NCBI GenBank assembly: GCA_000004985.1
Contig: GG738851.1
From: Naegleria gruberi
Lineage: Eukaryota
DNA length: 64,000 bases
Reading direction: 5' to 3' (one strand)
How positions within the stretch are numbered: position 1 is the stretch's first letter; the number at the start of each line of letters is the position of its first letter. The notes under the pieces are model-generated. The model was not told the DNA's origin. It saw only the letters and a program-made list of their open reading frames with translations, and ran no database searches. The translations under genes and the position numbers were made by a program. Below are positions 1 through 64,000 of this stretch, piece by piece.

Positions 1-3000
1 ATGATGACAAGAGACTAGGATTCATTTCTGGAACTACAAGTCTTGTTTCCTTTCTTTCACGCATCTTTTCCTTCTGTGATTTAGTCAACTTTAGTTTCTT
101 CTTATTAGATTCTGTCCTTTCTTCTACTTCTTCCTTAAGGGCAATTTGTTCTTCTTCTTGTTTTACCTCTTCAGCCCTCTTTCTCTTATTGTCCTTATTT
201 TCTGTCGTGGCTACAATGGTTGGTGCTTGCATTGCAGGTTTTGGTAAATCTGATTCTTCGAAAGGAAAGTTTGGTAAGTCAGCTTTAGAAATCTCTCCCT
301 TCTGAAGTAAATTGGAGAAAGCTTGTTTCAAGCTTGGAGAGTAATTGAGAGAGGTCTTCGACTGTGAAAAGTATGAAATCCAGAATTGGGTGGTGATACG
401 TTTCACTTTAGAATTTCTCTTAGAGTCCAATCCAATCACCAATACTTTCTCCATTTGATTTAACATGTTTTGATCAAAAACTACACCATCCTGGAGACAC
501 CACTTACTAACTTGATTGAAAACACCTTCCCAAATATTTTCGCAAAGAGTGGCAAATTGTAACATCTCCTCTGTTGAATAGACAACACTTTGATTTTTCC
601 TTGATAGGAATGACCCTTGAAGCTCAAATAAAGTAGTAAAGTCCTTATCAAAGAGAATCTCTTCGGCATATTCTTGAGCAAATTGAATTGCATGTTGTGC
701 ACTTCTGGAGAGAGTTAAAATGTTCTTCAGTTCAGACATTAGTTGAGTTATTAAATCAAAGAACGGATCAGAAAGCTTTGAAAATTGTCTTCTATAATCA
801 AATATCATCCAAACAAAGGTTTTGAGAAGTAATTGAAGATTGTGTATGGTAGATTTTCCTGATGGTATAGAAAGTATAGAAACCTTGAACCTCTGGGATT
901 CATGACAAACAGTGCAAAGTAATGAAAGTATTTTGGTACCAAATAGAATCCAACTTCTCATTAGCACATATGACGTTGATGTTATACCGTTGATATCCTC
1001 TTTTTCAATCTCACTTAATATACAAAGATATTGACAGTTCAATTTCTCCAATAAATCTTCTGATATTTTTTGTAAATGGTGGTGAGAAAGGTTATTCTTC
1101 AAATGTTTGCTAATATAATGGAAAGGTGGCATGTTGGTATTGGATGTTACATTTCCAAACAATACAAGCATTTCTTTAAGAATATGAAGTATCTCACTGT
1201 CATTCGAAAGTATTGTGTTGATTACTTTCTGGTGAGCTTCTATACTAAACTCAGGTTTGATATCATCCGACATAATATTTCCATTAAGGGTAAGCTTGCA
1301 TCCAAAAAGATCAAAAGGATAAAATATCAGCTTCTCCAGTAATGGTAAAAATTCTGGAGTAAGTACCTTGCTGGTAAGCCCTGAATCCGTCTGTTTTTGA
1401 TTTTCTGGGTTTTGCTTACAAAGATAGGCTTTAAGCTCTTGAGCTTGCTTCTTTCTCTTTTGTAGAGTTTCTGTTGATGTATTCGGAAGATTAGCATCAC
1501 CAGTTTTGCTAATCATCAAAGAAAAGCATGTATCCACAGCTCTAATTTCATCCCTTATAGAGCTACAATATTTTTTCCATAAAATCATTTGACACTCTAA
1601 TAATTTAGTTAATCCTATTGTATCTGAGGAAATAGTTTTAGATACAACACATACTTCTTGATGTGTTGTTATTAAATCCTCCAGTAAAACAATCATCAAA
1701 TGAACCTTTCAAAAATATAACAAAAAATACTAAAGTTACTCACAATTGAATCGTTATACAGATTTGGAATAGTCAGTAAATCAACCAATACTCTATTACA
1801 TAACATTGTAACACTATTATTAATCATTTCACAAATCTTATCTCCATATTGTTTTGTTGGTGAATTATTGAAAGCCGAGAATGCAAGTCTATAGAGGCAG
1901 TAAATTAGAGCAAAGAAAGGAGATTTTTTCAGTTCAGGTGGCTTCAGTGAATCCTTGATACCACTTGTTATTGCCTTCACATCAATGAAAACCTTGATTG
2001 AATTGCATGTACCAGAAATTAGAAGATTGACTGGGAAGCATTCAACAAAGCTTTTGATAAATGCAGAAGACATTTCTTGAATCCATTCTTCCAACATTGG
2101 AGATGAATCCGAGGTAGAATAGTGTAAAACGTTTTCCACACAAAATGTTAAAAGACCTGTAATAAGTTGCACCAAAAGGGATGAATATTTTTCTGCATCA
2201 CTTTCTTTCATATCTCGTGGGACATTCCTTAAATATGAAACAATAACCTGACAAAGGGATCTAAAATAGAAATTGAGAGTTTTGCTAAAACGTTTAGAGT
2301 TTTCTATGGTTTGATCCGTTGTATCTACATTAAAACTCTGCACTAACCCAGCCACTAATTTGTAGAAAAAGGTATTGAAAAATACTTTGATATTACTAGC
2401 AAAAAATTCCAATCTTTGAAGGGCATCACTTGCTTTAGTATTTGGCTGGCAAATGAATAGGCCATCTTGCTTCAAACAACTCGCAGAAAATAGATAAGCA
2501 AAGTCCTTGCGAACAAGGAATGAAATGTCATTAACAAATGTAGAACCAGTTAAGAAATGTCTGTAAACCACATCCTCATCTAGATCGTCTTGTGAAAGTG
2601 CCTCGACCCTCTTTTTTCTAGCTTTGAAATTGTCTCGTTGGTCATTATATAACCATTGTCCCAAAAAGAGAACGAGCTGTTCTTGTAAAGCATAGTCTGC
2701 TGTTTCCTTGCTAGCTACAGCAGTAAATAGAGGTTTCAATAAATGTTCAAAGAATAAAGAAATTTCCTTATCTGCCTCAGGCAATAAATGAAGAATTATC
2801 TTTTGATAGCATATTTCTCTTAATTTTCTATCTGAAGGATTCGAATAGCCTTGAGCTGCTGTTTTTAGTGGTGCCAGTAAAGGCTTTAGCAATAATGCAA
2901 GCCTTCCTTTAGCATGTATTTTGCTATGTGAGCTCATTAACTGTATGAGCATGGTCCAACTATACTCGATACACTCACATACAAGCATATTATTTACAAT

Positions 3001-4108
3001 TTCCATAGTTTTAGAGGATTGGGAAGAACTTGCTTGAGAATCCTCAGATCTTAGTGCTAACTTAGGTTTGATAATTTCATTAAGGTTTGAAAGTACATTT
3101 TCTTTTGAAATATTTTTCTGTAAAAAGTAAAGAATATATCCCCAGGCTTTGAATCCTATAATTTGTTGTCTATTTGTTATTTCAGGCAGAATCTGGTTCC
3201 AATTCAACGTAGCTCCATTATTATTTGTGATGGCCTTTAGCTGTATTTGAGTAGTTTCATAGACTGGAACAGTTAGATTTTGTTTAAGCATTTTTTGATA
3301 ATCCTCAATTGAAGCTAATAAACTTTTAGATATTTCCGCTAAATCTCTTTCTGATATTTTGAATTTAGTATTATTACTGAAAGGTAGCATGTTTTTAAAG
3401 ACAGTTAACTCTGTAATCCTCTCAGCTGCTACACAAACACTACAAAAATGAGATAAAACGATAGATATCTTACTTACGTTTTGTGAGGTGACACAAGACA
3501 TTCGATTACATCAACAAACCATATCGATACAAATTTTGCTGAAATCTCTTGCAATTGATTCAAAAGTACTAACAGAGTATTCAAAGCTTCTGCAGTTGTG
3601 ATGTAATTTTGGTATGGATTCTTTATACCAACATGAATTGAGTTGAAAATATCATTTGAATGAGGCTCAATCACATTATATCCAACTTGTGACGAGAATC
3701 TCTGAACACCCAAACACCACACTGCTAGTGACAAGGACTTTTTCGATAAATTTGTTTGTTTTACCACAATTCTGAAAAATCTTTCTACATGAACCGAGGA
3801 GTACTGTTTAGAAATGGTTTCGTGATGAGCCAAAAATCCGTAGCAAGTAAATACTGTTGGGTTACTATCATGATAAATTAGTATACATCATACAATTAAA
3901 TCAAAACATACGTTTCTCCAACTTCAATTTCACTCTCCAGAATGTCTAAAAACCTATCCAAATTATCCGAAACAAATTGAAGTATTATTTTCGAATTCTT
4001 CTTCAATAGAGTTAATAATTCTTGAAATAAATCTGCATTTTCTCCTGAACGATTCTCCAAGTTGGTGAGCAACTCTTGAATAATTTGTTTTTCCGATTTT
4101 GTTGCCAT
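1..4108 (-). CDS. Large multi-exon gene encoding a >1300-aa alpha-helical (HEAT/ARM-like) protein with a K/E-rich C-terminal tail, possibly a nucleolar or ribosome-biogenesis factor. The 3' end runs off the window. Exons: 4108..3912, 3864..3478, 3439..1744, 1705..<1. Introns: 3865-3911, 3440-3477, 1706-1743.
   Basis: Track ORFs 3896-4108, 3474-3833 and 1696-3501 are all on the minus strand. They join through GTATGT/GTAAGT...TAG or AAAG introns with consistent phase. After a GTGAGT...AAAG intron at 1706-1743, the reading frame stays open for about 570 codons down to position 1. The tail 'FERFI*' in the track ORF is intron read-through. Function is inferred from composition only. Confidence 0.55.
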
Positions 4109-4429
4109 TGGATTTAGTTATTGTGTACACAATAGTGATGATGATAATATGATCACAATGGTAAAAATAAAGCCTTCGGCAAATGATCTTGCTATGGTTG
4201 CCTATCGTTAATATTAAAGGCTTTAACGTTAATTTTTTTAAATTTGTTTGGAATGGCGCCAAACTATTCATTTTCTAATGTTTTGTGGAAAAATCCACAT
4301 TGACCAACATTAAAGAGAAAACATGTTGGTTTTCACTTCAAATATTTGCTGATGAACACATCCTATTTGTTGCATTACATCAAGAAGTAATTTCCTTTGA
4401 ATTAAGAATGAAATAATATTTGCAATTTT

Positions 4430-4781
4430 TTAAAAAATGTTTTCCAAGAGATTCTGTTCTGGACTTGTTAAGAGCAATTTGTTCACTTCATCGGTGAAGA
4501 GAGGAGGTGCCGTGATGCAAAAATCACAATTTTCATCAGCTATGATTTCTATGAGTGCTACTAATAGGTATGTTTTGGAGTTATTTGTACGGAGGATATC
4601 AATGTGTGGTGGATTAATTATGTGTAGTATTTTGAATTTGGAATCCAATGTTACATCACTTACAAGTGTAAGAAAGGCTTCATCTTCATCATCATCTTCT
4701 CTTCGTGTTATTAGAATTGGTACTAGCGGAGTGACCACATCTATTTCTTGCCTTCTCAACTCGGATGATGATGGTGTATAA
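4430..4781 (-). other. Protein-like open frame of about 115 codons with no ATG (…EDDDEDEAFLTLVSDVTLDSKFKILHIINPPH…). It overlaps an antisense ATG-initiated ORF at 4437..4781 on the plus strand. Coding status is unresolved.
   Basis: The minus-strand frame has hydrophobic/charged patterning typical of a real protein but is open stop-to-stop without an ATG. The plus-strand ORF starts with ATG in an A-rich context but is low-complexity S-rich, as expected for the antisense of an acidic stretch. Confidence 0.2.
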
Positions 4782-4970
4782 TGAAACGCAATATATTCAA
4801 TTCAATAATAATTAATAGATTCAATGAATCACTAGTTTTCTTCCGATTTTTATTTCCCATCTCCTTTATTTCCTTCTTTTTCATCATTAATAAAACTATT
4901 TGGTTATCAATTAATTTAATAAGGATTTTAGAATGATGATAATATATAATTTAAATAATAGTTTTATGAT

Positions 4971-7900
4971 TTATTCAACAAGCTTTCTTAAATTAATTAT
5001 TTGCATTCCGATACCCACAACAATAATTCTGTAAAAGTTCTCTTCTTCCACTACGTGCATATTGGAAATATCACAAACCTCACTCATGCAACTGGCAACA
5101 ATCTCAAAAGCATCTTCTGTTGAGGAAATTTTGTACATATTCAATCTTTGATCGATACTAATGGAAATGATTGAATTCTTTCCATTCGTATAGATACCAC
5201 TCACAGCAGAGCTGTGTACTGATTCAATATGCATGTTTCTAAGAATTTCTAAAGAATCATTTTCATATTTCAATACTGCCAAATTGACCGATTGGTCGTC
5301 TCCTCCTGTGGCAATATGAATGGTGTTTGGATTTTCACTTAATGCAATGCTTATGCAATTTACACCAGATTGGTGAACTTCACATTCAAAGAATGGTTGA
5401 ATGACAGTCAAATCGCTGCTGGAAAATTCTGGAATTCTAAAGCAGTAAATCTTTCCATTTGTTGATCCAGAAAATAATAATCTAGTATTGCCGATGACAA
5501 TAGAAGACAATGACATGACTGGACCAGTGTGAGGTGAGCTACATCCAAGAGGTTTGAGTTGAGTCAATTGATTTTCTGTTTTGAAAATCTTAATTAAGCC
5601 ATCACTACTTCCTGTGAAAATTATCAATTCCTTATCGTCTGTAGAAAATGTTTCCAAAGCTAAAATTCTAAAGTTAATAACATCCATTCTAGTCTTATTC
5701 TTTACCAAGTAGCTTTTCGAAGTGTCAATTTCTGTAGTTTCCTTTCTGAGAATGTGATCATTATAAATTTGAGGATGGAAGAGTGGGAGATATTGCTTTG
5801 TCAGTCCAATATTTAATAGCGTACCAGAAGTTATTGTAGAGTACCCTTCACTATCGACGTGTTCTTCAAGTCTCCAAATAATTAATTGTTCCTTTCCACC
5901 ACCTGAAATAAGAATATTGGAATTGTCTTTTGATAAAAGTTAGCCAAATAATCTTAATATTTTACAACTTACTATTTCCAGAAATATTGGCCAAAACAAG
6001 TTCCTTGACACTACTTTCGTGACCATTAAGAATGGACATGGTATTCAAAGACAATGAAAGTGATTCATCTTCTTTAGGATAGGAAAGTAATCTAATTTTT
6101 GTATCTTCGCTGGAAGTGAGTATTCTGAGACTTCCATCATTCGATTTCCAATGAATAGCATTCAAAACTTCTCTACCATGGAATTGAGTGAATGGAGTTT
6201 GATTCTTGAAGAGTGTGAGGGAAGATTCTTGCTTTTCTCTGAAATGCTGAATTTGAGAGTCTCTGAAGAATGAAGCAGAAAAACATAATTGATTAGTTCC
6301 ATAAATATCTGAATAATCCAAGTTGTAAATTCCCCTGGAGGCTCCACATTGGCAAGAAGCAACTCTAAACCTCTTGGAGTAGTTATATACAATAAAGTGG
6401 GCTCCATAGAAACCTAGTAAAATAATTTCTGTTTCCTTCTTGTTGAATGATGAGGCTGGAATAGTATCAACAAAATCAGCACATCCAACAAGTAATTTGT
6501 AATCTCCTGTTGTTTCAACCTTCTCGATCACGTACACTTTATCCATTATTGGTATGATACTCTTCATCTTTTCTTGACCGTGCTTTACAAGTGAAAGCAA
6601 GCCATTTTCATCCTCAACCATATCATAAAAGCAAATAGTTCCGTCCCTTCCAACAGAGTAAATATTATTCCTATTAATAAACTTAATGTCACAAACTTGG
6701 TCTGTGTGTGATTTTACCAAAAATTCAGGGGAATATTCTTGGATAGTATCATTCACTCTCAAAATGTGAACAAATCCATTATCATCTCCTGTTAAGATAA
6801 TTTTCTCATCTCTTACAGCACACATTGTTTGGACTTTACCTTTCATAGTATATTGTGCACCTTCCTCGATTGTAAGAATATGTTCAATTGGTACCATTCT
6901 CATACACTTTACAATACCCATAGGTGACGTAAAATAGAGACTGAATGTAGAGTCTAAGTTGGTTACCCAAAAGATGGAGAGAATTCTTGTACCGAAAGGA
7001 GAAAACTTGACCCTTAATTCATTAGTCTTTAAATCAATAATCAAGCAATTACCATCAGAGCTACCTATTGCCAAAAAATTTCCACATGGAGAACATTTGA
7101 TTACTGTAAGCAATGTGTTTTGACTCAGGGTTGAGCTAATATTGAAAACTTCTCTATGTTGTCCTAATAACATATTAATCTCAAAAACTATACCTCGTTT
7201 TGTTCCTACATAAACAAGGTGATTATTTGCATGCATACAACGAACCATATCGGCTTGCTTTTTCAAAACTGCTGTATTCATGTTTGGTAAAGTGAGAGTT
7301 TCATGAACAACAGCAAAGTCCTTAATACGTTTGAGAGACCATAATTTTACAGAGCTGTCTCCTCCACCACTGGCTATTATTTGCTCATCTCTATCGACAT
7401 CAACTCTCCAGACATTTCTTCCAATGTGGCCTTGTAGTGTACTGACACAATTTCCTTCATAATCCCAAATTCTAATTGTGGCATCTTCACTTGCAGAGAC
7501 AATAAAATTTTGAGTGAATTTACAATGCCAAACTCTTGCTGTATGCCCAAAAAATGTTATACTCTTGTAGGAGAATTTTTCTCCAACTTGGCCTGTATTA
7601 CTGAATGGTTTTTCATCAAATTTCCACAGTATCAGAGTTCTATCATCCGATGTTGAGCATAACATTTTGCCATCTTTAGCCCATTCAACATGGAACAAAA
7701 CACCATCGTGACCTTTAAGAGTAATTACTGTATCCTTTGTGTTAAATTTGGCATTCCAAACAATTACTTGATTGAAAACGGTACCAGAAGCAACGTCAAC
7801 TCTATCAATAATATCATTTACAGTTGAAATTGGATTTTCAGATTGTGACATGAATAATGACATGGAGTAGAGCAAACAATTAGGGTAAGATCTGAAAGAT

Positions 7901-8505
7901 GTTAAAATTGTTAATGAAAAATTCTCTTCAATAGTTGTCAAATGTTTCATTTCTCCAAAAGGGTTGAGATTTTTCAAATCAAATGATATAACTTCTACAA
8001 AATTGTGGGCATAACCGAGTGCCAAACATCTAGAAGAATTATCCAGTGATAGAGTAGTATCAATCACGTCCAAAATCCAATCACACATTTCACCATAATT
8101 TGCTACATAGCAAGACACCTCTTCTTTACCATTATTTTCTTCAATTTTCAATTGAACTATTTTCAATCGTTTTTGTCCAAACACAATCAAATTTTCACAC
8201 AAATTATTTCCACTTGTCTCTTGTTGTTCAATTTCCAAAAATTTAATTCCCTTTATACTTCCTCCCTTTTCAAAAAGTTTTACTCTATACAATTCCCTTC
8301 CCGAATATGCGTTGAAAATATGAAGATTAGGTCCTATTCCTGCATATAAAATTGAACTATTCGAACGAGAAAAACAAATACAATGTATTGGACCCATATA
8401 AATTTTCTTATCAAAAATTGACACCTCCGAACGAAGACTATACTCCTTGTACTGGTTATTTTCATCTGAATTGTGCAATAAATTGCCTGATGATGATTGC
8501 GTCAT
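4971..8505 (-). CDS. WD40-repeat protein, WDR6-like, 1141 aa. Two exons: 8505..5973 and 5863..4974 plus stop. Intron 5864-5972.
   Basis: WD40 signatures (GH…WD/WK repeats) occur through the 847-aa ORF and again in the 245-aa ORF (GSSDGLIKIF, SGSTNGKIYCF, TGGDDQSVNL). Donor GTAAGT lies at 5972 and acceptor AG at 5864/5865. The joined length is divisible by 3. The stop in the track at 5962 is read-through into the intron. Size and all-WD architecture resemble WDR6/Rtt10. Confidence 0.6.
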
Positions 8506-8727
8506 TTTTTCAATTTCTTCTTCAAATTACTGAATGCACTTTTCATCATGAATACGTTCATTAAAAATTCAATGAAAATATTATCATCGGAAACATTAAG
8601 AAATAATCATCTGATGGTTTAATAATGGTCAATCCTAATTGATTGTTTGATCCAGAGTCTCCTCTATTAATTAATATCTGAATTTCACTCTCTTCTCTGC
8701 CATAATGATTGAAACTCTGCTTTTAAT

Positions 8728-11379
8728 TTGAATAAAAAAATGTTGAATTTATTCAAGAAGAAGATTACCTATCATGCCACATCTGGTTTGGTTGCATCTT
8801 CTTCATCGCCGACGAGTGCCCTATTGTTTGGCAGTGGTGCTAATACAACAGTAACGAATAATATTCTTCTGCCATCAATAGTCAACAATAACAACAGTGG
8901 GACAACAAGAGGCTTTAAACAAAAGTTTGGTAGAGTTTCATCATCCAACAATACGGAAGATAAACAACAACAACATTCATCTCAACATGGATTTTCTACT
9001 AATAGTGGTGAAACAAGACAACCAACATCTAAAAAACCATTCAAGTCTAATTTCCAACAAAATTCCAACAATCATCACAACAAACCACACCACCAGAAAT
9101 CACAACAAAATTATAAGGAAAAACATTCAAACAATACCACTTCTACCACATCTTTCCTAAAAGACCATCACGAAGAACCATCAAGAAACTTTAAATTCAA
9201 TAATAACCAACAACATTTTGATAAGAGTCAAAGAAAAGGAGGATTTAATAAGAGAGATGATAAAGCTCAATTTCAACATCACAAAAAGCATAATATGGAA
9301 AGGAAACCAAAGAAACAACAGTCAGAAACTCCTTTACCCGATGTTGTTTCTAATGTTGAAGAGCCTATCAAAGAGGAAAAGAAAAGTTTTGTTGCTCTCA
9401 ATTATGACGATATTGATATGAACCTTAAAGGTGAAGATGAAACACACCAAACATCTGCAAGTGATGTCTCTCCTTTCTATGAAGGGAATGAACATTCATC
9501 TGAATTCACACCTTTCACAAAAGAATTGGAAATTAATGTAGACATTTTATTGAAACGAGTTTTAGAAAAGGTCAAAACACAAAATGCTGTAGAAATTGAT
9601 AAGGAGAAAGATGGTCTTTCTTCACTTCTCAGAGCTACTGATTCTGCAATCAAGGAAGAGGATGACGATATTTTCCAACCACGTGATTTTAGTCTTATCG
9701 AGGAAACTGATGAAGCAGAAGAAGAACAAGATTTTGTTGGAAAGAAATATGATACACTTCATAAGAAACCACTAGAATTGAAGAAGAAAGCCTCTCGTGA
9801 AAAGGAAGAATTCAGTGAAAAACAAAGTGCTGAAGTACTGACAAATGCCAAATACATTCCATCTGTGGGTATAAAATATAGAAGTAAGAATAATGATGAA
9901 TCACTTCCAGCTCTTCACAAATACCTAGTTGATTTTGGAGATTCAGAATACTTGCAATTGGCTGAAACTCATCCATCTGAAAAGATGTATGTCGGAGATT
10001 CAGATATTAATCAAGTACCAACTTTGAAAAATGGGCTCAATAGAGTTTTAACTTCACCTGGTGTACACAGAATGTATGATGGTAAAACTAAAACTCATTT
10101 CTTCCATCCATACATGAGACAACTCCACAAACCAGAAGAAATCAACTTTAATAATTTGACACCTTTCATTCCACCATCCCAAGATACTACCCTCCACAAA
10201 TTAATGGATCAAAATCCTTGCAGATATCAATCATCAACAAGTTCCATAACCTCACCTCTGGTTTCCCTCTATCTTGCACTCTCTAACTACAAACCAACAA
10301 GAGCAAGAAATTTGGAAAATTTCAAATATCTTACAAGCTCATTCACTCCTGCTGTTCGTAAGCCAGTCGTTTTTATTCTTCGTCCAAAGCTTTCCAAACT
10401 CGGACATACTTTCTACTCAATAGATTCATACAAATTCCTTTTTGAGCCTCGATCAAATCAAATTTTGATGGACCTTGGTAAAGTAATGGAAAAGCTTTTT
10501 GTTATGGAACCAGAAGATTTTGAAAAGAGATTTGTTAAACAATATTGTGGAGAAGAACAAACAGTAGAAGATGAAGAAGTATACAGATACCTTCGCCACG
10601 GAAGTTTCCTTTTGAGATCACAGTTGGATTGTTACCATCCTCAATATGGTGTTTTTGATATTAAGACAAGAGCAACAAATCCAATCAGAATCAACATGGA
10701 AAAATATCAAAAATTCACAAACATCAAACTGAAGATGATTAAGGGTAACTATAACTCATACGAAAGAGAATTTTATGATATGGTTAGGTCTGTATTCATA
10801 AAGTATAGTATGCAGGGTAGAATTGGTGGCATGGACGGCATGTTCTTGGCCTATCACAATACTGTCGAACTTTTTGGTTTTGAATACATCAAGTTGGGCG
10901 AAATTGACAAACATGTATTCGGTAGTCCACATATGGCAGAAAGATTCTTCAGTCTTTTACTCGATTTATTAGGTGAAGTTTTGGATAGAATTACTGAAAA
11001 ATTTGCTGGTCAAGCTCTCAAAGTAACTTTCCGTCCAGTTAAAGTAGAACCATACTTTATTGACATTTTTGTTGAACCAGTACATGGTGATTTAGGATGG
11101 AATGAAAGAAAGCCAACAGAAGAAGAAAAGATGAAATGGGAGTCTGATCGATTCAATGCTAATCCATTCGCTGACATGATAGAAGATACTGTTTATTGTT
11201 ATCGTTTATCATGCCAACCAATGGTAAATGGAGCTGTTTGCAGAAACTATGTCGAATTCAAGGAAGAAGACAAGGTTGACATTTTGTACTGTTTGGAAGA
11301 AATGGGTGATACCACAACTGACAAATTCTTATTGAATGAGTACATTCTCACTTTAAAGAAGGCCTTCTTTGTTGAATAA
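8728..11379 (+). CDS. Pet127-like putative mitochondrial PD-(D/E)XK nuclease, 883 aa, with a long N/Q/H/S-rich N-terminal region.
   Basis: Single ORF. The N-terminus is basic and MTS-like. The C-terminal roughly 450 aa contain D…(D/E)xK-like elements (LDCYHPQYGVFDIKTRAT) in a conserved-looking globular domain. The assignment to the Pet127 family is from memory of that family, not from a search. Confidence 0.4.
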   Translation: MNKKMLNLFKKKITYHATSGLVASSSSPTSALLFGSGANTTVTNNILLPSIVNNNNSGTTRGFKQKFGRVSSSNNTEDKQQQHSSQHGFSTNSGETRQPTSKKPFKSNFQQNSNNHHNKPHHQKSQQNYKEKHSNNTTSTTSFLKDHHEEPSRNFKFNNNQQHFDKSQRKGGFNKRDDKAQFQHHKKHNMERKPKKQQSETPLPDVVSNVEEPIKEEKKSFVALNYDDIDMNLKGEDETHQTSASDVSPFYEGNEHSSEFTPFTKELEINVDILLKRVLEKVKTQNAVEIDKEKDGLSSLLRATDSAIKEEDDDIFQPRDFSLIEETDEAEEEQDFVGKKYDTLHKKPLELKKKASREKEEFSEKQSAEVLTNAKYIPSVGIKYRSKNNDESLPALHKYLVDFGDSEYLQLAETHPSEKMYVGDSDINQVPTLKNGLNRVLTSPGVHRMYDGKTKTHFFHPYMRQLHKPEEINFNNLTPFIPPSQDTTLHKLMDQNPCRYQSSTSSITSPLVSLYLALSNYKPTRARNLENFKYLTSSFTPAVRKPVVFILRPKLSKLGHTFYSIDSYKFLFEPRSNQILMDLGKVMEKLFVMEPEDFEKRFVKQYCGEEQTVEDEEVYRYLRHGSFLLRSQLDCYHPQYGVFDIKTRATNPIRINMEKYQKFTNIKLKMIKGNYNSYEREFYDMVRSVFIKYSMQGRIGGMDGMFLAYHNTVELFGFEYIKLGEIDKHVFGSPHMAERFFSLLLDLLGEVLDRITEKFAGQALKVTFRPVKVEPYFIDIFVEPVHGDLGWNERKPTEEEKMKWESDRFNANPFADMIEDTVYCYRLSCQPMVNGAVCRNYVEFKEEDKVDILYCLEEMGDTTTDKFLLNEYILTLKKAFFVE

Positions 11380-12030
11380 ATTTCTTCGAATCACCATTAA
11401 TGTAACTCTGCCTTTACTATCCATGCAATTATTTAATTTCATGTTATTGGAGATAGTTATGCTTGATTAGCATGATTCTTAAATGAATGATGTTTCTTTC
11501 CAAATTTATCAAGAGATGATTTTGAAAGAGAATCATTACAAAGAAAACTCTTCACCATAGCTCTAGCAATTTAAAGACATTCGTCATATTCATCAGATTG
11601 CAATCTCTCCACTATACCTCATCACCACTTGTAATTTCAATTGAAAAAAACCAACACTATTCTACAAGCACAACATCTAAACAAAACATTCGTGTTCAGT
11701 CAAAGCACTGCAGTTCAACACCAGAAATTTGCATCGACTACAGCAATCATTTATATTCATCCCTGCAGCGGACTTGTCCCGAATTAACCTTGAACAAAAG
11801 TTGTTGCGAAATCTTCTTGTACTGTTGTGGTGGCATTTTATTGTTTTAAGGACCTTTAAAAAACAAAACAACAACAACACCAATAACATCTTAAAACACA
11901 CCTTATAACGGTTGAAATCTTTGCCTCCTCAAGATTTTGTCCACTCTACAAGTGCGTAGTCTCAACCAATTCTTAATAGCAAAATTCCAATATCATCGTT
12001 TGATCATTTAATTATATATAATTCTTTTGA

Positions 12031-13099
12031 ATGTTATCATCTCCAAGTGCTTCATCTTCACCTAAGGGACTTGAAGTTTATAATTTCAATTCACTGTTGG
12101 AATCTTCAACACTCTCTCCCAGAGGAAGTTGTGTTAGTTCGGATGCAGAGTTTGTTCATCACTTGATTCAACAACATTTGGATATTAGTTCTCCCTCCAC
12201 ACCATCAAGTCACCATCAACAGCAAGCAACAACGAGACAGAGAGCTTCCTCTCTTCAGCCACTCCCTCAGAAACCTTCCTATATTCCACTCTCTCCATCT
12301 CATCAGCATTTTCATCTGCTGATGAGTGGTAGACAACAACAGCCCAATACTCTGCCACCTATTGAGGTAAACTCTCCAACCTCTAAACAATCCTCTTGCT
12401 TTGATAATGGAGGGTTATTCCAGAAGAAACCTCTTCAAATGCACTCTGCTAATCCTCAAACAATGATTAAGGAAAAACTCAAATTTCAATTGCTAGATGT
12501 TCAAAAGGCAAATTGCAACACAACCACAATGAGACAATCACTTTCTGCAGACAATTTCAACGCCAAACAGACAATGCCACTCACTGCAAGAAATAAGAAG
12601 GCTGATAAGGAGTGGGATAATCAAAAACTTGTTTGTTCACCTCCAACTGTTACTAGTAGTTGGGTAGCTCCATTAAAAGATAAACACTCGCCTGATGGAT
12701 CACCAACTACTAATCAAACCAATACATTTCACAGATGGAATCAACGTATGGATAAAAAGTTGAGAGATTTAGAGTTTCACTATTCTGGTGGTCCTACCAG
12801 AGTTTGTCATATGAAATATCTCAATGATCCCAATACAGAAGTGAGACTTCCATTCAAGATTGACACGGAAATGCCTTCTGAGATTGTGGCTGAAGTGAAA
12901 CAACCACAAAAGAAAAAGAAGAAAGATAAGGCTAGGTTGATTGAAAAGTAAGTAGCAGCTTGTTTCAAATTGTATTAATTGAATTATTAGGAAATTAGAA
13001 AAATCCAAAATGGAAACTCAAAAAGCATTGGAAGAGATGGAGAGAAAACGAGAGCAATTGGAATTTTTACATCTTTTAGCCACTAGGTCTGTAGACTAA
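12031..13099 (+). CDS. S/P/Q-rich low-complexity protein with a C-terminal coiled coil. Two exons: 12031..12947 and 12991..13099. Intron 12948-12990.
   Basis: ORF 12031-12951 ends at a GTAAGT donor. A 43-nt intron ends in TTATTAG. The second exon continues in frame (…KKLEKSKMETQKALEEMERKREQLEFLHLLATRSVD*). Confidence 0.5.
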
Positions 13100-13703
13100 A
13101 GTTGAAATTTGCCAGTATTGAACTGGCTTTGAGAAACTCAAAGATACGGTCGGTAATTTGTTCTAAGAGAATATTCATCACTCAAAGAACCATGCACAAA
13201 ATGCTTGCTCATAGTTCGAGCAAAATTAATTTGTACAAATTTGAAAGAAAATTGTCTAAGTCGTAAAAAAAGTCAATTTACTCGCAACAAAATCGATTCA
13301 AAGTTCACTGGTCACGACAATCAACCCACAATCGATTCAAAGTCGATCCAATTCTTGTTTTAATTGCTTGCACAGTGTGGAACTATTATCAAATAGATTT
13401 CTAAAGAACTTGGAGAGAAATAAAGGGGTACACATTAAAAAATTCAAAAGCACCTACAGTTCTGCCGCGTCAAGAATAATTTCCATGCATACGAAATTCA
13501 AATTCTTTTATTTTACCTTAACAAGATACGTTTCCTGAAGGTCATTGCTAACTGGCCAAAGTGCAGTGAACCGAAACTTTATAGACCTCGTATCTCAGGT
13601 GTTTAAAAAATATTGTTACAACATCAGAATTCATGATTAAAGGAAATGGGACCAGCGCAAAACATGTGTTCCCTTAATGATTTTCTTTAAAACTAAAATG
13701 GAA

Positions 13704-13775
13704 GGGGACCAGTGGGAATCGAACCCACGGCCTCTCGCACCCAAAGCGAGAATCATACCACTAGACCATGGTCCC
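13704..13775 (-). tRNA. tRNA-Pro(TGG), 72 nt, intact.
   Basis: The reverse complement reads GGGACCATGGTCTAGTGGTATGATTCTCGCTTTGGGTGCGAGAGGCCGTGGGTTCGATTCCCACTGGTCCCC. The 7-bp acceptor stem, the T-arm GTGGG/CCCAC and the anticodon stem are all perfect. The anticodon loop is TTTGGGT. A T-run follows, consistent with a Pol III terminator. Confidence 0.9.
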
Positions 13776-13959
13776 TTACATGAAAGGTCAATTATTTTAT
13801 AAATTCCTGCCAAAAGGAGGGTGGTGAAAATCCATTTGCCTTTTTCGACCTGTGCATTGGTATGTTCTTTTTTGTGTCATTTGCTATCAGCTAGGGATAT
13901 TCAGTTAAATGCAACCGTTTCACAACTAAACACTGCCCAATAATTGTCAATTGAATTAT

Positions 13960-14700
13960 TTATTCCTCAATAAACCGATGAAGTTTAATGAACTCGACTT
14001 CCTTGCACAATTCATGTTTAAATGGTACCTCATCTCTACCATATTCAACAAGTTGACAATTAGTCATGTAGTGTTTAACCAATGCAGTAGAGACATGAAA
14101 AACAACACAGGAAACTGTTTTACATCCTCCAACTTTACCAATTTTCATCAAAGTTTCAATAATCATTGGAGCAAAACCACGTTCCTCACCATCTTGTCCC
14201 CATTTAAACATTGTTCCTCTTTCAATGTTTTCAGATTTAGCCAACATTCCAAAATATAAAGTTCCAGATCCATCCAAATCATGTGTTGTAAATTCCAAAA
14301 AGATACTTCCAATTAATTCTGTTTCATCTCTATAAAAACAAACAATTCCAGCACACTTTTCTGAATCGTGATGAGTACTTTGAATTAATTGTTGCACCTC
14401 CGAATCAGAAGTTCTCTTTCTCTCTTCTCCCAACTTGAAGGCGTGTCCTTCCTTACGGTAGGCAAGATTTACCATCTCTCTAATTGCACTATATTGTTCA
14501 GGAATGGCCAATCTAAAAGATAATTTACTTGTGGAGGTCTTATCAGGAAGCACCATCAGTGGTTGAAAATCCGAAAGTACTTGTGAGACTTTATTATCAT
14601 CCCAAAATTGTTTAAAACCTAAATATTTTCACATTGATTAGCGTGTTAACTCACAACGGAAAATCAACATACTCTTATTAGTGGTTGATGGTGTAGCCAT
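13960..14700 (-). CDS. GNAT-family N-acetyltransferase-like protein. Two exons: 14700..14673 and 14617..13963 plus stop. Intron 14618-14672.
   Basis: ORF 13960-14556 shows GNAT motif-A-like residues (…ERGFAPMIIETLMKIGKVGGCKTVSCVV…). The frame is open upstream of the first Met back to a TAG acceptor. A 28-nt first exon (MATPSTTNK) is joined by a GTATGT…ATATTTAG intron. Confidence 0.5.
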
Positions 14701-14757
14701 TTTTTTGTAATTGGCGTGCAATATCTGAGGTGAAGTGGAGTTTTTTACTCCTCGGAG

Positions 14758-16413
14758 CTAGTCAGAAAATGTGAATAGTGTTTCAAATAATTCTTGGAGA
14801 TTTCGTTGAATGGAATGAAGAGCATCTCTTGATATGATTGGTTCCATGCAAGAAAGAGAAATAATGAGCTTGGCAGAGTGTTTCTCATTAGGAGGGAGTG
14901 TGAGAGCGCCACATGCTAAGCATCCAGCCAATGCTGATGTGTTTGCAATTGTGTACATGGAGTGAATAGTCAATGGGGTAGAAGAAAGTTGATAACTTCT
15001 TTTCACAGAATCAAGTTGACCATTATTCGTCACTATAAAGTTAACAGGTAGTCCAGCAAGGAAAACATCATTATTTTCTAATGTTTTGGCCATGGCTGTT
15101 TCTCTAGTGAGAGGAGATTGAAGAACATTTGTCAAAATAAATTGGTTTTCAAAATTGGCTGCGTGATTAGAGAGAATTTGTTTTGCATGACTGACGATGG
15201 TTTTCTTCACATCATAACAGGAATCGAATTTTAAATCCTCAATGAAAACACCCACATGTAAGGAAAGAGTGTTTCCATCCAGAACTTGAGAAAGGTGAGG
15301 AATTTTGCTTAATCCAGTTGGATAACCCACTCTAACACAACTATTTGGATGCAATGGATTTTTGTCATGCTCTCTAGCAGCTTTCAAATAGGCGAGTGAA
15401 AGTAATGGAATAAGGCATGAATTAATTGAGACGCCATGTTGTTTGGTAAAATTTCTAAAGTGCTTTAGAGTGTCCCCTTCAAATTCTAACTTCACCATGC
15501 TAACTGTCTTGTGCTCGTGTCTCCTATCGAATTGGATTAAATATTGGTTAGGTTTGTTGAATATCATCTCCTTGATAAATGGAAAGGCATATTTCAAAGA
15601 TTTCCACTTGGCTGAGAATGAGTTTAATCTTGAATCCATTATTATTTCATCAGTAGATGCAAGTAGTTTCTTAATTTCCACTTGTTCTGTTTCTCTTTCC
15701 ATACTCACATTTTCACATTCTCTCAATACTTGTCCTATAAAATTGGAAATTGAAATTCCGTCTCCTATACTATGATTATATCTCACAATCAAATACAAAT
15801 CATTTCCATTCATATAATAATACAATTCCAATTGAAAATCCTTCTCCAAATCGTAACTCTTTTGTGTGAGTACCTGTTCAATATATTCCTGCATTGGATT
15901 TTCATTCTTCTCAAACTCTTTCATTTCTCCCTCTAAATTAACAATTGGAATGAGAGGAAGATATTGATCATCCATCAATTCAAAAGAAAAAGCCAGTTTT
16001 GAACCCTTTGGATTTCTAATAATTCTACTTCTCAATAGAGGCTGTCCCTTTTGAACTCTATCAACAGCCCTTCTCAATACTCCATCAAAATTAAAAGCCT
16101 TTTCAATTTTAATATGCGCAACTCTAAACACCAAACCATTGCCATACTTTTTCAGAGAGGGAGTCAACATGATTTGTTCATTCGGAGACAAATTTCTTCT
16201 ATCCAGAATATGTCGTTCCTTATCACAATTATTGGTTTTGTAGACATGTGAATTTAAAAGTTGATTGGATTGTGTTGAATAGTTGTAATATGATGATCCT
16301 ATTGTTCTAGAAGTAATTTGGACACTGTTCTTCAGGGATGTTGCAAGCAACAAGGAAGATTTGTGTTGCACTTCTTTAATGGAGCGAACGGAATGCTTTG
16401 CCAATTTAAACAT
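14758..16413 (-). CDS. HxxxDG-motif acyltransferase of the condensation / alcohol-acetyltransferase / WS-DGAT superfamily, 551 aa, with a mitochondrial-presequence-like N-terminus.
   Basis: Single ORF. The motif NHSIGDGIS matches the catalytic HxxxDG of this superfamily. The N-terminus MFKLAKHSVRSIKEVQHKSSLLLATSLK is basic and amphipathic. Confidence 0.5.
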   Translation of the reverse strand: MFKLAKHSVRSIKEVQHKSSLLLATSLKNSVQITSRTIGSSYYNYSTQSNQLLNSHVYKTNNCDKERHILDRRNLSPNEQIMLTPSLKKYGNGLVFRVAHIKIEKAFNFDGVLRRAVDRVQKGQPLLRSRIIRNPKGSKLAFSFELMDDQYLPLIPIVNLEGEMKEFEKNENPMQEYIEQVLTQKSYDLEKDFQLELYYYMNGNDLYLIVRYNHSIGDGISISNFIGQVLRECENVSMERETEQVEIKKLLASTDEIIMDSRLNSFSAKWKSLKYAFPFIKEMIFNKPNQYLIQFDRRHEHKTVSMVKLEFEGDTLKHFRNFTKQHGVSINSCLIPLLSLAYLKAAREHDKNPLHPNSCVRVGYPTGLSKIPHLSQVLDGNTLSLHVGVFIEDLKFDSCYDVKKTIVSHAKQILSNHAANFENQFILTNVLQSPLTRETAMAKTLENNDVFLAGLPVNFIVTNNGQLDSVKRSYQLSSTPLTIHSMYTIANTSALAGCLACGALTLPPNEKHSAKLIISLSCMEPIISRDALHSIQRNLQELFETLFTFSD

Positions 16414-16467
16414 TTTTTAATAAGAAATCTGAACAGTAAATTAATTACAAAATTAAATTATCAACAT

Positions 16468-16495
16468 ATAGGGCAAAATATTTCAATTCCGATCA
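16468..16495 (+). repeat. Left terminal inverted repeat of the pogo-like element.
   Basis: The sequence was compared directly with the reverse complement of 18538-18565. Confidence 0.8.
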
Positions 16496-16691
16496 CCCTC
16501 GATTTTCGATCATCTTGAACAATTTTAATAGTAAACTTTCAAAGTTTTTATAATGTATATGTAGTAGTGTGGGTCTTCTCTACCCGTATCGTTTGTTTGT
16601 TTTGGTGAATAAATTGTTTTGCAATAAAATTACCAAAGTTTACAACCATGTTTAATATGAAAAAAATATAATTCCGATCACCTTCATCATC

Positions 16692-18474
16692 ATGGTTAAG
16701 AAGAAATTAACAAAAAAGCAGGAACATGAACAACAGCAACAGGAAGAGGAGGAGAAGAGAGAGAAAGCATTAGAATATTATAATACCACAAATGGTGCAT
16801 CCATCAGAAGCGTAGCCAAAAAATTCGACATTCCATATACAACTTTTAATGATCTAGTAAATGGAAGATCATCAATTAATTCACATGCTGGTAGAAAGAC
16901 CTACTTTACTAAAGAGGAAGAGGATGAATTAAAGGAGTGGATATTTGAAAGGAATGATAATAATTTACCTGTCAATGAATATGATGTGATTAACAAAGCC
17001 AACAAGATGTATGAGTACAAGTACAATAAACCAAAAGATCTCTCTGATGGATGGTATCAAGACTTCAGAAGTAGGAATCATGATATTGCTGTTAGAGAAG
17101 CAGAAAGGCTTGAACAAGTTAGAACTGAAAGTGAAAATTCCCAAGTCGTAGAATTATTCTTTGATCAATTAGAGAAGGAAATTAAAAAGAATAACTTAAT
17201 GCCTGACCATATCTATAATTGTGATGAAACAGGAATCCAAAGGAATGAAACTACAGGATACACTCTTGCCAAAAAAAGGAAGTCATCCATCTATGGTAAC
17301 TTCTTCATCTAGAGAAACATGTTCAATACTTGTTTGTGGAAATGCTGCAGGATCATATGTTCCTCCTCTATTTATTTATAAAGGAAAATCCGTATCAGAT
17401 GATATGTTCAGTGATTTGGATAGTAAAGCAACGGTATTTGCTACTGAGAATGGATTTATTACAACAAATTGCTTTTTGAGTTGGATGAAGAAGAACTTTA
17501 TTGAACACATACCTTCAAGTAGACCAGTATTATTATTGTACGATAATCATTCCACTCACTGTGATTCTGATGTGTTGGAATATGCCAAGCAAAATAATAT
17601 TATTGTTATGTCCATTCCACCACACTTGAGTCACTTATATCAACCACTTGATGTAGGTGTTTTCTCATCCATGAAACAAAGTTTCAAACATTTTAATACT
17701 GAGTTCATGAAAAATAATTTAACCTCCTCACCATCCAAAAAAGACTTTACAAAGATATTACATGAAGCATATGAAAATTCTGCATCCCATCATAATATTG
17801 TTAGTGGATTCAAAGAAGCTTGTATTGTACCACTTGATAAGAAGTCAGCACTTGCCAAAATTCAACATTCCAAAAATAGTAATCAAGATGAAAAACCACC
17901 TTCCAAATTTGGAAATTTATTACATGAACCACCAAAACAAACCAAAGAAAAAACCAGAGTGAAAACTAACTTTGTACTAACACGCAACGACTATATGGTA
18001 ACAGCACTAGAAAAAAAAGCAGAAAAAGAAAAACAGAAAAGAAAGAAAGAGGAAGGAAAGACCCTTAGAGAAGCAAAGAAGAAAGCTAAAATCGAAACTC
18101 GTGCCCAAAACACCCTGTTGAAGAAACAGAAGCAACATGGTGTGGTTTGTTCATGTCATCATGCTTGTGGATCTAATCATACATGTAAATGCAAATTGGC
18201 GGGAAAAATGTGTACTATGTATTGTACTTGCCATGCAAAGTGTGCATATTCTATGGATAGAAATCCAACCTCCTCTCCAAGTGCATCATCATCACAAAAT
18301 ATATGCTGCTACTCTGGATGTAAATTTAAAGACGATCATGATGGTATGGTGACATGTTCGACTTGTAAAAAATTATGCCATTCCAAAACATGTACAATGC
18401 CATCAACAGAAACAATCAATGGAAAAGAGATTACCAACATCTTATGTATTGATTGTGGAGAGAAAGAGCCATGA
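16692..18474 (+). CDS. pogo-type transposase of about 590 aa: CENP-B/psq HTH, Tc5 HTH and a DDE_1 catalytic domain, followed by a Lys-rich linker and a C-terminal Cys-rich (CXC/metallothionein-like) domain. The frame is broken once in an A7 run at 17271-17277.
   Basis: ORF1 (16692-17312) ends …YNCDETGIQRNETTGYTLAKKRKSS…. ORF2 (17221-18474) continues …LLPKKGSHPSMVTSSSRETCSILVCGNAAGSYVPPLFIYKGK…LLLYDNHSTHCD…PPHLSHLYQPLDVG…. Removing one A from the A7 run fuses both into a canonical DDE_1 alignment. The C-terminus reads CSCHHACGSNHTCKCKLAGKMCTMYCTCHAKC…. Confidence 0.8.
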
Positions 18475-18537
18475 CTTCCCAATGACTTTTCAAATAAATC
18501 AACAATTTATTGCTGCACCAGTGATCGGAATTTGAAT

Positions 18538-18565
18538 GTGATCGGAATTAAATTATTTTGCCCTA
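18538..18565 (-). repeat. Right terminal inverted repeat of the pogo-like element.
   Basis: The sequence was compared directly with 16468-16495. Confidence 0.8.
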
Positions 18566-18922
18566 ATAGTTGGAAATTTAAATCCGTAGGTACTTGTATC
18601 CTCTCCAGAACGAAGATACAATTTCATTGGAATTTGTTGATGACGAGTTGAATTTTTGAAAATTTCGGACAATAATTAAAATTGTAATTTTTAAATGTAA
18701 CGGTAAAGATTTTAAAAAAATTAAGAAATTCCATCCTCACTTTATTCATATTATTACATAATGATGAACAAACACTCTAAAAGGTTGCGTTGGGGTATGG
18801 ACATCTTCATTAAAATTGAAGTCCACTCAGTAAGCGAGCACTTTCTCCACTCATCATCATGCTAAGGAATTTAGGCTTCTTGATTGTCATCATTTACAAT
18901 ATCAAAAAAAACACAAGAGAGA

Positions 18923-19794
18923 ATGGTCTTTGAATTAACTTATTTCGGAATTGCTGGTCGTGCTGTAAGTAAAAGAGAGTTTTTATTGGAGAGATTAATG
19001 AAATAATTCGTAATGTGCTTGGAATGGAATATTCAACATGATCAACTTTTTAATTTCGGCTTTTTGTATGTGATCATCAACATGAATGTACATTCCTTGA
19101 TCATCACAATTTATTATTAAATTCCACTATATTTGGATAATGATTGTTATATGAAATTATTAACATACTAATTGTACCTTTTATTACATCATCAATATAT
19201 TGTAGGAAGCAATCAAGCTTATTGCTGAAGTTGGAGGTACCCAATACACCTTTACACCAGTTTCCTTCCAAGATTGGCCTAAAGTAAAGCCAACAACCAA
19301 GTATGGCCAATTGCCAGTATTGAAAAACTCTGAAGATGAAAGCTTTGAGCTATGCCAAAGTATTGCAATTGCTAGATTTTTCGCTCGTGAAGGTAACTTG
19401 TACCCAACATTGAACGTTGATGCTTCCTTCTCTGATGAATATGTCAACACTATCAAGGTATGTTAAATTCTATTCACATTTATTGAACTATACAATAGGA
19501 TTTAAATGATGCCTATTTCAAAGCAATCTTCTCTCCAAATAAGGAAGAAGAATTGAGAAAGTACTATGAAGGACCATTCGTTCAAACATTGGCTGCATTG
19601 GAAAAGGAAGTCAAACCAAGTGGTTTCCTTGTGGGTACTGCCTTGAGTTGGGCTGATTTATTCTTATTCGATTTATTGTCAGGAGTTGGCAAGGACAAGG
19701 AATTGCCAACTAAATTGGCTGCTCTTAAGGAAACTATTGCAGCCAATCCTAAAGTTATTGAATATTATCAGTCAGATAGAAATTTAAGAAAGTA
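18923..19794 (+). CDS. Sigma-class glutathione S-transferase (prostaglandin-D-synthase-like). Three exons: 18923..18964, 19206..19457 and 19499..19794. Introns 18965-19205 (241 nt) and 19458-19498 (41 nt).
   Basis: The spliced product MVFELTYFGIAGRA|EAIKLIAEVGG…YGQLPVLKNSEDESFELCQSIAIARFFA…|DLNDAYFKAIF…LSWADLFLFDLL… aligns with sigma GSTs (compare MPNYKLTYFNGRGRAE…QSLAIARYL). Donors are GTAAGT and GTATGT; acceptors are TGTAG and AATAG. Confidence 0.8.
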
Positions 19795-19892
19795 AATTCT
19801 AGAGTTTATTCTTCAAATACATTTGCTTCAATTTCAAATCCTAATTCAATTTCAAATTTTAAAGCAAAATTACAAAATCAAACTTTAAAAAA

Positions 19893-21512
19893 ATGGTCTT
19901 TAAATCAGCTCTTCATGATGAATACGATATCAAGAATCTCTCTGTTCATTCCTCCGTTAAAGTAGTGAATGGATTTTCCGTAGAGAGAAAGGCAACTTTT
20001 GTTTTCTTGTCGAATCTTGGAGTTTGTTTTAATATTGGTCTTCCGATTGATGTTATTGATCGTGATTCCAAGTTTGTTGTCAATGATAAACAAAATCATG
20101 TGATTAATTATTTGTGTTTGACTGATGTATTGAGTGAAAATATTCAAGGATTAATTTCACTTGTGGAAGACAAGGTAGAATTATTTAGCAGAGGAAAGTT
20201 GACAACCAAGTTGAAGATTTTCATTTCGGAAAAGAAGAGCGAGCTCATCACCAATATTTGTAGAGGAATTGTTGATGGAAGAGGGAATATGAGTGATGTT
20301 GTCGAAGTTATTGGAATTAGTGACTTTTTCAAGAGCTTTGAATTACCAAATTCACTCGAATTGAAAGCTTTCCCTGTCAATGATGAAAATACTGAAGTTG
20401 GTTATTCAATTGTGGAAAAGAAGAAGAAATTGAAAGCTGAATTGGCTGAGCAAGTTAAGAATTTAAAGGCAAACGAAAAGAAATTATTCATGCAAGATGA
20501 AAATAATTTTGAAATTACAGAAAGTATTGTTTTTACCTTTGTCAGACAATTGGATATCTCTTCAAAGGTTATGGAGTGTAATAAGGTCATTCTCTCTAAT
20601 TCTAATACTTTGTGTATTGGTTGTTCAGAGTTGCAACACTATTTGGGTTACAATGAAAGTGATAAGACAGTCAAGCAAAATTCAACTCTTGATATTGTCA
20701 ACTTGAACAAATATGTTCTCGACCATTTTAATGGAAAGAATCTCATTTTGACCTACTTGCCAAAGAATCTGTGTCTAGATGGTGATTGTGACATGTATTG
20801 TTTCATTATTCCACGTATTCCAAAAGATCAAAGAAAGAAACTCAAACTCTTATCTCATCGACCAAAACTTGTCGAATCTACACCTAACCCATATAGTCTT
20901 GAGGAAATTAAGGAAATTCACAACAAGAGACAATGGATTGAATACGAAACCAAGTATTTGGATAAGAGTGAATACATGTATGGACAACGTGGATTCTACA
21001 TGGGAGGTGGTTCACAAAAAGCCAAGAAAGTTGAACAGCTCAAGACTCAATATCCTCGTGGTTATATTGTTGCATATGATTTTGAAGGAAATTACATTGA
21101 TAGATCATCTGCTTTTGCTTTCTATGAGGATTCTTATTATACTTTCTTACAAGAACACCCAGAAATTTTGGATAATATTTGTGAGAATTACATTGATGTC
21201 TATGATACAGAACCAAGTAATATTCTAAGTGGATATGATTACAGCATTCAAGAACAAGGAAAGGCAACTCACTTACAAGATATTGCCCTTAGAAGAGCTA
21301 TCAAACGATTGGGAAGAGAACTCAAAGGAAAGGAGCTCGTTCAAGTTAGAGGTTATCGTACTAAATTATTCTGCCTCAATCCTGCCATGGTTGTTTTCCA
21401 TAAGAGAGCAAGTATTATTCAACCAGAAATCACTGAAGAATTCATGTTGGAAGGAAGTATTGAAAGCTTTTGGCAGAGTAATAAGGTCATTCTCACTCCA
21501 CAAGAAAAATAG
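19893..21512 (+). CDS. Hypothetical protein of 539 aa with no recognisable domain. It contains an exact 17-nt internal DNA repeat.
   Basis: Single long ORF. The 17-mer GTAATAAGGTCATTCTC occurs at 20578-20594 and at 21478-21494, both encoding NKVIL in frame. Confidence 0.45.
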   Translation: MVFKSALHDEYDIKNLSVHSSVKVVNGFSVERKATFVFLSNLGVCFNIGLPIDVIDRDSKFVVNDKQNHVINYLCLTDVLSENIQGLISLVEDKVELFSRGKLTTKLKIFISEKKSELITNICRGIVDGRGNMSDVVEVIGISDFFKSFELPNSLELKAFPVNDENTEVGYSIVEKKKKLKAELAEQVKNLKANEKKLFMQDENNFEITESIVFTFVRQLDISSKVMECNKVILSNSNTLCIGCSELQHYLGYNESDKTVKQNSTLDIVNLNKYVLDHFNGKNLILTYLPKNLCLDGDCDMYCFIIPRIPKDQRKKLKLLSHRPKLVESTPNPYSLEEIKEIHNKRQWIEYETKYLDKSEYMYGQRGFYMGGGSQKAKKVEQLKTQYPRGYIVAYDFEGNYIDRSSAFAFYEDSYYTFLQEHPEILDNICENYIDVYDTEPSNILSGYDYSIQEQGKATHLQDIALRRAIKRLGRELKGKELVQVRGYRTKLFCLNPAMVVFHKRASIIQPEITEEFMLEGSIESFWQSNKVILTPQEK

Positions 21513-21792
21513 CTTGTTCGAATAAAATAATAAATCGAATAAGATAAACGAAATCAAATTGTACACTTCGGTACTCGGTAATCTAACAATTTCCTCAACA
21601 AACAATTGTGCGCCAATTAATAGTGGACATTTGTTTACAATAATCGGTAACGCACAGCCGACTTATTGTAAACTATTCAGATAATACATCCTGAGTAGAA
21701 AGGACTAATTTTTGGTATAAATTCAACTCGAATTACATTGCATTATTTCATATCAAAAACAAACAACCAATTTGAATTAACAACAATCAAAC

Positions 21793-22404
21793 ATGACTCT
21801 CGAAATCTTTTACTTTGAAGGACCTGGAAGAGCTGAAATTCTCAAACTCATTGCTCACGTAGTTAATGTCGATTACAAGTTTACCAGCATTCCACGTGAC
21901 CAATGGCCAGCCCAAAAGGAAAATGCAAGATATGGTCAACTTCCATACTTGAAAATTAATGACAAGTGGACACTTTATCAAACCATTGCAATTGCCAGAT
22001 ATCTTGCTCAACAAGGTGATTTGTATCCATCTAACATTGAAGAAGCAACCAAATCTGAAGAATACGTTGCAGCTTTGGATGAACTCTTGATAAAGTTTAT
22101 TAGAGTTTTCTTCGTTGCTTCAGAAGAAAGTAGGGAACAAGAATTAAAGACCTTCCTTGAAGGACCTGTTAAGACTATCCTTGGTGCCTTGGAAAAGATT
22201 TTGGAAGAGAATGGAGATGGTCATCTCATTAAGGGAAAGCTCACTTGGGCTGATTTTATCTTGTTGGATATTGTCTGTTTTTTCCAATTCAAGAATGTTG
22301 ATGTGAGTCACTTGACACATATTTTGAAATCCAAGGAAGTCATTAAAGCCCTTCCAAGATTCCAAGACTACGTCACCAAAGACTACAATTTTAGACAGTT
22401 TTAA
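21793..22404 (+). CDS. Sigma-class glutathione S-transferase paralog, intronless, 203 aa.
   Basis: MTLEIFYFEGPGRAEILKLIAHV…YGQLPYLKINDKWTLYQTIAIARYLA…LTWADFILLDIV… has the same family signatures as the gene at 18923. Confidence 0.8.
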   Translation: MTLEIFYFEGPGRAEILKLIAHVVNVDYKFTSIPRDQWPAQKENARYGQLPYLKINDKWTLYQTIAIARYLAQQGDLYPSNIEEATKSEEYVAALDELLIKFIRVFFVASEESREQELKTFLEGPVKTILGALEKILEENGDGHLIKGKLTWADFILLDIVCFFQFKNVDVSHLTHILKSKEVIKALPRFQDYVTKDYNFRQF

Positions 22405-22549
22405 AGTTCGATAGTTTAACAATTTTCTTTCATTTCCATCACATTCTTGATTTTTGAATAAAAAATAAAAATTTTAATATTAAATTTTAAAAAAAATACG
22501 AAGAAAAATAACAAACGAGTTGATCGCTAAATTTTACACTTGTGGGAAA

Positions 22550-23373
22550 ATGTCTGATCCGAATGATGACTCGGCTGATGTGAAGAGAAGAGATAAAAAA
22601 TCAGCAAAATGTCCATATTGTATGTAGTTTTGATCATCACGGATTGATAACGTTAAATTTTATAATAATTAATTTGTGGATCAATAATTGTGGATATTGT
22701 TCCGATTAATCTTTATCGGATTGTCATCATCATGCTGTTAATAGGCTATTATCATCAAAAGAAAAATTGTAAAGAAGTAACTGCTCTCAAACCCTTCATA
22801 GAACCAATATTAAATAGTGATAACATGTTTAGTGGACTTAGGAATAGAGAAGTTAAAGCAGTAATTGATACAATGAAGAATAAGAAGAATCCCTCTATTA
22901 AATATATTATTGATGCAGAATTGGAATTTTTTAAGAATGATGCCCGTAAATCAATACCAAACCTTTATTGGTCAACCATAGGAGACATGTATGACAAGAT
23001 TGTAAAAAAATTGAGGGAGCTTGCAGATAAAGAGGAAAAAGATCCATCTGCCTCTAATACAGTGGTGACCACTCCGGGACGTCAGATTTTTCTTGTCACT
23101 CAAGTAAATGGAGATGACTATGTGGCCGAATTGGATATCAATAAGGACTTTGTTAATCTGCAATCCTTTAATGCTGCAATGACTCCTTTTTTTAGTGGAA
23201 TTGATTTTAGCAAGTATGCTACTTGTTTTGACTATTGGAGATGCAGCCCTCCAATACGTATTGCATTAGTGAATGATAGTGCAGTTCACGCACTTAAAGA
23301 ATATTCAGAGCAGTGTGAGAAGGAAGGTCGATTGGAGGTAGCACTGCAATTTGTTAGCTTACCACAATTGTAA
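22550..23373 (+). CDS. Hypothetical protein with an N-terminal Cys/His cluster (KCPYCYYHQKKNC). Two exons: 22550..22619 and 22745..23373. Intron 22620-22744.
   Basis: An ATG exon (MSDPNDDSADVKRRDKKSAKCPY) is joined by a GTATGT…TTAATAG intron in phase to the 227-aa ORF. No family could be assigned. Confidence 0.4.
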
Positions 23374-23526
23374 TTGGCCCTTATGTCAAGAAACCAAATG
23401 GAATCATTTTAGATTAGCCCTTCTACCAATGTTCCATTTTAATTCCAAAACTGTTGGGCTTGAGCGAGAGGCACCAATAGCATCAAACTCTGCAGAAAAA
23501 AAAAAGCACTTCCAATTCCAATAAAT

Positions 23527-26500
23527 ATGTTGCAGAGCTGTGCAAGAAGAGAGAAAAACTGGGTGCTGAGTTTCGCTCTAATTATCCTTTACAACATGCT
23601 GATCACACTTCTCATCCTACAAGAACCAACACATGCAACCATGTGTAGATTTGGATCACCAACATTTAATCAAAGAGATTTGTGTTCATCTGTTACAGAA
23701 GGATCATTCCGTCCTTCATGGTGCAGTGAACATAATCCTTTTGCTGCTGTGCCTCACTTGTTTAGTGACAACAAGTTTCCGAAGTGGTTAAATGTAGAGG
23801 ATGGAGCAATTTGTTCCACATCTCAGCCATACATATTCAGCTATATCAATGGAACACTGATTGATAGACCTCAAAGTGAAGATCCAAACAAATACATCTC
23901 ACCAAGAGATAAATGTAGATATATTTCAAAAATTAACACCATAGAGTTTACTGCCTCAGATGACAAGAATCCACAACGATATGTGGTATTGGGTTTAGTA
24001 TCTGGTCAGATTATTCTTATGAACTTTAACAGTGATGAGACGTACTCAGTGGGAAAGACTGATGATATGACCAATATTAGAACATTGGAAACTTTGACAA
24101 ATGGAACTGATTTATATGTGTCCAGTGTTTCTTTTGGTAATTCTGTTTCGTTATTTTATGGTACATCCAATAAGATAGACAACGTTAGATCATGTGGAAA
24201 TATTTTAGAGGTTGAACCAGACAGCGAATATGCACCTGATGTAAGGTTAATCGTGCATGAGAGAAAAATTTATGCATCAGTTGTTGTTTACAATAGTGTA
24301 GAGCAGAGCTTCTACATTCACTTTTACAGACTCTTTGGTTGTTCCTTTACAAAAGAGTTCCAATACAAGATTAAGGAGAAATGGGATTCAAATCTTGACT
24401 TTAAGGTTTCCTCTCAAGTAGGAGGATTCAAGAATAGTCTTACAACGCAAAGTTACCAAAGTGTTAGAACACTATTACAATTTTACACAACCAAGCATGT
24501 GAAAATTATTGAAATGACAACCAAGAATATTGAAATGGATTTGACTACTGTCGATGATTCTACCTTCTTTGTGGCTAATAGCACTGAAGTGATTACGGGC
24601 GCCACTATTGCTTATGAACAAATTAGAAGAGTTGATTTTAGCCAATCTTCTTGTGTTAAAGTTGTTGCAAATAAGGCTCAAGGAGCCAATTTGCTGGTTA
24701 CTCTTAATAGAAATGGTCAGACCATTTTAAGAGCAAGAAACCTGTTAGAGTTTGCAAATTATGCATTCTTTGAAAACCCTGACAGATCTTACTCTAATCC
24801 AGTAGGTAGAACTGTTCAGTGCAATATTTTGAATGGAACATTCTACGATACTAGAACTAGTAGCTGTGTACCATGTTATGAAACAGAGACAGTAATTACA
24901 GAAATTGGTTCTGGAGAGGAAATTCAAGAAATAAGGTAGGTAGTGGATTAATTTTTTCTTTCTAATGTTTTTGCAAAAAAAGAACGAGATTCCATAATGT
25001 ACCGATGGATTATGCTCAATTCTTTGATATTGACTTGGCTGAAAAGCTTGATATTAACGCACTCTGCTATGATATTATGCAAACACCTGCTCTTGCTAGC
25101 TTGTGTCAACAAAACCTCAATCAATCCAATTGTGCTCTAGAGGTCTTTTCCACTTTTGGTCAAACGTTTCTTCCAAACTTGTTGAGTGATTTTTGGGTTA
25201 ATCAAGTATTCATTTCCAAGACAGGTAAAGAAGTTCTAGTTTATGGCCTCCAACAAGAGATGTGTTCTCTTAATGGATTATATCTTGATACTTACAACAA
25301 GATTAGTTTATTGGGAGAGAGTGATTTTATGGATATTACCAGAAATGCACAACACATGTTCGTAACAATTTCAAGAGAACGTTGGGAGCTTCAATCTATT
25401 AATCGATTCTATAGCATTTGTAAGCAATTAGAAATTAATCCTGATGACCCATTCTTGAAACCATTTGCTGAACAATGTAAAGCCAATACACCAACTCCCG
25501 TCACACTCAATCAATTTGGACAATATACATCTAGCTGCTTTAGTGGAATGTCATGCCCATCACTTAAAGAGGTAGAAATAGTCAAAGTTCCTGATGGATA
25601 TTACACATCAAGACCTAACGCTGTGAAGGAATGTGAAAGTACCTATTTCTGTTACCAAGGCATCAGACAAAAATGTCCTCAAGGGTTTAAATGTCCTTAC
25701 AATAAGATGAACAAACCAATTGCTTGTAAATTTTCAAATCAAAATGGAAGGAGAAGAGATGTCAATTCTTGGGATACACCAAAGGGATCAGATACATGTT
25801 TCTCACCAGGAAACAGTGTTGCTCAACCATGCCTTAACGGAACAATTTGTGTTACTCCTTATTTCCCACCACTTCCTATTTCACCTGGGTTATATCTAGA
25901 AGGAAACAAGATTAGAAAATGTAATGTTGGTGATTATTGTAATTTGGGTCGTTTTGTTGGCTCGAACGAAAATAGTTCAGTATTACAATGCCCTGAAAAC
26001 ACTTATTGTCCTGAGCCAGCGATAATGGAACCATCTCTGTGTATTCCAAATGAAACTATGGCATTGTACTGCCCTTCTGGAACAACAACAAGAATGCCCT
26101 GCAATAGGGGATACTATTGTCCAAGACCTAGTATCCAAACACCTTGTAAATTGACTCAATATTGCGATGTTGGATCCTACGTCCCATCTCCTTGCCCAGC
26201 TGGCTATTACTGTCCATCACCTTCAGAGAAATTGATTTGTCCAAAGGGTTATTATTGTGTTGTGGGTAGTGTGTACCCAACTGGTTGTCCAACCTTCTCA
26301 ATCTGTCCAGAAGGAACCAAGGCCTATGAGGATTATGCATTGGGTGTTTTAATTGATATTTTAATTGCTGCAGCTGTTTTCTTGACTTACAAAATTTACG
26401 TATGGACCAAAGCATGTTGGAATAAATTCCAAGAAAAGAGAAGAAATAAGAAGAAGGAAGAAAGAGCTCAAAAAGTACTTAGCACTGCTCAGTTGGATCC

Positions 26501-28591
26501 TTTAGTTTCATTCTCTCAATATATCCCTAAGTTGACTGTTTCAGAAGTTATGGAAGGTTTATATAAGGAGGTTAGAGTTGAAATTGCATTCGAAAATTTG
26601 TCCCTCGATTTGAAAACCAACAATAAGAGAATTTTACATAATTTAAATGGTAAATTCAGAGCTGGTAGATTGACCTGTATTATGGGCCCTAGTGGTAGTG
26701 GTAAGACCACCTTGTTATCAGCTATTAGTGGTAAGGCACCTTATGCCAATGTGGTTGGTGATATCAAGATTAATGGTGTCAAGAGTTCCATGAAGAAATT
26801 CAAAAACGTTTGTGCATTTGTTCAACAAGAAGATTGTATGCATAGAGAGTTGACTGTTGAAGAATGTATTTATTTCTCTGCCAGAACTAGACTGAATGCA
26901 AAAGTGAGTCAAAAAACAATTGATTCCATTGTAGATGGTGTTATTCAAATTTTGGATTTGAATCACGTAAGACACTCAATTATTGGCGATGAAACAAAGA
27001 GAGGTATTTCAGGTGGTCAAAGAAAGAGAGTCAGTATTGCTATGGAATTGGTTGCTTGTCCATATGTTTTATTCCGTAAGTTTCAATTTTATATATAATG
27101 TTAACACTTCTCATAGTTGATGAACCTACTAGCTCCTTGGATGCCTACAGTAGTTTTGAAGTATCGAAAGCAATGAAGGATATTGCCTCTAGTGGTATAA
27201 CAGTAGTGGCAGTGTTGCATCAACCTAGATTTGAGATATTTGAAATGTTTGATGATGTTGTCTTGCTTGGTAATGGAGGTAGAATTGTTTACATGGGACC
27301 TTCTAAGGATGCTCTGAACTATTTCTCTGAGAAACTTCAATTGGAACCTCCTCCATTTGTTAATCCAAGTGATTTCTTCCTGGATGCTATTTACGATCCA
27401 AGTTTCACTTATCAAAATCAATCTAAGAGAACTGGAAAATATGTTAAATCTATGACCTGCCAAGAAATGTTTGATTTGTGGGAAGAAAATTCCAAGCAGA
27501 TTCAGGCCACTCCAATTGAAGCCAATATTTCATATGAATCTCTTAGAAAAGAGGAGAAATCCAGAGGACAAAATCCACTCATTCATTTGTATATGTGTAT
27601 TAGAAGATCATTCATATTGAGAATCAGAGACATTATGGGATTCTTTGTTGATTGTCTGTTAGTTTATATTGCAGGATTGGCACTTGGTATGATTTTCTTA
27701 AAGGATGCCTATGTTGGACCACTTCCTGAAGATATTATAGATACATGTCCTGCTGCTATTAGAAAGATTTGTGAATATCCATTGAATAATCCAATTATCA
27801 ATGTTGCCAGTACAATCCCTCTTGCCTTGGGATTGTGTGCAGGTATGTCTTCACTTGGAACATTTGGTACAAGACAAGAACAAGTAATTTTCAAGAAGGA
27901 ACAAGCTGCTGGATTATCTGTCATGTCCTATTTCTTGTCGAAAATGTTAGAACAAATTCCAAATATTGTTCTGGGTCCAGTTGTGTTCCTTTCCATTTTC
28001 TTCTCACTCTATTCACCACGAGCTACTTTCTGGGAATATTATTTGGTACTTTTGATGATGCACTTTACAACATTTGGATTAGGAACATTGATAAGTGTTT
28101 GTGTCAAGTTGGATTTGATTCAATTGGCCACAGCTGTCTTGATTCTCGTTTCACAACTTGTTGGAGGTAGTAAGCCAACTATTCCACAAATGAAAGAAAT
28201 TATTCCGCCACTCTTTTGGATCAGTTGCGTCTCCTATGTCAGATATGCACAAGAAGCATTATATTTAATGGAAATCAAGTACTATAAGGATATATTCGAT
28301 ATCAGGTCCTCTTTGGAAGTATTTGATTATGATTTGAGTAATATTGATTTCTGTATTGGAATGATCCCAGTTTTTGGTGTTGCCTTTAGAATTTTAACCT
28401 TGATAGCTCTTTATCAGAAGAGTGATGATTCATTGTGGAGCACTCTTTGGATGTATTTTACTTATTATTCAAATGTTGATAATTTGAAACTAACTGCTAA
28501 ATCATTCTTGAAGAAGTTTAAGAGAACTAAGAAAAAGAATGAAAACGAAGAATTATTACTCAGCACCAACGGTGATACAATAGTGCAATAA
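23527..28591 (+). CDS. ABCG-type (White-like) half transporter of 1657 aa with a large N-terminal extracellular domain. Layout: signal peptide, about 900-aa ectodomain with GCC2/GCC3-like Cys repeats, a TM helix, the NBD, then a 6-TM domain. Exons: 23527..24935, 24983..27075, 27117..28591. Introns 24936-24982 and 27076-27116.
   Basis: NBD motifs are present: Walker A GPSGSGKTT, Q-loop, ABC signature ISGGQRKRVSIAME, Walker B VLF|LDEPTSSLD (split by the 41-nt intron GTAAGT…CTCATAG), and an HQP H-loop, followed by six hydrophobic helices. The N-terminal region carries repeated CPxGYYCP / YCP…C units and a TM helix (ALGVLIDILIAAAVFLTYKIYVW) just before the NBD. The first junction uses donor AG|GTAGGT and acceptor AAAAAAAG|A. 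The total length is divisible by 3. Confidence 0.7.
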
Positions 28592-28829
28592 AGTTAAGTA
28601 AAAAAATTCACTTTTAGTTGCAACGAAGCTCTTGGGTAAACCAAATTGTACGCTCAAAAAATCATTTCCGTAATTATCATCGAGTTTTGAAACAACGGTT
28701 GGCTTGCTAGTAAGATTGTTTTAATTATTTTAGAATTTCAATTTATTTAGATATATTCAGCGAATTTGACGTCTTCAAACACCCAAATTCAATTCACTAT
28801 TTACAATTTTTCACATTTTTCAATTAATC

Positions 28830-29771
28830 TTAACGCAATTCAATCAAGCCAGACCTATGCTTATCAGACATGTCGTGATTGTAATCTCTGTGCATACATT
28901 CATCGGCACGTACTACTACCACTACGTCTCTCATAGTTGATTCTGGTTTAAGATTCCAATACTTGATTGCAATCTCTGGAGCTTTACAATTTGGAATATC
29001 ACCCTTATCAATAGCTTCTAAGAATTCAGAATAGGCAGCAACAGCTTCTTCCTCCAAATAACCAACAAGACGATGGCAAAATCTTGGATTCAACAAGTAA
29101 GCCATCGTATAGAAGGAAGTAAAACCAACTTGAGCACCAACAACCAACATTCTTTCCAAAAAGGTTGGCTTTGTCATTTCCATCCATGTCAACAAGTGCA
29201 TTCTTTCATTTTCAGCTTCTTCCATCAGTTCTCCAATATGTCCATGATCTCTTCTCATTAATCTCAATGAGTTGAAATGTCTCCAACCTCCTGCAACTAT
29301 ACCCGGAACAGCAGCAACTGTTTCTAATACAACAGCATGGTGAAGATAACGATTTCCAAAGAATCCATGAACGAAAACTCTTAAAAACTTCATAATACCT
29401 AGAGCCAACTTATCAGTCAAGTCAACTGGTGAATAGGAACGTAAAACTTGATACTTTTCCAATTCTTGAGTGTTGGTGTGTGCATTGTCTCCATATGGAC
29501 GGAATTTAGCTTGTGCCAATGGAGTATGATTAGTTTCATAGTGTTTATAGACCATATCCTTAGTAAACATTGGTTTGTTGGATTCTTCTTGAATGGTAGA
29601 CTTCTTGATGGATTGTTGTTGAGTTTCAAATTGACCAAAAGCTGCAGCAGTAGAGTAGGATCTAGTCATATTGAAACAGTTCATTTGATTCTTGACATTC
29701 AAGCTTTTCAAAATGTTGAGAGAAGTTGAACTGCCACGAGCAACACAATTTCTATTCATCATCATTTTCAA
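28830..29771 (-). CDS. AOX: Alternative oxidase (mitochondrial, di-iron), 313 aa.
   Basis: Diagnostic motifs LETVAAVPG, NERMHLLTW, LEEEA and RADECMHRD are present, with a presequence-like N-terminus. Confidence 0.9.
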   Translation of the reverse strand: MKMMMNRNCVARGSSTSLNILKSLNVKNQMNCFNMTRSYSTAAAFGQFETQQQSIKKSTIQEESNKPMFTKDMVYKHYETNHTPLAQAKFRPYGDNAHTNTQELEKYQVLRSYSPVDLTDKLALGIMKFLRVFVHGFFGNRYLHHAVVLETVAAVPGIVAGGWRHFNSLRLMRRDHGHIGELMEEAENERMHLLTWMEMTKPTFLERMLVVGAQVGFTSFYTMAYLLNPRFCHRLVGYLEEEAVAAYSEFLEAIDKGDIPNCKAPEIAIKYWNLKPESTMRDVVVVVRADECMHRDYNHDMSDKHRSGLIELR

Positions 29772-30269
29772 ATAGTTAATATTAAATAGTTAATATCAGT
29801 AAGTAGTATGAGTGGACAATTATTGTTATTGTTTTTGTTTTGAATTTCATCTATTGCGTCCATCATCTCTGTATTTATATCAACTGTGAAAGTGTACGTT
29901 GCGTCCGCCAATAAAGTGTTCAACCATTACAAAAAAGGAAATTATACGAAGCGGTTGTTCAAATGGTGAGTTGATATGGAGAATCATGTAGTAACAAGTG
30001 GCTATTTAAACCATGATTCTTTGAAAATGGGCGAGTATGTTACAAAAGATTCTCAAATTGATTGAATTAAATATGATTTTCATTGTAATTGGTTCAATTC
30101 AATCATTTTGAGTGGTGTTTTTCAAATTCATGTTTGAGTATGAGGTGATGGGGAAAAGGAATATTGCAATCAATTAATGAATGGTGGGGAAGGGAAAACT
30201 TTACTCAGTATTATGTGCGCCATATTAATGTTTTAACAATGTGTGTGAACAGTGCATGCGGTTATGTTT

Positions 30270-31742
30270 CTAATAGAGGAGTTGAGATATTTTGGCCTCA
30301 ATTTCTCTGCCAACTCTCGTAAACCATGTTAAAGCAAAAAATGGCTCCAAATCTCTATTCTCAATTCCATTAGAAAAGTCCTCATCTGGATAAATGAATA
30401 ATTCCTCAGCATCTCCTGCATGAACGAAAAAGTCAATCTGGGCACACATTATTAATTTAGAGAAGGGAATCATGGCCTTCTTTTCATCTTGTGTGATTGG
30501 TTCTCCTCTTGCATTTTCATAACTTGTCCTATATGCTTGAGTGAGAGTATCATCAAATACTTCAAATGGTTTGTATTCATCCTCAGGCGTAACAATCTTT
30601 GCAATACACCAAAAGAAGAATCCCTTGATGAAATCCAAAATTTGTGGTCCCCAAAAACTATCATCCCAATCCACCACTCCAGCAATGAATTCCTTGTTTT
30701 CATATTTAGAAAATAGAACATTATTCTCATGAATGTCGGCATGTAAGATTGCTTGAGGAAGAGAATCTTCGAGTCTTTGCTGTTCTTCCTTGCTTATTGT
30801 TGATATCAGACTGTTTGCCTCTTCTACAATTTTAATCAATTCATCCAACAAGGTAATTACTTTAGCGTTGTATCTATTGGCTTTTTCAATGTGTTCTTCC
30901 TTGAATGTACAATTGGTCTTGTCAAATATGACAACTCTAGATTTCATAGCTTGAATAGTATTACTCACACTTTCAAGTGCTTCTGCCAAGTATGAAAAGG
31001 TCAACTTTTTCTCACTGATTTTCATTTCTATCATGTCTTGTGGAGTGACCTTTCTATCAAGAATTGAAAAGCCATTTTCCCTGGTCATCTTGTGTAAGCT
31101 ACCCAAAAACACAGCTAATTGATTGACTTGGTCAATTGTCTTCTTTCCCTTATCAACATGGTAGCCACTCACACAACTAAACATGGCACAAAATCTTCCA
31201 TCAACAAAATCAACAATCACTCTATTCATATCAGGAAATTTGGAATAAGAAGATTGAACAAATTCAACCAGCACACATGTTGGTAAAATAACAAACGGAA
31301 CTGGAAATCTATTTTGACAAAGGAAAAACAGTGTAGACAATTCAAATCCAATGAATTCTTTAGATTTGTCACGATCATTGTAAATTCTGAAAATATAGCA
31401 TACTTTTGGAGTGCTGAAAACAGTTCCATTCTTCAATTTACCACTAAACGAAATTGTTATTTTAACACTATCATTTTCAACTCCTCCTGTCAATTCTTCC
31501 GAATCAACACTACAATCCCATAAGGAATTCTCTTCAAGAATATATTGCGAACAAACAGCATCAGGTTGCAGAAGATGAGGATAATGCTGTTTCAAAATTT
31601 CTAATATAATCTCCGCATTCCATCTTTCATTCAGGGCAGAATCCGATGATGAGTTAATATCCTCCGATTCACTACAACTATTGCCATCAAATATATTATT
31701 TGATGAAAGAGAGGGCACAGGAGTCACGTCGTCGAGGAACAT
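30270..31742 (-). CDS. Aminoglycoside-phosphotransferase / choline-kinase-fold (APH family) kinase-like protein, 490 aa.
   Basis: The catalytic-loop-like LHADIHENNVLF (HxDxxxxN) and a downstream VVDWDDS (metal-binding Asp) match the APH/ChoK fold. Confidence 0.5.
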   Translation of the reverse strand: MFLDDVTPVPSLSSNNIFDGNSCSESEDINSSSDSALNERWNAEIILEILKQHYPHLLQPDAVCSQYILEENSLWDCSVDSEELTGGVENDSVKITISFSGKLKNGTVFSTPKVCYIFRIYNDRDKSKEFIGFELSTLFFLCQNRFPVPFVILPTCVLVEFVQSSYSKFPDMNRVIVDFVDGRFCAMFSCVSGYHVDKGKKTIDQVNQLAVFLGSLHKMTRENGFSILDRKVTPQDMIEMKISEKKLTFSYLAEALESVSNTIQAMKSRVVIFDKTNCTFKEEHIEKANRYNAKVITLLDELIKIVEEANSLISTISKEEQQRLEDSLPQAILHADIHENNVLFSKYENKEFIAGVVDWDDSFWGPQILDFIKGFFFWCIAKIVTPEDEYKPFEVFDDTLTQAYRTSYENARGEPITQDEKKAMIPFSKLIMCAQIDFFVHAGDAEELFIYPDEDFSNGIENRDLEPFFALTWFTRVGREIEAKISQLLY

Positions 31743-31764
31743 TTTTTTTGATTATTTCTAAATA

Positions 31765-33177
31765 TTACCTTCGCTGCTTTTTGGTTGTGTGAAGAAGTTT
31801 GCTCAAGGTTTGTTCGACTTCAGCGTGGATACTTTTGGTTGGTTGTGGTTGGTGATCTGCTCCAGCAAACTTTCTCTTATTTTCATTCTCGATACGTTCC
31901 TTGAGAGCTTGTTCAATCTTGACTTTGGTCTTTTCCAAATATTGAATTGGAATGGGATGATTGGGATCTAGTTGGTGAGCTTTTTGGAAATTATCACTGG
32001 CCAATTGGTAGGATTTCTGATTGTAGAGAGCACTGCCAATTCCAATGAATGCATCAATGTTCTTATCATCATAATCGAGAGCTTCCTTGTAGAGATCGAG
32101 AGCTTTGGTATAATTCTTTTGCTTGGAGAATTCTACTCCTTTCTGAACACAAGTTGTTGAGTATTTTCTATCTTGAGATTCTCTGAGAGCATTATATTTA
32201 GGAAGACGTTCGAGGGTTGGGTCTAGCCATGATTTACTGTCATCTTGGAGAAGTTGAGCCAGATTCTTCTCTGCCTCTGTTTGGGTTTCTGTGATTTCTA
32301 TTGGTTTGAAATATCTCTGTAAAATTATGTGAGAATGTAAATTATCCTTGAACCAATCCTCTTTTTCAATTAGGCAATTGAATTGATCTCCCATTAATGA
32401 ATTACGTTCCCTTAAGCTTTCATAAACTGGTGGAAAATTAGTATATAATGAGTGAATTGGGAATGAGAAACATTGAGAAAGGATAGTCTCAAATTTACCA
32501 CTCAATTTCACACAATTCTTCTCCCTATCACCTTCATTCACCACAAAAAACATGTACTCATTATCTCTAGCATCCACTCGTTCCACAAACTCAACATCAA
32601 TACTCTCCAAATTAAATCTAGTAAATTTAGGGCAAGGAACAAGTTTCGAATCCCAAATAGATAACCAAAATACTTCATCCATAAAGAATTTACTTGATTT
32701 CCTCTCCTTAACCTGATGTCTTCCGCCAACAATGATAAAACTCTGTTGTAATTTAGCTCTTGAATGTAACAAGTAGAAATTATCCAATATTTGTGAAGTG
32801 GGAGTGTGTTGATTTTTAATTGGATGAACGAAAAAGAGACCATTATTATTCGTGTATCGATAGTGTTGTTCTGGAATGACACCAATATAATTATCATTAA
32901 TTTCTCCACCTTGTTGAATCCTCTCCGATGATTCCATCAGAAGAGAAGGTTTACATCTATTGACTGATTCCGATGAATAAATAGTGAAAGGTAAATCACT
33001 CCAATTTACGCTACCATCATCACTCAAATTCTTCCTGTATTCTAATTCTTGAGTATTGTTTTCTTCCTTCAATTTAGAAAAAGATGTACCAGAAGAAAAA
33101 TCGTTTACTACTTCATTCGATGATGATGTTATTGTTGTTGTGTTTGGTTGTAACGGTAAGTTCCCTTCCGCGCTCAT
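31765..33177 (-). CDS. TPR-repeat protein of 470 aa with an unassigned N-terminal domain.
   Basis: The C-terminal region has TPR-like repeats (…YTKALDLYKEALDYDDKNIDAFIGIGSALYNQKSYQLASDNFQKAHQLDPNHP…). Confidence 0.45.
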   Translation of the reverse strand: MSAEGNLPLQPNTTTITSSSNEVVNDFSSGTSFSKLKEENNTQELEYRKNLSDDGSVNWSDLPFTIYSSESVNRCKPSLLMESSERIQQGGEINDNYIGVIPEQHYRYTNNNGLFFVHPIKNQHTPTSQILDNFYLLHSRAKLQQSFIIVGGRHQVKERKSSKFFMDEVFWLSIWDSKLVPCPKFTRFNLESIDVEFVERVDARDNEYMFFVVNEGDREKNCVKLSGKFETILSQCFSFPIHSLYTNFPPVYESLRERNSLMGDQFNCLIEKEDWFKDNLHSHIILQRYFKPIEITETQTEAEKNLAQLLQDDSKSWLDPTLERLPKYNALRESQDRKYSTTCVQKGVEFSKQKNYTKALDLYKEALDYDDKNIDAFIGIGSALYNQKSYQLASDNFQKAHQLDPNHPIPIQYLEKTKVKIEQALKERIENENKRKFAGADHQPQPTKSIHAEVEQTLSKLLHTTKKQRR

Positions 33178-33376
33178 TTTTATTATGAAATTAAAATCAT
33201 CAGTTCAAAGTTTTGAATTATTAACCAAGCCTATGTTTAAATTCTTATAAGAACAGCATTGATATCTAGGGTGTGAACAGTGCACCAAGATCGTGTAATG
33301 TTTTTATAAATTAATTCAAACCAACAATAACCTTATTATAACGTTGAAATTTATAACCACTAAAAAAAGAGGCAAA

Positions 33377-34169
33377 ATGAAAACCACCAAAAATACATCC
33401 TCCTTACAGAGTATCATCACCTTACTTGTAGTTTTGGTGTGCCTGAGTTGTATTTTAATAGACAATGTATCGGGATTCATCATTAAATTACATCCAAATA
33501 CAGTACCAATGTGTTTCACTGAATACTTCTCAGAGAATACTCATGTGAGCATTGCCTTAACAGTGCCACAGGGTGATTTTGCAAAGCCTTCCGATCTGTA
33601 TGCAGTAAGAGGAATTGTGAAGGATTCATATGGACTCCAAGTGGCCTCTGTCAATATGTTTAAACCAATCGGAACACAACATATCAAATTCATAACCTCA
33701 ACATTTCCAAGAGATTTCCATTGTAAGTAAATGCATTATTCAAAATCCTCATCACCTCAATTTAATGACTTATAGCTATTTGCTTTTATTGGGATCATCC
33801 TTCACAGGAAACAAATGTTGATATCAAAGTAGAGGATGAATTCCGAGTTGCTCAAGGTCAAGAAAAGAAAGATATCGTAGAAGTGTTATCAGCTGTTTTG
33901 CAGGAAATTGGAAAGAGACTTGACTCAATCACTGATCAACAAGCCTACTTTAAGGAAAGAGAGGAAAGATTCAGATACACCTCTGAAAGTACACTGGAAA
34001 GAACCTTCTTCTTTGGACTTGGTAAATTCATTGCCATTGTTGGTGCTAGTAAGTATTCATATTTGACTTGTAATCAAAGATTGAATTCGAATAATATGTT
34101 TTTCAAACAACAGCTGCCTACCAAATTATTGCTTTGAGATTATTCTTCAAGAAAGCCAAAGTTATATAG
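33377..34169 (+). CDS. p24/emp24/gp25L (GOLD-domain) cargo receptor. Three exons: 33377..33722, 33776..34048 and 34114..34169. Introns 33723-33775 and 34049-34113.
   Basis: A signal peptide is followed by a GOLD region with PMCF…ICFYWD cysteines. The exons give …VDIKVEDEF… …EREERFRYTSESTLERTFFFGLGKFIAIVGA|TAYQIIALRLFFKKAKVI*, which shows the family hallmark and C-terminal tail. Phases check out. The first acceptor is TATAG, not the more obvious CACAG, which would create a stop. Confidence 0.7.
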
Positions 34170-34296
34170 GTTATCTCAATCGTCATCATCTCTAAATAAA
34201 TTTATACCTCTTTTTCATAATCACTTTCATACAATAAATTCAAATGCAATTTATTATCATACAACCTCAATAACCAATCGAGAATCTACAAAAAAA

Positions 34297-35814
34297 ATGA
34301 CGCGAATACTCTTATCCTATCAACCCAAAAATCCATTCTTTACTCTCATCATGATGGTTAATAAGTAAGTGGACACTTATAGGTCAAAATACAAAAGACC
34401 AAAATTTATTAAAACTACTTACTCTGAATCTATTTCATGATATAGGAATAACTATACGGATGAGCCCTGTACGGAACCTTATTTTCTAGCTGTAGATCCT
34501 CAGAAAATCACTCCTAATCATTTGGATTTTAGTAATGGATTGTTTGTGAGTGAGATTAAGGAACAATTATATTTACATAGTGAGGAACCTTGTTGGTTTG
34601 GATTGACAGCAAAGGGGAAAATTGCAATCATGATCGATGTTCATAAGAGTGCTGATTTTAATAGGACATTTCTTGATAAATGTAAGAGAATTAGTTTGGC
34701 ATCGTTTGAAACAGTTGAGGAGACTCTTGGAGTTGATGATTCCGTTGATTTGAGGTCGGAATCTGCTGCCTCTCCTGGAGCTCTCTCAACAACAGATTCT
34801 GTAACAACTGATAGACCTAAAAAATATGAGAGGAGAAAGGAATTAAAAGTGGACCATTTAACCAAAATGAAAAATGATGTCAAGCTGCTAATTGTGAAGG
34901 ATTACTTACATTCAAATTTGAATCCTATTGAGTATCTTCAAAAAGTTGCAATCAAGATTCGTCACTTGGATGGATTCAATTTATTAATTGGAGATTTTTC
35001 GAAGGGAATGTATTTCTATTCAAATAAGGATAAGGAAAAATGTATTTACGAATTGGTGCAAGGAGAGTATGCTCTGGGGCCTGTTCCAGGTCTTGACACC
35101 TGTACAGAAGTGTTTGAATGTGTAGATAGAGCAAAGAGAGAGTTTTTAAAAATTGTAAATTCTATTGGAGGCCATGAACTGGAGGAAGTTCCAACAGATC
35201 CAGATTTATTGAACTTTTGGATTGATGAGAAAAAGGCCACTGTCAAGGAAAAACGAAAACAACTCTCCGAGACATCAACCATAAGGTCACTCTTTCAAAT
35301 TTGTGAGAGAGAGGATAAGCTCATCATTGATGACAATGACATGGATCAGTATCTTGCATTAACCCCAACTTTGAAAGATCTATTGAGCTCAATGTTTATT
35401 AATCACCCTGTTTTTGGAACTGAACTTAACATGCTAATGATTTTGCATGATAACAATCAATTCCCAACAGATGATGAAATCATCAAGTCGTTTGGTAAGA
35501 AAGTTGCAACCTTCACCAAAAAGAAGAAAGGCAGTTTGCTAAGAACTAGCTCTGGTAACATTGTACCAACAAGACCAATTTCTATTGAAACTCCTGAAAA
35601 GCCTCCTCCACCAATGTTTAGTATTGATAGAAAGAAGTACTTGTGCAATTTATACATTAGAAAATACGATCAAGAATTGTTGACCCAAGTCAGGGAAGGT
35701 CATTTCGATAAAGATGACTTTTGGGAAACAATCATTCCAAAGAGAGGGCAGATTGAAGATACATTCTACAAATCAATTATGCAATATTTTTATGTGGATA
35801 CAAATGTCGACTAA
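34297..35814 (+). CDS. TANGO2 / NRDE-family-like protein with a C-terminal extension. Two exons: 34297..34364 and 34446..35814. Intron 34365-34445.
   Basis: The spliced N-terminus MTRILLSYQPKNPFFTLIMMVNK|NNYTDEPCTEPYF…EEPCWFGLTAKGKIAIMIDV resembles TANGO2 (MCIIFFKFDP…ANRDEFY…GGTWLGISTRGKLAALTN). Donor AA|GTAAGT, acceptor GATATAG|G. Confidence 0.45.
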
Positions 35815-36154
35815 GATATTAATTCATTTTGTAAGATCATCATAGATCCACTTGATCATTCTTCTCTGATTTCATGCATTCCAAATTGATGGGCGTATGT
35901 CAATTCTACAATACTCAAACTTCCCAACTGGGTCAAGGTAAGCAATACCAGAGTCAAATGACTGATTTTTCCATTTCAACCATGGTATTATAGCTTGTAT
36001 TTCCCAACTAGTAATTCAATAAATATAGAATAGTATTTATTGAAGAGATTAATTGTTTCGAAAAGTAACTCCTTTAATCCATAATTCAACCTTATTGGAA
36101 ACCTTACTTGATAAATACTAAAATGAGCAAATATTAAAGTACATTTCAAAAAAA

Positions 36155-38048
36155 ATGAATAAGCCACAAAAGAGAAACAAATTGCAAGAAATTTTAAAAG
36201 CGTGCGAAATACTTCAAGACGACTCGGATAAGATCCAATTGGTGGTCGAATACATCACCAAACAATTAAATATCAATGTGAAGAAAACACAATATCCGTG
36301 GATTGAAAAAGAGGAAACCCTAAAGTTCTTATTTGCTCTAAACATTACACCAAAAGAAACTCATCCACTTCCCATATGTGAATCCACCTTAGATATTCTT
36401 GTGGATTGCTACTACCAATTTATAGATACCGATAGCATCAAAGATTTATCAGAGTCATTCGAAAAGGCAGCAAAGCTCCTTTCCGAGAGTACGAAACAAA
36501 GAGTTCGGGCTCACCACATATTTTCATTAGTATCAAGTTTGCAAAGATTAGATTCAATGCAAAGAAAAGATCTGGGTGAAATAGTCGTTTCCAGTGCCAT
36601 TTCTTCTTTATTGGATGTCATTTGTTGCATTAAGGGCCATGTCCAAAATGGGTAAGTTGGAGTTGATTTTTGATTGTTATTGGAATTTAGTTTTAGTGAT
36701 CAACGAATAGATATACACTTGGATGATAGTGACTTGCCAATCTTTCATGTTCAAAGTGATGGCACTATTTCAACTGATTTTTCAACAATTCCTTATTTGT
36801 TGAGAGAAGATAAAAGTTTTGATAAACCTGAGCACTGGGAAAATGATTTTACCGATGCTTTCAAATTGATATTATCCATGAAAAGCACTTTAAGGTTTGT
36901 TGTTTTTCCTTAGATAGTAAGTTACATTGTTATTCGAAAGAGAACAATTATTTAAAGAAAAAGCAAAGAAGGAGGACAGATTGAAATACAACAAAGTATT
37001 AGGATTGAATTTCCTCAAAAGCAGGGCACATTTATTCTTGTTGGAAGTTGATTTGATTGAGGAAAATCAAGAAATCCTTCCACAATACTTCATTTCTCAT
37101 CGCCCATATTCCGTGGATATAGCCAATCTCATTGCAATGTGGCTCGCAATACTCAGATTTGCCAATGAGTATGCACCAAACAGGCCATTATATGCCAATG
37201 AAAATTATGGACCTATCCAGAGAACACCTTATACTAACTTGTCTCAAATTGAAGAGATAGTTTCCAATAGTTCTAGCTCAAGAGAAACTAAATTGCATAG
37301 TTCAACAATGAAGGTTTGTAAAAAGGTTATCAATTGTCACGAGAGCAAGGAAGAGCAACGATTTACATACAAAGTATTGAGTTCAACATTTTTAAAGAAA
37401 GTTACCAAAGATGAAATGAGCATTATTGTCAAATTGGTTGAGTTGGACAATTTCTCTCCGTATCTTCCAAGAATTCTCAATGTCTATTCGAATATAGTTG
37501 AATTTGAAGAATTAGAATGTTTGCCAAATCTCACCGAAGAGACCCTCATTGATTTAGTGATCGATATTTCTAAAGCTTTACACTTTTTGCATGAAAATCA
37601 AATAATACACAGAGATGTTAAACCTGCTAATATTATGACACGAAATTTTAATCACCACTGCAGAGAACAATATGTTTTAATCGATTTTGGTTTGAGTTTT
37701 TCCTATTCCAAGAAGGATGATCATTACATTGACAACAAAACTGGTAAGATTGTAACTGCCAATCTTGGAACTAGTTATTATAAGGCTCCAGAAGTGAATG
37801 AAGAAAGAAACTATCATGAAAAGATTGATATTTATTCGTTAGGTACTTCAATTATTCATTTATTAATGAATTCACAAAAAGTGCAAGTGACAGCAAACTG
37901 GAAACAAGAAGCTAAAGATTTGATATGGCAATTTTTAGAGTTTCAACAGTTGGTTTTACGAATGGTAGATGTTGATCCTAACAATAGACCAAGTGCTTTG
38001 AAAGTTACCGAATGTATGACAGATATTAGACATAATCTTTCAAATTGA
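36155..38048 (+). CDS. Protein kinase with an N-terminal non-kinase region. Three exons: 36155..36651, 36691..36894 and 36941..38048. Introns 36652-36690 and 36895-36940. The first two ORFs could instead be a separate upstream gene.
   Basis: The C-terminal ORF has HRDVKPANIMT, DFGLS, GTSYYKAPE and DIYSLGTS in kinase subdomains VIb to IX. It lacks a canonical GxGxxG loop. Junctions are GTAAGT…AATTTAG and GTTTGT…CGAAAG, and the phases match. The second donor is weak. Confidence 0.45.
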
Positions 38049-38131
38049 TACAACTCTGTTTCAAGAATTGAAAATGGAACATCACTTCCATCAAGAATGC
38101 ATATATTTGACAAATGTGTCTACCAAGATAT

Positions 38132-39898
38132 TTATTCATTTTGTAAGATAATTCTGGAATTTTCATAGATCCACTTGATCCATTCTTCTCTAACTTCATA
38201 ACTTTCAGTTCTACAACTCAGAACTCTGCCCATAGTTTTGATATGGAAAACAAAACCTTTCTTGTTTTCTTCCTCTTCACGATCAATTTCACATTCTTCA
38301 ATACGAAGGAATCCTTTCAAGGCTCCTCCCTTCTCTTTAGTGAAATAAAAGATGTAATTGTTGAGAAGAATAAAGTATCTCTTCTTCCAATTCTTCTTCA
38401 ATCTACCTCTCTTTTCGACCATACCAACAAATGTTGGTTTGAATTCGGTTGTTAATCTTTCAGCTGTTAATTGACCAAATCTAAATTCAGCAAGTTTAGT
38501 TTCGGCATCTGCAGAGCTCAAAGTCATACCATAGTTAAGATCCTTTCTTGTTTGAATAAGAGTTTCCTTGAGAACTTTGACACGCTTAACCAATTCTTCA
38601 ATCTTTTGACTTGTCTTCTTTCTAATTTCTTCAGCTGTGATATTTTCACTGTTGAGGAAATCTTCAGCACCTAAAACCTTCAAATCATCCTTTCTAGAAT
38701 CATTAACACGTCTGAGTTCTTCTTCCAATTCCTTGATACGATCAGCTTGTTCTTGATTCTTCTTGTCTTTCTCGGAAATGATTTCGTTTTTATCAGCAAT
38801 GATCTTTTCCTTTTCTTGAATGGTGACTTTTTGGTCAGCAATGATCTTTTCCAATTCCTCAATTCTCCTCTTGTATTGCTCAGAGAGATTGTATTGAACG
38901 TAAGCTTGTTTCTTGAGCTTTCTGGCTTCAACCTTGTATTTGTGAACTTTTTGTTCGACAATCTTTTCTTCAATTTCCTTAATATTGACATCTGATAGTT
39001 TTTTAACCAATTCCAAAAAGACCTTCATTTCTGGCTTGTTAATTTCTGGCATATCATCCTTCATCATGATCAAAAAGTTGTCAAGAATTTCTCTTCTCAA
39101 TTGAGTCATCTTTTCTGCATCTTCAGTCAAATCACTTTGCAAACCATTCAAATTGGTAGCATTGAACAAACTACTGACCATGGTCATGATCAATGTATTG
39201 ACACCAGTGTGAATATCTTCAGCTTCAATATGAACCATATTTGGATTCAAACCAAGCTCATTAACGGTAGCAATAATTCTCTTTGATCTTTCTTCCTTAT
39301 CTTCAATGGCCAAAATTTCTTCAATTTGTTCATCGGTGAATTGTTTTTGTGAATCATTTTCCTTTGCTTCATCTTCGTCGTCGTCTTCACCATTAGATGA
39401 AACTCTCTTTCCATTGAATCTATTATTAATATCAACAATGTTCTTAATGAGATAACAGAATGCTTCACCATCTTTCCAATCCTCTGAAAAGTTTACAACA
39501 ACCTTCTTTGATTTGGTTTGTTTCAAATTGTAATTCACAAAACGTGTTAATAATTGTTGAGCTGGTAATTTCATAAAGTCAACTACACTTTCGTGCTCTT
39601 CCTTGAGAGCAATTAATCTGAGAGAATGCATAACATTCAAACGTTTGGTGACATCTTGTCTAATAAGTTGCCATAATAAAGCCAATAATGGTTGTGGTGA
39701 TTTTTCTGCCAATTCACTTGGACCAATTCCAACAATTTGACAACCAACAGATCCAGATAGATCAATAACTATTGCTTGATTTTCAATCTTTTGGAATTTT
39801 GAAATTTCGTCCAAAGGTGCAATAATACTTCTCTTATTAACCTTATTCCAGTCAATCAAACCACTTTGAATCTTTTCAATCAAGTGCCTAATCATCAT
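38132..39898 (-). CDS. Protein with a calponin-homology-like domain, a coiled coil and a C-terminal PH domain, about 588 aa.
   Basis: The N-terminal region has …PLLALLWQLIRQDV…. The centre has long heptad-rich K/E segments. The C-terminus GMVEKRGRLKKNWKKRYFILLNNYIFYF…REEWIKWI is PH-like. The first ATG is at 39898; the track's start at 39907 is TTG. Confidence 0.5.
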   Translation of the reverse strand: MMIRHLIEKIQSGLIDWNKVNKRSIIAPLDEISKFQKIENQAIVIDLSGSVGCQIVGIGPSELAEKSPQPLLALLWQLIRQDVTKRLNVMHSLRLIALKEEHESVVDFMKLPAQQLLTRFVNYNLKQTKSKKVVVNFSEDWKDGEAFCYLIKNIVDINNRFNGKRVSSNGEDDDEDEAKENDSQKQFTDEQIEEILAIEDKEERSKRIIATVNELGLNPNMVHIEAEDIHTGVNTLIMTMVSSLFNATNLNGLQSDLTEDAEKMTQLRREILDNFLIMMKDDMPEINKPEMKVFLELVKKLSDVNIKEIEEKIVEQKVHKYKVEARKLKKQAYVQYNLSEQYKRRIEELEKIIADQKVTIQEKEKIIADKNEIISEKDKKNQEQADRIKELEEELRRVNDSRKDDLKVLGAEDFLNSENITAEEIRKKTSQKIEELVKRVKVLKETLIQTRKDLNYGMTLSSADAETKLAEFRFGQLTAERLTTEFKPTFVGMVEKRGRLKKNWKKRYFILLNNYIFYFTKEKGGALKGFLRIEECEIDREEEENKKGFVFHIKTMGRVLSCRTESYEVREEWIKWIYENSRIILQNE

Positions 39899-39963
39899 TT
39901 CATTCAATTCATTTCAATTCATTGAAATCCAAGTCAATTAACTTGTCTATTCATCAAAAAAAC

Positions 39964-40413
39964 TTACAAAAACACCAAACCATCTTGCAAACGATCAAAA
40001 ATCTCAACATTTTGTTCCAATTCTTCCGCACCAACCACTTCCAATGGTTTCCAATATTCAATCACAGCCAAATCTCCCAAATTTGCCAAAACATTTCGTT
40101 GTCTTCTACCACCACCACCAGCACCACCACTTCTAGGAGATAAAATTTCACCATTCTCACCATTTCTTTCCTCTGCTTGTTGTTGTAAAGTGCTCGTTAT
40201 GAAATTCCAAGAACCATTTTCAATCATCTTGTTCTTTTCTTCGGTGAATTTTTGAATTGCTTGTGACATGACAGTATTCACGTATCGAATAAAACAACGT
40301 TTCTCTGAACGGGTGATGGTCATGGTGCTACCATGAGCAGTGTGGGATTTAATGACGGATTGTCTTGGACGATGGCCTCCGTTGATTAAATGATTAGGTG
40401 ATCCATTAATCAT
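39964..40413 (-). CDS. Small hypothetical protein of 149 aa with a Gly/Arg-rich segment.
   Basis: ATG-initiated ORF. Its stop lies only 66 nt upstream of the next gene's ATG on the same strand. Confidence 0.35.
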   Translation of the reverse strand: MINGSPNHLINGGHRPRQSVIKSHTAHGSTMTITRSEKRCFIRYVNTVMSQAIQKFTEEKNKMIENGSWNFITSTLQQQAEERNGENGEILSPRSGGAGGGGRRQRNVLANLGDLAVIEYWKPLEVVGAEELEQNVEIFDRLQDGLVFL

Positions 40414-41477
40414 CTATTATTGAGTTTAGTATAGTTTGATGGTTTCGTATAAAATTATATAATAGGTGGAGATGAGGAAATTCATATGAATACATATCGA
40501 GGATCGTGGTCACAACATTGGTTGCAAGACAAGGATTTTCAGGTTCCACAAAATAATTGATGACGAGAATACTATTCGAAAGTGGGTGAAATAGACGAAC
40601 GTACCTTGTTAGGCGATTAAATCTTGTCAATTTTTTTGAAATGTTTGACCGTTCGTAATCGACGTCTTTCACATCTTGACAGGCAACCGATTTGACTCGG
40701 CTTTAGCCATCACAAGCTATTCGAAAGCAGAAACGAAACTCTAATTCAGCAAATTCAACAATTTTTTAATTTCAGTCCATACGGAGTTGTTTTCTTACAT
40801 TTGATATTTATTAGAAATCTTCATATTAATTTCATAGCAATATTCAATTCAAAGGTATTCGAAAGCTTTTTACACAACATTGAATATTGGAAAATCAAGT
40901 TTCGATTACAAGCGAGTCATTAAATAGTGTACTATTCATCTTTGGTAATAAGCATGATAGGAGTAACTGCGAGCATTCACTGTAGTTTACACACTTTACA
41001 AAAATACTATTATGGATTTGTGAGGAGGCTGAATGCAACATGCAACAAGCTACTAGAAGTGAGGAAGAACTTGATAAATTATTGAAACCTTCTTAAAGTT
41101 ATGTTACTTACTTCAGTGAACAAATTTAATTGAAAAGCTATCCTATAGAAAGCACACATTCTGTGACTTCATTCAACATTGTGGACGATCGTTGAAATGT
41201 TACGGCCTTAACCATGTCCAATGCAACAACAGTCTTGTTTTTTAACAATATGTGTGTGTAATGAATTCGATGATGTTTATTGGTGTGGTGTAAATTTCTC
41301 TTTCACACTGTGTGAATTGTAATTTAAGCGGTTTGATCCACGTTCAGTTTTGGTAATTGTGGACAATAAAAGACAAATATCTAGATATCTTGCCTTAATT
41401 AGAACTACCAAGCAAGAATTTTTGTTTTTGTTAAAAAATTATTTTTTGACATTTAGCTTTGTGGCAAGATGCAAAAA

Positions 41478-41890
41478 TTAAGGGTTACTTGCAAAATAAT
41501 ATCCAAAAACCAATTTGAAAGTAGAATAATCTCCCTTTTTAAGGCCCATCATACAATTCTTATACATTTTTCCTCTTTCTTCTGGTGAATTTTGCAAGAA
41601 TGAAATTAAAACTTGAAAAGTATCAGCATTAAAATCTTTCAAAACTTTTTCTCCTTCCTCTGATATCAACAATTTCTCCTCATTTTCTTCAAATAACATC
41701 TCAATAGGAGAAGTTTGATATTGTTGAATGAAATTGTCGAGATCCCTGCAGAAATAAGAAGAATAATTGATAAAATGTTGAGCAAGATACAGTTGGTTCT
41801 GATTATTTGGATCGATTGCTAAACCTAAGAAATGATGAAACTCAAGAAGTGTTGAGCAGTGAAGGAAAACATTTTGTGATTTTTGTGTCA
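41478..41890 (-). CDS. Hypothetical protein, about 137 aa from the first ATG.
   Basis: The ORF in the track starts at a TTG. The first ATG (MTQKSQNVFLHC…) is at 41890. Confidence 0.3.
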
Positions 41891-42229
41891 TTTGTTTTTT
41901 TTTCTTTAGAATTGAGTGGATTGTAGGCTGATTAGTTAAATAATAGAGGTCATTCCACAATATATTTATTAATAGAAGAGGGCTTGGAAAAAAAATTTGG
42001 TGTTTATTGAAGGGTCCATTTCAATTAACGGGACAAAAAAAATTGTTTTTATTTTTGGAAAGCTTAAAAGTTCAATAAAAAAATGATGATCAATCGGAGG
42101 CTAACATCTTCATAAATACAATGAATTAATGAATGAAAATTGGACCATACAGAGAAATATACGTCTGCTATCTACTATAAAAACTGGAACATTTTTAAAA
42201 AGAAAATAGTGTCTAAAAATTATGATTTG

Positions 42230-42684
42230 ATGCGTCGACCGGGAATTGAAATTTCCTTTTTTGGAACTCATTTAACTTTTAATTTTATGATGAAATTATG
42301 AATGTTTTATTTTATTATTATTCATGATGTGAAACATCATGTTGAATTCTGTTCATTATTTTTAATTCATGATGTGAAACATCATGTTGAATTATTAACA
42401 AATGTTGTTCTTCAATTTTTCATTGAATGTTGGAAATATTGGAAAGTTGGAAATAAAAGTTGGAAGTTAGGTAACGGGTTATGGAATTACCTAATGTGAA
42501 ATACATTGTAACAGAATTAACAAGAATAAAAGCAAAATCCTACATAGAGTTGGAGAACGGGAAATGAAATTCCCAAATTGAAATTGAGAAACAACTATTC
42601 ATTTCACAATAATTCATACTATCAAAATGAATTGAACCCGGGTCACGGCGATGGCAACGCCGTATTCTACCACTAAACCATCGA
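42230..42684 (-). pseudogene. tRNA-Gly(GCC) gene split in its T-loop by a 378-bp insertion. The 5' part is 42684..42629 and the 3' part is 42250..42230.
   Basis: The 5' fragment reads GCGTCGATGGTTTAGTGGTAGAATACGGCGTTGCCATCGCCGTGACCCGGGTTCAATTC and the 3' fragment reads TTCAATTCCCGGTCGACGCA plus T5. Joined they make a perfect 71-nt cloverleaf with acceptor GCGTCGA/TCGACGC, T-stem CCGGG/CCCGG and anticodon GCC. TTCAATTC is present at both junctions. Confidence 0.8.
42251..42628 (-). mobile_element. 378-bp non-coding MITE-like insertion inside tRNA-Gly, flanked by an 8-bp direct duplication, TTCAATTC.
   Basis: It contains two perfect 29-nt direct repeats (ATTCATGATGTGAAACATCATGTTGAATT at about 42316 and 42365), each an imperfect palindrome. 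It also has a (GTTGGAA)n microrepeat at 42425-42465, an 8-bp inverted repeat TTAGGTAA…TTACCTAA at 42467-42494, and an A-rich end. There is no ORF and no clear TIR. Confidence 0.6.
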
Positions 42685-42878
42685 CGCTTCTTATTAGTCT
42701 ATCAAATATTATAATAATAGATAGTGTGATTTAATAAACTGTCATCAATGAAGTGTGAACAAATGAATGGAGCGCCACATTACCAAAAAAAAATATCAAC
42801 CCTAAACGGTTTATCGTTTCAACATGTAGCCAAATTTTTCAAGAACAAAAAGCAATAATTTATCACCAACAAGAATAC

Positions 42879-44076
42879 TTGAGAATGATAAATCAAGTTA
42901 ATAGTAATAATGAAAATAACTCTTCTGATGATCACAAAAAGCCAAGAAAAACCAAGTTTCAAGAAATTCTAGAAGCACCGAAAGGATGTACAGAATACAA
43001 TCCTCATCAATCTTTTGCTTTGCAAGTATATTGGATTGTACGTTCCCCACGCTGCTTCTGAGATGATACAACATGGCTTTACTCCATGCGCATCGGCTAC
43101 ATCAAGGGATACACCAACAACAATAACCTACTTGTTCAGAGTTTCCAAAGATCAGAGATTAGCCGAACAGATGAAACAAGAGGTTCTCTCTATTGGACAA
43201 CACCCACACTATCAACCATCCTTTAAAAGTTTATCGATGGGAGTGCCACAGACAAGTGTAGAATTAAAATTGAGACATGGTGGTATTGATACAAAACCAC
43301 TCTCATGGGCACAAGATGAATCTATTGAAGCACATAGAGAAGAATTGGATTTTGATCCTGTTGTGTTGGAGTGCACTGAAATTTACTTGGACAATAGAAG
43401 TTTTTATGAACATGGAGCTTCTCGTGAGTGGATGACTTTCTCTGCTGAAATTCTAAAGCCAGCCAGATCATTAAAGCCAAAGACTTATTGTGTTGGTACT
43501 CCTTCTCAAGAAATTTGGGAGAAAACTCTCGAATCCTATTTAAAGGCAATTCGAATGGATGATGAAACTGTTGGAAAGGATATTAATCCTGGTCTATTTG
43601 TGCTACCTGAAAACTTTGTGGAGAATGTTGATTCAACTAGGTTTTTCCTAGAGTTGGATTTACAAGTAGAAAGAGACTGTATTGAAGTTGTTCGTCCATT
43701 ACTTGGTCAACTACAAAAAGATCTCAAAGCATCCTATATGATTATTCTTCCAATCAATATGGATAATGATAAGCCAACTGTTATTGAATTAAGAATCATG
43801 CTCTCATTTTCTCATTCCTCCAATATCGACCCATCTCAACTAAAAGCAATTTCCAACCAATGCAAGAATTTAGATGGAAGATTAATTGTTTTTGGAACTA
43901 GTGAAGAGGAAGATATCAACAAGGCCAATCATTTCGTAGAATTGACCTCTATCACTGATTCAAAACTTTCCATTCTTCACTCCAAACAAGCTGAAAACTC
44001 TATTCTTGCAGGCTATCCTCTTCATCCATTGATTAATACTTTGACTCAGAATGATCAATTACAATATCAAGTGTAA
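42879..44076 (+). CDS. Hypothetical protein of about 385 aa. Either two exons (42879..43025 and 43063..44076, intron 43026-43062) or a single exon starting at ATG 43063.
   Basis: A GTATAT…TCTGAG 37-nt intron joins the 60-aa ORF in phase to the 353-aa ORF. Alternatively the upstream ORF is a uORF. Confidence 0.35.
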
Positions 44077-44134
44077 TTCAATAAATTAATTTTTCACTAA
44101 GGCGGGAAATTGAAAAAAGTAAACGTTAAAAAAA

Positions 44135-45682
44135 ATGTCCCAATCTTCATCTTCACTCTTTCCCAAGAAGAATTCAACACCTTCTTCGTCCTCTCTGACG
44201 CCTCGATCCTTTAGTAAGCAACAGCAACAACAAAAGGAACCAACAACTCCATCCCGAATACAAAAAGATGGTGGATTCTCCTATCAAACACCAAATAATA
44301 ATGTAAATAATTCAAACAAATCTTTGGATGAGGAAATTGAATACTTTTCATCACCAGAGACTAGTATTGATATGGCTCCTAGTCCGATCAAGAATGATTA
44401 TCGGAAAGATCCAGAATATTCTCCATCATTATTTACCAAATATCCTTCACCAACACCTGTACAAAATTTTGATTTGGATTGTAATAATATTGATAATAAT
44501 CATAATAATAATTTGATGACATCAAAAAGAAAGGAAGAGGAGATTTATGATAATTTATTCGATGATGATGAAGAAAAACCAATTTTAAAATCTAACAGTT
44601 CATCAGCACCATCACTAATTCAATCAAGTACATCATCTTTGAATCGACAAACAGAACAATCATTTATACAAGAAACATTTCCATCAACTCCTAAACGATC
44701 GTCTCCTTTTCCTAAACGGTCAAATGTTGAAAATTTCTCAACACCTAATGCATCCAAGTTGGAGAAGAAATCTTCCTCGAGGAGAAGTCTTGAATCCTTA
44801 ATGGATACATCCACAATGGATTTGGAACAATACGAGCAATTTAATGTAGATAATATTATAATACCAATTCGAGAATCAACATCTAAACAATTATCAAGTT
44901 TGAGGAATGATACAAATGGAAATTTGGAAACTCCAGCTGTAACTAAAGTTGAGAAGAGACATCAGGAATTATTTCATCATTATCTAGAGGAAAAAGGGGA
45001 TTTGAGGAATGCAATGCTATTACTGAATCAATTCCATATGAAACAACACAAAATGAATGTTTTGAATTTTAAACTTAATTCGATCAACTTGGTAGCTAAC
45101 TTTGCCAATGCTGTGAATTCACAAAAACTTCAACTAGAACTCCATAAGAGTAAAAAGGTTGTGGCTAATTTAAATGGAAAAGTGGAATATCTCAATGATA
45201 CTGTAGAGGGTTTAAATCAGGAAGTTGAACAACACAAATCTTCTCTCTCCTCTTTCATGCAAAAATATTACAAAACGGTGGAAGAGCTCCAACAAAATCA
45301 ACTAGTTCAGAGGATGCAACTAGATGATATAATGAAGTTGAAGAGCAGAGAGGGAGTCACTGTAGACCTACTCATCCTTTTTGCAATGAGTTATTTGGTA
45401 CGAAAAAGTAGAATATTCCACAGATTTTTAAAGTTTATTTTCATGTTTCTTCCTTTCAATGGAATAGTCATTATCATTTCGAAAATTCTGGCAACGATTG
45501 GTTTAATGTTGTTATCGAGGAAAGCTGCCATTAAAGTAGGTGTTCATGCTGGGGCAACGAGTGTAGCATATGGACTCATCCAAACTCTACAATTTTCATT
45601 CAATACTGTAAAATCAATTTTCCAATTGTTGAAAATTGTTCCATCCTTAAAACCCCAAAATGATGATGAGAAGAATAAATAG
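44135..45682 (+). CDS. S/N-rich protein with a coiled coil and C-terminal transmembrane helices, 515 aa.
   Basis: Single ORF with a low-complexity N-terminus. Hydrophobic helices lie near the C-terminus (…VDLLILFAMSYLV…, …IVIIISKILATIGLMLL…). Confidence 0.45.
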   Translation: MSQSSSSLFPKKNSTPSSSSLTPRSFSKQQQQQKEPTTPSRIQKDGGFSYQTPNNNVNNSNKSLDEEIEYFSSPETSIDMAPSPIKNDYRKDPEYSPSLFTKYPSPTPVQNFDLDCNNIDNNHNNNLMTSKRKEEEIYDNLFDDDEEKPILKSNSSSAPSLIQSSTSSLNRQTEQSFIQETFPSTPKRSSPFPKRSNVENFSTPNASKLEKKSSSRRSLESLMDTSTMDLEQYEQFNVDNIIIPIRESTSKQLSSLRNDTNGNLETPAVTKVEKRHQELFHHYLEEKGDLRNAMLLLNQFHMKQHKMNVLNFKLNSINLVANFANAVNSQKLQLELHKSKKVVANLNGKVEYLNDTVEGLNQEVEQHKSSLSSFMQKYYKTVEELQQNQLVQRMQLDDIMKLKSREGVTVDLLILFAMSYLVRKSRIFHRFLKFIFMFLPFNGIVIIISKILATIGLMLLSRKAAIKVGVHAGATSVAYGLIQTLQFSFNTVKSIFQLLKIVPSLKPQNDDEKNK

Positions 45683-45686
45683 TTTA

Positions 45687-46607
45687 TTATTTCTTTGAAA
45701 TGTCGAGCATGAATTTGAAAATCGCAATTGGTGGAATATATTGGGTGACACCCAAAATTTCAAATCCAAGTTTCTGGTACAGTCTTCTAGCACCATATTG
45801 AAGTGAGCTAGTCTTGAGAATGATTCTATTCATTTGTAATTCTTGAGCATACTTGAAGACATATCTCAATAGAACAGTAGCCACACCTCCACCACGATAT
45901 GAGCTCTTTACACTCATTCTTCTAATTTCAATCATTTTCAATGGATTGATTTGATACTTTTCATATTCTTCAATGAATTCAGCATCTTCAACCTTATCAC
46001 CTGGATAAATCCACTTATCGAGAGCAACATGACCAACAATTTCATCACCATCCATAGCCAAAAAGAAATTATTCTCTGGTTTGCTCTTATTATTTGCATA
46101 ATAATTATTGATATCTCCCAACTCGTTTGATTTTCTATTCTTCATAATGTACTTTCCCATATCCTTAGCAATAATTGGCAATAGCACAAATTTAAAAACA
46201 GCATACAACATTCCACTCAATAACACCAAAAATCCAACATAAACCATCAGTTTCAATCTTGTCACTTCCACAACTTCAACACCCAACAATTTTCCAATCA
46301 AAAACCACGAAATATAAAACGTAGACCAAATGAAAAATTGCAACTTGTATCCATAATATTCCTGAAACAAGGCCACCAATGAAGTACTTCCATTTCCTTG
46401 ATCCACACCAAACAATAGACCAACAATCTTTCCATAATCATTGAACAAATCTTTCGGAACACCATCCATCATTCCGTTCGTAAAAATGTCGTGTACTTGA
46501 TTTTGTATTTCCGAACGTATCTTTTCCTCATCACCACCATCATGATTGAGCCTTCGCTGGACCAACTCATTGAACGATAAAACTTCGAGTTTGTTGTTTT
46601 GTTTCAT
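45687..46607 (-). CDS. Membrane-anchored GNAT N-acetyltransferase (NAT8/camello-like), 306 aa.
   Basis: Two or three N-terminal TM helices are followed by a GNAT core (…IVGHVAL…IRRMSVKSSYRGGGVATVLLRYVFKYAQ…LYQKLGFE). Confidence 0.55.
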   Translation of the reverse strand: MKQNNKLEVLSFNELVQRRLNHDGGDEEKIRSEIQNQVHDIFTNGMMDGVPKDLFNDYGKIVGLLFGVDQGNGSTSLVALFQEYYGYKLQFFIWSTFYISWFLIGKLLGVEVVEVTRLKLMVYVGFLVLLSGMLYAVFKFVLLPIIAKDMGKYIMKNRKSNELGDINNYYANNKSKPENNFFLAMDGDEIVGHVALDKWIYPGDKVEDAEFIEEYEKYQINPLKMIEIRRMSVKSSYRGGGVATVLLRYVFKYAQELQMNRIILKTSSLQYGARRLYQKLGFEILGVTQYIPPIAIFKFMLDISKK

Positions 46608-47176
46608 TTTTTTGTGTTACTTTTAAAAACTTTGTCATCTTTACAAGCAAACCAACAAACTTGAGGTTTTATCGTTGAAAATATCAGACAGATATATCTA
46701 TTGAATAACATTGAATTTCCATAGTTGAAATTTTCACACGAATTGGTAAAAGGAAAAAGACTACAGCACCACAGGTTCCCAAGTTGTCTCCAACCTCAGT
46801 ACTGATGTGGCTCGACGATGCTTAACTTCTCAAATCGGACGGGATGAGGTGCATTCATCGTGATATGGCCGTAGCCATTCATGGTATGAAATCATTCCTT
46901 ATTAATTGAAATACTTTCTTTATGTGTGAAATATACATATGTTTTTCTTTTCAAGACCGGACTTGAAAATTAGGTAATGAGCCTTGAATATCCAATTTAT
47001 GAATCAGACCGTGTATACCTCCTATTGAACATGTTGAATCGAAACGTTGTATGTAGGAAAGTAATTAAGCTAATTTATAGAGCTAAAAGAAATTCCAATC
47101 CGATCATACTTTTTTCCGAAACCACTATCCCAAATCATATTAGAGTTGAAGAACCTTTCAGAGCTTTGTCAAAGGG

Positions 47177-49248
47177 TTAATATTTTTTCTCATTGGAATG
47201 GAGTATGGCATTGGTACTGCCATTAGATTGCATCTTTGAGTTTGGAATAAATCTTCCTTCTCTAGTTTTTAAACTATTTGGAAGCATCATGAATAATTCT
47301 CTTTTTTCCTTGATACCCTGAAGTGAATGATATCCATAGGAATTAAGAAAGAGTTTTCCACATTCTTCCTCGATATTTGAATTATTTTCCAACATGTCAT
47401 ATAGTTCCTTACTAATAAACGTGGATCCTCCCAATGCAATATCTGCTATTCTCGCAGCTAAATTCACTCCAGGTCCAAAGTAATCTGTTCTTTTTGTAGT
47501 TGGATCAAGTTGTGCAGAGTATTCACCTTCACTCAAGAAATGTAATCCCATTCTAACTCTAAAACCATTGAATATTATTTGACCATCGTCGTCCACTGTT
47601 TCTACATTTGTTGGGAATGATAATAGTGATGGAGGCCAATCTTCTTTCATCATACGTGTATGTATCAAATTTACACATTTGACAGCATCTACAACTGATC
47701 CAAAAGCAACCATAAAGGAATCACCTTCTGTTTTAACTTCATATCCATTAAATGCTGTAAGAAGCGACCTCACAATTTCATGATGCCTCTTTATACAATG
47801 ATCCATATCCTCTTTTGGGACATGCTCCCATATTTTGGTTGAGTTTTGAATGTCTGAAAACATTATCAAAATGGGTTTACCAGAAGGTCCTTCTTCAATA
47901 TAACTCATAATCTTGTGCAATTCCCTGTGTTTTCTCACGTAATAACATCTCACACCACCAACCAATGCCAACGTAAAACACAAAGACAATGCAACAGAAC
48001 CCACAGCAATCATTGCATATCCAAACTGTTCCAAATGTGGTAAAGAACTCAGAGTGAGTGTCCCACAGGATATCTGGTTAACAATGCTGTTAACCAAGTG
48101 CTCCTTATATGAGTTTGGAATGGGGGCAAAATAATTAGTCTCAAATATCAGGTCAGATGTTGATGGAGTTGAAATTGTATAAATCCATGATAGAAAGTTG
48201 AATATGAATTTCTTCTTATCGCAACTTGAAAGGGTTTTTCTAAAAAGAAAATAGCTCACACCTGCACAAGGATAGCTTTCTGCGTCTCCATCAACAATTT
48301 CCACAAAATAATTGTCAACAGTTAGAAAATTCTGAGCAGCAGCTTTGAATGAGCTAATGCTTGGAGCTACAGGATTTCCTGCCTTATTAAGTATTTTCGC
48401 AACTGGAATTGACATGAAAGCTGCATCAGCAGGGCTGCCATATCCAATAGAATACTCCAATTTAATAACACTTTCAGTTACAGCAAGACTTGTTAAAACT
48501 GAAACAAAATTGGTACTTGTTATATTCGGAAACATTGTAACTTTACCATATTTCCATAAGGTAGGACTGAAATGTGACAGAGAAGAAGTAAATATACTTG
48601 TAGAACCTGAAGATGTAGATCTTACTATAGGCTGAATAGGATGATTTGGTAATGTTTCACTATTGGTCTGCTGTATTCTGTTGTCATTCCAATACTGAAT
48701 TTCACCAGAGAATATACCAGCAACAGCACTTCTACTCAATATAAGTTGTGACTTAAAGTTGGGAATATTGTACAACAAAGCTACCCCAGAAATAAAGAGA
48801 GGAACCATTTCCAAGTTTTGATCTTCTAGTTCGGTTTTTGTTAAAGAGGTTTCAGAAACTGCAAAATCATAATCTCCTTGTTTTAGTTTGTTAAGCCCTT
48901 CACCAGATCCTAACAGAGTTAACAATCAATAGTTCAAACAAACTTACCCACACTGTCATATAATATTGAGTAAATGGGACTATCTTGAATACTATTGAAT
49001 AACGAAAGCAAAGAATTCATTACTTGCTTTGCGAGAGAACTTCCTCCTCCTCCGACTATTAAACTTGGGATATCATCATTATGATTTTCATTATTTACAG
49101 TAGTGTACAATAGTGATAGTGTTGGGGTTTTGGAACATAAATATACAAATAATAGGGGAATGAGTATAGTGGTCATCAATAGTGCAAGAGTAATAAGTAT
49201 TATTGGTCTCAGTGTGTGAGAATCAGATTCTTTGTGAAATCCTAGCAT
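47177..49248 (-). CDS. Receptor-type class III adenylate/guanylate cyclase, about 677 aa. Layout: N-terminal TM anchor, extracellular PstS-like phosphate-binding (PBP) domain, a TM helix, then the cyclase catalytic domain. Two exons: 49248..48948 and 48909..47177. Intron 48910-48947.
   Basis: The catalytic domain reads ILIMFSDIQNSTKIWEH…VKTEGDSFMVAF…FRVRMGLHFLSEGEY…GPGVNLAARI. The ectodomain matches PstS motifs: GSGEGLNKLKQGDYDFAVSETSL…EMVPLFISGVALLYNIP…SAVAGIFSGEIQYWND…LPNHPIQPIVRSTSSGSTSIFTSSL…IGYGS. Donor G|GTAAGT, acceptor TGTTAG|GA, and the phase matches. The first exon encodes the TM segment ILITLALLMTTILIPLLFVYL. Confidence 0.7.
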
Positions 49249-49441
49249 TGATTAAGGTTTGTTTTTTCTAACGTTGTTGATTCATGGTTTATGAAAGGAG
49301 TAACCACATTAAAATCACTGTGTTATTAGAGATAAATTCTCTTTTTTTGTGTTGCTGCTACTGTTTTTGAAACAATCATTTAAGTGATGCATATTTTGAG
49401 CGAGATACCTCTGTAATAATATGCGAGAAGCTTCTTCACTA

Positions 49442-51877
49442 CTACTTTTTGCTTCTTACCTTTTGTAAATAGTTCATTCTCACATTCCTTGTTGCTAAAT
49501 TGTATAGTAAAACTTCATTATAAGAATGAGAAATTGATTTGATATACTCAAAGTCGTTCTTGAGCTCCTCTGCAGCATATGCAAAACTCTCTGGCTGTAG
49601 TCTCACTGCCAAAGCAACAAGATCTCTATTGCTTTTCAAAGTAGCAGATGCATACTGGAGATTGGTTGGATCGCAACGTATTGCTTGTGCCATTAAATTC
49701 GAATCATTCCTTAATCCTTCTGATGCATATTTAATAAGCTTTGTAAACTGACTACTGTAATAAATTTCAAATATCTTCTTAAAGAAATCTATATTGTTGG
49801 AATATTTCAAAATATGTACTAAGATCTTGTCTTCACATGACAAATATTTTGGTAACAGGGAGCAGAGATTATCTGTTGTGACCATCAGATTCGGTACAAA
49901 CTCTAAGATGGGAACCTTATGTGCAATCAATGTAGAAGCACAATAATACCTCAAATATTCTGAAAGAATACCAAATAATGGCACAGGAATTGCTTTTGAA
50001 ATAAAAAGGTCGCTAACAATAGGTGCATGGTCTTCCCCTAAATAATAAAGAATAGAAGGAGCTAAATCCTTTGGGAATGAATGGCAGACAAAACTGTAAG
50101 CATGTTCATAGAGAGTGGGATCTAACAGAATTATTGCAGCCGCAACAATGTATTCATATTCAGAAACTGCTCTTTTGAATAGTTTTAGAAAGTCCCATGC
50201 ATCGTTGGTTAATTTACTTGCCTCCTTCAGAACAAAGTCTTCATTGAAGAGTAAAACTGGACTTGCAAAGTAGAGTAGCAGAAACTTCTCATTCTCATAA
50301 TTATTGGAACACATTCTGTATAGGTCAATCAGGGAGGTTTCGTTATCTTTTGCAAGGATGTGAACTATAATATTAGACCGTAATTGCTTTGCAGAAACCT
50401 TATTAGTGATTGCTGTTTCAATGGCCAAACGAATAATTTCAATATTTCCTCTCAGGTTTGAAGATAAATGTGAAAACAGAAGTGGATTCTTTTCAATACA
50501 CAAGCTCATGAAATCAAAATCATTTCGTAATTCTTCAGAGCCGTATTGTAATATTGATTCATTGTAAGAAAATATTTTCCAAACAAAATCTCTACTATTC
50601 TTCAATTCTTCAGATACATACTGGAACATACCAATATCCAATTTGATAAAATTTTCTGAAAGATTAGCATTATTCCTAATACAATATGGAGCATTCTTAA
50701 AAACAGTCATATTTTCCAAATCACCAGTCAGTGAATAATATTTTGGATTTTGTTTGATATTGTCTTCCAAGTATAAAATTATGCGTGGGTAGAGGGTTAT
50801 TAACATTGAGGTTGTCTCATCACTCGATCTGATTCTATTTGATGCATACCTGATATTCTTAATATCATGAGAGACTGCAATCTTTACCAACTCAAAGTCA
50901 TCTCTAATCTCATCAGAACACAATTCCAATAGAGAAGGATCTCGTTCCAATACAATGCGCATTAAATTGTTGTCATTGTAAATATTTGTTGGAAGGAGAG
51001 TTGAAGGCAACATTCGTTTTTGAATTGCAATTGACCAAAATTCCTCACCTTGGCTCTTATAATAAGTTTCGAAAATCCACCTACTTCCTTGAGTGTCAGC
51101 AACATTTATGCTAAAATCTAAGGTGTTACGAACTAGTGGTGAAACATCCCATAACCGATTGGGACTTGTATTCAGAGCAATTAATGCTATTTCTTGGTCA
51201 AGCTTGAACTTGTTGTCTAAATAGGCCAAAATGGCCCCATGATAACTGACAGCCTGCTTGACTAATTCTCTATTACTTTTAAATTGGGTAGCTGTAAAAA
51301 TCAATTCCTTATCTTCCCTCAATTTTTCATCAGTACAATATTTGAGAACTCTTTTTGGATACCTGAATAATTGAACTAAACCATCATGAATACAGTCTGA
51401 ATGAGAAAGCTTTTTCCACACTTTGTGAATATCATTTCCACAATCACCTATATCCAATGCAATTTCTATTAACTCTCTATCAGATCTCAATAATTCAGAA
51501 GCATATCTAAAGAATACTTGCTTCTCTCTTATTAGCTCCTTCATCAATTCCCTATCATTTTTCATTGTATCAGAGGCAAATATTTCAAAAAAGTACCATC
51601 TCAACTTTGCTAATCTCTTCACAAACGTGTAATCTTCCAAATATTGTGGAGGGATAGGATTTTTTCTTACAAATCTTCTCATTGATCTATCAGACCATTT
51701 TTTTTTCTCTAATTTCTTCAATTTATCTAGATAATCTAATTTTCCAATATTTTGTTTAATACTATCATGCCTAAATTCTTTAAATTTTTGAAAAATAGAA
51801 TTATTGGAGTAAAAATCGGAATCTAGTTGTGAATTATTGGGCAGATAATCTAGGACGAGGACATGTTGTTTCTCCAT
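49442..51877 (-). CDS. DUF4116-repeat protein, 811 aa.
   Basis: There are many tandem repeats of about 45-50 aa with the pattern …LQYAS(E/A)ELK(N/S)DR(E/D)(L/F)V…A(I/V)…, as in the DUF4116 family. Family recall is from memory. Confidence 0.55.
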   Translation of the reverse strand: MEKQHVLVLDYLPNNSQLDSDFYSNNSIFQKFKEFRHDSIKQNIGKLDYLDKLKKLEKKKWSDRSMRRFVRKNPIPPQYLEDYTFVKRLAKLRWYFFEIFASDTMKNDRELMKELIREKQVFFRYASELLRSDRELIEIALDIGDCGNDIHKVWKKLSHSDCIHDGLVQLFRYPKRVLKYCTDEKLREDKELIFTATQFKSNRELVKQAVSYHGAILAYLDNKFKLDQEIALIALNTSPNRLWDVSPLVRNTLDFSINVADTQGSRWIFETYYKSQGEEFWSIAIQKRMLPSTLLPTNIYNDNNLMRIVLERDPSLLELCSDEIRDDFELVKIAVSHDIKNIRYASNRIRSSDETTSMLITLYPRIILYLEDNIKQNPKYYSLTGDLENMTVFKNAPYCIRNNANLSENFIKLDIGMFQYVSEELKNSRDFVWKIFSYNESILQYGSEELRNDFDFMSLCIEKNPLLFSHLSSNLRGNIEIIRLAIETAITNKVSAKQLRSNIIVHILAKDNETSLIDLYRMCSNNYENEKFLLLYFASPVLLFNEDFVLKEASKLTNDAWDFLKLFKRAVSEYEYIVAAAIILLDPTLYEHAYSFVCHSFPKDLAPSILYYLGEDHAPIVSDLFISKAIPVPLFGILSEYLRYYCASTLIAHKVPILEFVPNLMVTTDNLCSLLPKYLSCEDKILVHILKYSNNIDFFKKIFEIYYSSQFTKLIKYASEGLRNDSNLMAQAIRCDPTNLQYASATLKSNRDLVALAVRLQPESFAYAAEELKNDFEYIKSISHSYNEVLLYNLATRNVRMNYLQKVRSKK

Positions 51878-52012
51878 TTTTTTTAATTTTCACTTTTGAA
51901 AATGCACAATTTTCTAATACCATTTTTGAGCATTATTTTCGCGCCAAATGTAATTGACCATTACATAATGTCTATACCTGTCATCAATGTCTATTGACAA
52001 ACAAGAATAAAA

Positions 52013-52549
52013 ATGAGAAAAAGAGGTGGTACAAGTGCTAGTGGAATTGCTCCAGGAACATCCCATCAATTTGGAGAATTTACTGTCACAATGCTTTCTC
52101 AAACAGTAACTCATCCTTTGCAAAGTAATATTGCTGATTATTTCAATAGAACTAGTGGTGGAAATTCATGTTGTAGATCTTGTGGCGAATTATCCAAACC
52201 TAACCTATTCCTGTTTGGAGAAAATATCTATTGTGCAAGATGTTCCAATGAAATGAAACGATTCTACATGGAAAGTTACAAGCAGAAAGAAGATATGAGA
52301 GAAAAAGCTTTGGCATGTCAAAGAGAATTGGACAAACCTCAATCGGCATTTGCTAGGACCATAGTAATCCGTTCACCTGTTTCTTCACCACAAGCTAGTG
52401 AAACCTCAACAGTGAGAACAAGAGCCAGAGGATTTTCCTCAGTCCTGGCAATATCCCCTCATTCTCGATTGACCACTGCTCTACCAAGTAGTGCAGGAAG
52501 TGGTGGAGCTGAATTTTCATCACCTCTATGCTCTCCAGTTCTAAAATAA
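52013..52549 (+). CDS. Hypothetical protein of 178 aa with a CxxC…CxxC zinc-ribbon-like segment.
   Basis: ATG-initiated ORF containing CCRSCGELSKPNLFLFGENIYCARCS. Confidence 0.35.
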   Translation: MRKRGGTSASGIAPGTSHQFGEFTVTMLSQTVTHPLQSNIADYFNRTSGGNSCCRSCGELSKPNLFLFGENIYCARCSNEMKRFYMESYKQKEDMREKALACQRELDKPQSAFARTIVIRSPVSSPQASETSTVRTRARGFSSVLAISPHSRLTTALPSSAGSGGAEFSSPLCSPVLK

Positions 52550-53052
52550 TTTCCTTTTCCTCCTCTTTTCTATTTCAAACAATTCTATTGTTCTTATTGG
52601 CTTTACCCGATATTCATTCTTTTGCCTTTTCAATCTCCTAGATATATTGTACCATATCATTCTCCCCTAATATAATCATTTAATAAAACCTCTCAAAACC
52701 TGTAGATTTAATCTTTTTCCGTGATGATGGCATGAAGCCTTGAAAGAGAAATTGAAGTATTTTTGTTTTGCTTGATTTTCTTCGCGCCAGTGGAATTTCC
52801 ATTCAAAAAATAATCATCAAAGCCTGTTGTTATTTTTCATCATCACAAAAACCAATTCTCTACAACATTTCAAGTTGAGGTTGGCCAATTGTACAAGCAT
52901 CTATTTCTGAGGAAGATTTAGATACGTGGCTGAAAAGATTTGTTGTTCTTGTTGATTTATGAAAATAATTATTTCGGAATCTTTTTGAATAGAAATAATA
53001 ATATTATAATACGAGAGTGATAGTAAATATTTGATAATAATTAAATTACAAT

Positions 53053-55323
53053 ATGGGAATTCAAGGACTGTTGCCACTTTTTAAAAACCATTGCAAAAAG
53101 GGCCACGTTTCCGAATTAAAAGGACAAAAAGTTGCCATTGATGCCTATGTTTGGTTGCACAGAGGAGCCTACAGTTGTAGTGCAGAATTGTGTCAAAACA
53201 AACCAACAGATAAATATTTGGGTTATTGTATGCATATGGTGAATATGTTAAAACATAACAAGGTGATACCTGTACTTGTTTTTGATGGAGCTAGACTTCC
53301 TTCAAAAGCAGACACTGAAAGTGATAGAAGATCTAGAAGAAAAGAAGCTCTAGAACAAGCACAAATTCACTTACAAAATCACAGATACGAGCAAGCTAAC
53401 GAATGTTTTAGAAAGGCTGTTGATATCAAACCTTCAATGGCATATCAGTTAATATCACAATGTAAAAAAGAGGGTGTGGAAATAGTAGTAGCTCCGTATG
53501 AGGCTGATGCACAATTGGCTCATTTGGCTAGAACTGGGTATGTCTCATGTGTGATCACAGAGGATAGTGATCTGATACCTTATGGAGCTCCAAAAATATT
53601 TTTCAAAATGGATAAATACGGCCATGGAACATTACTCAATCTTGCCGATATCAATCATACACCAACAGCGAATGGAAGTACGGATTTTTCAAAATTTACT
53701 CACGATATGATGATGAGGATGTGTATTCTTTCAGGATGTGATTATTTGAGCTCGCTTTCTGGAATTGGACCGAAAACAGCCTACAAGATCATTAAGGAAA
53801 ACAGGACAGTTCCTAAAATTATGGAGGCATTGAGAAAATTGGGAAAGTTCAAGAGGCAAGAGAATACTCAGCCAAGTAGTCAAGAGATATCATCCTCTCC
53901 TTCGCTTTCCTTACCTCAACCCAGCTCAAGTCAAGATATTTCCGTTTCTGAAGAAGAGTATAGAGAAGCATTTGTTAGAGCCGAGTTGACATTTAAACAT
54001 CAACGAGTATTTGACATCCTTTCACAGGAAATGAGATGTTTAACAGATCCGCCTTCCTGTCTTACGGAAGAGGATATTTACTTTTGTGGACCAACAAAAC
54101 CAACAGATATAGTAGTTCAGATATGCACAGGTATGATAGATCCCATGTCTCACAAACCATTCGTTTCTGCTCCGTCATACGCCTCGAAAAGCTCTGTAAG
54201 TTTTAATAGTTTTTCATATCTTACCTGTATATTAGAATTTAACACCACTAAAAACAAACACAATTCAAACCTATTTCAGTAAGTAGTATGGCTGTAGACA
54301 TTTTCTAAAACTGTAACAGCACCAGTAGCGACAACTCCAAAACAAAAATTCATTCCACCACCTTTTAAAGTTCCATTCAAAACACCATCTCAAGAAACTC
54401 CTTCAAAATCACAAGAAACTCCAACATCTTCATCTACTCCAACAACAGCTAAAAAGATTACAAGCAAGTTTTTCACACCCAAAGAAGCATCAAGTTCTCA
54501 AAGTTCTTCTTCGACGCCTGTTAAACCAGGAAGTTTGACAGTAATAATTCCTTCTCAGGAAGAAAACTCAAAAGAAGCTACTGGCAGTGCAAGCAAAAAA
54601 TCATTGTTTAGTGCTTTGTTCACCAGTTTATCCCAGGAGGTGTCAAACTCACAAGAGGTATCGAATGGATTTTCTACAACCATATTTTCAGACGATCTTA
54701 CTACTGCCCTGATTAGAAATGAGAAGAAACAACAGGCAATGAAGAAAGTGGAAGAGGAGGAAGACATTGATTTGGATGATTTTGAATTGGATCCTCCTTC
54801 TCCTGTTTTATTGAAAACACCTTCCAGATCGGCTGAACCTTTAATTGAACAGACGGCATCATCATCAAATTCCAGCATCAAAAGGCCACTTTCTGCATCA
54901 ATATTATCTTCATCATCCACCAAGAAAGCTAGCCCTCCTCTAACCTTGACAACTTCTGCATCAGAAAGTTCATTAAAGAGAAAAAGCTCCTTCTTAGATA
55001 GATTCAAAAAGACACCAAGTAGTTCACAGAAAGAAAGTTCTCAAGGCACTCCATACCTTAGCTCTTCTCAAAATTCAAGCTCTTCTTCTGAACCTGCCCG
55101 ATCAACAATACCTTCTGCAGATGCATTCATGTATGATTTGTCGTCTGACGATGAATTGGAGCCAGTTCCAAAGAAAACCAAACAATCGACCTCTGTTGCT
55201 GCAGTCGTTGAAATTATATCGAGTGAGGATGAGAATGAGGAGGAATCAAGAACTGTTAGTCCTCAAGAGGAAAAGAATGTTTTTGAACTCTTTCTGTCGT
55301 ATGAATCAAAAAAATTTCAATAA
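53053..55323 (+). CDS. EXO1: Exonuclease 1 (XPG/RAD2 family), about 723 aa. Two exons: 53053..54195 and 54298..55323. Intron 54196-54297.
   Basis: The N-terminus MGIQGLLPLFK…VAIDAYVWLHRGA…VLVFDGARLPSK…VVAPYEADAQLAHLA…VITEDSDLIPYG…CILSGCDYLSSLSGIGPKTAYK matches the XPG-N/XPG-I domains and EXO1 closely. Donor TCT|GTAAGT and acceptor GCTGTAG|ACA are both phase 0. The second exon encodes an S/T/P-rich disordered tail. Confidence 0.85.
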
Positions 55324-55336
55324 TAAACTAATTTAT

Positions 55337-58207
55337 TTAAAGATTGGCATAGGTAGCCTTTCTCTTAATACAAGAATAAACACAGAGACCAATATTGACA
55401 GCTACAGAAACGAGTAAAGCAGTAGCCAAAGAGGTAATGATTAAGGCAAATTCCCAATTGAAAAAGTTTACAATATTGGATGGAGAAACATCAGTTACAT
55501 CGAGGGATCTTCTAATTCTTGAGGCCTTAGTAATCTTCTTTCCATTAATAACCAAACTGTATTTTTGTGGACCGTGTGGAACATTATGTCCTTTAACAGT
55601 TACAATCAAATCAGTATTAACTGGTGGGAGTGGAATCAAAATCTTTTCAACATTGTTCAATCTGTCAGGTTGATTATTATTGTACAAGTGGTTACCATAG
55701 ATGGATTGAACTTCACCATTTGTTTCATATTCCAATTTCAAGTCCAAATCATTGACAAGGGCAAGAGAGGCCATTGGAGAAGCAGGATAATCAGTCCAGG
55801 CCAAAGTAATTGCCAATTCTGTGGCATTATCACCAACATTGAAAGTATATGAGTGAATGATATCAGTGGTAATTTCTTGTCTATCAATAACGAACAAATC
55901 TTGTGGAGTTTGTGGGTTATTGGCCAACTTTAAGGTGTTTGACAAATTAATGAGGCCGTGTCCTTCAAAGATAGTTCTGTGCTTCTTATTGAAATGAGTG
56001 AAAGAGTCAGTCTTTCTAGCAAGTCCCTTCATTCCTCTAGCACTTTGAATCAAAATTGCCTTAATAAGTGCAGCAGATGGTTGAGTATATTCAGCATTAA
56101 CTGATGGTTTACCATATGGATAAAAACCATCAGTGAAATACTGTCTTACAAGAGTGGCAGCTGAAGCAACGACAGGTGTTGACATTGATGTACCTCCCAT
56201 TTCTTTCAATTGTAATTTCATATCATTCTTATTGGAGAGAGAACATTTACCTTCTTGAGAACCGAAATGAGATCTGGCAGAAAGCAAGAAATAACCTGGA
56301 GCTACAATATCTGGCTTGATACGACCATCGAGTGTTGGTCCCAATGAACTGAAATCTGCCAAGTTTTGTTCATTGAAGAATGGTTTCAACTTTTCATCTT
56401 CCAAACTCTTCAAGGCACACTTTTGACTGCATGCAAATGAAACATTGAAATTGAGTTTCTTCTTCATAATCTTCAATTTGTGTTTGAATTTACAATTGTC
56501 TCCCATGTATGCATTACATCCTTCTTCGGATTTCAACTTGTCAATGGCTGAACACTTCTTAATATTACAGACGCCACATTTACAATTGTACTTTTTGGTC
56601 AATTTCTTACGTAAAATATTGGCACGTTGTGTGTAATTTCTATATTTGAGAGCTTCTTTCCATGATTCAATTCCACTGACAGAGGCACCAACAATGATAG
56701 AATTCTTGGCTTGCTTTGATGGACCAGTCAATGTCATGTAACCTTTGGCACCAGAATTACCAGCAGACCAAACTACAAGGAAATCATCATGTTCATATTG
56801 GAATTTGTCAATTTCTTGTGTTGATTGAGTGTATCCATTACCAATCTTACCACCCAATGAATTGGATGAAATACGAGCACCCAATTTATATTGAGGTTCG
56901 AATAAACCACTATACAAGTCAATTGGTGTAACCAATTTGTTCTTTCCTGGACATTTTCCTTCTGGATACATGTAACATGGACAAGCATCGAATGAATCAC
57001 ATTGACATCCACCATCCAAATCACAACCAACATCAAAGAAAACCAATTTAGAATCTTGTGCAATACCATTGTGTTTACAAATTGGACTATCTGGATAGAG
57101 ACATTTACCAGCAAGAGTTCCTGAAGTGTGAGATCCATGTCCATGTCCACCATCTTTTCTATCCATAAAAGCAACATAGGCCTTAATCTTACGATGATTA
57201 CTTTCAACAGCTTGAGGAGCATTTAAAACAGTTCTAATTAATGAATCACTACTTTGAATGACTGGAACAGAAGCAGCTGGATCATGGAAGAAACAATGAT
57301 CAACATCCAAACCAGAATCAGTAATGGCAACTGTTTGATTCTTACCAGTAATTCCAACTTGATAGAATGGACCATCACCAATACTTGCCCTTGATGATCC
57401 CTGTTGAACAATTAAACGAGCATTGTAATTTTCTGGAAGGAAACCATCACGTTCCATGTCGAATCTTTCAATCCAGTGAATGGCTGGATGATGAGCCAAA
57501 ATATCAACAACCAGAACTAGATCATGTCTAGAACAGATTTGTAAACTAATCATGACCTTTCTATTGGAAACAACTCTCAAATATTTTACATTGGTGAGAT
57601 TTTCACAGGCACTTCTAATTTGTCCAGCAACATCTCTGGCAGATTGTGAAGAAAGTTCAGGAACTAAACTAACACTCATGTGAACAATAGCTCCACCAAC
57701 CTTTCTTCCAGGAGTATTTACACTACAGCTTTCGAATACTCCAGATTCCATATCACGAATCAAATTTGGATCAACCTTCATCTTTGGAGTGAGTGGAATC
57801 AAATGAGAAACTTGTGGATAAGCTTGAACCTTCTTCACTTGATCATTATTAATATAAACTAAATACGAATGTTCTGGAATGTATTGTAATAATTCACAAC
57901 CAGTTGACTTTTCAAAAGTAATTTGTACCTTTTCAGTCAATTTGATATTTTCCTTGAATTTTACAATATATTGGTGTGGAATTAAATTAGATTTATCCAA
58001 TGGAAGACCATCAGAAAGTTCCAAATAATTTTCCTCATTAGTTTCTTCTCCTTTACTCAAAACATTTGCCTGTTTAATAATTCCCTTATAGTATTGTTTA
58101 AAACGATCCAGATATTCATTGGATGATCCAGATTCACTACCCATGCACAGGGTGATGAAAAGTGCAAAAATTATTAAAACAAGAAAGAGCGTTAAAAATC
58201 TCTTCAT
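55337..58207 (-). CDS. Subtilisin-like serine protease (S8 family) of 956 aa with a signal peptide, a Cys-rich insertion and a C-terminal TM anchor.
   Basis: Catalytic-triad motifs are VAITDSGLDVDHC (Asp), HGHGSHTSGTLAG (His) and GTSMSTPVVASAATL (Ser). The C-terminus has the hydrophobic helix FALIITSLATALLVSVAVNIGL. Confidence 0.8.
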   Translation of the reverse strand: MKRFLTLFLVLIIFALFITLCMGSESGSSNEYLDRFKQYYKGIIKQANVLSKGEETNEENYLELSDGLPLDKSNLIPHQYIVKFKENIKLTEKVQITFEKSTGCELLQYIPEHSYLVYINNDQVKKVQAYPQVSHLIPLTPKMKVDPNLIRDMESGVFESCSVNTPGRKVGGAIVHMSVSLVPELSSQSARDVAGQIRSACENLTNVKYLRVVSNRKVMISLQICSRHDLVLVVDILAHHPAIHWIERFDMERDGFLPENYNARLIVQQGSSRASIGDGPFYQVGITGKNQTVAITDSGLDVDHCFFHDPAASVPVIQSSDSLIRTVLNAPQAVESNHRKIKAYVAFMDRKDGGHGHGSHTSGTLAGKCLYPDSPICKHNGIAQDSKLVFFDVGCDLDGGCQCDSFDACPCYMYPEGKCPGKNKLVTPIDLYSGLFEPQYKLGARISSNSLGGKIGNGYTQSTQEIDKFQYEHDDFLVVWSAGNSGAKGYMTLTGPSKQAKNSIIVGASVSGIESWKEALKYRNYTQRANILRKKLTKKYNCKCGVCNIKKCSAIDKLKSEEGCNAYMGDNCKFKHKLKIMKKKLNFNVSFACSQKCALKSLEDEKLKPFFNEQNLADFSSLGPTLDGRIKPDIVAPGYFLLSARSHFGSQEGKCSLSNKNDMKLQLKEMGGTSMSTPVVASAATLVRQYFTDGFYPYGKPSVNAEYTQPSAALIKAILIQSARGMKGLARKTDSFTHFNKKHRTIFEGHGLINLSNTLKLANNPQTPQDLFVIDRQEITTDIIHSYTFNVGDNATELAITLAWTDYPASPMASLALVNDLDLKLEYETNGEVQSIYGNHLYNNNQPDRLNNVEKILIPLPPVNTDLIVTVKGHNVPHGPQKYSLVINGKKITKASRIRRSLDVTDVSPSNIVNFFNWEFALIITSLATALLVSVAVNIGLCVYSCIKRKATYANL

Positions 58208-58602
58208 CTTGATTAGTTTCGTCTAGTTTCGTAAATACGAAATTATTTTGGTCTACTAGATGAGAATAATATTATAAAAAATTTAGAAGGCTTTTTGATG
58301 ATGTGCCTTCCGTAATTTGTTGTAGGTGCGTTTTTTTTGTGGTAGAAAACCAAGGACTTGACATTTGACGGGTGGTTATAATTTTTCAAAAGCAAAACCT
58401 TAAAAATATAATCCCAGACCTCCAAGTTGCAATGTGTTCAAATAATTGAAATCAAAATATCCCGTCGAAACAGTTCCAAAGAAAAGTTACTTGGTTTTTA
58501 TTAAGAATTCTACCTTAACAGTACTTTAGTCCAATTTCTAATATTGGAAGATATTTAAAGATATTTTGATAGTATCTGTTGTAAAATATTGGAAATTATT
58601 GT

Positions 58603-59499
58603 TCAATCAATGATGGGTCTTTCTCTAAATGATCCTTTAAAGTTTCTAATAAATAATTTATCAAATCGATAATCACTTTTAACAATTCCAATAAATCCCC
58701 TTTTAGAAATCGTAACTGGTGCCATAATTCCATTCAATGATACTCCATTAATAAGAATATCCAAACTATTCTCTGATATAAAATTAAATTCAATATGATT
58801 CCACATTCCAAAAGTAATTGGAGAATAGTCTCTGTAATAATACGATTCATTTTCTTTTGTTTGCTGAAGTAGAGTGCCAGTCATGTCAGATTCACCTGAA
58901 ATTCTAAAAACTAAACTATCATCTTCATCCTTATTTTCTGAAAATGCAATTCTAATTTCTGAATCACCAGTTTCCAAAAAGAAATCTAACGAAACTTGAA
59001 AATTACTATAATTATCAAGATTATACAATTCTCTATTGGACCACAATGTTTCTCTCATATTAAAATTCAATACTCCACCCTCTTGCATCTCATGTTTCGT
59101 TCCCTCCACATTAAATACTTGCACCAATTTTTTACAATACATTTTCCAATCATTAATTTTCAAATTATTTCCTTCATCTCCATTTACCATTTCCGAAACC
59201 ACAACATTATTACATTCATTGTTAGCCTCACTATCATCATCTTCATTTCTGCACCACGATGGAAGCAGAAGGGAATTTAATTGTTTTTTTTTCTTTCCGT
59301 AAATATTAAATTGGCGCTCACAAATTTGGCGCCAAATCAATTCCGAATGATCACTTCCCGTAGAGTTGATCATTTTGAAAAAAAATTGACTCGATTGGCT
59401 TAGGAGGTGAACATCTCGAAGGGAGAGGAAGGAAATTACGTGATGAGAGAGGAGTGGAAGATTTTCCTCTGTGAATAATTGTGTGAATAGTTGTGCCAT
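58603..59499 (-). CDS. F-box protein of 298 aa with an unassigned beta-rich C-terminal domain.
   Basis: The N-terminus LPLLSHHVISFLSLRDVHLLSQSSQFFFKMI…IWRQICERQF has an F-box pattern. Confidence 0.5.
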   Translation of the reverse strand: MAQLFTQLFTEENLPLLSHHVISFLSLRDVHLLSQSSQFFFKMINSTGSDHSELIWRQICERQFNIYGKKKKQLNSLLLPSWCRNEDDDSEANNECNNVVVSEMVNGDEGNNLKINDWKMYCKKLVQVFNVEGTKHEMQEGGVLNFNMRETLWSNRELYNLDNYSNFQVSLDFFLETGDSEIRIAFSENKDEDDSLVFRISGESDMTGTLLQQTKENESYYYRDYSPITFGMWNHIEFNFISENSLDILINGVSLNGIMAPVTISKRGFIGIVKSDYRFDKLFIRNFKGSFRERPIID

Positions 59500-60093
59500 T
59501 TTTTTCTCTTTTGATTGGTGTTGCTGTTAATTAGAAAGGAGGTTACGGAGCAGTTTTTAATACAACTGTATTGCAGTTTTAGAATTGTAATTCAAATTGG
59601 TTAGACAAATTAAAGAGCTATAGGTTAAATGTGCCCTTACTGTTGTTGATATTGGAATATTCATATTTTGGTTGTACTAACCCTTGAAAGCAACAATGAT
59701 TCTTCCAATACAGATTCTTCAAAACAAAGTTTATGTTACACTGGGTTGGGTTACAATTTATTGAATACAACAGGATACATAGCGTTCCAACATTAACTAC
59801 AAGAAATGTTTCAATTTTCCATTTAGAGTTTGTTTCATGAAATTTTCAGGCCTATTTACATTACTTGCCATGAATTATGTTGTTGGTTTGAAAAGGGTTT
59901 TACAACGTTGACAGTAAATTGGTATTAATTCAAAGTGTCAGACATCAACGGTACACGTCTTTTTTAAACAACTAAAGTTTCCTATTAAGGAGCTCATTAA
60001 GTAACAAACCCATTTTATTTATCGGCAATCATGTTCAAATGTCCAAGGACATCATTCACTAATCACTTGTAAATACAAAATTTCAAAAAACAA

Positions 60094-61458
60094 ATGAGTA
60101 ACGTCAAACTTTTGATTGTTTGCTTGCTTACTTCCTTCATTATCAGCACCATTTACTTTACCTTCACTATTACAAAACTAAAATCAACAACCACCTCTTC
60201 AATTTGTCCAAAATGTGAAGTTTCCCTCATGCCAAATGTCTTACAAGTTGTTAGTGTTGTTGAGAAACTGAATTCAAAGACATGCGATATCAACATGTTG
60301 ATTCTATCTTCTCCAAGAGAAATTCCTGGCTCATCAAGATTTGCCTACCTCGAGAAAACACTGAAAAGCATGGCTGAGGACTTGAAAGTGGTTTATCTGA
60401 ATGTTTGTACCTTTGTATTTAATACTGGGGGAGCTATGGGTGAGAAGGAGATTAGGGAGACCATAGAAGCAAGTGGTAATCGAGATGTCAGTATATTGGA
60501 AAGGCTAGAAGAATCGAATATTTATGGCGAAAGTACATTCTATGGAAAGCCAAAGATGAGAAAGCAATCTAATGATTTCTATGATATGCTAAAGACATTT
60601 AACAGCATGCGAACGAATGGGTTAGTATTTCTTATGGAAGATGACTTTGAATTTTGTCCAAATTCATTTGGGCACATTATGAATATTCTTTCCAAGACGA
60701 AAGATAAGAAATGGTCTGCTATTAGATTTTCATTCGGCCTGAATGGAATTATTGTCGACAAGAATGATCTGTCAGGAATCATGAAACATATAGAAATGAA
60801 TGCTTATCGTTCCTATCCAATTGACTCATTACTGGAAGAATTTCTTCATAAGAAAACTAGGTATGGAGAAGAGTATTTTGGTGGGAGAGAGTTTATTACT
60901 TATAGATATCAGTTAATGAAACATATTGGTATTTCGACTTCAGTTGGAAACGAAAGGTCCACAGAATCGAATAGTCTTCAATTTCCACATTGTTATGAAT
61001 TGCAAGTTCATGCAGGATTGTTATACCACTTTAGTTTATCTGCATGTCCTCATTCTCTGTTTCATCCTTGTCCCCCTGAAGAATCGAATAGAGATTCTAA
61101 CAAATTCATTGATGACACCAAATTCGGAGATGGAATTCCAGCCTCCGCTGAACACTCCATTTCAGACCTACACAAACTAAAGCCAACCCTCTGTCAAAAG
61201 GGTGAAGATTGCAACACATGTTGTTCAAAGGAAAATTCCACATGTGAAGGTCAATATTTTCCCTACCTTAATCGTTGTGATGAAATGAGAAAACACATTC
61301 CCGATTGTAAATGCGAAAATGAATCAGTTTTACTCAAGTCATTGGCACCAAATGTTGATTCAGAGAATCGTTGTGTGTTGGGTCATCGAAGATCGAGATT
61401 TAAATGTGAGAATTCACATCCTATGGAGAGGAGATTGTGTCCATGCTTTCCCAAATGA
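60094..61458 (+). CDS. Type II membrane glycosyltransferase-like protein (GnT-I/GT13-like EDD motif) of 454 aa with a Cys-rich C-terminal region.
   Basis: There is an N-terminal signal anchor. The motif LVFLMEDDFEFCPNSF resembles the EDDLEVAPDFF of GlcNAc-transferase I. The C-terminal roughly 100 aa hold 16 Cys. Confidence 0.4.
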   Translation: MSNVKLLIVCLLTSFIISTIYFTFTITKLKSTTTSSICPKCEVSLMPNVLQVVSVVEKLNSKTCDINMLILSSPREIPGSSRFAYLEKTLKSMAEDLKVVYLNVCTFVFNTGGAMGEKEIRETIEASGNRDVSILERLEESNIYGESTFYGKPKMRKQSNDFYDMLKTFNSMRTNGLVFLMEDDFEFCPNSFGHIMNILSKTKDKKWSAIRFSFGLNGIIVDKNDLSGIMKHIEMNAYRSYPIDSLLEEFLHKKTRYGEEYFGGREFITYRYQLMKHIGISTSVGNERSTESNSLQFPHCYELQVHAGLLYHFSLSACPHSLFHPCPPEESNRDSNKFIDDTKFGDGIPASAEHSISDLHKLKPTLCQKGEDCNTCCSKENSTCEGQYFPYLNRCDEMRKHIPDCKCENESVLLKSLAPNVDSENRCVLGHRRSRFKCENSHPMERRLCPCFPK

Positions 61459-61618
61459 ACTTGTAATAAACAATTAAAAAATGAAACAATTGGCTAGTGT
61501 GGTTATTTGAAATAATCAAATAGATCAAGAAGGAGGTACTGTCAAAATTTTACATCAAAGAAATCAGAAAGATGGATAAAAATTTAATCCAATGATTATT
61601 TACAAAGAGTTCAATAAA

Positions 61619-62524
61619 TTATTGTTGTTTACATTCACTTTTCTTTGAACCTCGTCTGTCGTGCTGATGGGCGTTTCCATTATTGTTTCGATTATTTTGA
61701 TTTTGTTGATGGGAATAGTTTGAATTATTATTATAGGATTGATAATTACTACTAAATGGATTGTTTCCCGGATTTGAATTTACATTACTACGATTATTGC
61801 TATAATTCTGATAGTTGGCATTATTATTCTGATAATTATTCTGTTGATGAGAAGATCCTCCAGTTGGACTGGAAAATCTATTTTGTTGTTGTTGCTGTTG
61901 TTGATAACCTGTTCCACTACTAGTATTTTGAGTGGAATTATTTGATGGAGTAGTATGTGAAGGTGTTGGTTGTTTTTGAAGTTGAGCATTCAATTTTCTG
62001 ACCTTATCTTTCAATTCTTCATTATCCAATCCCAACATGGCATTTCTCTGTTCCAGAGTTGATAACTTTGATGTCAATTCAAGTACCTGAAGCTCATACT
62101 TCTCCAAAATATGTCTAACCTTATAATAAGAACATTCCTCATAGTGCTTTTGTAGATCAGTTATTTTTCCACAATACAAACATCCATATTTTGCCATATC
62201 ACAAGGTTTTGAAATATTCTCACAAAGTCTCTCAAGATGATCCTTTAAATTTCCTCTTTTAACCTTCTTTTGAGAACATTGATTAGGACAATCAACTTCC
62301 AAATCATTTACAGTCCTCTCTACAAATCTATTAAACGCAAAACTAGAGGAATCATTTTGATCTTTTATAATAATAGATTTTCTACACTGAGGACAAGATG
62401 GATTTCTCTCCGACCACTCTTTTATACACTCATAACAATACAGTGTTCCACAAGCATTACACTCTCTATTATTTTCTACAAGATTTGTACAGATCGGACA
62501 TGAGAGTGCTTCAACTGATGCCAT
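61619..62524 (-). CDS. RING finger / TRAF-type zinc finger / coiled-coil protein with a Q/N-rich tail, 301 aa.
   Basis: The N-terminus CPICTNLVE…CNACGTLYCYECIKEW…CPQC is RING-like. DCPNQCSQKKVKRGNLKDHLERLCENISKPCDMAKYGCLYCG is a TRAF-type zinc finger. A heptad coiled coil follows, then poly-Q/N. Confidence 0.6.
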   Translation of the reverse strand: MASVEALSCPICTNLVENNRECNACGTLYCYECIKEWSERNPSCPQCRKSIIIKDQNDSSSFAFNRFVERTVNDLEVDCPNQCSQKKVKRGNLKDHLERLCENISKPCDMAKYGCLYCGKITDLQKHYEECSYYKVRHILEKYELQVLELTSKLSTLEQRNAMLGLDNEELKDKVRKLNAQLQKQPTPSHTTPSNNSTQNTSSGTGYQQQQQQQNRFSSPTGGSSHQQNNYQNNNANYQNYSNNRSNVNSNPGNNPFSSNYQSYNNNSNYSHQQNQNNRNNNGNAHQHDRRGSKKSECKQQ

Positions 62525-63172
62525 TTTTTTAATTTTCTAATTTAAATTATTTTGTGATGATGATTTAATTTCTAAAAATAACAATTTCATACTGATTGAA
62601 GAATGAGATTCAAATAATGAACGTGAATTATTAATTTTCGTGATGATTTGATTCAAACTCAAATATCCATATGATAATGATGATAATTTTTCAATCTCTT
62701 CCATATTTATTATCATCAAATATTAAGCAAACATTCATTAAATTGAAACACTTGATGGAATATTAGTATAATTCATAAATCTTAATTCAATAAAGTCAAA
62801 CAATAGAACTCAGGTTGTTATCTCTGATTTGCGGAATATTTTCCAATCTAGAAAGACTTACCTCCTCAAAAAAGCAAATCCCCAGCTGTCCAAATTGAGA
62901 ACCTGCCCTTACTGTTTAATATCATTGATGGCCAAACAAAACCAAGCAATGTCCAATTTATTGTGAAGCTGAAATTCCCGCCCCAATAATAAACCTAAAA
63001 AACCAACAATATCATCATCAACAGGTGTTGCACACTTAGTTTTTTCGCATTGTTAACTATCAACGTTGCTTAGTGCTTATTCCACTTCACGAAATTCATC
63101 ATCATTAACGACAATTATTAATATATTGAAATATATCATACAGTGCTAGTAGTAGGCTATTAGGCAGTTACA

Positions 63173-64000
63173 ATGTCGAGGACAACATCAAGAACATCAT
63201 CTAAGGGAAATATGGTAACACCATTTTCCATTGATACAATTGAAGAACCGGAATCAACTCCCAATTCATCAGACAAGAAATCGAGATGTTGGATGTGCTC
63301 TCCAAAGAAAGTCCTCAGCTTGAGGAATATCATCATTACACTGATTTCATCATCGATCATTATTATTGCCTTCATTGTGTGGATTATTGGATTCACTGCT
63401 TCCAATTCCTCAACAAAGATACTCAGTGATAAATTAAAAGACAGTTCAACCGAGAGAATTGTAGTAATGATTGAGGGAATGTTTACACAGGCACAGGAAT
63501 TGGCTCTCTCCTATCGATATTTCTATGATAAACAAACGAATCATATGAGGAATTTTCTGGAGGATCGATCTTTGTATGAATATTCAGTGAAGAATCTCTT
63601 GTTTTCATCACTGATAACGAGGCAAGGTTTGATTAATTCTGTGAATTTTGTCTTTGAGAGTGGACATGTTGTGGGATGGGAATGTAACCTTAATGCCTGT
63701 GATTATTTCATTTCGAAACAGGATGATTTGAGGCTGATGGCTTATAATTATGATTTTGAATTGGAAACATTGGCCAACTCGACAACATATGAAGTACCAA
63801 ACTTTAATGCCAGTATCATTATTCCAACCTATAGCATTGTAACCAACGCAGCAAAAGTGGATAAATCTCTGAGGAAAACTGGCATGTTTTTTCCAATTAG
63901 TAGACACGTTCTCGTATCCAGCATGTATGTCACAAGTGTTGCCATTCCCTATTATGGATTAGATGGAAACATGTTAGGAACCTCAAATGTTGTCTTTTAC
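63173..64000 (+). CDS. Truncated 5' part (at least 276 aa) of a type II membrane protein with a putative extracellular sensor domain. It continues past the window end.
   Basis: An ATG at 63173 opens a frame that stays open to the last base. A TM helix (IIITLISSSIIIIAFIVWIIGF) is followed by a mixed alpha/beta region. The track misses it because no stop falls in the window. Confidence 0.5.
   Translation, partial: MSRTTSRTSSKGNMVTPFSIDTIEEPESTPNSSDKKSRCWMCSPKKVLSLRNIIITLISSSIIIIAFIVWIIGFTASNSSTKILSDKLKDSSTERIVVMIEGMFTQAQELALSYRYFYDKQTNHMRNFLEDRSLYEYSVKNLLFSSLITRQGLINSVNFVFESGHVVGWECNLNACDYFISKQDDLRLMAYNYDFELETLANSTTYEVPNFNASIIIPTYSIVTNAAKVDKSLRKTGMFFPISRHVLVSSMYVTSVAIPYYGLDGNMLGTSNVVFY

What the first reader, a model, noticed from the sequence alone, without database searches (positions are those of the whole stretch)
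16461..18572. Intact-looking pogo/Tigger-like DNA transposon with TIRs and subterminal repeats in a divergent promoter region
A 2.1-kb unit is bounded by 28-bp terminal inverted repeats that match at 26 of 28 positions (TAGGGCAAAATA…AATTCCGATCAC). Extra subterminal copies of AATTCCGATCAC lie at both ends, the likely transposase-binding sites. Inside is a full-length CENP-B-HTH + DDE_1 transposase. The element sits between the divergently transcribed acyltransferase gene (start 16413, minus) and the GST gene (start 18923, plus). The high TIR identity and near-intact ORF suggest recent activity. The flanks read ATA…ATA or TA, so the target-site duplication cannot be fixed exactly.
Basis: seen in the sequence. 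Interest (0 to 1): 0.7.

Follow-up and report, generated by a model that had tools for sequence, protein, structure and literature searches.

The report
Frameshifted pogo-type transposon in Naegleria gruberi
This is an ordinary cut-and-paste "jumping gene" of the pogo superfamily lying between two Naegleria gruberi genes; its ends are intact but one extra base breaks its transposase gene, and its only unusual feature is a cysteine-rich tail on the transposase.

Summary
The window is Naegleria gruberi NEG-M. At 16471-18563 lies a 2093-bp DNA transposon with 26-bp terminal inverted repeats (24/26; 26/28 if the flanking TA is counted). It carries four exact copies of AATTCCGATCAC. Its transposase has HTH_Tnp_Tc5, a weak HTH_psq, and DDE_1 with a DD35D triad.

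The ends are GGGC...GCCC and the target-site duplication is TA (8 of 8 ends).

The element has moved and is multi-copy. A fragment sits on another NEG-M scaffold, inside gene model XP_002674271. A 789-bp internally deleted copy, about 98% identical, sits at a different site in a metagenome contig.

"Intact" is overstated. A 1-nt insertion in an A-run (A7, 17271-17277) splits the ORF into 206 aa and 417 aa. The closest relative has A6 in frame, so this copy cannot encode a full transposase.

By domains it fits Fot-like better than Tigger; there is no CENP-B_N hit. The unusual part is a conserved C-terminal 9-Cys CXC-type module plus a PHD-like finger. Only 13 representatives among 1.84 billion proteins match it.

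Verdict: a new member of a known kind, of low to moderate interest.

The parts
16469..16470 (.). Left copy of the TA target-site duplication
   Evidence: TA lies directly outside GGGC at all 8 ends examined (window, L005 and L002 both ends; L001 and L006 right ends).
16471..16496 (+). Left terminal inverted repeat, 26 bp: GGGCAAAATATTTCAATTCCGATCAC. It contains the 12-mer AATTCCGATCAC at 16485-16496.
   Evidence: Matches the right TIR at 24/26. The terminal GGGCAAAAT and the TCCGA core at a fixed offset are shared with relatives L001 and L002.
16502..16513 (+). Degenerate second copy of the 12-mer (ATTTTCGATCAT, 9/12), 17 bp inward of the first. It extends the inverted repeat to about 43 bp (35/43).
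   Evidence: Alignment of the two ends. The 17-bp spacing equals that of the two perfect copies at the right end (D11).
16670..16681 (+). Third left-end copy of AATTCCGATCAC, 10 bp upstream of the transposase ATG. It lies within a 26-nt partial copy of the TIR (16660-16685, 81%).
   Evidence: (D2, I2, I17). It is retained in the deletion derivative L005.
16692..17312 (+). ORF1 (206 aa): the transposase N-terminus with HTH_psq-like (aa 24-59) and HTH_Tnp_Tc5 (aa 74-134) DNA-binding domains and the first catalytic Asp (D178, codon 17223-17225). It ends prematurely because of the frameshift.
17271..17277 (+). A7 run carrying a 1-nt insertion (+1 frameshift) inside the conserved LAKKGS motif
   Evidence: Removing one A gives a colinear 593-aa protein. 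The closest relative L001 reads GCC AAA AAA GGA (A6) in frame, and L002 and L004 are in frame too. Intact single-ORF relatives exist (P0033, 607 aa).
17278..18474 (+). Remainder of the transposase in the +1 frame (ORF2 is listed as 17221-18474). It holds DDE_1 with D284 (17542-17544) and D320 (17650-17652), giving DD35D. A Lys/Glu-rich linker and the Cys-rich C-terminus follow; the stop is at 18472-18474.
   Evidence: DDE_1 at 81-82 bits. D178, D284 and D320 are invariant in the 10-sequence alignment A3.
18148..18243 (+). 9-Cys CXC-type module: C-x-C-x3-C-x5-C-x-C-x6-C-x3-C-x-C-x3-C
   Evidence: All nine Cys are invariant in A1. Profile A2 matches tandem-repeat proteins P0034 and P0037 over residues that Pfam calls TCR, the tesmin/TSO1 CXC domain. 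There is no direct Pfam hit. hhalign to the LIN54 CXC lines up the Cys but gives probability 4%.
18304..18456 (+). PHD-like zinc finger: C-x4-C-x11-C-x2-C-x4-H-x3-C-x17-C-x2-C, ending in CGEKE
   Evidence: Conserved in P0001, P0022, P0024, P0029, P0032, P0033 and L002 ORF2. Relatives have the W-x-H signature (P0031, P0032). The only PDB similarity is weak: the EBS PHD, E=0.71. Distant pogo relative P0007 has a Pfam PHD (PF00628) at the same place.
18521..18532 (-). Inner right-end copy of AATTCCGATCAC
18538..18563 (-). Right terminal inverted repeat, 26 bp (reverse complement GGGCAAAATAATTTAATTCCGATCAC)
18564..18565 (.). Right copy of the TA target-site duplication
14758..16413 (-). Flanking host gene (context, not part of the element): 551-aa Condensation-domain protein XP_002681228.1. 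Its ATG is 57 bp from the element's left end.
18923..19795 (+). Flanking host gene (context): intron-containing GST. Its proposed ATG lies 359 bp beyond the element's right end.
   Evidence: GST_C_3, GST_C_2 and GST_C hits on 19553-19792. Exon 1 and its gtaagt donor were read directly from the sequence.

Best explanation
A copy of a cut-and-paste DNA transposon of the pogo superfamily (IS630-Tc1-mariner group) in Naegleria gruberi NEG-M. It inserted at a TA dinucleotide in the roughly 415-bp divergent intergenic region between a Condensation-domain gene and a GST gene.

Inferred mechanism, from family knowledge:
- The bipartite N-terminal HTH (psq-like + Tc5/CENP-B type) of the transposase binds the AATTCCGATCAC sites. 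There are two per end, 17 bp apart, plus one just upstream of the ATG.
- The DDE_1 RNase-H-fold domain (D178, D284, D320; DD35D) cuts at GGGC...GCCC and joins the ends to a target TA, which is duplicated.
- The C-terminal CXC-type Zn cluster and PHD-like finger are an accessory module conserved in this lineage. It most likely adds DNA or chromatin contacts.

This copy has complete ends but a 1-nt insertion in an A-run. It can encode only a 206-aa HTH-only product, or a 5'-truncated catalytic part. It is therefore a recently disabled, non-autonomous copy that could move only with transposase supplied by another copy.

Shown here: the anatomy, the domains, the TA duplication, multiple copies and sites, and that the frameshift is derived. 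Inferred: which protein part binds which site, and what the C-terminal module does.
For: - TIRs match at 26/28; the best match in 60 shuffles was 22.
- The 12-mer occurs 4 times against 0.38 expected.
- Pfam: DDE_1 81 bits and HTH_Tnp_Tc5 34 bits above cut-off, HTH_psq 18-20 bits.
- The DD35D triad is invariant across 10 relatives.
- TA lies next to GGGC at 8 of 8 ends from 5 independent insertions. The flanks diverge immediately outside it.
- The same element at about 97.8% identity, with internal deletions, lies at another locus (L005).
- A fragment lies on another NEG-M scaffold.
- L001 has A6 in frame where the window has A7.
- Intact single-ORF homologues with the same N-to-C architecture exist (P0033, 607 aa; P0031).
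- The organism is confirmed by exact protein identities.
Against: - No empty-site allele could be retrieved.
- The copy number in the NEG-M genome could not be counted, because no searchable eukaryotic genome DNA was available.
- Every copy inspected is damaged: the window by a frameshift, L001 by an in-frame stop, and L005 by deletions and a stop. In L002 and L004 the C-terminal domain lies in the -1 frame. Current activity of the family in N. gruberi is therefore unproven.
- HTH_psq is below Pfam's cut-off.
- Binding of the 12-mer by the transposase is inferred, not tested.
- The AlphaFold model of the C-terminus was unusable (pLDDT 43).
Confidence: 0.9

Rival explanations
1. The element is still autonomous. 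The A7 run is a programmed +1 ribosomal frameshift or a transcriptional-slippage site. It would yield a short HTH-only regulator (206 aa) and, at low frequency, the full 593-aa transposase, as in bacterial IS1/IS3 OrfA/OrfAB systems.
For: The shift lies exactly in a homopolymer, A7. The short product would hold only the DNA-binding domains. A TIR-like binding site lies 10 bp upstream of the ATG. Relatives L002 and L004 also have split ORFs.
Against: The closest relative has A6 in frame at the same codons, and L002 and L004 are in frame there. Intact single-ORF homologues exist (P0033, P0031). The breaks in other copies are at different places and of different kinds, which is the pattern of random decay. 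A +1 shift on A7 has no known precedent in eukaryotic pogo elements (own knowledge).
Confidence: 0.04
2. The frameshift is an assembly or sequencing error in a homopolymer, and the genomic copy is in fact intact and autonomous.
For: Homopolymer length errors are common. Everything else in the copy is intact: both TIRs, all binding motifs, the DDD triad, and no other stop across 593 codons.
Against: To my knowledge the NEG-M reference is a Sanger assembly, in which A7/A6 miscalls are uncommon. This could not be checked here, because raw reads are not available.
Confidence: 0.07
3. It is a domesticated pogo-derived host gene (like CENP-B, TIGD or POGZ) rather than a transposon.
For: Pogo transposases are domesticated repeatedly (PMC7386202). 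The extra CXC and PHD-like domains resemble chromatin-protein architecture.
Against: The TIRs and TA duplication are intact. Copies and a deletion derivative lie at unrelated loci. The ORF is frameshifted. The element is not annotated as a gene in NEG-M: no identical protein is in the database.
Confidence: 0.01
4. The element has TAGGGC termini with a 3-bp ATA target duplication, as in PIF/Harbinger-style elements, instead of TA.
For: In the window the flanks read ATA|TAGGGC...GCCCTA|ATA.
Against: With TAGGGC termini, L005 would have flanks CAT and TTT, and L002 would have ATT and ATA. Neither is a duplication. TA plus GGGC fits all 8 ends. The transposase is DDE_1, not the PIF/Harbinger type.
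Confidence: 0.01

Closest known systems
Fot-like clade of the Fot/Fot-like family, pogo superfamily (Gao et al. 2020, PMC7386202)
   Same: It has HTH_psq + HTH_Tnp_Tc5 DNA-binding motifs, DDE_1 and DD35D spacing. The TSD is TA. The TIR is about 26 bp, extending to about 43 bp. The length of about 2.1 kb is within 1.2-5.2 kb. The paper reports Fot-like elements in one excavate species.
   Different: No phylogeny was made here, so the family assignment rests on domain pattern only. HTH_psq is below Pfam's cut-off. The C-terminal CXC + PHD-like module is not among the transposase features listed in that paper. I could not confirm whether the excavate species there is Naegleria, because the stored supplement is cut.
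Tigger / pogoR families (human Tigger1, Drosophila pogo)
   Same: Same superfamily: DDE_1 catalytic domain, Tc5/CENP-B-type second HTH, TA duplication, short TIRs. A database name of one distant hit is 'tigger transposable element-derived protein 4-like' (31% identity).
   Different: Tigger and pogoR carry CENP-B_N as the first HTH. No CENP-B_N hit appears here even at E<=10. Identity to named Tigger-like proteins is only 24-31%.
Tc3 / Sleeping Beauty type IR-DR ends (Tc1/mariner)
   Same: Each end has two transposase-site-like repeats in the same orientation, one terminal and one internal.
   Different: The spacing is only 17 bp, not about 165-170 bp (own knowledge). The transposase belongs to a different superfamily (DDD pogo, not DD34E).
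CXC (tesmin/TSO1, MSL2, LIN54) Zn3Cys9 DNA-binding domains and PHD fingers (e.g. the RAG2 PHD)
   Same: The nine-Cys pattern is almost identical to CXC. MSL2 CXC is a Zn3Cys9 cluster that binds DNA (PMC3447885, PMC4248295). Profile A2 hits proteins that Pfam calls TCR. The last module has PHD-like C4HC3 spacing with W-x-H in relatives.
   Different: There is no direct Pfam TCR or PHD hit. hhalign probability is 4%. The PDB hit to a PHD has E=0.71. No structure model is usable. Here the modules are fused to a transposase.

Membership tests
pogo superfamily (IS630-Tc1-mariner group) | Transposase with a DDE_1 (PF03184) catalytic domain | tested here: met
   81-82 bits against a cut-off of 22.
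pogo superfamily (IS630-Tc1-mariner group) | Catalytic D, D, D triad with 29-59 residues between the last two | tested here: met
   D178, D284 and D320 give DD35D. They are invariant in alignment A3.
pogo superfamily (IS630-Tc1-mariner group) | N-terminal HTH DNA-binding region including HTH_Tnp_Tc5 | tested here: met
   34-37 bits against a cut-off of 22.2.
pogo superfamily (IS630-Tc1-mariner group) | Terminal inverted repeats | tested here: met
   26 bp at 24/26, extending to 35/43.
pogo superfamily (IS630-Tc1-mariner group) | TA (or TAA/TAAA) target-site duplication | tested here: met
   TA at 8 of 8 ends from 5 insertions. No empty site was available for direct proof.
pogo superfamily (IS630-Tc1-mariner group) | Multiple copies or evidence of mobility | tested here: met
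   A second NEG-M scaffold carries a fragment. Deletion derivative L005 lies at a different site. The genome-wide copy number was not countable.
Fot-like (Gao et al. 2020) | HTH_psq and/or HTH_Tnp_Tc5 DBD, with DD35D | tested here: met
   HTH_Tnp_Tc5 is clear and the spacing is DD35D. HTH_psq scores 17.9-19.9 bits, just under the 20.4 cut-off.
Fot-like (Gao et al. 2020) | Phylogenetic placement within the Fot/Fot-like clade | not tested
Tigger / pogoR | CENP-B_N (PF04218) first HTH motif | tested here: not met
   No CENP-B_N hit at E<=10 on the repaired 593-aa protein.
Autonomous (intact) element | Uninterrupted transposase ORF | tested here: not met
   A +1 frameshift at A7 17271-17277 gives ORFs of 206 and 417 aa. 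Relatives are in frame.
Tesmin/TSO1-like CXC domain (PF03638) | Nine-Cys pattern and a profile match to TCR | tested here: inconclusive
   The pattern is met and invariant. The link to TCR is transitive, through P0034 and P0037. The direct Pfam scan is negative, and hhalign probability is 4%.
PHD finger (PF00628) | C4HC3 zinc-ligand spacing and a profile match | tested here: inconclusive
   The spacing is compatible, and W-x-H is present in relatives. There is no Pfam hit. The PDB EBS PHD hit has E=0.71.

The most novel reading that the evidence does not exclude
This element may belong to a small, so far undescribed, Naegleria/heterolobosean-centred pogo lineage. Its transposase is fused to a C-terminal CXC (Zn3Cys9-type DNA-binding) module and a PHD-like finger.

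The module could tether the transposase to particular chromatin or DNA at gene boundaries, in the way the RAG2 PHD finger couples recombination to H3K4me3. All three fully bounded insertions lie at gene edges. The window copy is 57 bp upstream of a start codon. In L002 and L005 the target TA lies inside the TAA stop codon of a neighbouring ORF.

The TIR-like site 10 bp upstream of the ATG could also give autoregulation.
Probability: 0.12. Interest if true: 0.5.

Novelty: new member of a known kind. Interest (0 to 1): 0.22.

Why it matters
The value is mainly for annotation. It defines the ends, the TA duplication, the binding-site layout and the domain map of a pogo-type element in N. gruberi, a model heterolobosean with few characterised transposons.

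It explains a chimeric gene model, XP_002674271.1, whose last 84 residues are transposase sequence.

It flags an insertion 57 bp upstream of the start codon of XP_002681228.1 that may affect that gene's promoter.

The repaired 593-aa ORF, or the intact relative P0033, together with the 26-43-bp ends would be a reasonable starting point for a transposon tool in Naegleria, where genetic tools are scarce.

The CXC + PHD-like tail is a modest curiosity about how transposases acquire chromatin or DNA-reading modules.

Tried and rejected
- Intron instead of frameshift: rejected. The only GT..AG nearby (17297-17313) is 17 nt, too short and of the wrong phase. Deleting one A restores colinearity with four relatives across LAKKGS.
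- Retrieving NEG-M DNA for the second copy and for the flanking gene: the look-up of encoding contigs had neither on record. No empty site or genome-wide copy count was therefore possible.
- Other copies in the 64-kb window: none. The two 1-mismatch matches to TAGGGCAAAATA at 34380 and 62187 have no partner or 12-mer and are chance.
- AlphaFold2 of the C-terminal 121 aa with a 6-sequence alignment gave pLDDT 43. No fold search was run on it.
- Direct Pfam scan of the C-terminal module at E<=10: nothing.
- The sigma-70 promoter and terminator scan showed no enrichment and does not apply to a eukaryote.
- Literature: no open paper describing pogo elements of Naegleria was found. The supplement of PMC7386202 is truncated and has no 'Naegleria' in the stored part.
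- The IMG/VR scan gave one distant (24%) pogo-like locus, which is not informative.
- The apparent extension of the inverted repeat outside the TA (16439-16468 versus 18566-18595, I1) is not part of the element. The 98%-identical copy L005 has unrelated flanks.
Full report
**Source and context.** The window is Naegleria gruberi strain NEG-M. The 551-aa protein encoded at 14758-16413 (- strand) is identical to XP_002681228.1. The 956-aa ABC transporter at 55340-58207 (- strand) is identical to XP_002681236.1. Both are recorded on a 693,645-bp scaffold. GC content is 31-37% throughout, with no compositional break at the element.

**Checking the observation.** The sequence at 16469-16496 (TAGGGCAAAATATTTCAATTCCGATCAC) matches the reverse complement of 18538-18565 at 26 of 28 positions. 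In 60 shuffles of the 2.45-kb region, the best 28-mer inverted match averaged 20 and never exceeded 22. AATTCCGATCAC occurs exactly four times in 64 kb, all inside the unit: 16485 and 16670 on the + strand, 18521 and 18538 on the - strand. Chance expects 0.38, and no shuffle reached four.

Inside are two ORFs, 16692-17312 (206 aa) and 17221-18474 (417 aa). Pfam finds HTH_Tnp_Tc5 (36.7 bits) and HTH_psq (19.9 bits, just under the 20.4 cut-off) in the first. It finds DDE_1 (81.9 bits) in the second. The left neighbour has a Condensation-type acyltransferase domain. The right neighbour has GST C-terminal domains.

**True ends and target-site duplication.** A homologue search and contig look-ups gave five related insertions:
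- L002 (43% aa identity) has TIRs GGGCAAAATTATGGAACTCCGAAC / GGGCAAAATTATGGAATTCCGACC.
- L001 and L006 (58% aa identity to the window, about 68-69% nt identity) share one right end, GTGATCGGAAAAAAATTATTTTGCCC, but have different flanks.
- L005 carries the same element as the window.

In all eight ends, similarity stops at GGGC and the next two bases outward are TA. Beyond that the flanks are unrelated. The alternative of TAGGGC ends with a 3-bp duplication fails in L005 (CAT versus TTT) and in L002. The element is therefore 16471-18563 (2093 bp), flanked by TA at 16469-70 and 18564-65. The TIR proper is 26 bp (24/26).

A degenerate second 12-mer on the left (ATTTTCGATCAT, 16502-16513) mirrors the perfect inner copy on the right at the same 17-bp spacing. 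This extends the inverted repeat to about 43 bp at 35/43. The third left copy at 16670-16681 lies in a 26-nt partial TIR duplicate, 10 bp before the ATG.

**Mobility and copy number.** Only one copy is in the window. Two lines of evidence show more copies elsewhere.
- The NEG-M gene model XP_002674271.1 (P0008) is a TPR/CobW protein on a different 362,555-bp scaffold. It ends with 84 residues that are 98.8% identical to transposase residues encoded at 17836-18087. Its N-terminal part is absent from the window.
- Contig L005 (ENA ERZ929261) holds a 789-bp derivative at 199-987. It is built from window blocks 16471-16485, 16493-16552, 16622-16939, 17733-17809 and 18242-18563. The two long blocks are about 97.8% identical. 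It has TA on both sides and unrelated flanks.

The family has therefore transposed and produced internally deleted, MITE-like derivatives. I could not count copies in NEG-M or find an empty allele. The available DNA collections do not include this eukaryote, and exact-protein look-ups failed.

**State of the transposase gene.** The two ORFs are in different frames. They overlap around GCC AAA AAA A GG (A7 at 17271-17277). Deleting one A yields a continuous 593-aa protein that is colinear with all relatives through the conserved TLAKKGS motif. L001 reads GCC AAA AAA GGA in frame, and L002 and L004 are also in frame there. Single-ORF homologues with the same architecture exist (P0033, 607 aa; P0031, 568 aa). 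The A7 is therefore a derived 1-nt insertion, not an intron and most likely not a programmed shift.

Everything else is intact: no other stop, both TIRs, all sites. The catalytic triad is D178 (17223-17225), D284 (17542-17544) and D320 (17650-17652), which gives DD35D. It is invariant in a 10-sequence alignment. The copy is best described as recently disabled and non-autonomous.

All other copies I could inspect are damaged too, each in a different way. L001 has an in-frame stop. L005 has deletions and a stop. In L002 and L004 the C-terminal domain sits in the -1 frame. This is the usual pattern of transposon decay.

**Family placement.** DDE_1 + HTH_Tnp_Tc5 + DDD + TIRs + TA place it firmly in the pogo superfamily. 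In the scheme of Gao et al. (PMC7386202), Tigger and pogoR have CENP-B_N as the first HTH. Fot/Fot-like have HTH_psq and/or HTH_Tnp_Tc5 with DD35D, TIRs often 40-60 bp, and TA/TAA/TAAA duplications. Fot-like elements were found there in one excavate species.

Here there is no CENP-B_N hit even at E<=10. There is a near-threshold HTH_psq hit, and the spacing is DD35D. 'Fot-like' therefore fits better than 'Tigger-like', but I made no tree. Identity to named Tigger-like proteins is 24-31%.

**The C-terminal module.** After a Lys/Glu-rich linker, the protein ends in two Cys-rich modules.
- The first is a nine-Cys module at 18148-18243 (C-x-C-x3-C-x5-C-x-C-x6-C-x3-C-x-C-x3-C).
- The second is a C4HC3-like module at 18304-18456 ending in CGEKE.

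All nine Cys of the first module are invariant among five family members that are only 37-58% identical. Pfam finds nothing directly.

An exhaustive profile search of 1.84 billion representatives found only 13 matches. Those with an N-terminus are pogo transposases (DDE_1 + HTH_Tnp_Tc5). Two others, P0034 and P0037, are long tandem-repeat proteins whose matched residues Pfam calls TCR, the tesmin/TSO1 CXC domain. This gives a transitive link to CXC domains. In MSL2 the CXC domain forms a Zn3Cys9 cluster and binds DNA (PMC3447885, PMC4248295). hhalign to a LIN54 CXC repeat lines up the Cys but is not significant.

The last module resembles a PHD finger. Relatives carry the W-x-H signature. The only PDB similarity is the EBS PHD at E=0.71. 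The distant pogo relative P0007 has a bona fide Pfam PHD at the same position. The AlphaFold model was too poor to use (pLDDT 43). The function of this module is unknown. Extra DNA or chromatin contact is the most economical guess.

**Insertion site.** The left end is 57 bp from the ATG of XP_002681228.1, and the right end is 359 bp from the GST ATG. The pre-insertion intergenic region would have been about 415 bp, reading ...ATCAACATA-TA-ATAGTTGG... This is a near-palindrome, CAAC-N3-TA-N3-GTTG. Whether the insertion changes expression of either gene cannot be tested here.

1. The TSD is TA.
2. The copy is frameshifted and non-autonomous.
3. It is Fot-like rather than Tigger-like by domains.
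4. It has a conserved CXC + PHD-like tail.

It is a new, or at least not openly described, member of a very well-known kind of element. Literature searches found no description of Naegleria pogo elements. Interest is low to moderate.

Noticed in passing
Not in window: N. gruberi XP_002674271.1 (P0008), aa 356-439, equivalent to window 17836-18087: This annotated TPR/CobW 'predicted protein' on another NEG-M scaffold ends in 84 residues of pogo transposase sequence. It is probably a chimeric gene model reading into a second copy of the element through a cryptic AG acceptor. The model stops after ...KKKA, where the window copy continues, so that copy may carry a stop.
   Followed up: partly
L005:199-987 and L002:398-2470: In both related insertions, the target TA lies inside the TAA stop codon of a convergent ORF on the right flank. 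After insertion the stop is regenerated as TAG, from the TA plus the element's terminal G/C. Together with the window copy (57 bp upstream of an ATG), all three fully bounded insertions sit at gene edges. This may be selection in a compact genome or a targeting preference.
   Followed up: partly
window 16457-16470 and 18564-18577; L002 and L006 flanks: The flanks show recurring bases. CAAC lies 3-4 nt from the TA in three of eight flanks, and TA-ATAGT occurs in three right flanks. The window's pre-insertion site is the near-palindrome CAAC-N3-TA-N3-GTTG. This may be a weak palindromic target preference, as known for Tc1/mariner, but the sample is too small.
   Followed up: partly
L002:1835-2401 and L004:1637-2158: In two more distant family members, the CXC + PHD-like C-terminal domain is encoded in a separate ORF in the -1 frame relative to a 408-aa HTH + DDE ORF. 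In L002 there is an ATGA stop/start overlap. It could be independent decay, or a shared feature such as a frameshift, intron or two-ORF organisation.
   Followed up: partly
P0034 (1899 aa), P0035 (869 aa), P0037 (1169 aa): These are long proteins made of 10-24 near-identical tandem repeats of a nine-Cys CXC-type unit separated by acidic or Ser-rich spacers. Their origin and function are unknown. P0034 and P0037 were what linked the transposase tail to Pfam TCR; P0035 has no Pfam hit.
   Followed up: no
P0002 (N. fowleri 'unnamed protein product', 787 aa): This N. fowleri gene model fuses an N-terminal stretch that looks like the C-terminal zinc-knuckle region of a non-LTR retrotransposon ORF2 to a pogo transposase of this same CXC-bearing lineage. 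P0031 is the same transposase without the fusion and with the PHD-like tail. The lineage is thus shared by N. gruberi and N. fowleri.
   Followed up: no
window 13704-13775 (-) and 42617-42688 (-): Two tRNA genes, Pro-TGG and Gly-GCC. No tandem repeats scoring 80 or more occur anywhere in the window.
   Followed up: no
L007:2985-4154 (IMG/VR UViG_3300009325_000066): A contig classed as viral encodes a distant (24% identity) pogo-like DDE_1 protein.
   Followed up: no

What the first reader, a model, noticed from the sequence alone, without database searches (positions are those of the whole stretch)
17255..17290. Transposase ORF broken exactly once, at an A7 homopolymer (possible slippage or programmed frameshift rather than decay)
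The HTH/DDE N-terminal part (ORF 16692-17312) and the rest of the DDE_1 domain (ORF 17221-18474) are in different frames. Deleting one A from the run AAAAAAA at 17271-17277 fuses them into a canonical pogo alignment (…DETGIQ…LAKKGSHPSMVTSSSRETCSILVCGNAAG…). No other lesion is visible in about 1.8 kb. Slippery A-runs are classic sites of transcriptional slippage and -1/+1 ribosomal frameshifting in transposases. A single-base assembly error or a very recent inactivating mutation are the alternatives.
Basis: partly seen in the sequence, partly recalled or inferred. Interest (0 to 1): 0.5.

Follow-up and report, generated by a model that had tools for sequence, protein, structure and literature searches.

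The report
Frameshifted pogo transposon copy in Naegleria
A jumping-gene copy in the amoeba Naegleria gruberi has its transposase gene broken by one extra A in a run of A's, which looks like an ordinary recent inactivating mutation rather than a deliberate recoding signal.

Summary
ORF1 (16692-17312) and ORF2 (17221-18474) belong to one pogo/Tigger-like transposase. Removing one A from the A7 run at 17271-17277 gives a 593-aa protein that aligns without a gap to its relatives and keeps the DD35D catalytic residues. The window is Naegleria gruberi NEG-M, a Sanger assembly. The element is 2093 bp (16471-18563), with 30-nt terminal inverted repeats and a TA target-site duplication.

The recoding idea is not supported:
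- Only a +1/-2 shift restores the frame. The -1 frame stops after 9 codons.
- The closest relative whose DNA I could read has A6 in frame at the same site, so A7 is derived.
- The would-be pause codon AGG is not rare, and there is no downstream RNA structure.
- All six related loci I could read are damaged, each at a different place. One has a stop codon, one a deletion in a C-run, two a break in the linker (one near an A7 run), and one is an internal-deletion derivative.

The best explanation is a slippage insertion, A6 to A7, in a young copy. An assembly error and a low-level Ty1-like +1 shift at AAA_AGG_A remain possible. I could not retrieve other N. gruberi copies or reads, so the decisive test was not run. 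The finding is ordinary.

The parts
16471..18563 (+). Complete pogo/Tigger-like DNA transposon copy, 2093 bp
   Evidence: The ends are GGGCAAAATA...TATTTTGCCC. The terminal 30 nt are 26/30 identical as inverted repeats. The 12-mer AATTCCGATCAC occurs 4 times, only in this element, against 0.38 expected.
16469..16470 (.). Left TA target-site duplication
   Evidence: TA lies directly outside the GGGC terminus. Relatives L001 and L007 show the same TA next to the same terminus.
18564..18565 (.). Right TA target-site duplication
   Evidence: The sequence reads ...TTTTGCCC|TA|ATAG.
16471..16500 (+). Left terminal inverted repeat, containing one AATTCCGATCAC motif (16485-16496); a second copy lies at 16670-16681
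18534..18563 (-). Right terminal inverted repeat, with two AATTCCGATCAC motifs on the minus strand (18521-18532 and 18538-18549)
16692..17312 (+). ORF1. It holds the N-terminal part of the transposase (HTH_psq, HTH_Tnp_Tc5/CENP-B-like, first catalytic Asp in CDETG), followed by 11 out-of-frame codons and TAG.
17271..17277 (+). A7 run holding the single extra base. The 0-frame reads GCC AAA AAA AGG; the restored reading is GCC AAA AAA GGA (Ala-Lys-Lys-Gly).
   Evidence: L001 has A6 at the aligned position.
17278..18474 (+). Remainder of the transposase in the +1 frame (ORF2 as listed starts at 17221). It holds the DDE_1 domain with the second and third catalytic Asp (DNHSTH, QPLD; 35 residues between them), a Lys/Glu-rich linker and a C-terminal Cys-rich module.

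Best explanation
This is a young, otherwise intact copy of a pogo/Tigger-like cut-and-paste transposon in Naegleria gruberi. Its single-ORF transposase gene gained one extra A in an ancestral A6 run (Lys-Lys, AAA AAA). This is a replication-slippage insertion at a mutational hot spot. The copy now encodes a 206-aa truncated DNA-binding fragment and is a fresh pseudogene. If it still moves, it depends on transposase from other copies. Shown: the anatomy, the single lesion, and that the A7 state is derived relative to the sister lineage. Inferred: that the extra A is a real germline mutation and not a sequencing error, and that it is not functionally compensated.
For: - One-base repair gives a full-length 593-aa protein with gapless alignment and invariant D178, D284 and D320 (DD35D).
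- The closest relative with DNA (L001, 56-58% amino-acid identity) reads CTTGCC-AAAAAA-GGAAGT in frame where the window has AAAAAAA. More distant relatives encode the same Lys-Lys or Ile-Lys with interrupted codons (AAG AAA, ATT AAG).
- N. fowleri P0002 and P0001-P0004 are continuous across this site.
- Every related DNA locus retrieved is damaged at a different place. L001 has an in-frame TGA. L008 has a CCC to CC deletion. L004/L005 have a linker break. L006 has a break in an interval containing an A7 run. L007 is a 789-bp internal-deletion derivative, about 98% identical to this element, with its own TA duplication.
- Two further lesions sit in or next to homopolymers, which fits homopolymer indel hot spots.
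- No recoding signals were found. The -1 frame is closed. AGG makes up 13% of Arg codons, 5.5 per 1000. There is no downstream structure (z = +0.43).
- The host assembly is Sanger (PMC9928731 Table 1; window identity to N. gruberi). This makes a homopolymer miscall less likely than in 454 or nanopore data.
Against: No other N. gruberi copy could be read at this site. The second copy implied by P0008 was not retrievable, and L007 lacks the region. I therefore could not show that A7 is private to this copy. The absence of any second lesion fits a very recent mutation, but it equally fits an assembly error or a tolerated frameshift. The site formally resembles a Ty1-type +1 site (AAA_AGG_A, with the common Gly codon GGA in the +1 frame).
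Confidence: 0.75

Rival explanations
1. Sequencing or assembly error. The real locus has A6 and encodes an intact, potentially active transposase. The extra A comes from the consensus, for example from a miscalled homopolymer or from reads of another copy of the repeat being merged.
For: The lesion is a single base in a homopolymer, the commonest type of consensus error. Nothing else is wrong in 1.8 kb. The element is a multicopy repeat: a second copy is implied by P0008 on a different scaffold. Read mixing is therefore conceivable.
Against: The NEG-M assembly is Sanger-based, and A7 runs are normally read accurately in Sanger data. The only frame discontinuity in the neighbouring host genes that I looked at, at 27086-27126, looks like a GT..AG intron rather than a homopolymer break. 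I examined only that one. A8 and A6 runs elsewhere in the same ORF are in frame.
Confidence: 0.15
2. Recoding. Some ribosomes shift +1 at AAA_AGG_A: peptidyl-tRNA-Lys re-pairs AAA to AAA, the A-site holds AGG, and the incoming +1 codon is GGA. Alternatively, RNA polymerase II drops one A on the A7 tract. Either way the main product would be the 206-aa HTH protein, a possible repressor, with a little full-length transposase, as in bacterial IS1/IS3/IS630 elements.
For: ORF2 is in the +1 frame, and the P-site codon can re-pair perfectly. The 0-frame A-site codon AGG and the +1 codon GGA (47% of Gly codons) mimic the Ty1 CUU_AGG_C logic (PMC5009743). The dicodon AAA-AGG occurs 0 times in 12,769 host codons against about 2.8 expected; this is a weak signal. 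Frameshift-dependent transposases exist in IS630 and in the ciliate Tec/TBE members of the same superfamily. The break leaves a complete DNA-binding module upstream.
Against: The sister lineage has A6 in frame and other relatives are continuous, so there is no conservation. AGG is not rare in this genome. No stimulatory structure was found. The break lies inside the catalytic fold, between the first and second catalytic Asp, not at a domain boundary. A7 is short for efficient Pol II slippage or ribosome sliding (own knowledge, not tested). Relatives show random, unrelated lesions.
Confidence: 0.07
3. A short spliceosomal intron spans the region and joins the two frames in the mature mRNA.
For: The host is a eukaryote with short introns; a likely intron of about 41 nt lies at 27086-27126. 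Twenty-seven GT..AG pairs formally restore an ORF.
Against: Every candidate removes residues that are conserved and colinear in relatives. The shortest, 17282-17312 (31 nt), deletes GSHPSMVTSSSR, including the Arg conserved in the five closest family members. The closest relative encodes this stretch as uninterrupted coding sequence.
Confidence: 0.01

Closest known systems
pogo/Tigger group of the IS630-Tc1-mariner superfamily (Pfam DDE_1, CENP-B-like HTH; e.g. Drosophila pogo, human Tigger, fungal Fot1)
   Same: It has HTH_psq and HTH_Tnp_Tc5 N-terminal domains, a DDE_1 catalytic domain with DD35D spacing, short TIRs with subterminal repeated motifs, a TA target-site duplication, and a single transposase gene.
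   Different: The termini start GGGCAAAAT. The protein carries a roughly 117-aa C-terminal Cys-rich module (18 invariant Cys plus His in four relatives) with no Pfam match. This copy is frameshifted.
Bacterial IS elements with programmed -1 frameshifting or transcriptional slippage at A-runs (IS1, IS3, some IS630; A_AAA_AAG)
   Same: An A-run lies between an upstream DNA-binding ORF and a downstream catalytic ORF (PMC5009743).
   Different: The downstream ORF is in the +1 frame, not -1. The heptamer is not in X_XXY_YYZ phase. The site is not conserved in relatives. The host is a eukaryote. The break falls inside the catalytic domain.
[quoted passage not shown]
   Same: There is a 0-frame AGG in the A-site, a Gly codon in the +1 frame, and a P-site codon able to re-pair at +1.
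   Different: AGG is not a rare codon here. There is no evidence of conservation or use. Ty1 is an LTR retroelement in which the shift sets the Gag:Gag-Pol ratio.
Ordinary frameshifted (pseudogenised) copies of DNA transposons
   Same: There is a single-base indel in a homopolymer. Relatives carry other random lesions and internal deletions.
   Different: Nothing notable, except that this copy has only one lesion and so is very young.

Membership tests
pogo/Tigger (IS630-Tc1-mariner superfamily) | DDE_1-type catalytic domain | tested here: met
   PF03184 DDE_1, E = 5e-23, 81.9 bits against a cut-off of 22.
pogo/Tigger (IS630-Tc1-mariner superfamily) | DD35D catalytic triad | tested here: met
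   D178 (CDETG), D284 (YDNHSTH) and D320 (QPLD) are invariant in the 9-sequence alignment. There are 35 residues between D284 and D320.
pogo/Tigger (IS630-Tc1-mariner superfamily) | N-terminal CENP-B/Tc5-type and psq-type helix-turn-helix DNA-binding domains | tested here: met
   HTH_Tnp_Tc5 scores 36.7 bits against a cut-off of 22.2. HTH_psq scores 19.9 bits, just under its cut-off of 20.4.
pogo/Tigger (IS630-Tc1-mariner superfamily) | Terminal inverted repeats and TA target-site duplication | tested here: met
   The TIRs are 26/30 identical, with TA on both sides. The same terminus plus TA is seen in L001 and L007.
Programmed -1 ribosomal frameshift (IS3/IS1/retroviral type) | Downstream ORF in the -1 frame | tested here: not met
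   ORF2 is +1 relative to ORF1. The -1 frame ends at TAA 17297-17299.
Programmed -1 ribosomal frameshift (IS3/IS1/retroviral type) | X_XXY_YYZ heptamer in phase, plus a downstream stimulatory structure | tested here: not met
   The 0-frame reads GCC_AAA_AAA_AGG. There is no significant structure in 17278-17400 (z = +0.43).
Programmed +1 ribosomal frameshift (Ty1 / antizyme / Euplotes type) | Downstream ORF in the +1 frame, and a P-site codon that can re-pair at +1 | tested here: met
   AAA re-pairs to AAA on the A7 run, and ORF2 is in the +1 frame.
Programmed +1 ribosomal frameshift (Ty1 / antizyme / Euplotes type) | Slow-to-decode (rare or stop) 0-frame A-site codon | tested here: inconclusive
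   AGG makes up 13% of Arg codons, 5.5 per 1000, and ranks about 13th rarest of 61 in 24 host ORFs. tRNA abundance is unknown.
Programmed +1 ribosomal frameshift (Ty1 / antizyme / Euplotes type) | Conservation of the shift site and two-frame arrangement among related elements | tested here: not met
   L001 has A6 in frame. P0001-P0004 are continuous here. Other N. gruberi copies could not be retrieved.
Transcriptional slippage (IS630 Roseiflexus, IS3 subgroup, potyvirus/paramyxovirus type) | Homopolymeric A/T tract at the frame junction | tested here: met
   A7 at 17271-17277. This is at the short end of tracts known to slip.
Transcriptional slippage (IS630 Roseiflexus, IS3 subgroup, potyvirus/paramyxovirus type) | Length heterogeneity of the tract in transcripts | not testable with these tools
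   No N. gruberi RNA-seq or EST data were accessible.

The most novel reading that the evidence does not exclude
The A7 run is a recently evolved recoding site in a eukaryotic pogo-type transposon. The default product would be a 206-aa HTH protein that binds the AATTCCGATCAC motifs and represses transposition. A rare Ty1-like +1 ribosomal shift at AAA_AGG_A, or loss of one A by Pol II, would yield small amounts of full-length transposase. This would be the IS1/IS3-type self-limiting strategy, so far known in eukaryotic Tc1/mariner-superfamily elements only from ciliates.
Probability: 0.05. Interest if true: 0.65.

Novelty: new member of a known kind. Interest (0 to 1): 0.13.

Why it matters
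As it stands this matters little. It is a textbook example of how a DNA transposon copy dies, by a one-base indel in a homopolymer. It also warns against reading A-runs at ORF junctions as recoding signals without checking the shift direction and conservation. If the recoding reading were true, it would be the first frameshift-regulated pogo-type transposase outside bacteria and ciliates. A minor practical point is that the element gives a nearly intact reference for a Naegleria-clade pogo family with an unclassified C-terminal Cys-rich module. The repaired A6 sequence would be a candidate active transposase for tool-building in Naegleria.

Tried and rejected
- Exact look-ups of ORF1, ORF2, P0008, P0022 and P0002 in the contig index found nothing on record. 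No N. gruberi DNA outside the window could be fetched.
- Exact cluster look-up of 10 window ORFs found no matches. For the minus-strand ORFs this was partly my coordinate trimming. Identity to N. gruberi was then shown by homology.
- The metagenome scan with the repaired protein returned only one relative at 30% identity (L002). The viral scan returned one relative at 24% (L003). Neither was informative.
- A DNA pattern across the A-run (A6 or A7) found 0 hits in viral contigs. It found 5 hits in bacterial MAGs that are chance matches with no transposase similarity.
- The intron hypothesis was enumerated and rejected.
- The -1 PRF hypothesis was rejected on frame.
- Downstream RNA structure was absent for the window, L006 and L004.
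- Pfam on the C-terminal Cys-rich module gave no hit even at E up to 10.
- Literature searches for pogo elements in Naegleria or programmed frameshifting in pogo found nothing specific.
- I did not run structure prediction, fold search or the representative-protein search, because they would not bear on mutation versus recoding.

Full report
**Observation**

The window reads ...ACTCTTGCC AAAAAAA GGAAGTCATCC..., with the seven A's at 17271-17277. ORF1 (16692-17312, 206 aa) has codon starts congruent to 0 mod 3. ORF2 (17221-18474, 417 aa) has codon starts congruent to 1 mod 3. The frame change has to happen between the last ORF2-frame stop (TAA at 17197) and the ORF1 stop, that is within 17200-17309.

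Pfam places HTH_psq and HTH_Tnp_Tc5 in ORF1 and DDE_1 in ORF2. Deleting one A yields a 593-aa protein. It aligns to eight relatives without any gap at the junction. P0001 shares the eleven residues YTLAKKGSHPS across it, and the invariant columns include D178, D284 and D320, which gives DD35D spacing. The N-terminus and the C-terminal ...CIDCGEKEP match relatives, so this is the only lesion.

**What and where it is**

The upstream neighbour ORF (14758-16413, minus strand) is 100% identical over its full length to a Naegleria gruberi predicted protein on a 693,645-bp contig. GC content is about 34%. The N. gruberi NEG-M assembly is Sanger-based, with 5.1% repeats (PMC9928731 Table 1).

The element spans 16471-18563 (2093 bp). 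Its terminal 30 nt are 26/30 identical as inverted repeats. TA lies on both flanks. Four copies of AATTCCGATCAC, two per end, occur nowhere else in the 64 kb, against 0.38 expected. It is therefore a complete pogo/Tigger-like cut-and-paste transposon.

A second copy exists on another scaffold. The N. gruberi CobW/TPR gene model P0008 ends in 82 residues identical to window 17836-18087, while its CobW part is absent from the window. The DNA of that copy could not be fetched.

**Direction of the shift**

ORF2 is +1 relative to ORF1. A -1 shift reads QKKEVIHLW and then stops at TAA 17297-17299. The classic IS-type A_AAA_AAG -1 mechanism is therefore excluded. Only three routes could restore the protein: a +1/-2 ribosomal shift, an mRNA with one A fewer, or an mRNA with two A's more.

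**Relatives at the same site**

The closest relative whose DNA I could read is L001. It encodes P0001, is 56-58% identical at the amino-acid level, comes from an ENA metagenome, and has the same TIR terminus plus TA. L001 has CTTGCC-AAAAAA-GGAAGT in frame where the window has AAAAAAA. L004 and L006 encode the equivalent residues with AAG AAA and ATT AAG. N. fowleri P0002 and P0003/P0004 are continuous there. The A7 state is therefore derived from an A6 Lys-Lys run. It is not a conserved two-frame arrangement.

**State of relatives elsewhere**

Every related locus I could read is damaged, and each at a different place.

| Locus | Relationship | Lesion |
|---|---|---|
| L001 | closest relative with DNA | in-frame TGA at nt 305-307 in the N-terminal region |
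| L008 | second copy of the L001 family | CCC to CC deletion near residue 347 |
| L004/L005 | one element, seen in a JGI metagenome contig and a Logan assembly of SRA run SRR636569 | C-terminal module in the -1 frame; break inside GGAGAGGAAGAATGA, with no homopolymer |
| L006 | more distant relative | same kind of break, mapped to an interval of at most about 25 nt that contains an A7 run (CAA AAA AAG) |
| L007 | about 98% identical to the window element at the nucleotide level | 789-bp internal-deletion derivative with intact ends and its own TA duplication; lacks the A-run region |

This is the pattern of ordinary transposon decay, with homopolymers as preferred indel sites. The caveat is that these loci come from sister lineages and environmental samples, not from other N. 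gruberi copies.

**Recoding signals**

- In 24 host ORFs (12,769 codons), AGG makes up 13% of Arg codons, or 5.5 per 1000. It is not a markedly rare codon.
- The 123 nt downstream of the run fold no better than shuffled sequence (z = +0.43).
- The break lies between the first and second catalytic Asp, inside the RNase-H-like fold. This differs from the domain-boundary position typical of IS1/IS3 (PMC5009743).
- On the other side, AAA_AGG_A formally resembles the Ty1 site CUU_AGG_C. It allows perfect +1 re-pairing, has AGG in the A-site, and has the most common Gly codon GGA in the +1 frame.
- AAA-AGG dicodons are absent from the host ORFs against about 2.8 expected. This is weak evidence.
- A≥7 runs are rare in host ORFs, 2 in 38.3 kb, whereas the element has two, A7 and A8.

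None of these points amounts to positive evidence for recoding.

**Intron alternative**

Twenty-seven GT..AG pairs would formally restore an ORF. All of them delete residues that are colinear and conserved in relatives. The shortest, 17282-17312 (31 nt), removes GSHPSMVTSSSR, including the Arg conserved in the five closest family members. I reject this alternative.

**Verdict**

- The best explanation, at about 0.75, is a real and very recent one-base insertion (A6 to A7) that inactivated an otherwise intact copy.
- An assembly or consensus error, at about 0.15, cannot be excluded without reads, although Sanger data make it less likely.
- Functional recoding, at about 0.07 including merely adventitious low-level slippage, is not supported but not excluded.
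- An intron is at about 0.01.

They are the other NEG-M copies, read pile-ups at the locus, and transcript heterogeneity.

**Comparison with known systems**

The element passes all the tests I could apply for the pogo/Tigger group: DDE_1, DD35D, Tc5/psq HTH domains, TIRs and a TA duplication. It fails the defining tests for -1 PRF. For +1 PRF and for transcriptional slippage it meets only the trivial geometric requirements. It is an apparently undescribed but ordinary member of a known kind. The frameshift itself is an ordinary pseudogenising lesion.

Noticed in passing
window 18120-18471 (C-terminal ~117 aa of ORF2); also L001, L004 1835-2401, L006 1637-2158: The transposase carries a conserved C-terminal Cys-rich module. 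A CxC-rich block is followed by a second Cys/His cluster that ends C-x2-CGE[KR]E. Eighteen Cys and one His are invariant among four relatives at 38-60% identity. There is no Pfam hit even at E up to 10, and only 3 database proteins match its profile. It may be a zinc-binding targeting domain specific to this Naegleria-clade pogo family.
   Followed up: partly
L004 1818-1838, L005 1651-1671, L006 ~1556-1580: In two diverged relatives the 408-aa HTH+DDE ORF is followed by the Cys-rich module in the -1 frame. In L006 the frame change maps to an interval containing CAA_AAA_AAG, which is A_AAA_AAG in the correct phase for -1 slippage. In L004/L005 there is no slippery sequence. Downstream folding is not significant in either (z = -0.16 and +0.69). 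These are probably independent lesions in a low-constraint linker that still leave a working core transposase. The shared direction and position are nonetheless a small coincidence.
   Followed up: partly
L007 199-987 (ENA ERR1078381, PRJEB11402): This is a 789-bp internally deleted derivative of the same element family. The retained segments, corresponding to window 16622-16939, 17733-17809 and 18242-18565, are 95-98% identical. Both TIRs are intact and it has its own TA duplication at a different insertion site. It is a non-autonomous, MITE-like copy in an environmental sample, which implies past mobility of the family.
   Followed up: partly
window 17836-18087 versus protein P0008: The N. 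gruberi gene model P0008 (TPR + CobW GTPase, 439 aa, on a 362,555-bp scaffold) ends in 82 residues identical to this transposase's linker region. A second copy of the element therefore sits in or next to that gene. It has been annotated as its last exon, either as a chimeric gene model or as exonisation.
   Followed up: partly
window 16485-16496, 16670-16681, 18521-18532, 18538-18549: The 12-mer AATTCCGATCAC occurs four times, two per element end in inverted orientation, and nowhere else in 64 kb (0.38 expected). These are likely transposase-binding sites. The inner left copy lies just upstream of the ORF1 start codon.
   Followed up: no
window 18011-18018: An A8 run (GAA AAA AAA GCA) lies in frame inside the Lys/Glu-rich linker of ORF2. 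It is longer than the broken A7 run yet intact, so it is a second slippage-prone site in the same gene.
   Followed up: no
window 27086-27126: ORFs 25005-27098 and 27098-28591 (+ strand) abut in different frames across GTAAGTTTC...CTCATAG. This looks like a very short (about 41 nt) spliceosomal intron joining one host gene, not a frameshift.
   Followed up: no
L008 ~200-216 versus L001 ~901-917: L008 is a second copy of the L001-type element from a different ENA sample. It has a 1-nt deletion in a C-run (CATCCCAAT to CATCCAAT) that splits its transposase. This is another homopolymer-associated lesion in the clade.
   Followed up: partly

What the first reader, a model, noticed from the sequence alone, without database searches (positions are those of the whole stretch)
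23527..28591. ABCG half-transporter carrying a roughly 900-aa N-terminal extracellular domain with GCC2/GCC3-like cysteine repeats
Three ORFs join through two short introns, in frame with a total length divisible by 3, into one 1657-aa protein. Its layout is signal peptide, large ectodomain with about six CPxGYYCP-type repeats, a TM helix, a complete ABCG NBD with the HQP H-loop, then a 6-TM domain. ABCG proteins normally start with the cytosolic NBD. An extracellular receptor-like domain and a TM helix ahead of the NBD is an unusual topology. It suggests ligand-gated or adhesion-coupled transport.
Basis: partly seen in the sequence, partly recalled or inferred. Interest (0 to 1): 0.6.

Follow-up and report, generated by a model that had tools for sequence, protein, structure and literature searches.

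The report
Naegleria ABCG transporter with large ectodomain
This is a real three-exon Naegleria gene for an ABCG-type half-transporter that carries a large outward-facing domain and an extra membrane helix ahead of its ATPase; the layout looks odd next to textbook ABCG proteins but is normal for a widespread, barely studied ABCG subfamily.

Summary
Exons 23527-24935, 24983-27075 and 27117-28591 (+) join through 47-nt and 41-nt GT..AG introns into a 1658-aa protein. It is 70% identical end to end, with no gap at either junction, to a 1666-aa Naegleria gruberi protein. Intron 2 splits Walker B, and N. lovaniensis reads straight through the intron-1 site.

The layout is: signal-like N-terminus; roughly 885-aa ectodomain (beta-propeller, helices, disulfide-rich stalk); TM0 helix; intact NBD; ABC2-type TMD.

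Pfam finds no GCC2_GCC3, EGF or TNFR domain. The stalk resembles ephrin-receptor/Elapor1-type and mastigoneme cysteine rods only at fold level.

The topology is not exceptional. The ABC part belongs to the PF19055 subclass that sources name ABCG24/ABCG28/WBC30-like. 74 retrieved proteins had a hydrophobic helix 78-223 residues before Walker A, most with the same cysteine motif just before it. Dozens of 1400-2000-aa protist proteins share the large ectodomain, including N. fowleri, Willaertia and a Rigifila transcript.

The most likely function is a dimeric ATP-driven exporter whose ectodomain is an extracytosolic binding or hand-off platform. This is inferred, and ligand gating is untested.

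Verdict: new member of a known but under-described kind, of moderate interest.

The parts
23527..24935 (+). Exon 1 (residues 1 to 2/3 of codon 470): signal-like N-terminus and most of the beta-propeller
   Evidence: ORF and splice donor read directly. 60.6% identity to N. gruberi P0001 over 23656-24933.
23527..23637 (+). Signal peptide or signal anchor (residues 1-37; hydrophobic core 13-31; possible cleavage after T-H-A37)
   Evidence: Hydropathy 2.58 over 13-31. The -3/-1 rule was applied by eye, with no SignalP run. N. gruberi has a classical MNMRILLFLLLLALLSPSISS start.
23914..24894 (+). Beta-propeller, about six four-stranded blades (residues ~130-456)
24936..24982 (+). Intron 1, 47 nt, GTAGGT...AAG
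   Evidence: Sequence read. Gap-free alignment of the spliced product to N. gruberi. Continuous ORF at this site in N. lovaniensis.
24983..27075 (+). Exon 2: rest of the ectodomain, TM0, linker, and NBD up to the first half of Walker B
   Evidence: 72% identity to P0001.
25200..25370 (+). Five-stranded beta-sheet (residues 543-599), candidate seventh propeller blade (inferred)
25536..26306 (+). Cysteine-rich stalk (residues 655-911): 26 Cys, including 11 C-x5-C pairs; CPxGYYC-type motifs
   Evidence: Motif count. AF2 pLDDT about 90, a rod of short beta-hairpins. Foldseek E 2e-7 to Chlamydomonas mastigoneme filament protein; weaker matches to Elapor1 and Eph receptors. 16 invariant columns in the 30-sequence alignment, 10 of them Cys.
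26334..26408 (+). TM0: single transmembrane helix (residues 921-945) followed by a K/R-rich cytosolic stretch
   Evidence: Hydropathy and sequence. The same helix sits 78-223 residues before Walker A in 74 retrieved proteins.
26634..27133 (+). Nucleotide-binding domain (Pfam ABC_tran, residues 1021-1173), spanning intron 2. Walker A 26685-26708, signature 27006-27029, Walker B 27066-27130, H-loop 27212-27226.
   Evidence: Pfam ABC_tran E 1.1e-25. Motif coordinates.
27076..27116 (+). Intron 2, 41 nt, GTAAGT...TAG, inside Walker B
   Evidence: Sequence read. Splicing restores VLFLDEPTSSLD, identical to N. gruberi.
27117..28591 (+). Exon 3: end of the NBD, ABCG-type transmembrane domain (residues ~1325-1600), C-terminal tail and stop
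   Evidence: Pfam ABC2_membrane_7 at 135 bits (cut-off 22.7) and ABC2_membrane at 53.8 bits. TM segments. 77% identity to P0001.

Best explanation
The locus is one three-exon gene of a Naegleria species. It encodes a 1658-aa half-size ABC transporter of the ABCG family, in the subclass that carries Pfam PF19055 and that sources name ABCG24/ABCG28/WBC30-like.

Shown here:
- The polypeptide starts with a signal-like hydrophobic segment.
- About 885 residues follow on the extracytosolic side: a WD40-like beta-propeller, a helical region, and a roughly 250-residue disulfide-rich rod.
- It crosses the membrane once (TM0).
- It then has a roughly 75-residue basic linker, a catalytically complete NBD, and a six-helix ABC2-type TMD.

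Inferred:
- Like other half-size ABCG proteins, it must pair, as a homodimer or with a related half, to form an ATP-driven exporter or floppase.
- The two ectodomains, held on rigid stalks next to the outer mouth of the translocation path, act as a binding or hand-off platform. The partner would be the exported, probably lipid-like or hydrophobic, substrate or an extracellular or luminal component.
- They are probably not a gate. The compartment, cell surface or vesicle lumen, is unknown.
For: Gene model. 70% identity over 1632 aa to N. gruberi P0001 with no gap at either junction. N. lovaniensis has a continuous ORF across the intron-1 site.

Family: Pfam ABC2_membrane_7, ABC_tran and ABC2_membrane. 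The best solved relatives by sequence are Pdr5/Cdr1, ABCG2, AtABCG25, ABCG1, ABCG16 and ABCG5/8. The closest database relatives all carry PF19055, and sources name them ABCG24, ABCG28-like or WBC30.

Catalytic motifs are intact.

Shared architecture:
- 74 retrieved proteins have a hydrophobic helix 78-223 residues before Walker A, and in most of them the motif CxxGSxxPxxC...CPxG[ST] lies 8-12 residues before it.
- The stalk matches that juxtamembrane region in cnidarian, Andalucia and chytrid members.
- Full-length relatives with large ectodomains exist in N. fowleri (1726 aa, aligned 39-1625), Willaertia, Acrasis and a Rigifila transcript, and in many metagenomic proteins of 1400-2000 aa.

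Topology: the K/R-rich segment after TM0 fits the positive-inside rule.

Ectodomain folds.
Against: - No transcript data for this organism were available.
- No substrate, localisation or partner is known for any large-ectodomain member.
- Signal-peptide cleavage and topology rest on hydropathy and the positive-inside rule, not on a dedicated predictor.
- The two AF2 models were made separately, so the relative arrangement of propeller, stalk and TMD is unknown.
- The hand-off role of the ectodomain is argued by analogy only.
- The link to plant ABCG24/28 rests on source names, PF19055 and protein lengths. No plant sequence was aligned here.
Confidence: 0.6

Rival explanations
1. Receptor-coupled or mechanotransmitting ABC. 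The propeller binds an external ligand or surface. Then either binding is relayed through the stalk and TM0 to control the ATPase (ligand-gated transport), or ATP hydrolysis drives movement of the ectodomain to do work outside the membrane. This is the first reader's idea, and is functionally analogous to bacterial MacB/LolCDE/FtsEX.
Confidence: 0.15
2. The ectodomain is structural or sorting only. It would be a glycosylated spacer, dimerisation module or trafficking signal, for example for delivery to a particular vesicle or surface domain, with no part in substrate handling.
For: The stalk's nearest structural relative is a filament-forming surface glycoprotein, the Chlamydomonas mastigoneme protein. 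The same cysteine repeat makes up giant protist surface-type proteins of up to about 6400 aa. The ectodomain has 8 N-glycosylation sequons. The ectodomain diverges faster than the ABC core: 60.6% identity for exon 1, 72% for exon 2 and 77% for exon 3 against N. gruberi. Ectodomain length varies from about 100 to about 1200 residues across the family.
Against: The mid-domain plus stalk is conserved with the ABC core over very wide distances (Heterolobosea, CRuMs, metagenomic lineages). In almost every long homologue examined it is attached to an ABCG core; of the six that lacked NBD motifs and were scanned with Pfam, five had one and one (P0185) had no Pfam hit at all. Both points argue for a function tied to transport.
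Confidence: 0.2
3. Two genes. The 23527-24939 ORF is a separate secreted protein, and the ABC transporter starts downstream.
For: ORF 1 ends at a stop 4 nt after the proposed donor. In N. lovaniensis the annotation has two adjacent genes (891 aa and 612 aa), and prokaryote-style gene callers list ORF 1 on its own (P0123).
Against: The N. lovaniensis split lies about 380 residues downstream of our intron 1, inside the cysteine stalk. It reflects a deletion plus frameshift, not the exon-1 boundary. That species reads through the intron-1 site in one frame. N. gruberi, N. fowleri and Willaertia models and several metagenomic proteins align continuously across residue 470. A protein starting in exon 2 would have no signal sequence ahead of the ectodomain half it would still carry.
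Confidence: 0.03

Closest known systems
Naegleria gruberi predicted protein, 1666 aa (P0001; NCBI/UniRef 'predicted protein')
   Same: Orthologue. 70% identity over 1632 aa with the same domain order, identical Walker B region, and the same cysteine stalk and TM0.
   Different: Different species. Exon 1 is the most diverged part (60.6% identity). Uncharacterised and unnamed.
PF19055-type half-size ABCG proteins named ABCG24 / ABCG28 / WBC30-like (Arabidopsis names; cnidarian, sponge, chytrid, Andalucia and Acrasis members seen here)
   Same: NBD-TMD core with PF19055. A signal-like N-terminus, a juxtamembrane cysteine motif and one TM helix ahead of the NBD. Plant orthologues are about 1040-1112 aa, against 600-790 aa for ordinary half-size ABCG.
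   Different: Most have ectodomains of only 100-450 residues and lack the propeller and helical mid-domain. The only functional study I know of is Arabidopsis ABCG28 in pollen-tube secretory vesicles (Do et al. 2019, cited; the paper was not readable here).
Large-ectodomain ABCG proteins of other protists: N. fowleri CAG4708565.1 (1726 aa), Willaertia magna KAL9658626.1 (1546 aa), Acrasis kona 'ABCG24' (1068 aa, N-terminally short), Rigifila ramosa transcript (1575 aa)
   Same: Same mid-domain, stalk, TM0 and ABCG layout, at 32-43% identity over most of the length.
   Different: Paralogous or distant lineages. The outermost N-terminal domains differ. Some metagenomic relatives have degenerate NBDs without Walker A or signature motifs.
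Canonical half-size ABCG (human ABCG2, ABCG1, ABCG5/G8; Arabidopsis ABCG25, ABCG16)
   Same: NBD and TMD fold class. These are the best solved-structure matches by sequence (E 1e-41 to 1e-50). They must dimerise to function.
   Different: They begin with the cytosolic NBD and have no signal sequence, ectodomain or TM0.
Chlamydomonas mastigoneme filament protein (PDB 9b4h, 8wa2, 8tx1); Elapor1 and Eph-receptor cysteine-rich regions
   Different: 14-18% identity. No Pfam PF07699 match in this protein. Unrelated overall architectures.

Membership tests
ABCG (reverse-order, half-size ABC transporter) | NBD precedes the TMD in one polypeptide; single NBD and single TMD | tested here: met
   ABC_tran 1021-1173, then ABC2_membrane 1325-1550.
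ABCG (reverse-order, half-size ABC transporter) | Complete ATPase motifs: Walker A, Q-loop, signature, Walker B with catalytic Glu, H-loop | tested here: met
   GPSGSGKT, FVQQED, ISGGQRKR, VLFLDEPT and VLHQP located.
ABCG (reverse-order, half-size ABC transporter) | ABC2-type TMD; closest solved relatives are ABCG/PDR proteins | tested here: met
   PF01061 at 53.8 bits. PDB sequence search: Pdr5, Cdr1, ABCG2, ABCG25, ABCG1, ABCG16 and ABCG5/8 rank ahead of ABCB proteins.
ABCG (reverse-order, half-size ABC transporter) | Cytosolic N-terminus starting with the NBD (textbook description) | tested here: not met
   About 1000 residues precede the NBD, including a signal-like segment and a TM helix. 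This feature describes only the canonical subgroup.
PF19055 subclass (ABCG24 / ABCG28 / WBC30-like) | Pfam ABC2_membrane_7 above the gathering score | tested here: met
   135.2 bits against a cut-off of 22.7. All close relatives carry it.
PF19055 subclass (ABCG24 / ABCG28 / WBC30-like) | Extracytosolic N-terminal extension ending in a cysteine motif, then one TM helix ahead of the NBD | tested here: met
   Helix found in 74 retrieved proteins including this one, 78-223 residues before Walker A; in most the cysteine motif precedes it. Stalk-to-juxtamembrane matches at E 1e-9 to 1e-6. Sequences inspected.
PF19055 subclass (ABCG24 / ABCG28 / WBC30-like) | Phylogenetic grouping with Arabidopsis ABCG24, ABCG28 and WBC30 | not tested
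   No plant member was retrieved for alignment. The link rests on source names and plant protein lengths.
GCC2_GCC3 / Ephrin_rec_like (Pfam PF07699) | HMM match above the gathering score | tested here: not met
   No Pfam family at E<=10 for residues 37-651 or 652-921.
GCC2_GCC3 / Ephrin_rec_like (Pfam PF07699) | Fold-level similarity to the ephrin-receptor/Elapor1 cysteine-rich module | tested here: inconclusive
WD40-type beta-propeller | Propeller fold of four-stranded blades | tested here: met
Type VII ABC (MacB / LolCDE / FtsEX mechanotransmission) | Four-helix TMD with the large extracytoplasmic domain inserted between TM1 and TM2 | tested here: not met
   The ectodomain is N-terminal to a lone TM0, and the TMD is ABC2-type with six helices.
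ABCA-type large extracellular domains | Extracellular domain inserted between the first two helices of each TMD, with forward TMD-NBD order | tested here: not met
   The domain order here is ectodomain-TM0-NBD-TMD.

The most novel reading that the evidence does not exclude
The conserved propeller, stalk and TM0 would form a functional extracytosolic machine coupled to the ABCG ATPase. It would be a eukaryotic counterpart of bacterial mechanotransmitting or receptor-coupled ABC systems. Either an external ligand controls transport, or ATP hydrolysis drives extraction or hand-off of a substrate to an acceptor held about 10 nm above the membrane. That would define a mechanistically distinct, ancient ABCG class that current ABC surveys overlook.
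Probability: 0.15. Interest if true: 0.75.

Novelty: new member of a known kind. Interest (0 to 1): 0.35.

Why it matters
ABC reviews, including a 2026 survey of non-canonical regions, still describe half-size ABCG proteins as having a cytoplasmic N-terminus. Sequence databases nevertheless hold a large, ancient eukaryotic subclass with an outward-facing domain and an extra helix before the ATPase.

This gene is a clean, intron-verified example from a free-living amoeba genus that includes a human pathogen, and N. fowleri has a 1726-aa relative. The predicted ectodomain, a propeller on a mastigoneme-like cysteine rod, gives a concrete object for asking what these extensions do. To my knowledge only Arabidopsis ABCG28 has been studied functionally.

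The value lies in describing and framing this class. It is not the discovery of a new kind of system.

Tried and rejected
The exact species was therefore not identified. Only an ENA metagenome contig carrying an identical ORF 3 was found.
- Pfam on the ectodomain alone, in two pieces at E<=10, returned nothing.
- The word-indexed search with the ectodomain found only two Naegleria proteins and wrongly suggested a Naegleria-specific domain. The exhaustive HMMER search found 1189 relatives.
- I first inferred that N. fowleri lacks the gene. Cluster look-up showed a 1726-aa relative, so the idea was dropped.
- A conserved Asp in TM0 (IDIL/IDLL) looked interesting. It is limited to some heteroloboseans and cnidarians, so it is not a family feature.
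- The afdb50 fold library was unavailable, so no fold comparison with plant ABCG24/28 models was possible.
- Do et al. 2019 (PMC6589667) is not held. Literature searches for a description of the TM0/ectodomain ABCG class found none.
- No paralogue or further copy lies in the window; tblastn with P0001 hits only the three exons.
- Neighbouring genes are unrelated.
Full report
**Source and context.** The window is AT-rich (33-37% GC) and densely packed with long ORFs interrupted by very short introns. The best match of the finding's product is a Naegleria gruberi protein, so the window comes from a Naegleria species other than N. gruberi, N. lovaniensis or N. fowleri. An ENA metagenome contig (ERZ929261) carries a 100% identical copy of the third ORF. 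Neighbouring genes are unrelated housekeeping-type genes: a GST at 21793-22404, an alternative oxidase at 28830-29771 on the minus strand, an APH-like kinase, a TPR protein and TANGO2. There is no second copy in the window.

**Checking the observation.** Three same-strand ORFs occupy 23527-24939, 25005-27098 and 27098-28591. Reading the junctions gives intron 1 at 24936-24982 (47 nt, GTAGGT...AG) and intron 2 at 27076-27116 (41 nt, GTAAGT...AG).

Intron 2 lies inside Walker B, and splicing restores VLF|LDEPTSSLD, identical to N. gruberi. The spliced protein aligns to the 1666-aa N. gruberi protein at 70% identity over 1632 residues with no gap at either junction (EEIQEIRTRFHNVP against EEIQELSSRFHDAP). 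In N. lovaniensis, residues 14-805 align in one continuous reading frame, so that species has no intron at the intron-1 site and reads straight through it. Several metagenomic proteins and the N. fowleri and Willaertia models also align continuously across residue 470. The remaining gap is that no transcript data for this organism were available.

**Anatomy.** Hydropathy shows a hydrophobic segment at 13-31 behind a basic n-region, with a plausible T-H-A cleavage site at residue 37. This is my reading of the -3/-1 rule; no predictor was run. There is a lone helix at 921-945 followed by KFQEKRRNKKKEERAQK, and a C-terminal cluster of membrane helices. Pfam finds ABC_tran at 1021-1173, ABC2_membrane_7 (PF19055, 135 bits against a cut-off of 22.7) and ABC2_membrane. 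Walker A, Q-loop, signature, Walker B with its glutamate, and the H-loop are all intact, so the NBD looks catalytically competent. By the positive-inside rule, residues 38-920 are extracytosolic and the NBD is cytosolic.

**The ectodomain.** Pfam is silent on it even at E<=10, so the suggested GCC2_GCC3, EGF and TNFR assignments are not supported at family level.

A second model, of residues 520-925 on 30 homologues (pLDDT 87.2), starts with helices. It then has a five-stranded sheet at 543-599, which on its own matches single WD40 blades. More helices follow, and then a long rod of short disulfide-braced hairpins. I infer, but could not test, that 543-599 is the seventh blade. If so, the propeller itself spans the intron-1 junction.

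The rod (655-911) holds 26 cysteines, including 11 C-x5-C pairs. In the 30-sequence alignment, 10 of the 16 invariant columns are cysteines. Foldseek places it closest to the Chlamydomonas mastigoneme filament protein (E 2e-7 to 7e-6). Elapor1 and Eph-receptor ectodomains appear only weakly. Giant repeat proteins that share the motif reach only sub-threshold PF07699 scores. 'GCC2/GCC3-like' is thus a fair loose description of the fold but not a family assignment.

**Is the topology unusual?** Against textbook ABCG proteins, yes. A 2015 evolutionary survey and a 2026 analysis of non-canonical ABC regions both treat half-size ABCG as NBD-first, and the latter states explicitly that the N-terminus is cytoplasmic. 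My literature searches found no description of an ectodomain-bearing class.

Against the sequence databases, no. The closest relatives of the ABC part all carry PF19055, are 800-1290 aa long, and are named ABCG24, ABCG28-like or WBC30 by their sources. They come from cnidarians, a sponge, chytrids, Andalucia, Planoprotostelium and Acrasis.

Inspection of 22 of them was followed by a scan of every retrieved protein with a Walker A more than 150 residues in. The scan found 74 with a hydrophobic helix 78-223 residues before Walker A. In most, though not all, the motif CxxGSxxPxxC...CPxG[ST] lies 8-12 residues before that helix. Our stalk matches that juxtamembrane region in short-ectodomain members at E 1e-9 to 1e-6, scaled to a million-sequence database. 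Maize orthologues of ABCG24/28 are 1040-1112 aa, against 600-790 aa for other half-size ABCGs.

**The large-ectodomain form is also common.** An exhaustive HMMER search with residues 37-921 found 1189 relatives (94 at E<=1e-30). Many are 1400-2000-aa proteins in which the mid-domain and stalk are followed by TM0 and an ABCG core. Named examples are N. fowleri CAG4708565.1 (1726 aa, aligned 39-1625 at 32%), Willaertia magna KAL9658626.1, and a Rigifila ramosa transcript of 1575 aa. The last is mRNA-level evidence for the fusion in a distant lineage.

Six long homologues that lacked NBD motifs were scanned with Pfam. Five had an ABC2-type TMD; in four of these ABC_tran did not match at all and in one only weakly. 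The sixth (P0185) had no Pfam hit. So in almost every long homologue examined the ectodomain module sits on an ABCG core.

**How it most likely works.**
- Shown: the domain order, the intact ATPase motifs, the ABC2-type TMD, the predicted folds of the ectodomain parts, and the co-inheritance of stalk, TM0 and ABCG core across wide distances.
- From established knowledge of half-size ABCG proteins (ABCG2, ABCG1, ABCG5/8): the protein must dimerise, and it exports or flops mostly lipid-like or hydrophobic substrates.
- Inferred: two stalked propellers stand beside the outer mouth of the pathway and serve as a binding or hand-off platform for the substrate or for an external or luminal partner.

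I put about 0.6 on this combined reading. That is close to certainty for identity and architecture, and much less for the role of the ectodomain.

The rivals are as follows.
- True coupling between ectodomain and ATPase, either ligand gating or mechanotransmission: 0.15. It is weakened by the single-helix, loosely conserved linker connection, and by a TMD that is not MacB-like.
- A purely structural, sorting or dimerisation role: 0.2. The mastigoneme-like rod, the glycosylation sequons and the faster divergence of the ectodomain fit this.
- Two separate genes: 0.03.

**Comparison and verdict.** The gene is the orthologue of an unnamed N. gruberi predicted protein. It is a member of the PF19055 ABCG subclass, with all tested defining features met. 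Grouping with the Arabidopsis proteins by phylogeny was not tested. It is not a member of PF07699, not a MacB-type transporter, and not ABCA-like in how its extracellular domain is attached.

It is a new member of a known but poorly described kind. Interest is moderate at 0.35. A specialist would not be very surprised by one more member, but the class is under-recognised, essentially uncharacterised, and now has a concrete fold description.

**What did not work.** See the tried-and-rejected field. In brief: the afdb50 library and the key ABCG28 paper were unavailable; the exact source species was not identified; and two of my own interim ideas were dropped after checking (absence from N. fowleri, and a conserved TM0 aspartate).

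Noticed in passing
L001 10560-10960 (N. lovaniensis PYSW02000022.1, about 533,200-533,600): The N. lovaniensis orthologue is annotated as two adjacent genes (891 aa ectodomain; 612 aa ABC part, 58 nt apart). The ectodomain frame stops inside the cysteine stalk (…GFYCPRPTENE*). The NBD continues in the +1 frame from …LRTNNKRIL. The equivalents of residues ~853-996 (last repeats, TM0, linker) are missing from the 18.8-kb locus. This is either a recent disabling deletion plus frameshift or an assembly error.
   Followed up: partly
P0144, P0202, P0209, P0186 (metagenomic/JGI relatives, 1396-1785 aa): These large-ectodomain relatives keep PF19055 and ABC2_membrane but have no Walker A or signature motif and no ABC_tran Pfam hit. 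A fifth, P0196, keeps only a weak ABC_tran match. They may be degenerate halves that pair with a competent partner, as in ABCG5/G8.
   Followed up: partly
P0125, P0126, P0214, P0215 and others: Giant proteins of 4700-6400 aa contain 30-45 copies of the same CPxGxYC repeat as residues ~830-917. One is from Blastocystis sp. (KAK8815864.1). The stalk repeat is therefore a widespread protist building block. Pfam gives no above-threshold family for the five shorter repeat-rich relatives that were tested.
   Followed up: partly
P0276/P0275 versus P0277 (N. fowleri): The N. fowleri relative is annotated inconsistently. One assembly has a 1549-aa protein plus a separate 159-aa neighbour (KAF0982141.1 and KAF0982142.1). 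Another has a single 1726-aa product (CAG4708565.1). At 32% identity to the window's protein it is probably a paralogue rather than the orthologue.
   Followed up: partly
window 14758-16413 (-): A 551-aa ORF gives a Pfam Condensation-domain hit (NRPS-type; 32.9 bits against a cut-off of 30.6). That is an unexpected family for an amoeba and a possible horizontal acquisition.
   Followed up: no
window 28830-29771 (-) and 21793-22404 (+): An alternative oxidase gene (Pfam AOX, E 6e-80) lies convergent to the ABCG gene, only 239 nt beyond its stop. A GST lies about 1.1 kb upstream. No functional link is suggested.
   Followed up: partly
window 22690-23373 (+) and 19893-21512 (+): Two long ORFs (227 aa with a GTG start; 539 aa) just upstream of the gene have no Pfam match.
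   Followed up: no
L002 (ENA ERZ929261, run ERR1078381, project PRJEB11402): A 2.9-kb metagenome contig carries a 100% identical copy of exon 3's product and the start of the AOX gene. The same or a nearly identical Naegleria strain therefore occurs in that environmental sample.
   Followed up: no

What the first reader, a model, noticed from the sequence alone, without database searches (positions are those of the whole stretch)
42230..42684. tRNA-Gly(GCC) gene split in the T-loop by a 378-bp insertion with an 8-bp direct duplication
The first 56 nt of a near-canonical tRNA-Gly(GCC) run from 42684 to 42629 on the minus strand. They include the D-arm, a perfect anticodon stem and the T-stem 5' strand. 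About 380 bp downstream lies the missing 3' part, TTCAATTCCCGGTCGACGCA followed by TTTTT, at 42250-42230. The 3' part exactly restores the T-stem, the acceptor stem and a Pol III terminator. TTCAATTC occurs at both junctions. This is the signature of a transposable-element insertion with an 8-bp target-site duplication into a tRNA gene. The tRNA is presumably inactivated. Insertion inside, rather than next to, a tRNA gene is unusual in eukaryotes.
Basis: seen in the sequence. Interest (0 to 1): 0.7.

Follow-up and report, generated by a model that had tools for sequence, protein, structure and literature searches.

The report
Insertion-split tRNA-Gly gene in Naegleria
One of the many glycine-tRNA gene copies of the amoeba Naegleria gruberi has been cut in two by a 378-base piece of inserted DNA flanked by an 8-base duplication, which almost certainly kills that copy; what the inserted DNA is could not be established.

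Summary
On the minus strand, 42687-42629 is the first 59 nt of a tRNA-Gly(GCC) gene and 42250-42231 is the last 20 nt. TTCAATTC (T-loop plus one base) is present at both junctions, and 378 bp of 25%-GC non-coding DNA lie between. Joining the halves gives a perfect 71-nt cloverleaf. It is 71/71 identical to an uninterrupted tRNA-Gly(GCC) gene on an environmental contig (Rfam 66.9 bits, against 21.2 bits for the split locus). The window is Naegleria gruberi NEG-M, whose genome carries about 924 tRNA genes.

The mobile-element reading is only partly supported. The 8-bp duplication fits a staggered-cut insertion. However, the insert has no terminal inverted repeats in any register, no LTR or Helitron ends, no clean poly(A), no coding capacity and no Rfam match. 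No second copy turned up in any sequence I could search, and the full N. gruberi assembly was not searchable.

Insertion inside eukaryotic tRNA genes is not unprecedented: Dada transposons do this. The duplication happens to allow a bulge-helix-bulge-like fold, but that fold is energetically disfavoured and the insert starts with a T4 run.

Verdict: a real, recent, probably neutral insertion pseudogene of modest interest.

The parts
42629..42687 (-). 5' part of tRNA-Gly(GCC), tRNA positions 1-59. It contains the acceptor 5' strand, the D arm (A box TGGTTTAGTGGTA), the anticodon arm with GCC, the T-stem 5' strand and the T-loop through C61. The B box is 10/11 retained (GGTTCAATTCa).
   Evidence: Sequence read; extraction and ARAGORN fold of the joined halves; identical to L005:207-265.
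42629..42636 (-). Copy 1 of the 8-bp direct duplication TTCAATTC (tRNA positions 54-61).
42251..42628 (-). 378-bp insert: 25% GC, non-coding, no TIRs, A-rich 3' half on the tRNA-sense strand. It starts ATTTTG (a T4 run at 42627-42624) and ends CCAAAAAAGGAAAT.
   Evidence: No other copy in the window (blastn).
42315..42393 (.). Internal 45-bp tandem duplication (2 copies, 94% identical over 34 nt). Each copy carries a hairpin CATGATG-TTTCA-CATCATG (tRNA-sense strand).
   Evidence: the repeat finder D2/D13 and I1; TRF.
42243..42250 (-). Copy 2 of the 8-bp direct duplication TTCAATTC.
42231..42250 (-). 3' part of tRNA-Gly(GCC): T-loop copy, T-stem 3' strand, acceptor 3' strand and discriminator A (tRNA positions 54-73 equivalent).
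   Evidence: identical to L005:258-277.
42215..42219 (-). T5 run, the original Pol III terminator of the gene, 11 nt after the tRNA 3' end.
   Evidence: Comparable T runs follow tRNA-Pro, 5S rRNA and the L005 tRNAs.

Best explanation
This is one copy of the highly multicopy tRNA-Gly(GCC) gene family of Naegleria gruberi. It was recently hit by an insertion event that cut the two DNA strands 8 bp apart in the T-loop/B-box (positions 54-61). A 378-bp AT-rich non-coding DNA was joined in, and the gaps were filled, which duplicated TTCAATTC.

Shown:
- the split;
- the perfect duplication;
- the undecayed state of both halves;
- the existence of an identical intact paralogue.

Inferred:
1. The copy is dead. 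The 5' half keeps the A box and 10 of 11 B-box bases, so Pol III may still start. It would then meet TTTT two bases into the insert and three more T4 runs later. Any product would lack the T-stem 3' strand and the acceptor 3' strand.
2. The inserted DNA is most likely a short non-autonomous or 5'-truncated mobile element that has no terminal inverted repeats. A retroposon-type copy is slightly favoured: no TIRs, variable-length TSDs are normal for target-primed reverse transcription, and the 3' half is A-rich and ends AAAAAAGGAAAT. A TIR-less DNA transposon of the Dada kind is the alternative.
3. With about 924 tRNA genes in 41 Mb, the loss is neutral, and a chance hit on a tRNA gene is not improbable.
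For: - Halves and duplication.
- Perfect cloverleaf after joining.
- 71/71 identity to the intact gene on L005, and 66.9 against 21.2 Rfam bits.
- Recency: 0 substitutions in 79 nt of tRNA halves plus duplication. For comparison, flanking DNA differs by 2-7% from a conspecific-like environmental strain.
- No TIRs and no significant subterminal inverted repeats.
- Four T4 runs on the tRNA-sense strand, the first at insert positions 2-5.
- T4 runs are the first T-runs after tRNA-Pro in the window and after tRNA-Ile on L005.
- A-runs are concentrated in the 3' half of the insert.
- The organism is N. gruberi NEG-M.
- N. gruberi has 924 tDNAs: PMC2888827.
- Mobile DNA exists in this genome: a pogo-type transposon lies in the same window.
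- TIR-less transposons inside tRNA genes are documented: PMC3706591.
Against: - No second copy of the insert was found anywhere I could look: the window, six fetched loci, IMG/VR, GTDB genomes, and the protein collection via its 65-aa ORF. Repetitiveness, the defining property of a mobile element, is therefore unproven.
- The ends match no superfamily signature.
- The 3' end is A-rich but is not a poly(A) tail.
- 8 bp is outside the 6-7 bp reported for Dada and outside the 3-6 bp reported for LTR elements (PMC3706591; PMC10045372).
- No empty site could be recovered. The two related metagenome contigs stop at 42670 and 42170, on either side of the site.
Confidence: 0.6

Rival explanations
1. 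The insertion is not a mobile element. A double-strand break or stalled fork in the tRNA gene (tRNA genes are replication-fork barriers) was repaired in one of two ways. Either an unrelated 378-bp DNA fragment was captured, or microhomology-mediated template switching copied a unique sequence from elsewhere and returned 8 bp upstream. Either route would create the short duplication.
For: - Single copy as far as could be searched.
- No TIRs, LTR ends, poly(A) or coding capacity.
- The insert's composition (25% GC) resembles ordinary N. gruberi intergenic DNA.
Against: - A clean, perfect 8-bp duplication with no deletion or filler at either junction is the classic product of an enzyme-made staggered cut. 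It is not typical of end-joining capture.
- The source sequence is not within the 64-kb window.
Confidence: 0.25
2. The insert belongs to a family that specifically targets the T-loop/B-box of tRNA genes. It could be Dada-like. Alternatively it could be a non-autonomous element moved by a tyrosine recombinase, in which case TTCAATTC would be the crossover core rather than a fill-in duplication. Its position inside the gene would then reflect targeting, not accident.
For: - Dada elements lack TIRs, sit at fixed sites inside tRNA and snRNA genes, thrive in genomes with many tRNA genes, and occur in protists (PMC3706591).
- N. gruberi has 924 tDNAs.
- The target TTCAATTC contains the palindrome AATT in a conserved promoter element.
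- Insert positions 55-74 resemble the 3' junction at 17/20 positions (D3).
Against: - The duplication is 8 bp rather than 6-7 bp.
- The target bears no resemblance to the Dada target motifs (CTGCG..., TAGCTC).
- The internal similarity to the tRNA is not significant: 261 of 2000 shuffles do as well.
- The other tRNA genes seen (tRNA-Pro in the window; tRNA-Ile and tRNA-Gly on L005) are uninterrupted.
- No transposase of that kind was seen in the window.
Confidence: 0.1
3. The 386 nt behave as an ectopic tRNA intron. The duplicated T-loop lets the precursor form a bulge-helix-bulge: T stem, UUC bulge, AAUU:AAUU 4-bp helix, UUC bulge, then AUUUU:GAAAU helix. Cleavage in the two bulges followed by ligation would restore the exact mature tRNA.
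For: - The 3-4-3 geometry can be drawn, and equivalent cuts in the two UUC bulges regenerate the intact sequence.
- Both halves are completely undecayed.
- Ectopic BHB introns, including in the T-arm, exist in archaea and in Cyanidioschyzon merolae and nucleomorphs (my own knowledge, not tested here).
Against: - The bulge-helix half of the motif follows automatically from duplicating a T-loop that ends in the palindrome AATT.
- The outer helix is weak and needs an extra bulged C.
- The forced structure is 9.5 kcal/mol worse than the unconstrained fold, and a mini-substrate does not adopt it.
- The insert begins with TTTT and holds three more T4 runs, which should stop Pol III.
- The insert is far longer than any known nuclear tRNA intron.
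- No group I or other intron family matches, and no G is available as a group I 3' terminal base in any register.
Confidence: 0.03
4. Assembly artefact in the 2010 Sanger assembly: a chimeric join placed foreign sequence inside the tRNA gene.
For: None specific. Two independent metagenome contigs of a close strain both stop short of the region.
Against: Mis-joins do not create a precise 8-bp duplication with both halves of the gene in the same orientation and in correct order. The surrounding 64 kb is colinear with the metagenome contigs on both sides.
Confidence: 0.02

Closest known systems
Dada DNA transposons (Kojima & Jurka 2013, PMC3706591)
   Same: They insert inside tRNA and snRNA genes rather than beside them. 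They have no terminal inverted repeats and make a short target-site duplication. They are found in protists (Perkinsus marinus, including a tRNA-Gly-specific family), in genomes with very many tRNA genes. Internally deleted non-autonomous derivatives exist.
   Different: - Their TSD is 6-7 bp, against 8 bp here.
- Their targets (GCG-containing sites, or TAGCTC in the A box) are unlike TTCAATTC in the B box.
- No subterminal repeat mirrored in the target could be shown.
- No Dada transposase was seen.
- Dada has not been reported from Naegleria.
8-bp-TSD cut-and-paste superfamilies (hAT, P, Merlin) and their MITEs
   Same: The size of the duplication (8 bp) and the small non-coding size typical of a MITE.
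   Different: These elements are defined by terminal inverted repeats. None exists here in any of the nine possible registers.
5'-truncated non-LTR retrotransposon or SINE-type retroposon insertions
   Same: No inverted repeats. TSDs are of variable length and 8 bp is ordinary. The insert is non-coding and its 3' portion next to the downstream TSD is A-rich.
   Different: There is no true poly(A) or simple-repeat tail, no internal Pol III promoter, and no identified LINE partner.
tRNA-gene-targeting retrotransposons (Dictyostelium TRE5/TRE3, DGLT-A; yeast Ty1-Ty4)
   Same: They are associated with Pol III genes in a compact protist genome.
   Different: Those elements integrate upstream or downstream of the tRNA gene and leave it intact. 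Here the gene body itself is disrupted.
Ectopic bulge-helix-bulge tRNA introns (Thermoproteales archaea, Cyanidioschyzon merolae, nucleomorphs)
   Same: An interruption in the T-loop, and a drawable 3-nt bulge / 4-bp helix / 3-nt bulge arrangement.
   Different: Known examples are tens of nucleotides long and have stable BHB motifs. Here the motif is a by-product of the duplication, is energetically disfavoured, and the insert contains Pol III stop signals.
Prokaryotic integrative elements that recombine in the T-loop of tRNA genes
   Same: The crossover or duplication lies in the partly palindromic T-loop sequence.
   Different: Those elements carry a replacement 3' tRNA part and an integrase and leave a functional gene. 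Here nothing is restored, and the host is a eukaryote.

Membership tests
tRNA gene (Rfam RF00005), tRNA-Gly(GCC) | The sequence folds into a canonical cloverleaf and passes the family threshold. | tested here: met
   The joined halves give a perfect ARAGORN cloverleaf. The identical intact gene on L005 scores 66.9 bits against a gathering score of 29.
tRNA gene (Rfam RF00005), tRNA-Gly(GCC) | The contiguous genomic locus is itself a functional-looking gene. | tested here: not met
   The split locus 42617-42687 scores 21.2 bits, below 29, and is absent at gathering threshold. The ARAGORN call at 42617-42688 uses insert bases.
Transposable-element insertion (generic) | A direct duplication of target sequence at both junctions. 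| tested here: met
   TTCAATTC lies at 42636-42629 and 42250-42243. Removing one copy plus the insert restores the intact gene exactly.
Transposable-element insertion (generic) | Other copies of the same sequence elsewhere, with different flanks. | tested here: inconclusive
   None in the 64-kb window, six loci, IMG/VR or GTDB, and none via the ORF search. The 41-Mb N. gruberi assembly itself could not be searched.
Transposable-element insertion (generic) | An empty (uninterrupted) orthologous site in a related strain. | tested here: inconclusive
   Contigs of a 93-98% identical environmental strain end at 42670 and 42170 and do not cover the site. The syntenic regions of N. fowleri and N. lovaniensis have no tRNA.
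hAT / P / Merlin-type TIR transposon or MITE | 8-bp TSD. | tested here: met
hAT / P / Merlin-type TIR transposon or MITE | Terminal inverted repeats. | tested here: not met
   The terminal matching run is 0-2 nt in the nine shifted registers (4 nt, ATTT, for the 378-bp insert alone, by eye). The best end-to-end inverted alignment scores 17, against a shuffle mean of 20.
Dada superfamily | Insertion at a site inside a multicopy small-RNA gene, without TIRs. | tested here: met
   The feature is as described in PMC3706591.
Dada superfamily | 6-7 bp TSD. | tested here: not met
   The duplication is 8 bp. The Dada paper notes apparent 8-bp cases and reinterprets them as 6 bp, so this is not absolutely excluding.
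Dada superfamily | [quoted passage not shown] | tested here: inconclusive
   There is a 17/20 match between insert positions 55-74 and the 3' junction. The similarity to the tRNA is not above shuffles, and there is no significant subterminal inverted repeat.
Dada superfamily | A Dada DDE transposase encoded by autonomous relatives in the same genome. | not testable with these tools
   The insert is non-coding. No such protein appeared among the 44 window ORFs scanned with Pfam.
Solo LTR of an LTR retrotransposon | TG...CA termini and a 3-6 bp TSD. | tested here: not met
   The ends are ATTTTG...GGAAAT in every register and the TSD is 8 bp. The TSD range is from PMC10045372.
Non-LTR retroposon (truncated LINE or SINE) | A 3' poly(A) or simple-repeat tail abutting the downstream TSD; no TIRs; variable TSD. 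| tested here: inconclusive
   There are no TIRs, and the 3' half is A-rich, ending CCAAAAAAGGAAAT. That is not a homopolymer tail, and no partner element is known.
Helitron | No TSD, insertion between A and T, 5'-TC ... CTRR-3' ends with a 3' hairpin. | tested here: not met
   An 8-bp duplication is present. No register gives TC...CTRR (read).
BHB-type tRNA intron | A stable bulge-helix-bulge at the exon-intron junctions. | tested here: inconclusive
   The geometry is possible, but it is 9.5 kcal/mol above the MFE and is not adopted by a mini-substrate. It is also absent from the MFE of the full precursor.
BHB-type tRNA intron | The precursor is transcribed through the intron and spliced. | not testable with these tools
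   No RNA data are available. Four T4 runs in the sense strand argue against read-through.
Group I / group II intron | A match to the ribozyme core; a 3'-terminal G (group I) or GUGYG...AY ends (group II). | tested here: not met
   No Rfam match even at E<=10. No G is available at the 3' boundary in any register (the duplicated sequence TTCAATTC contains no G).

The most novel reading that the evidence does not exclude
The 8-bp duplication of a T-loop that ends in the palindrome AATT automatically builds a bulge-helix-bulge-like junction: T stem / UUC / AAUU:AAUU / UUC / weak outer helix. If the Naegleria tRNA-splicing endonuclease can use it, the inserted DNA would be removed as an ectopic intron and the gene would still yield tRNA-Gly. 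That would be a live example of a mobile-DNA insertion being converted into a non-canonical tRNA intron in a eukaryote. A weaker variant is that the insert belongs to an undescribed Naegleria element family that specifically targets the B-box/T-loop of tRNA genes.
Probability: 0.04. Interest if true: 0.85.

Novelty: new member of a known kind. Interest (0 to 1): 0.3.

Why it matters
As it stands, this is a clean example of a tRNA pseudogene made by a recent insertion in a genome with an unusually large tRNA gene complement. Three practical points follow.

1. Annotation. ARAGORN calls the broken 5' part a complete tRNA.
2. A dating marker or polymorphism between N. gruberi strains.
3. A lead into the poorly catalogued mobile DNA of Heterolobosea.

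It would matter much more in either of two cases. The first is that a genome-wide search shows the same sequence sitting at the same T-loop position in other tRNA genes, which would mean a new target-specific element outside the known Dada range. The second is that RNA data show the insert is spliced out, which would bear on how ectopic tRNA introns arise.

Tried and rejected
**Searches for other copies of the insert**
- blastn (word size 7) against the window and against six fetched loci gave only low-complexity hits.
- Exact 24-26-mers from the 5' end, the 3' end and the internal hairpin gave 0 hits in IMG/VR.
- The hairpin 25-mer gave 0 hits in GTDB genomes.
- The 65-aa ORF inside the insert, used as a proxy query against 5.8 billion proteins, shared no words with anything.
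- Exact look-ups of the two 53-aa ORFs that span the 3' junction were not on record.

**Search for an empty site**
- I recovered two contigs of a close environmental strain (ERZ929261) through flanking proteins.
- They end at window positions 42670 and 42170, so they do not cover the site.
- The N. fowleri and N. lovaniensis syntenic regions contain no tRNA at all.

**The single metagenome DNA scan**
- I spent it on the tRNA 5' part. It returned the intact paralogue but no second interrupted copy.

**Classifications rejected**
- TIR transposon or MITE: no TIRs.
- Solo LTR: wrong ends and wrong TSD length.
- Helitron: a TSD is present and the ends are wrong.
- Group I/II intron or any Rfam family.
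- Derivative of the pogo-type element at about 16.4-18.6 kb: no similarity, and pogo makes TA duplications. An 11-nt string, ATTTCAATTCC, is shared between that element's TIR and the 3' junction; I judged it coincidental.
- A mitochondrial-DNA fragment is unlikely. The insert has no long ORF and its only ORF has no homologue. This could not be tested directly.
- Two truncated tandem tRNA genes: this would need two independent deletions ending at the same 8 bp.
- The internal resemblance of insert positions 55-74 to the tRNA 3' part is not significant.

**Literature**
- Searches for Naegleria transposable elements or interrupted tRNA genes found nothing specific.

Full report
**What is in the sequence**

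Read on the minus strand, the region runs in this order:
- GCGTCGATGGTTTAGTGGTAGAATACGGCGTTGCCATCGCCGTGACCCGGGTTCAATTC (42687-42629);
- 378 bp of AT-rich DNA (42628-42251);
- TTCAATTCCCGGTCGACGCA (42250-42231);
- TCAAATCATAA, then TTTTT (42219-42215).

The 5' part starts at 42687, not 42684, and is 59 nt long, not 56. The 3' part ends at 42231. The T5 run lies 11 nt after the gene rather than directly following it.

The octamer TTCAATTC is present at both junctions (42636-42629 and 42250-42243). It corresponds to T-loop positions 54-60 plus C61, which is the core of the Pol III B box.

**Do the halves make a tRNA?**

- Joining them with one copy of the octamer gives a 71-nt sequence. ARAGORN draws it as a flawless tRNA-Gly(GCC).
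- A scan of JGI metagenome contigs with 33 nt of the 5' part returned one contig, L005. It carries an uninterrupted tRNA-Gly(GCC) next to a tRNA-Ile.
- That gene is identical to the joined halves at 71 of 71 positions and scores 66.9 bits against Rfam's tRNA model.
- The split locus reaches only 21.2 bits, below the threshold of 29.
- ARAGORN's own call of a "complete" tRNA at 42617-42688 is therefore a false completion that uses insert bases.

**Organism and context**

- The window is gene-dense at about 34% GC.
- Three of its ORFs are exact matches to NCBI proteins of Naegleria gruberi on a 693,645-bp scaffold, so the window is N. gruberi NEG-M.
- The split gene lies in a roughly 780-bp spacer between two divergently oriented genes: an ORF at 41478-41960 on the minus strand and a CCDC53-like gene starting near 42742-43015 on the plus strand.
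- The window also holds an intact tRNA-Pro (13704-13775), a solitary 5S rRNA gene (46758-46876) and a pogo-type DNA transposon.
- N. gruberi is reported to have 924 tDNAs (PMC2888827). That is about one per 44 kb, so losing one copy should be neutral, and a random insertion hitting a tRNA gene is not extraordinary.

**The insert**

- It is 25% GC. Its only ORF above 33 codons (65 aa) has no relative among 5.8 billion proteins.
- It matches no Rfam family even at E<=10.
- It contains a 45-bp tandem duplication. Each unit carries a 7-bp-stem hairpin, CATGATG-TTTCA-CATCATG.
- It has no terminal inverted repeats in any of the nine registers that the 8-bp repeat allows. The best inverted alignment between its two ends scores below the mean of dinucleotide shuffles.
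- The ends, ATTTTG...GGAAAT, are not TG...CA. No register gives Helitron ends. No G is available as a group I 3'-terminal base.
- On the tRNA-sense strand the T4 runs are in the 5' half (positions 2, 92, 98, 171). The A runs are in the 3' half, which ends CCAAAAAAGGAAAT.
- Insert positions 55-74 resemble the 3' junction at 17/20 positions. Local alignment of the insert against the tRNA is matched or beaten by 13% of shuffles, so I treat the resemblance as chance.
- The insert alone, folded on the plus strand, is no more stable than shuffles (z = -0.5). The low z-score of the whole 457-nt unit (z = -4.9) may owe much to the tRNA stems; the insert alone was not folded on the tRNA-sense strand.

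**Is it a mobile element?**

The 8-bp duplication, perfect and without deletion or filler, is what an enzyme-made staggered cut followed by gap repair produces. That supports a transposition-type event.

The defining test, other copies with other flanks, could not be completed. Everything searchable was negative:
- the window and six fetched loci;
- IMG/VR with three different 24-26-mers;
- GTDB genomes;
- the protein collection through the insert's ORF and two junction ORFs.

The complete N. gruberi assembly cannot be searched by DNA with these tools.

An empty site could not be obtained either. Two contigs from metagenome ERZ929261, 98% and 93% identical to the window, stop at 42670 (17 nt into the tRNA) and at 42170 (61 nt past it), leaving the site uncovered. 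The syntenic regions of N. fowleri and N. lovaniensis carry no tRNA.

**Age**

There is no substitution in the 79 nt made up of the two halves and the duplicated octamer, measured against the intact paralogue. Neighbouring spacer DNA differs by several percent from the related environmental strain. The event is therefore recent. Gene conversion among tRNA copies is the alternative explanation for the lack of decay.

**Consequence for the gene**

The 5' part retains the A box and 10 of 11 B-box positions at the native spacing, so TFIIIC binding and Pol III initiation remain plausible (inference). Two bases into the insert the polymerase meets TTTT. T4 runs are the first T-runs after tRNA-Pro in this window and after tRNA-Ile on L005, so T4 may well terminate in this organism. 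The expected product is a fragment of about 64 nt lacking the 3' strands of the T stem and acceptor stem. It would be non-functional.

**The intron idea**

This tRNA's T-loop ends in the palindrome AATT, and the duplication spans the whole loop. A precursor could therefore pair as follows:
- T stem (CCGGG:CCCGG);
- a 3-nt bulge, UUC;
- a 4-bp helix, AAUU:AAUU;
- a 3-nt bulge, UUC on the other strand;
- a weak helix, AUUUU:GAAAU, with one extra bulged C.

Cuts at equivalent positions in the two bulges would regenerate the mature sequence exactly. This is a bulge-helix-bulge-like geometry.

However, the first half of the motif follows automatically from the duplication. Forcing the structure costs 9.5 kcal/mol relative to the free fold, and a mini-substrate does not adopt it. 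The four T4 runs and the 386-nt length also argue against a Pol III precursor. I keep this as a low-probability but interesting reading.

**Comparison with known systems**

Dada DNA transposons insert at fixed sites inside tRNA and snRNA genes. They lack terminal inverted repeats, occur in the protist Perkinsus marinus (including a tRNA-Gly family), and flourish where tRNA genes are very numerous (PMC3706591).
- The present insert shares the TIR-less, intragenic character. It differs in TSD length (8 bp against 6-7 bp) and in target sequence. The Dada-defining transposase and target-mirroring subterminal repeats could not be shown. It works like a Dada insertion but cannot be filed as one.
- Superfamilies with 8-bp TSDs (hAT, P, Merlin) are excluded by the absence of TIRs.
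- LTR elements are excluded by the ends and by the TSD length (3-6 bp; PMC10045372).
- A 5'-truncated non-LTR retroposon fits best on negative evidence: no TIRs, variable TSDs and an A-rich 3' region. It lacks a real tail and a known partner.
- The tRNA-targeting retroelements of Dictyostelium and yeast integrate beside the gene, not within it.

**Verdict**

The structural observation is correct and solid. The element identity is unresolved. I put about 0.6 on a mobile-element insertion that inactivates a redundant gene copy, and about 0.25 on non-transposon templated or captured DNA. Small probabilities remain for a target-specific family, an intron-like behaviour, or an assembly error.

It is a new instance of a known kind of event (an insertion-made tRNA pseudogene) and of modest interest, unless the genome-wide search or RNA data listed under next steps turn up site specificity or splicing.

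Noticed in passing
window 16434-18598 (+): A pogo/Tigger-type DNA transposon. One ORF carries HTH_psq and HTH_Tnp_Tc5 (16692-17312). An overlapping ORF carries DDE_1 (17221-18474), so the transposase is frameshifted or intron-split. It is bounded by ~74-nt imperfect terminal inverted repeats (16439-16512 / 18522-18595) that contain repeated AATTCCGATCAC motifs, with CAGT/CAAGT-type ends next to TA. It is unrelated to the 378-bp insert.
   Followed up: partly
window 45687-46607 (-) and 44135-45682 (+): A 306-aa GNAT acetyltransferase ORF has 42-43% identical orthologues annotated in N. lovaniensis and N. fowleri (in those genomes an unnamed 546/578-aa gene sits in the position of the 515-aa ORF). 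Neither this ORF nor the neighbouring 515-aa ORF is on record as an N. gruberi protein. These genes therefore seem to be missing or modelled differently in the NEG-M annotation.
   Followed up: partly
L001 (ERZ929261 k127_573689) = window 42670-46863; L006 (k127_470126) = window 40606-42170: An environmental metagenome (run ERR1078381, project PRJEB11402) contains an N. gruberi-like strain 93-98% identical to the window. One contig ends 17 nt inside the tRNA-Gly gene at one end and inside the 5S rRNA gene at the other, suggesting assembly breaks at multicopy Pol III genes.
   Followed up: partly
window 42617-42688 (-): ARAGORN reports the broken 5' part as a complete 72-nt tRNA-Gly(GCC) by recruiting insert bases. 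Infernal/Rfam scores it at 21.2 bits, below threshold. This is an annotation trap for split tRNA genes.
   Followed up: yes
window 46758-46876 (-): A solitary 5S rRNA gene (105 bits) lies between protein-coding genes, followed by a T5 run. It is dispersed rather than linked to the extrachromosomal rDNA plasmid known for Naegleria.
   Followed up: no
window 42555-42574 versus 42237-42256: A 20-nt stretch inside the insert (GGGAATTTCATTTCCCGTTC, itself a small hairpin) matches the 3' junction (GGAAATTTCAATTCCCGGTC) at 17/20 positions. It is not significant against shuffles when scored against the tRNA alone. It is reminiscent of the target-mirroring subterminal repeats described for Dada elements.
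   Followed up: partly
L005 1-1473 (JGI metagenome contig Ga0247722_10058881): A Naegleria-like contig with tRNA-Ile(AAT) and tRNA-Gly(GCC) 87 bp apart in the same orientation. Each is followed by T4-T5 runs. An unidentified ORF, which I did not scan, lies downstream.
   Followed up: no

What the first reader, a model, noticed from the sequence alone, without database searches (positions are those of the whole stretch)
42251..42628. Structured non-coding insert (MITE-like) with twin palindromic 29-mers, a GTTGGAA microrepeat and an 8-bp inverted repeat
The insert has no ORF. It carries two perfect copies of ATTCATGATGTGAAACATCATGTTGAATT about 48 bp apart, each able to form a hairpin of about 10 bp. 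It also has four or more tandem GTTGGAA(A) units, the palindrome TTAGGTAA-N12-TTACCTAA, and an A-rich end toward 42290. There is no obvious TIR. An 8-bp TSD is typical of the hAT and P superfamilies, whose TIRs can be very short. This looks like a novel non-autonomous element family, or another kind of structured insertion.
Basis: seen in the sequence. Interest (0 to 1): 0.5.

Follow-up and report, generated by a model that had tools for sequence, protein, structure and literature searches.

The report
Short mobile insert splitting a tRNA-Gly gene
A 378-base non-coding piece of DNA has inserted, with a clean 8-base duplication, into the T-loop of a glycine tRNA gene in a Naegleria-like amoeba genome and broken that gene copy; it is most likely an ordinary small transposable element whose family could not be identified.

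Summary
Positions 42251-42628 are a 378-bp, 25% GC insert flanked by a perfect 8-bp direct repeat, GAATTGAA. It contains the reported twin 29-mers, the TTGGAA microrepeat and the 8-bp/N12 palindrome. The finding text does not say that the insert sits inside a minus-strand tRNA-Gly(GCC) gene. The duplicated 8 bp are the T-loop plus one base, which is the core of the B box. Removing the insert and one repeat copy restores a perfect 71-nt tRNA. That tRNA is identical to an intact copy on a metagenome contig. The window comes from a Naegleria gruberi-like heterolobosean. This is therefore a genuine insertion, and it probably inactivates one copy of what is probably a multicopy tRNA gene. No register of the ends gives more than a 4-bp terminal inverted repeat. 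The termini do not look hAT-like, and there is no Pol III head, ribozyme, intron signature or coding remnant. No second copy turned up, but the searchable collections hold almost no DNA from this organism, so copy number is untested. My best reading is a non-autonomous mobile element of unresolved class, leaning towards a DNA transposon that makes 8-bp staggered cuts. A retroposon fragment is the close rival. Interest is modest unless genome-wide copies show targeting of tRNA T-loops.

The parts
42629..42687 (-). 5' fragment (nt 1-59) of a tRNA-Gly(GCC) gene: acceptor 5' strand, D arm, anticodon arm, variable loop, 5' T-stem strand and T-loop. The A box is intact and the B box survives as GGTTCAATTCa.
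   Evidence: ARAGORN and Rfam see only a damaged tRNA here (21.2 bits against a gathering score of 29). Joined to 42231-42242 it gives a perfect cloverleaf.
42629..42636 (.). Target-site duplication, right copy: GAATTGAA, which is TTCAATTC on the tRNA strand (the 7-nt T-loop plus the first base of the 3' T-stem strand).
42251..42628 (.). The 378-bp insert. It is 25.4% GC, has no homologous ORF, no Rfam match and at most a 4-bp terminal inverted repeat (ATTT...AAAT).
42243..42250 (.). Target-site duplication, left copy: GAATTGAA.
42231..42250 (-). 3' fragment (nt 52-71) of the same tRNA-Gly gene: T-loop copy, 3' T-stem strand, acceptor 3' strand and discriminator A. The gene's original T5 terminator lies at 42215-42219.
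42320..42348 (+). Palindromic 29-mer, copy 1 (hairpin CATGATGT-GAA-ACATCATG).
42365..42393 (+). Palindromic 29-mer, copy 2, identical to copy 1. The sequences following the two copies are unrelated. A degenerate third copy of the right half lies at 42494-42523 (70% identity).
42429..42466 (+). Microrepeat of (G/A)TTGGAA, four units at spacings of 8-13 bp, all on the + strand.
42467..42494 (.). Hairpin/palindrome TTAGGTAA-N12-TTACCTAA.
42555..42574 (+). T-arm-like hairpin GAACGGGAAATGAAATTCCC (stem GGGAA/TTCCC). It matches the left junction (42237-42256, GACCGGGAATTGAAATTTCC) at 17 of 20 positions. Its significance is unclear.
   Evidence: D3. 0 of 200 shuffles and 0.13% of native control windows reach 17/20. 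The hairpin is -3.2 kcal/mol.
42624..42627 (-). A T4 run on the tRNA-sense strand, 2-5 nt past the 5' junction. It is a probable Pol III stop that would truncate any transcript started from the surviving A and B boxes.
   Evidence: The tRNA-Pro and 5S genes in the window are followed only by T4 runs.
42251..42290 (-). Terminal region that is A-rich on the tRNA-sense strand (...CCAAAAAAGGAAAT-3'). It is the only feature that could be a retroposon tail.
   Evidence: read directly from the sequence

Best explanation
A short, non-coding, non-autonomous mobile element integrated once into a tRNA-Gly(GCC) gene of a Naegleria gruberi-like genome. The target was cut with an 8-bp stagger that brackets the T-loop, and gap repair duplicated TTCAATTC.

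Shown: the 71-nt gene is now split into a 59-nt 5' piece and a 20-nt 3' piece, 378 bp apart.

Inferred:
- The 5' piece keeps its A box and 10 of 11 B-box bases, so it may still recruit Pol III. The transcript would lack the 3' T-stem and acceptor strand and would meet a T4 stop 2-5 nt into the insert. This gene copy is therefore dead.
- The loss is tolerated because tRNA-Gly genes are normally multicopy.
- As to class, I lean towards a DNA element mobilised in trans by a dimeric DDE-type transposase that makes 8-bp staggered cuts, as hAT and P transposases do. The duplication sits almost symmetrically on the palindromic T-arm (CCGGG-TTCAATT-CCCGG). The twin palindromic 29-mers and the TTGGAA repeats would then be protein-binding sites.

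Confidence in 'mobile-element insertion that killed a tRNA gene copy' is about 0.8. Confidence in the DNA-transposon subclass specifically is about 0.35. The confidence field below gives the subclass figure.
For: - Excising 42251-42636 restores a perfect 71-nt tRNA-Gly(GCC) cloverleaf. It is 71/71 identical to an intact gene on the independent metagenome contig L007.
- The 8-bp direct repeat is perfect and rare by chance.
- The insert has no relative for its only ORF and no Rfam match.
- Its internal repeats far exceed chance.
- The duplication spans tRNA positions 54-61, between the two T-stem strands, so the target is palindromic. PMC3706591 states that P and hAT elements generate ~8-bp duplications and prefer a 14-bp target motif that contains the duplication.
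- T4 runs are the only T-runs after the window's tRNA-Pro and 5S genes, and a T4 lies just inside the insert.
- The genome does carry active-looking DNA transposons: a pogo-like element with clear TIRs lies at about 16.47-18.57 kb.
Against: - Only one copy has been seen. Multiple copies are the defining evidence for mobility and are missing.
- No terminal inverted repeat longer than 4 bp exists in any duplication register.
- The termini ATTTCC/CAAAAT are unlike hAT ends.
- The repeated motifs lie centrally, not subterminally.
- No candidate autonomous partner with an 8-bp duplication is present in the window.
- One end is A-rich on the tRNA-sense strand, which fits a retroposon equally well.
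Confidence: 0.35

Rival explanations
1. The insert is a SINE-like or 5'-truncated non-LTR retroposon copy in the same orientation as the tRNA. An endonuclease nicked the T-loop region, the A-rich 3' end (...CCAAAAAAGGAAAT) was reverse-transcribed from the nick, and second-strand cleavage 8 bp away produced the duplication.
For: There are no terminal inverted repeats. The sense-strand 3' terminal 39 nt are 56% A and end in AAAAAAGGAAAT. Variable-length duplications that include 8 bp are normal for target-primed reverse transcription (general knowledge). There is no coding capacity.
Against: - There is no true poly(A) or simple-repeat tail.
- No tRNA-, 5S- or 7SL-like Pol III head appears anywhere in the insert, even at E up to 10.
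- T4 and T6 runs lie within the first 5-15 nt in either orientation, so Pol III could not transcribe it as a SINE.
- No reverse-transcriptase gene is present in the window.
- The near-symmetrical placement of the duplication on a palindrome is not expected for this mechanism.
Confidence: 0.28
2. The insert belongs to a target-specific, TIR-less DNA transposon family that homes to tRNA T-arms, behaving like Dada. Its internal T-arm-like hairpin (42555-42574) mimics the target. The same protein would recognise both the element and the tRNA gene, so insertions would land harmlessly in multicopy genes.
For: - Dada elements insert inside tRNA, snRNA and 5S genes, lack TIRs and carry short repeats that also occur in the target gene (PMC3706591; PMC8869645).
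- Here the site is inside a tRNA gene, there are no TIRs, and an interior 20-mer matches the flank + duplication + terminus junction at 17/20 (P about 0.001 against native controls).
Against: - There is only one insertion, so specificity cannot be inferred.
- Dada duplications are 6-7 bp and GC-rich (GCGAAA, TAGCTC, TGGCGG and the like). Here the duplication is 8 bp and AT-rich.
- The intact tRNA on its own matches the interior no better than chance (13/20).
- Neither Dada paper read mentions Naegleria (0 occurrences in PMC3706591; the three-term searches, did not list either).
- All other tRNA genes seen in Naegleria-like loci are intact.
Confidence: 0.1
3. The insert is not a transposon. An unrelated AT-rich DNA fragment (organellar, extrachromosomal or intergenic) was captured during repair of a staggered double-strand break in the tRNA gene.
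For: Only a single copy is known. The composition (25% GC) resembles the flanking intergenic DNA (27-29%). There are no TIRs, tail or coding remnant.
Against: Perfect 8-bp duplications are the signature of enzyme-made staggered cuts and are not typical of end-joining capture (general knowledge). The dense, highly non-random internal repeat architecture is not seen elsewhere in the 64-kb window. No part of the insert matches anything else in the window.
Confidence: 0.1
4. The insert is a giant non-canonical tRNA intron in the T-loop, removed from the RNA by the splicing endonuclease through a bulge-helix-bulge motif, so the gene remains functional.
For: A bulge-helix-bulge-like arrangement can be drawn by hand: the T-stem (5 bp), a UUC bulge, AAUU/AAUU (4 bp), a UUC bulge, then AUUUU/GAAAU. 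Any cut within the repeated 8 nt would give the mature sequence. Both tRNA halves are mutation-free.
Against: - The drawn motif follows automatically from the duplication and the AATT palindrome in the T-loop, and it needs an extra bulged C.
- It is not the minimum-free-energy fold of a junction mini-substrate.
- Four T4 runs lie on the sense strand, the first at intron nt 2-5, and T4 appears to be this organism's Pol III terminator.
- At 378 nt it is several-fold longer than any known endonuclease-spliced tRNA intron (my own knowledge).
- Rfam finds no group I or group II intron.
Confidence: 0.02

Closest known systems
hAT- and P-superfamily non-autonomous elements (MITEs with 8-bp target-site duplications)
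   Same: 8-bp duplication; small non-coding element; a palindromic target with the duplication near its centre; internal short repeats that could bind a transposase.
   Different: No terminal inverted repeats beyond 4 bp. The termini are not hAT-like. The repeats are central rather than subterminal. No partner or second copy is known.
Dada DNA transposons (Kojima and Jurka 2013, PMC3706591; PMC8869645)
   Same: Insertion inside a small multicopy Pol III gene (tRNA); absence of TIRs; a sequence in the element that resembles the target region.
   Different: Dada duplications are 6-7 bp and GC-rich, and most sites named in the two papers lie in the A box or the anticodon loop. Known Dada elements are 4.7-11 kb and encode a transposase, or are internal deletions of such elements. 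Here the duplication is 8 bp and AT-rich, the site is the T-loop, and there is a single 378-bp copy with no known parent. Neither Dada paper read mentions Heterolobosea.
Non-LTR retroposons and SINEs, including the tRNA-gene-associated TRE elements of Dictyostelium (TRE comparison from my own knowledge)
   Same: No TIRs; a flanking duplication of several bp; one A-rich end; association with a tRNA gene.
   Different: TRE-type elements land upstream or downstream of tRNA genes, not inside them. Here there is no poly(A), no Pol III head and no reverse-transcriptase partner in view.
Prokaryotic integrative elements that recombine in the tRNA T-loop (tyrosine integrases; my own knowledge)
   Same: The identity segment coincides with the T-loop and is flanked by the symmetrical T-stem arms.
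   Different: Those elements carry a replacement 3' tRNA end, so the gene is restored, and they are kilobases long with an integrase gene. Here the gene is broken, and the organism is a eukaryote.

Membership tests
hAT-type MITE | 8-bp target-site duplication | tested here: met
   GAATTGAA at 42243-42250 and 42629-42636, a perfect repeat.
hAT-type MITE | Terminal inverted repeats (typically 10 bp or more, with hAT-type YARNG ends) | tested here: not met
   At most 4 bp of perfect TIR in any register. The termini are ATTTCC / CAAAAT.
hAT-type MITE | Multiple copies in the genome, and an autonomous partner that shares the termini | not testable with these tools
   The source genome is not in any searchable collection. 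There is no copy in the window or in the related loci.
P superfamily | 7-8-bp duplication within a palindromic target motif | tested here: met
   The duplication spans tRNA nt 54-61, between the CCGGG and CCCGG stem strands.
P superfamily | Terminal inverted repeats and a THAP/RNase-H transposase partner | tested here: not met
   No TIRs. The only transposase in the window is pogo-type.
Dada | Insertion at a fixed site inside a multicopy small RNA gene, seen in several copies | tested here: inconclusive
   The insert is inside a tRNA-Gly T-loop, but only one insertion is available. The other tRNA genes examined are intact.
Dada | [quoted passage not shown] | tested here: inconclusive
   No TIRs. 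There is a 17/20 interior match to the junction, but it is a direct repeat 54-73 nt from the opposite end, not the Dada geometry.
Dada | 6-7-bp duplication, usually containing GCG or similar GC-rich cores | tested here: not met
   The duplication is 8 bp and AT-rich (TTCAATTC). Dada targets as described in PMC3706591 and PMC8869645.
Dada | Encodes, or derives from an element that encodes, a Dada DDE transposase | not testable with these tools
   The insert has no coding remnant. The genome could not be searched.
SINE / non-LTR retroposon | Internal Pol III promoter head (tRNA, 5S or 7SL-derived), for a SINE | tested here: not met
   No such Rfam match inside the insert at E up to 10. T4/T6 runs lie near both ends.
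SINE / non-LTR retroposon | 3' poly(A), A-rich or simple-repeat tail abutting the duplication | tested here: inconclusive
   The sense-strand end is ...CCAAAAAAGGAAAT. It is A-rich but not a tail.
LTR retrotransposon solo LTR | 4-6-bp duplication and TG...CA termini | tested here: not met
   The duplication is 8 bp. No register gives TG...CA ends.
Endonuclease-spliced tRNA intron | Bulge-helix-bulge motif at the exon-intron borders, and transcription through the intron | tested here: not met
   Only a relaxed hand-drawn motif exists, and it is not the minimum-free-energy fold. Four sense-strand T4 runs are present, and T4 is the apparent terminator.
Group I / group II intron, ribozyme-bearing retrozyme | Match to the conserved RNA core | tested here: not met
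   The Rfam E-value scan of 42100-42800 found nothing relevant.
Tc1/mariner-pogo MITE (derivative of the resident pogo-like element) | TA duplication and TIRs shared with the transposon at about 16.47-18.57 kb | tested here: not met
   The duplication is 8 bp. The pogo TIR TAGGGCAAAATA... is absent from the insert ends.

The most novel reading that the evidence does not exclude
The insert is one copy of an undescribed heterolobosean family of TIR-less DNA elements that home specifically to the T-arm/B box of tRNA genes. The family would make an 8-bp duplication of the T-loop and use an internal T-arm-like hairpin and palindromic 29-mers as recognition sites. That would be Dada-like in strategy but distinct in duplication length, target sequence and probably enzyme.
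Probability: 0.1. Interest if true: 0.6.

Novelty: new member of a known kind. Interest (0 to 1): 0.3.

Why it matters
As it stands, this is one more small unclassified transposable-element insertion, together with a neatly documented tRNA pseudogene. That is useful for annotation. The damaged tRNA should be annotated as a disrupted gene, not as the 72-nt tRNA that ARAGORN reports at 42617-42688. The 65-aa ORF should not be annotated as a gene. It would matter more if genome-wide copies proved to sit repeatedly in tRNA T-loops. Target-specific DNA transposons are rare, with Dada the only superfamily described. A protist family with a different duplication and target would broaden that class and would be of interest for safe-harbour integration.

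Tried and rejected
Searches for further copies (all negative):
- blastn with word size 7 of the insert against the window and against eight related loci gave only chance-level hits.
- The 65-aa ORF was searched against 5.8 billion proteins and 1.84 billion cluster representatives. The single hit was a spurious repeat protein.
- Exact-pattern scans for the palindrome core, the hairpin, the T-arm-like motif and the junction found nothing in viral contigs, metagenome contigs or genome contigs.
- These negatives are weak. A scan for this organism's tRNA-Gly found only one contig in the whole metagenome collection.
- A literal sequence search of the paper library found nothing.

Attempts to see the site in a sibling strain:
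- ENA metagenome ERZ929261 has contigs 98.0-98.6% identical to the window. They cover 36603-40409 (L008), 42670-46863 (L002) and 54463-59203 (L001).
- None reaches the insert.
- Look-ups with flanking and junction ORFs failed.

Orthologous empty site:
- The N. fowleri and Willaertia loci carrying the CCDC53-like neighbour gene have tRNA-Asp or tRNA-Ile nearby, not tRNA-Gly. No orthologous comparison is possible.

Readings rejected:
- tRNA intron, solo LTR, SINE and pogo-MITE (see the membership tests).
- The 15/16 and 13/13 matches of the insert termini at 29927-29942 and 58563-58575. They have no extended similarity.
- An 11-mer shared between the left junction and the pogo TIR, which is within chance expectation (my estimate).

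Full report
**What is in the sequence.**
Positions 42251-42628 hold a 378-bp, 25.4% GC stretch. It is bounded by a perfect 8-bp direct repeat, GAATTGAA, at 42243-42250 and 42629-42636. Only 3 of 62,000 window positions show 8-bp flank identity at this spacing.

- Two identical 29-mers, ATTCATGATGTGAAACATCATGTTGAATT, lie at 42320 and 42365. They are 45 bp apart start to start. The sequences following the two copies are unrelated.
- Each 29-mer folds into an 8-bp hairpin of -6.5 kcal/mol.
- Four (G/A)TTGGAA units lie at 42429-42466.
- The hairpin TTAGGTAA-N12-TTACCTAA lies at 42467-42494.

These features are far beyond chance:
- The longest exact repeat in 300 shuffles of the insert was 15 nt.
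- The palindrome core is unique in the window even with three mismatches allowed.
- TTGGAA occurs 5 times and TGAAAT 4 times, all on the + strand, with P of about 1e-4 and 1e-3.

The only ORF is 65 aa and has no relative in two very large protein searches.

**The key context: a split tRNA gene.**
The two flanks are the halves of a minus-strand tRNA-Gly(GCC) gene.
- ARAGORN and Rfam see only a damaged tRNA at 42617-42688 (21 bits against a gathering score of 29).
- Deleting the insert and one repeat copy gives a perfect 71-nt cloverleaf.
- That sequence is 71/71 identical to an intact tRNA-Gly(GCC) on an independent metagenome contig from a related organism (L007 207-277).
- On the tRNA strand the duplicated octamer is TTCAATTC. 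That is the 7-nt T-loop plus the first base of the 3' T-stem strand, and it forms the core of the Pol III B box.

This is therefore a true insertion into a pre-existing gene. It is not a coincidence of AT-rich sequence.

**Organism.**
- The window is gene-dense eukaryotic DNA of about 34% GC.
- It encodes a WASH-complex CCDC53-like protein, a protein with calponin-homology (CH) and pleckstrin-homology (PH) domains, a guanylate cyclase and similar proteins.
- The best named homologues are from Naegleria lovaniensis (60%), Willaertia magna (50-53%) and N. fowleri (49%).
- N. gruberi is reported at 35% GC with 5.1% repeats (PMC6125883).
- I infer a N. gruberi-group heterolobosean.
- Contigs from ENA metagenome ERZ929261 are 98.0-98.6% identical to the window, but they stop short of the insert on both sides.

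**Class of the insert.**
- *Terminal repeats.* Every possible register of the duplication gives at most 4 bp of perfect terminal inverted repeat, and no TG...CA ends. A classical MITE, a hAT-type end and a solo LTR are therefore all unsupported.
- *RNA families.* An Rfam scan at E up to 10 finds no tRNA-, 5S- or 7SL-like head, no ribozyme and no group I or II intron in the insert.
- *Pol III transcription.* T4 to T6 runs lie within 5-15 nt of either end, so it is not a Pol III-transcribed SINE.
- *tRNA intron.* A relaxed bulge-helix-bulge can be drawn at the borders. It follows automatically from the duplication and the AATT palindrome in the T-loop, and it is not the minimum-free-energy fold. 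The sense strand carries four T4 runs, in an organism whose tRNA-Pro and 5S genes are followed only by T4 runs. I reject the intron reading.
- *What remains.* A TIR-less element with an 8-bp duplication. One end is A-rich on the tRNA-sense strand (...CCAAAAAAGGAAAT).

**Mechanism.**
Shown: the target was opened with an 8-bp stagger and the gap was filled in, duplicating TTCAATTC. The tRNA is split 59 + 20 nt.

Inferred:
- The duplication lies between the two T-stem strands, almost centred on the T-arm palindrome. That geometry is expected for a dimeric DDE transposase of the hAT or P kind. PMC3706591 notes that these make ~8-bp duplications inside a 14-bp target motif.
- This point, together with the dense internal repeats that could be protein-binding sites, makes me lean towards a non-autonomous DNA element (about 0.35).
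- A retroposon fragment inserted by target-primed reverse transcription is nearly as likely (about 0.28). It would explain the lack of TIRs and the A-rich end.
- Either way the gene copy is dead. The 5' piece keeps its A box and 10 of 11 B-box bases, but it lacks the 3' T-stem and acceptor strand, and a T4 follows 2-5 nt past the junction.
- The perfect duplication and the mutation-free tRNA halves suggest that the event is not ancient.

**An unexplained detail.**
The interior 20-mer at 42555-42574 is itself a T-arm-like hairpin. It matches the left junction (3' T-stem + duplication + first 6 nt of the insert) at 17/20. None of 200 shuffles and only 0.13% of native control windows reach this score. 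The intact tRNA alone matches no better than chance (13/20).

Dada transposons insert into tRNA, snRNA and 5S genes, lack TIRs and carry repeats that mimic the target (PMC3706591, PMC8869645). They are the closest known system in behaviour. The resemblance fails on several points:
- The geometry here differs from Dada.
- The duplication is 8 bp and AT-rich, whereas Dada's is 6-7 bp and GC-rich.
- Only one insertion is known.

I treat Dada-like targeting as a lead (about 0.1), not as a classification.

No second copy appears in any of these:
- the window;
- eight related loci;
- the protein databases, queried with the ORF;
- exact-pattern scans of the viral, metagenome and prokaryotic collections.

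The metagenome collection holds only one contig with this organism's tRNA-Gly, so these negatives say little. The orthologous loci in N. fowleri and Willaertia carry different tRNAs, so no orthologous empty site is available.

**Verdict.**
This is a genuine non-coding insertion with an 8-bp duplication, but it is not MITE-like in the strict sense and has not been shown to belong to a family. It is most probably an ordinary small mobile element that inactivated one tRNA gene copy. Novelty is 'new member of a known kind', and interest is about 0.3. Interest would rise to about 0.6 if genome-wide copies show T-loop specificity.

Noticed in passing
window ~16470-18570 (+): A pogo/Tc5-like DNA transposon of about 2.1 kb. 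Its terminal inverted repeats start TAGGGCAAAATA(T/A)TT(C/T)AATTCCGATCAC. The transposase is split into two overlapping ORFs: 16692-17312 (HTH_Tnp_Tc5) and 17221-18474 (DDE_1). The split may be a frameshift or an intron. It is unrelated to the insert.
   Followed up: partly
window 46758-46876 (-) and 13704-13775 (-): A dispersed 5S rRNA gene (105 bits) and a tRNA-Pro(TGG) gene. Both are followed only by T4 runs, which suggests that T4 is enough to terminate Pol III in this organism.
   Followed up: partly
L001, L002, L008 (ENA ERZ929261 / ERR1078381, PRJEB11402): A public metagenome assembly contains contigs 98.0-98.6% identical to window 54463-59203, 42670-46863 and 36603-40409, so a sibling strain or species is present. 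L002 starts 19 nt into the tRNA-Gly gene and ends inside the 5S gene. The stretch 40410-42669, which holds the insert, was not recovered.
   Followed up: partly
window 42237-42256 vs 42555-42574: The left insertion junction and an interior T-arm-like hairpin match at 17/20. None of 200 shuffles and 0.13% of native control windows score this high. The meaning is unknown: target mimicry, an old junction or chance.
   Followed up: partly
window 14758-16413 (-): A 551-aa ORF with a weak hit to the NRPS-type Condensation domain (E = 3.8e-8). This is unusual for an amoeboflagellate genome and could reflect lateral acquisition.
   Followed up: no
window 47177-48925 (-): An ORF that combines a periplasmic-binding-protein-like domain (PBP_like_2) with an adenylate/guanylate cyclase catalytic domain.
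   Followed up: no
window ~43010-43050 vs L002 ~355-395: The sibling-strain contig has a 2-nt indel in what looks like a short intron of about 37 nt in the CCDC53-like gene. As a result a prokaryote-style gene caller read straight through it, giving P0037 at 444 aa against the 353-aa ORF in the window.
   Followed up: no
L007 47-119 and 207-277: A JGI metagenome contig (Ga0247722_10058881) from a related heterolobosean carries tRNA-Ile(AAT) and an intact tRNA-Gly(GCC) 88 bp apart. The tRNA-Gly is identical to the reconstructed window gene.
   Followed up: yes
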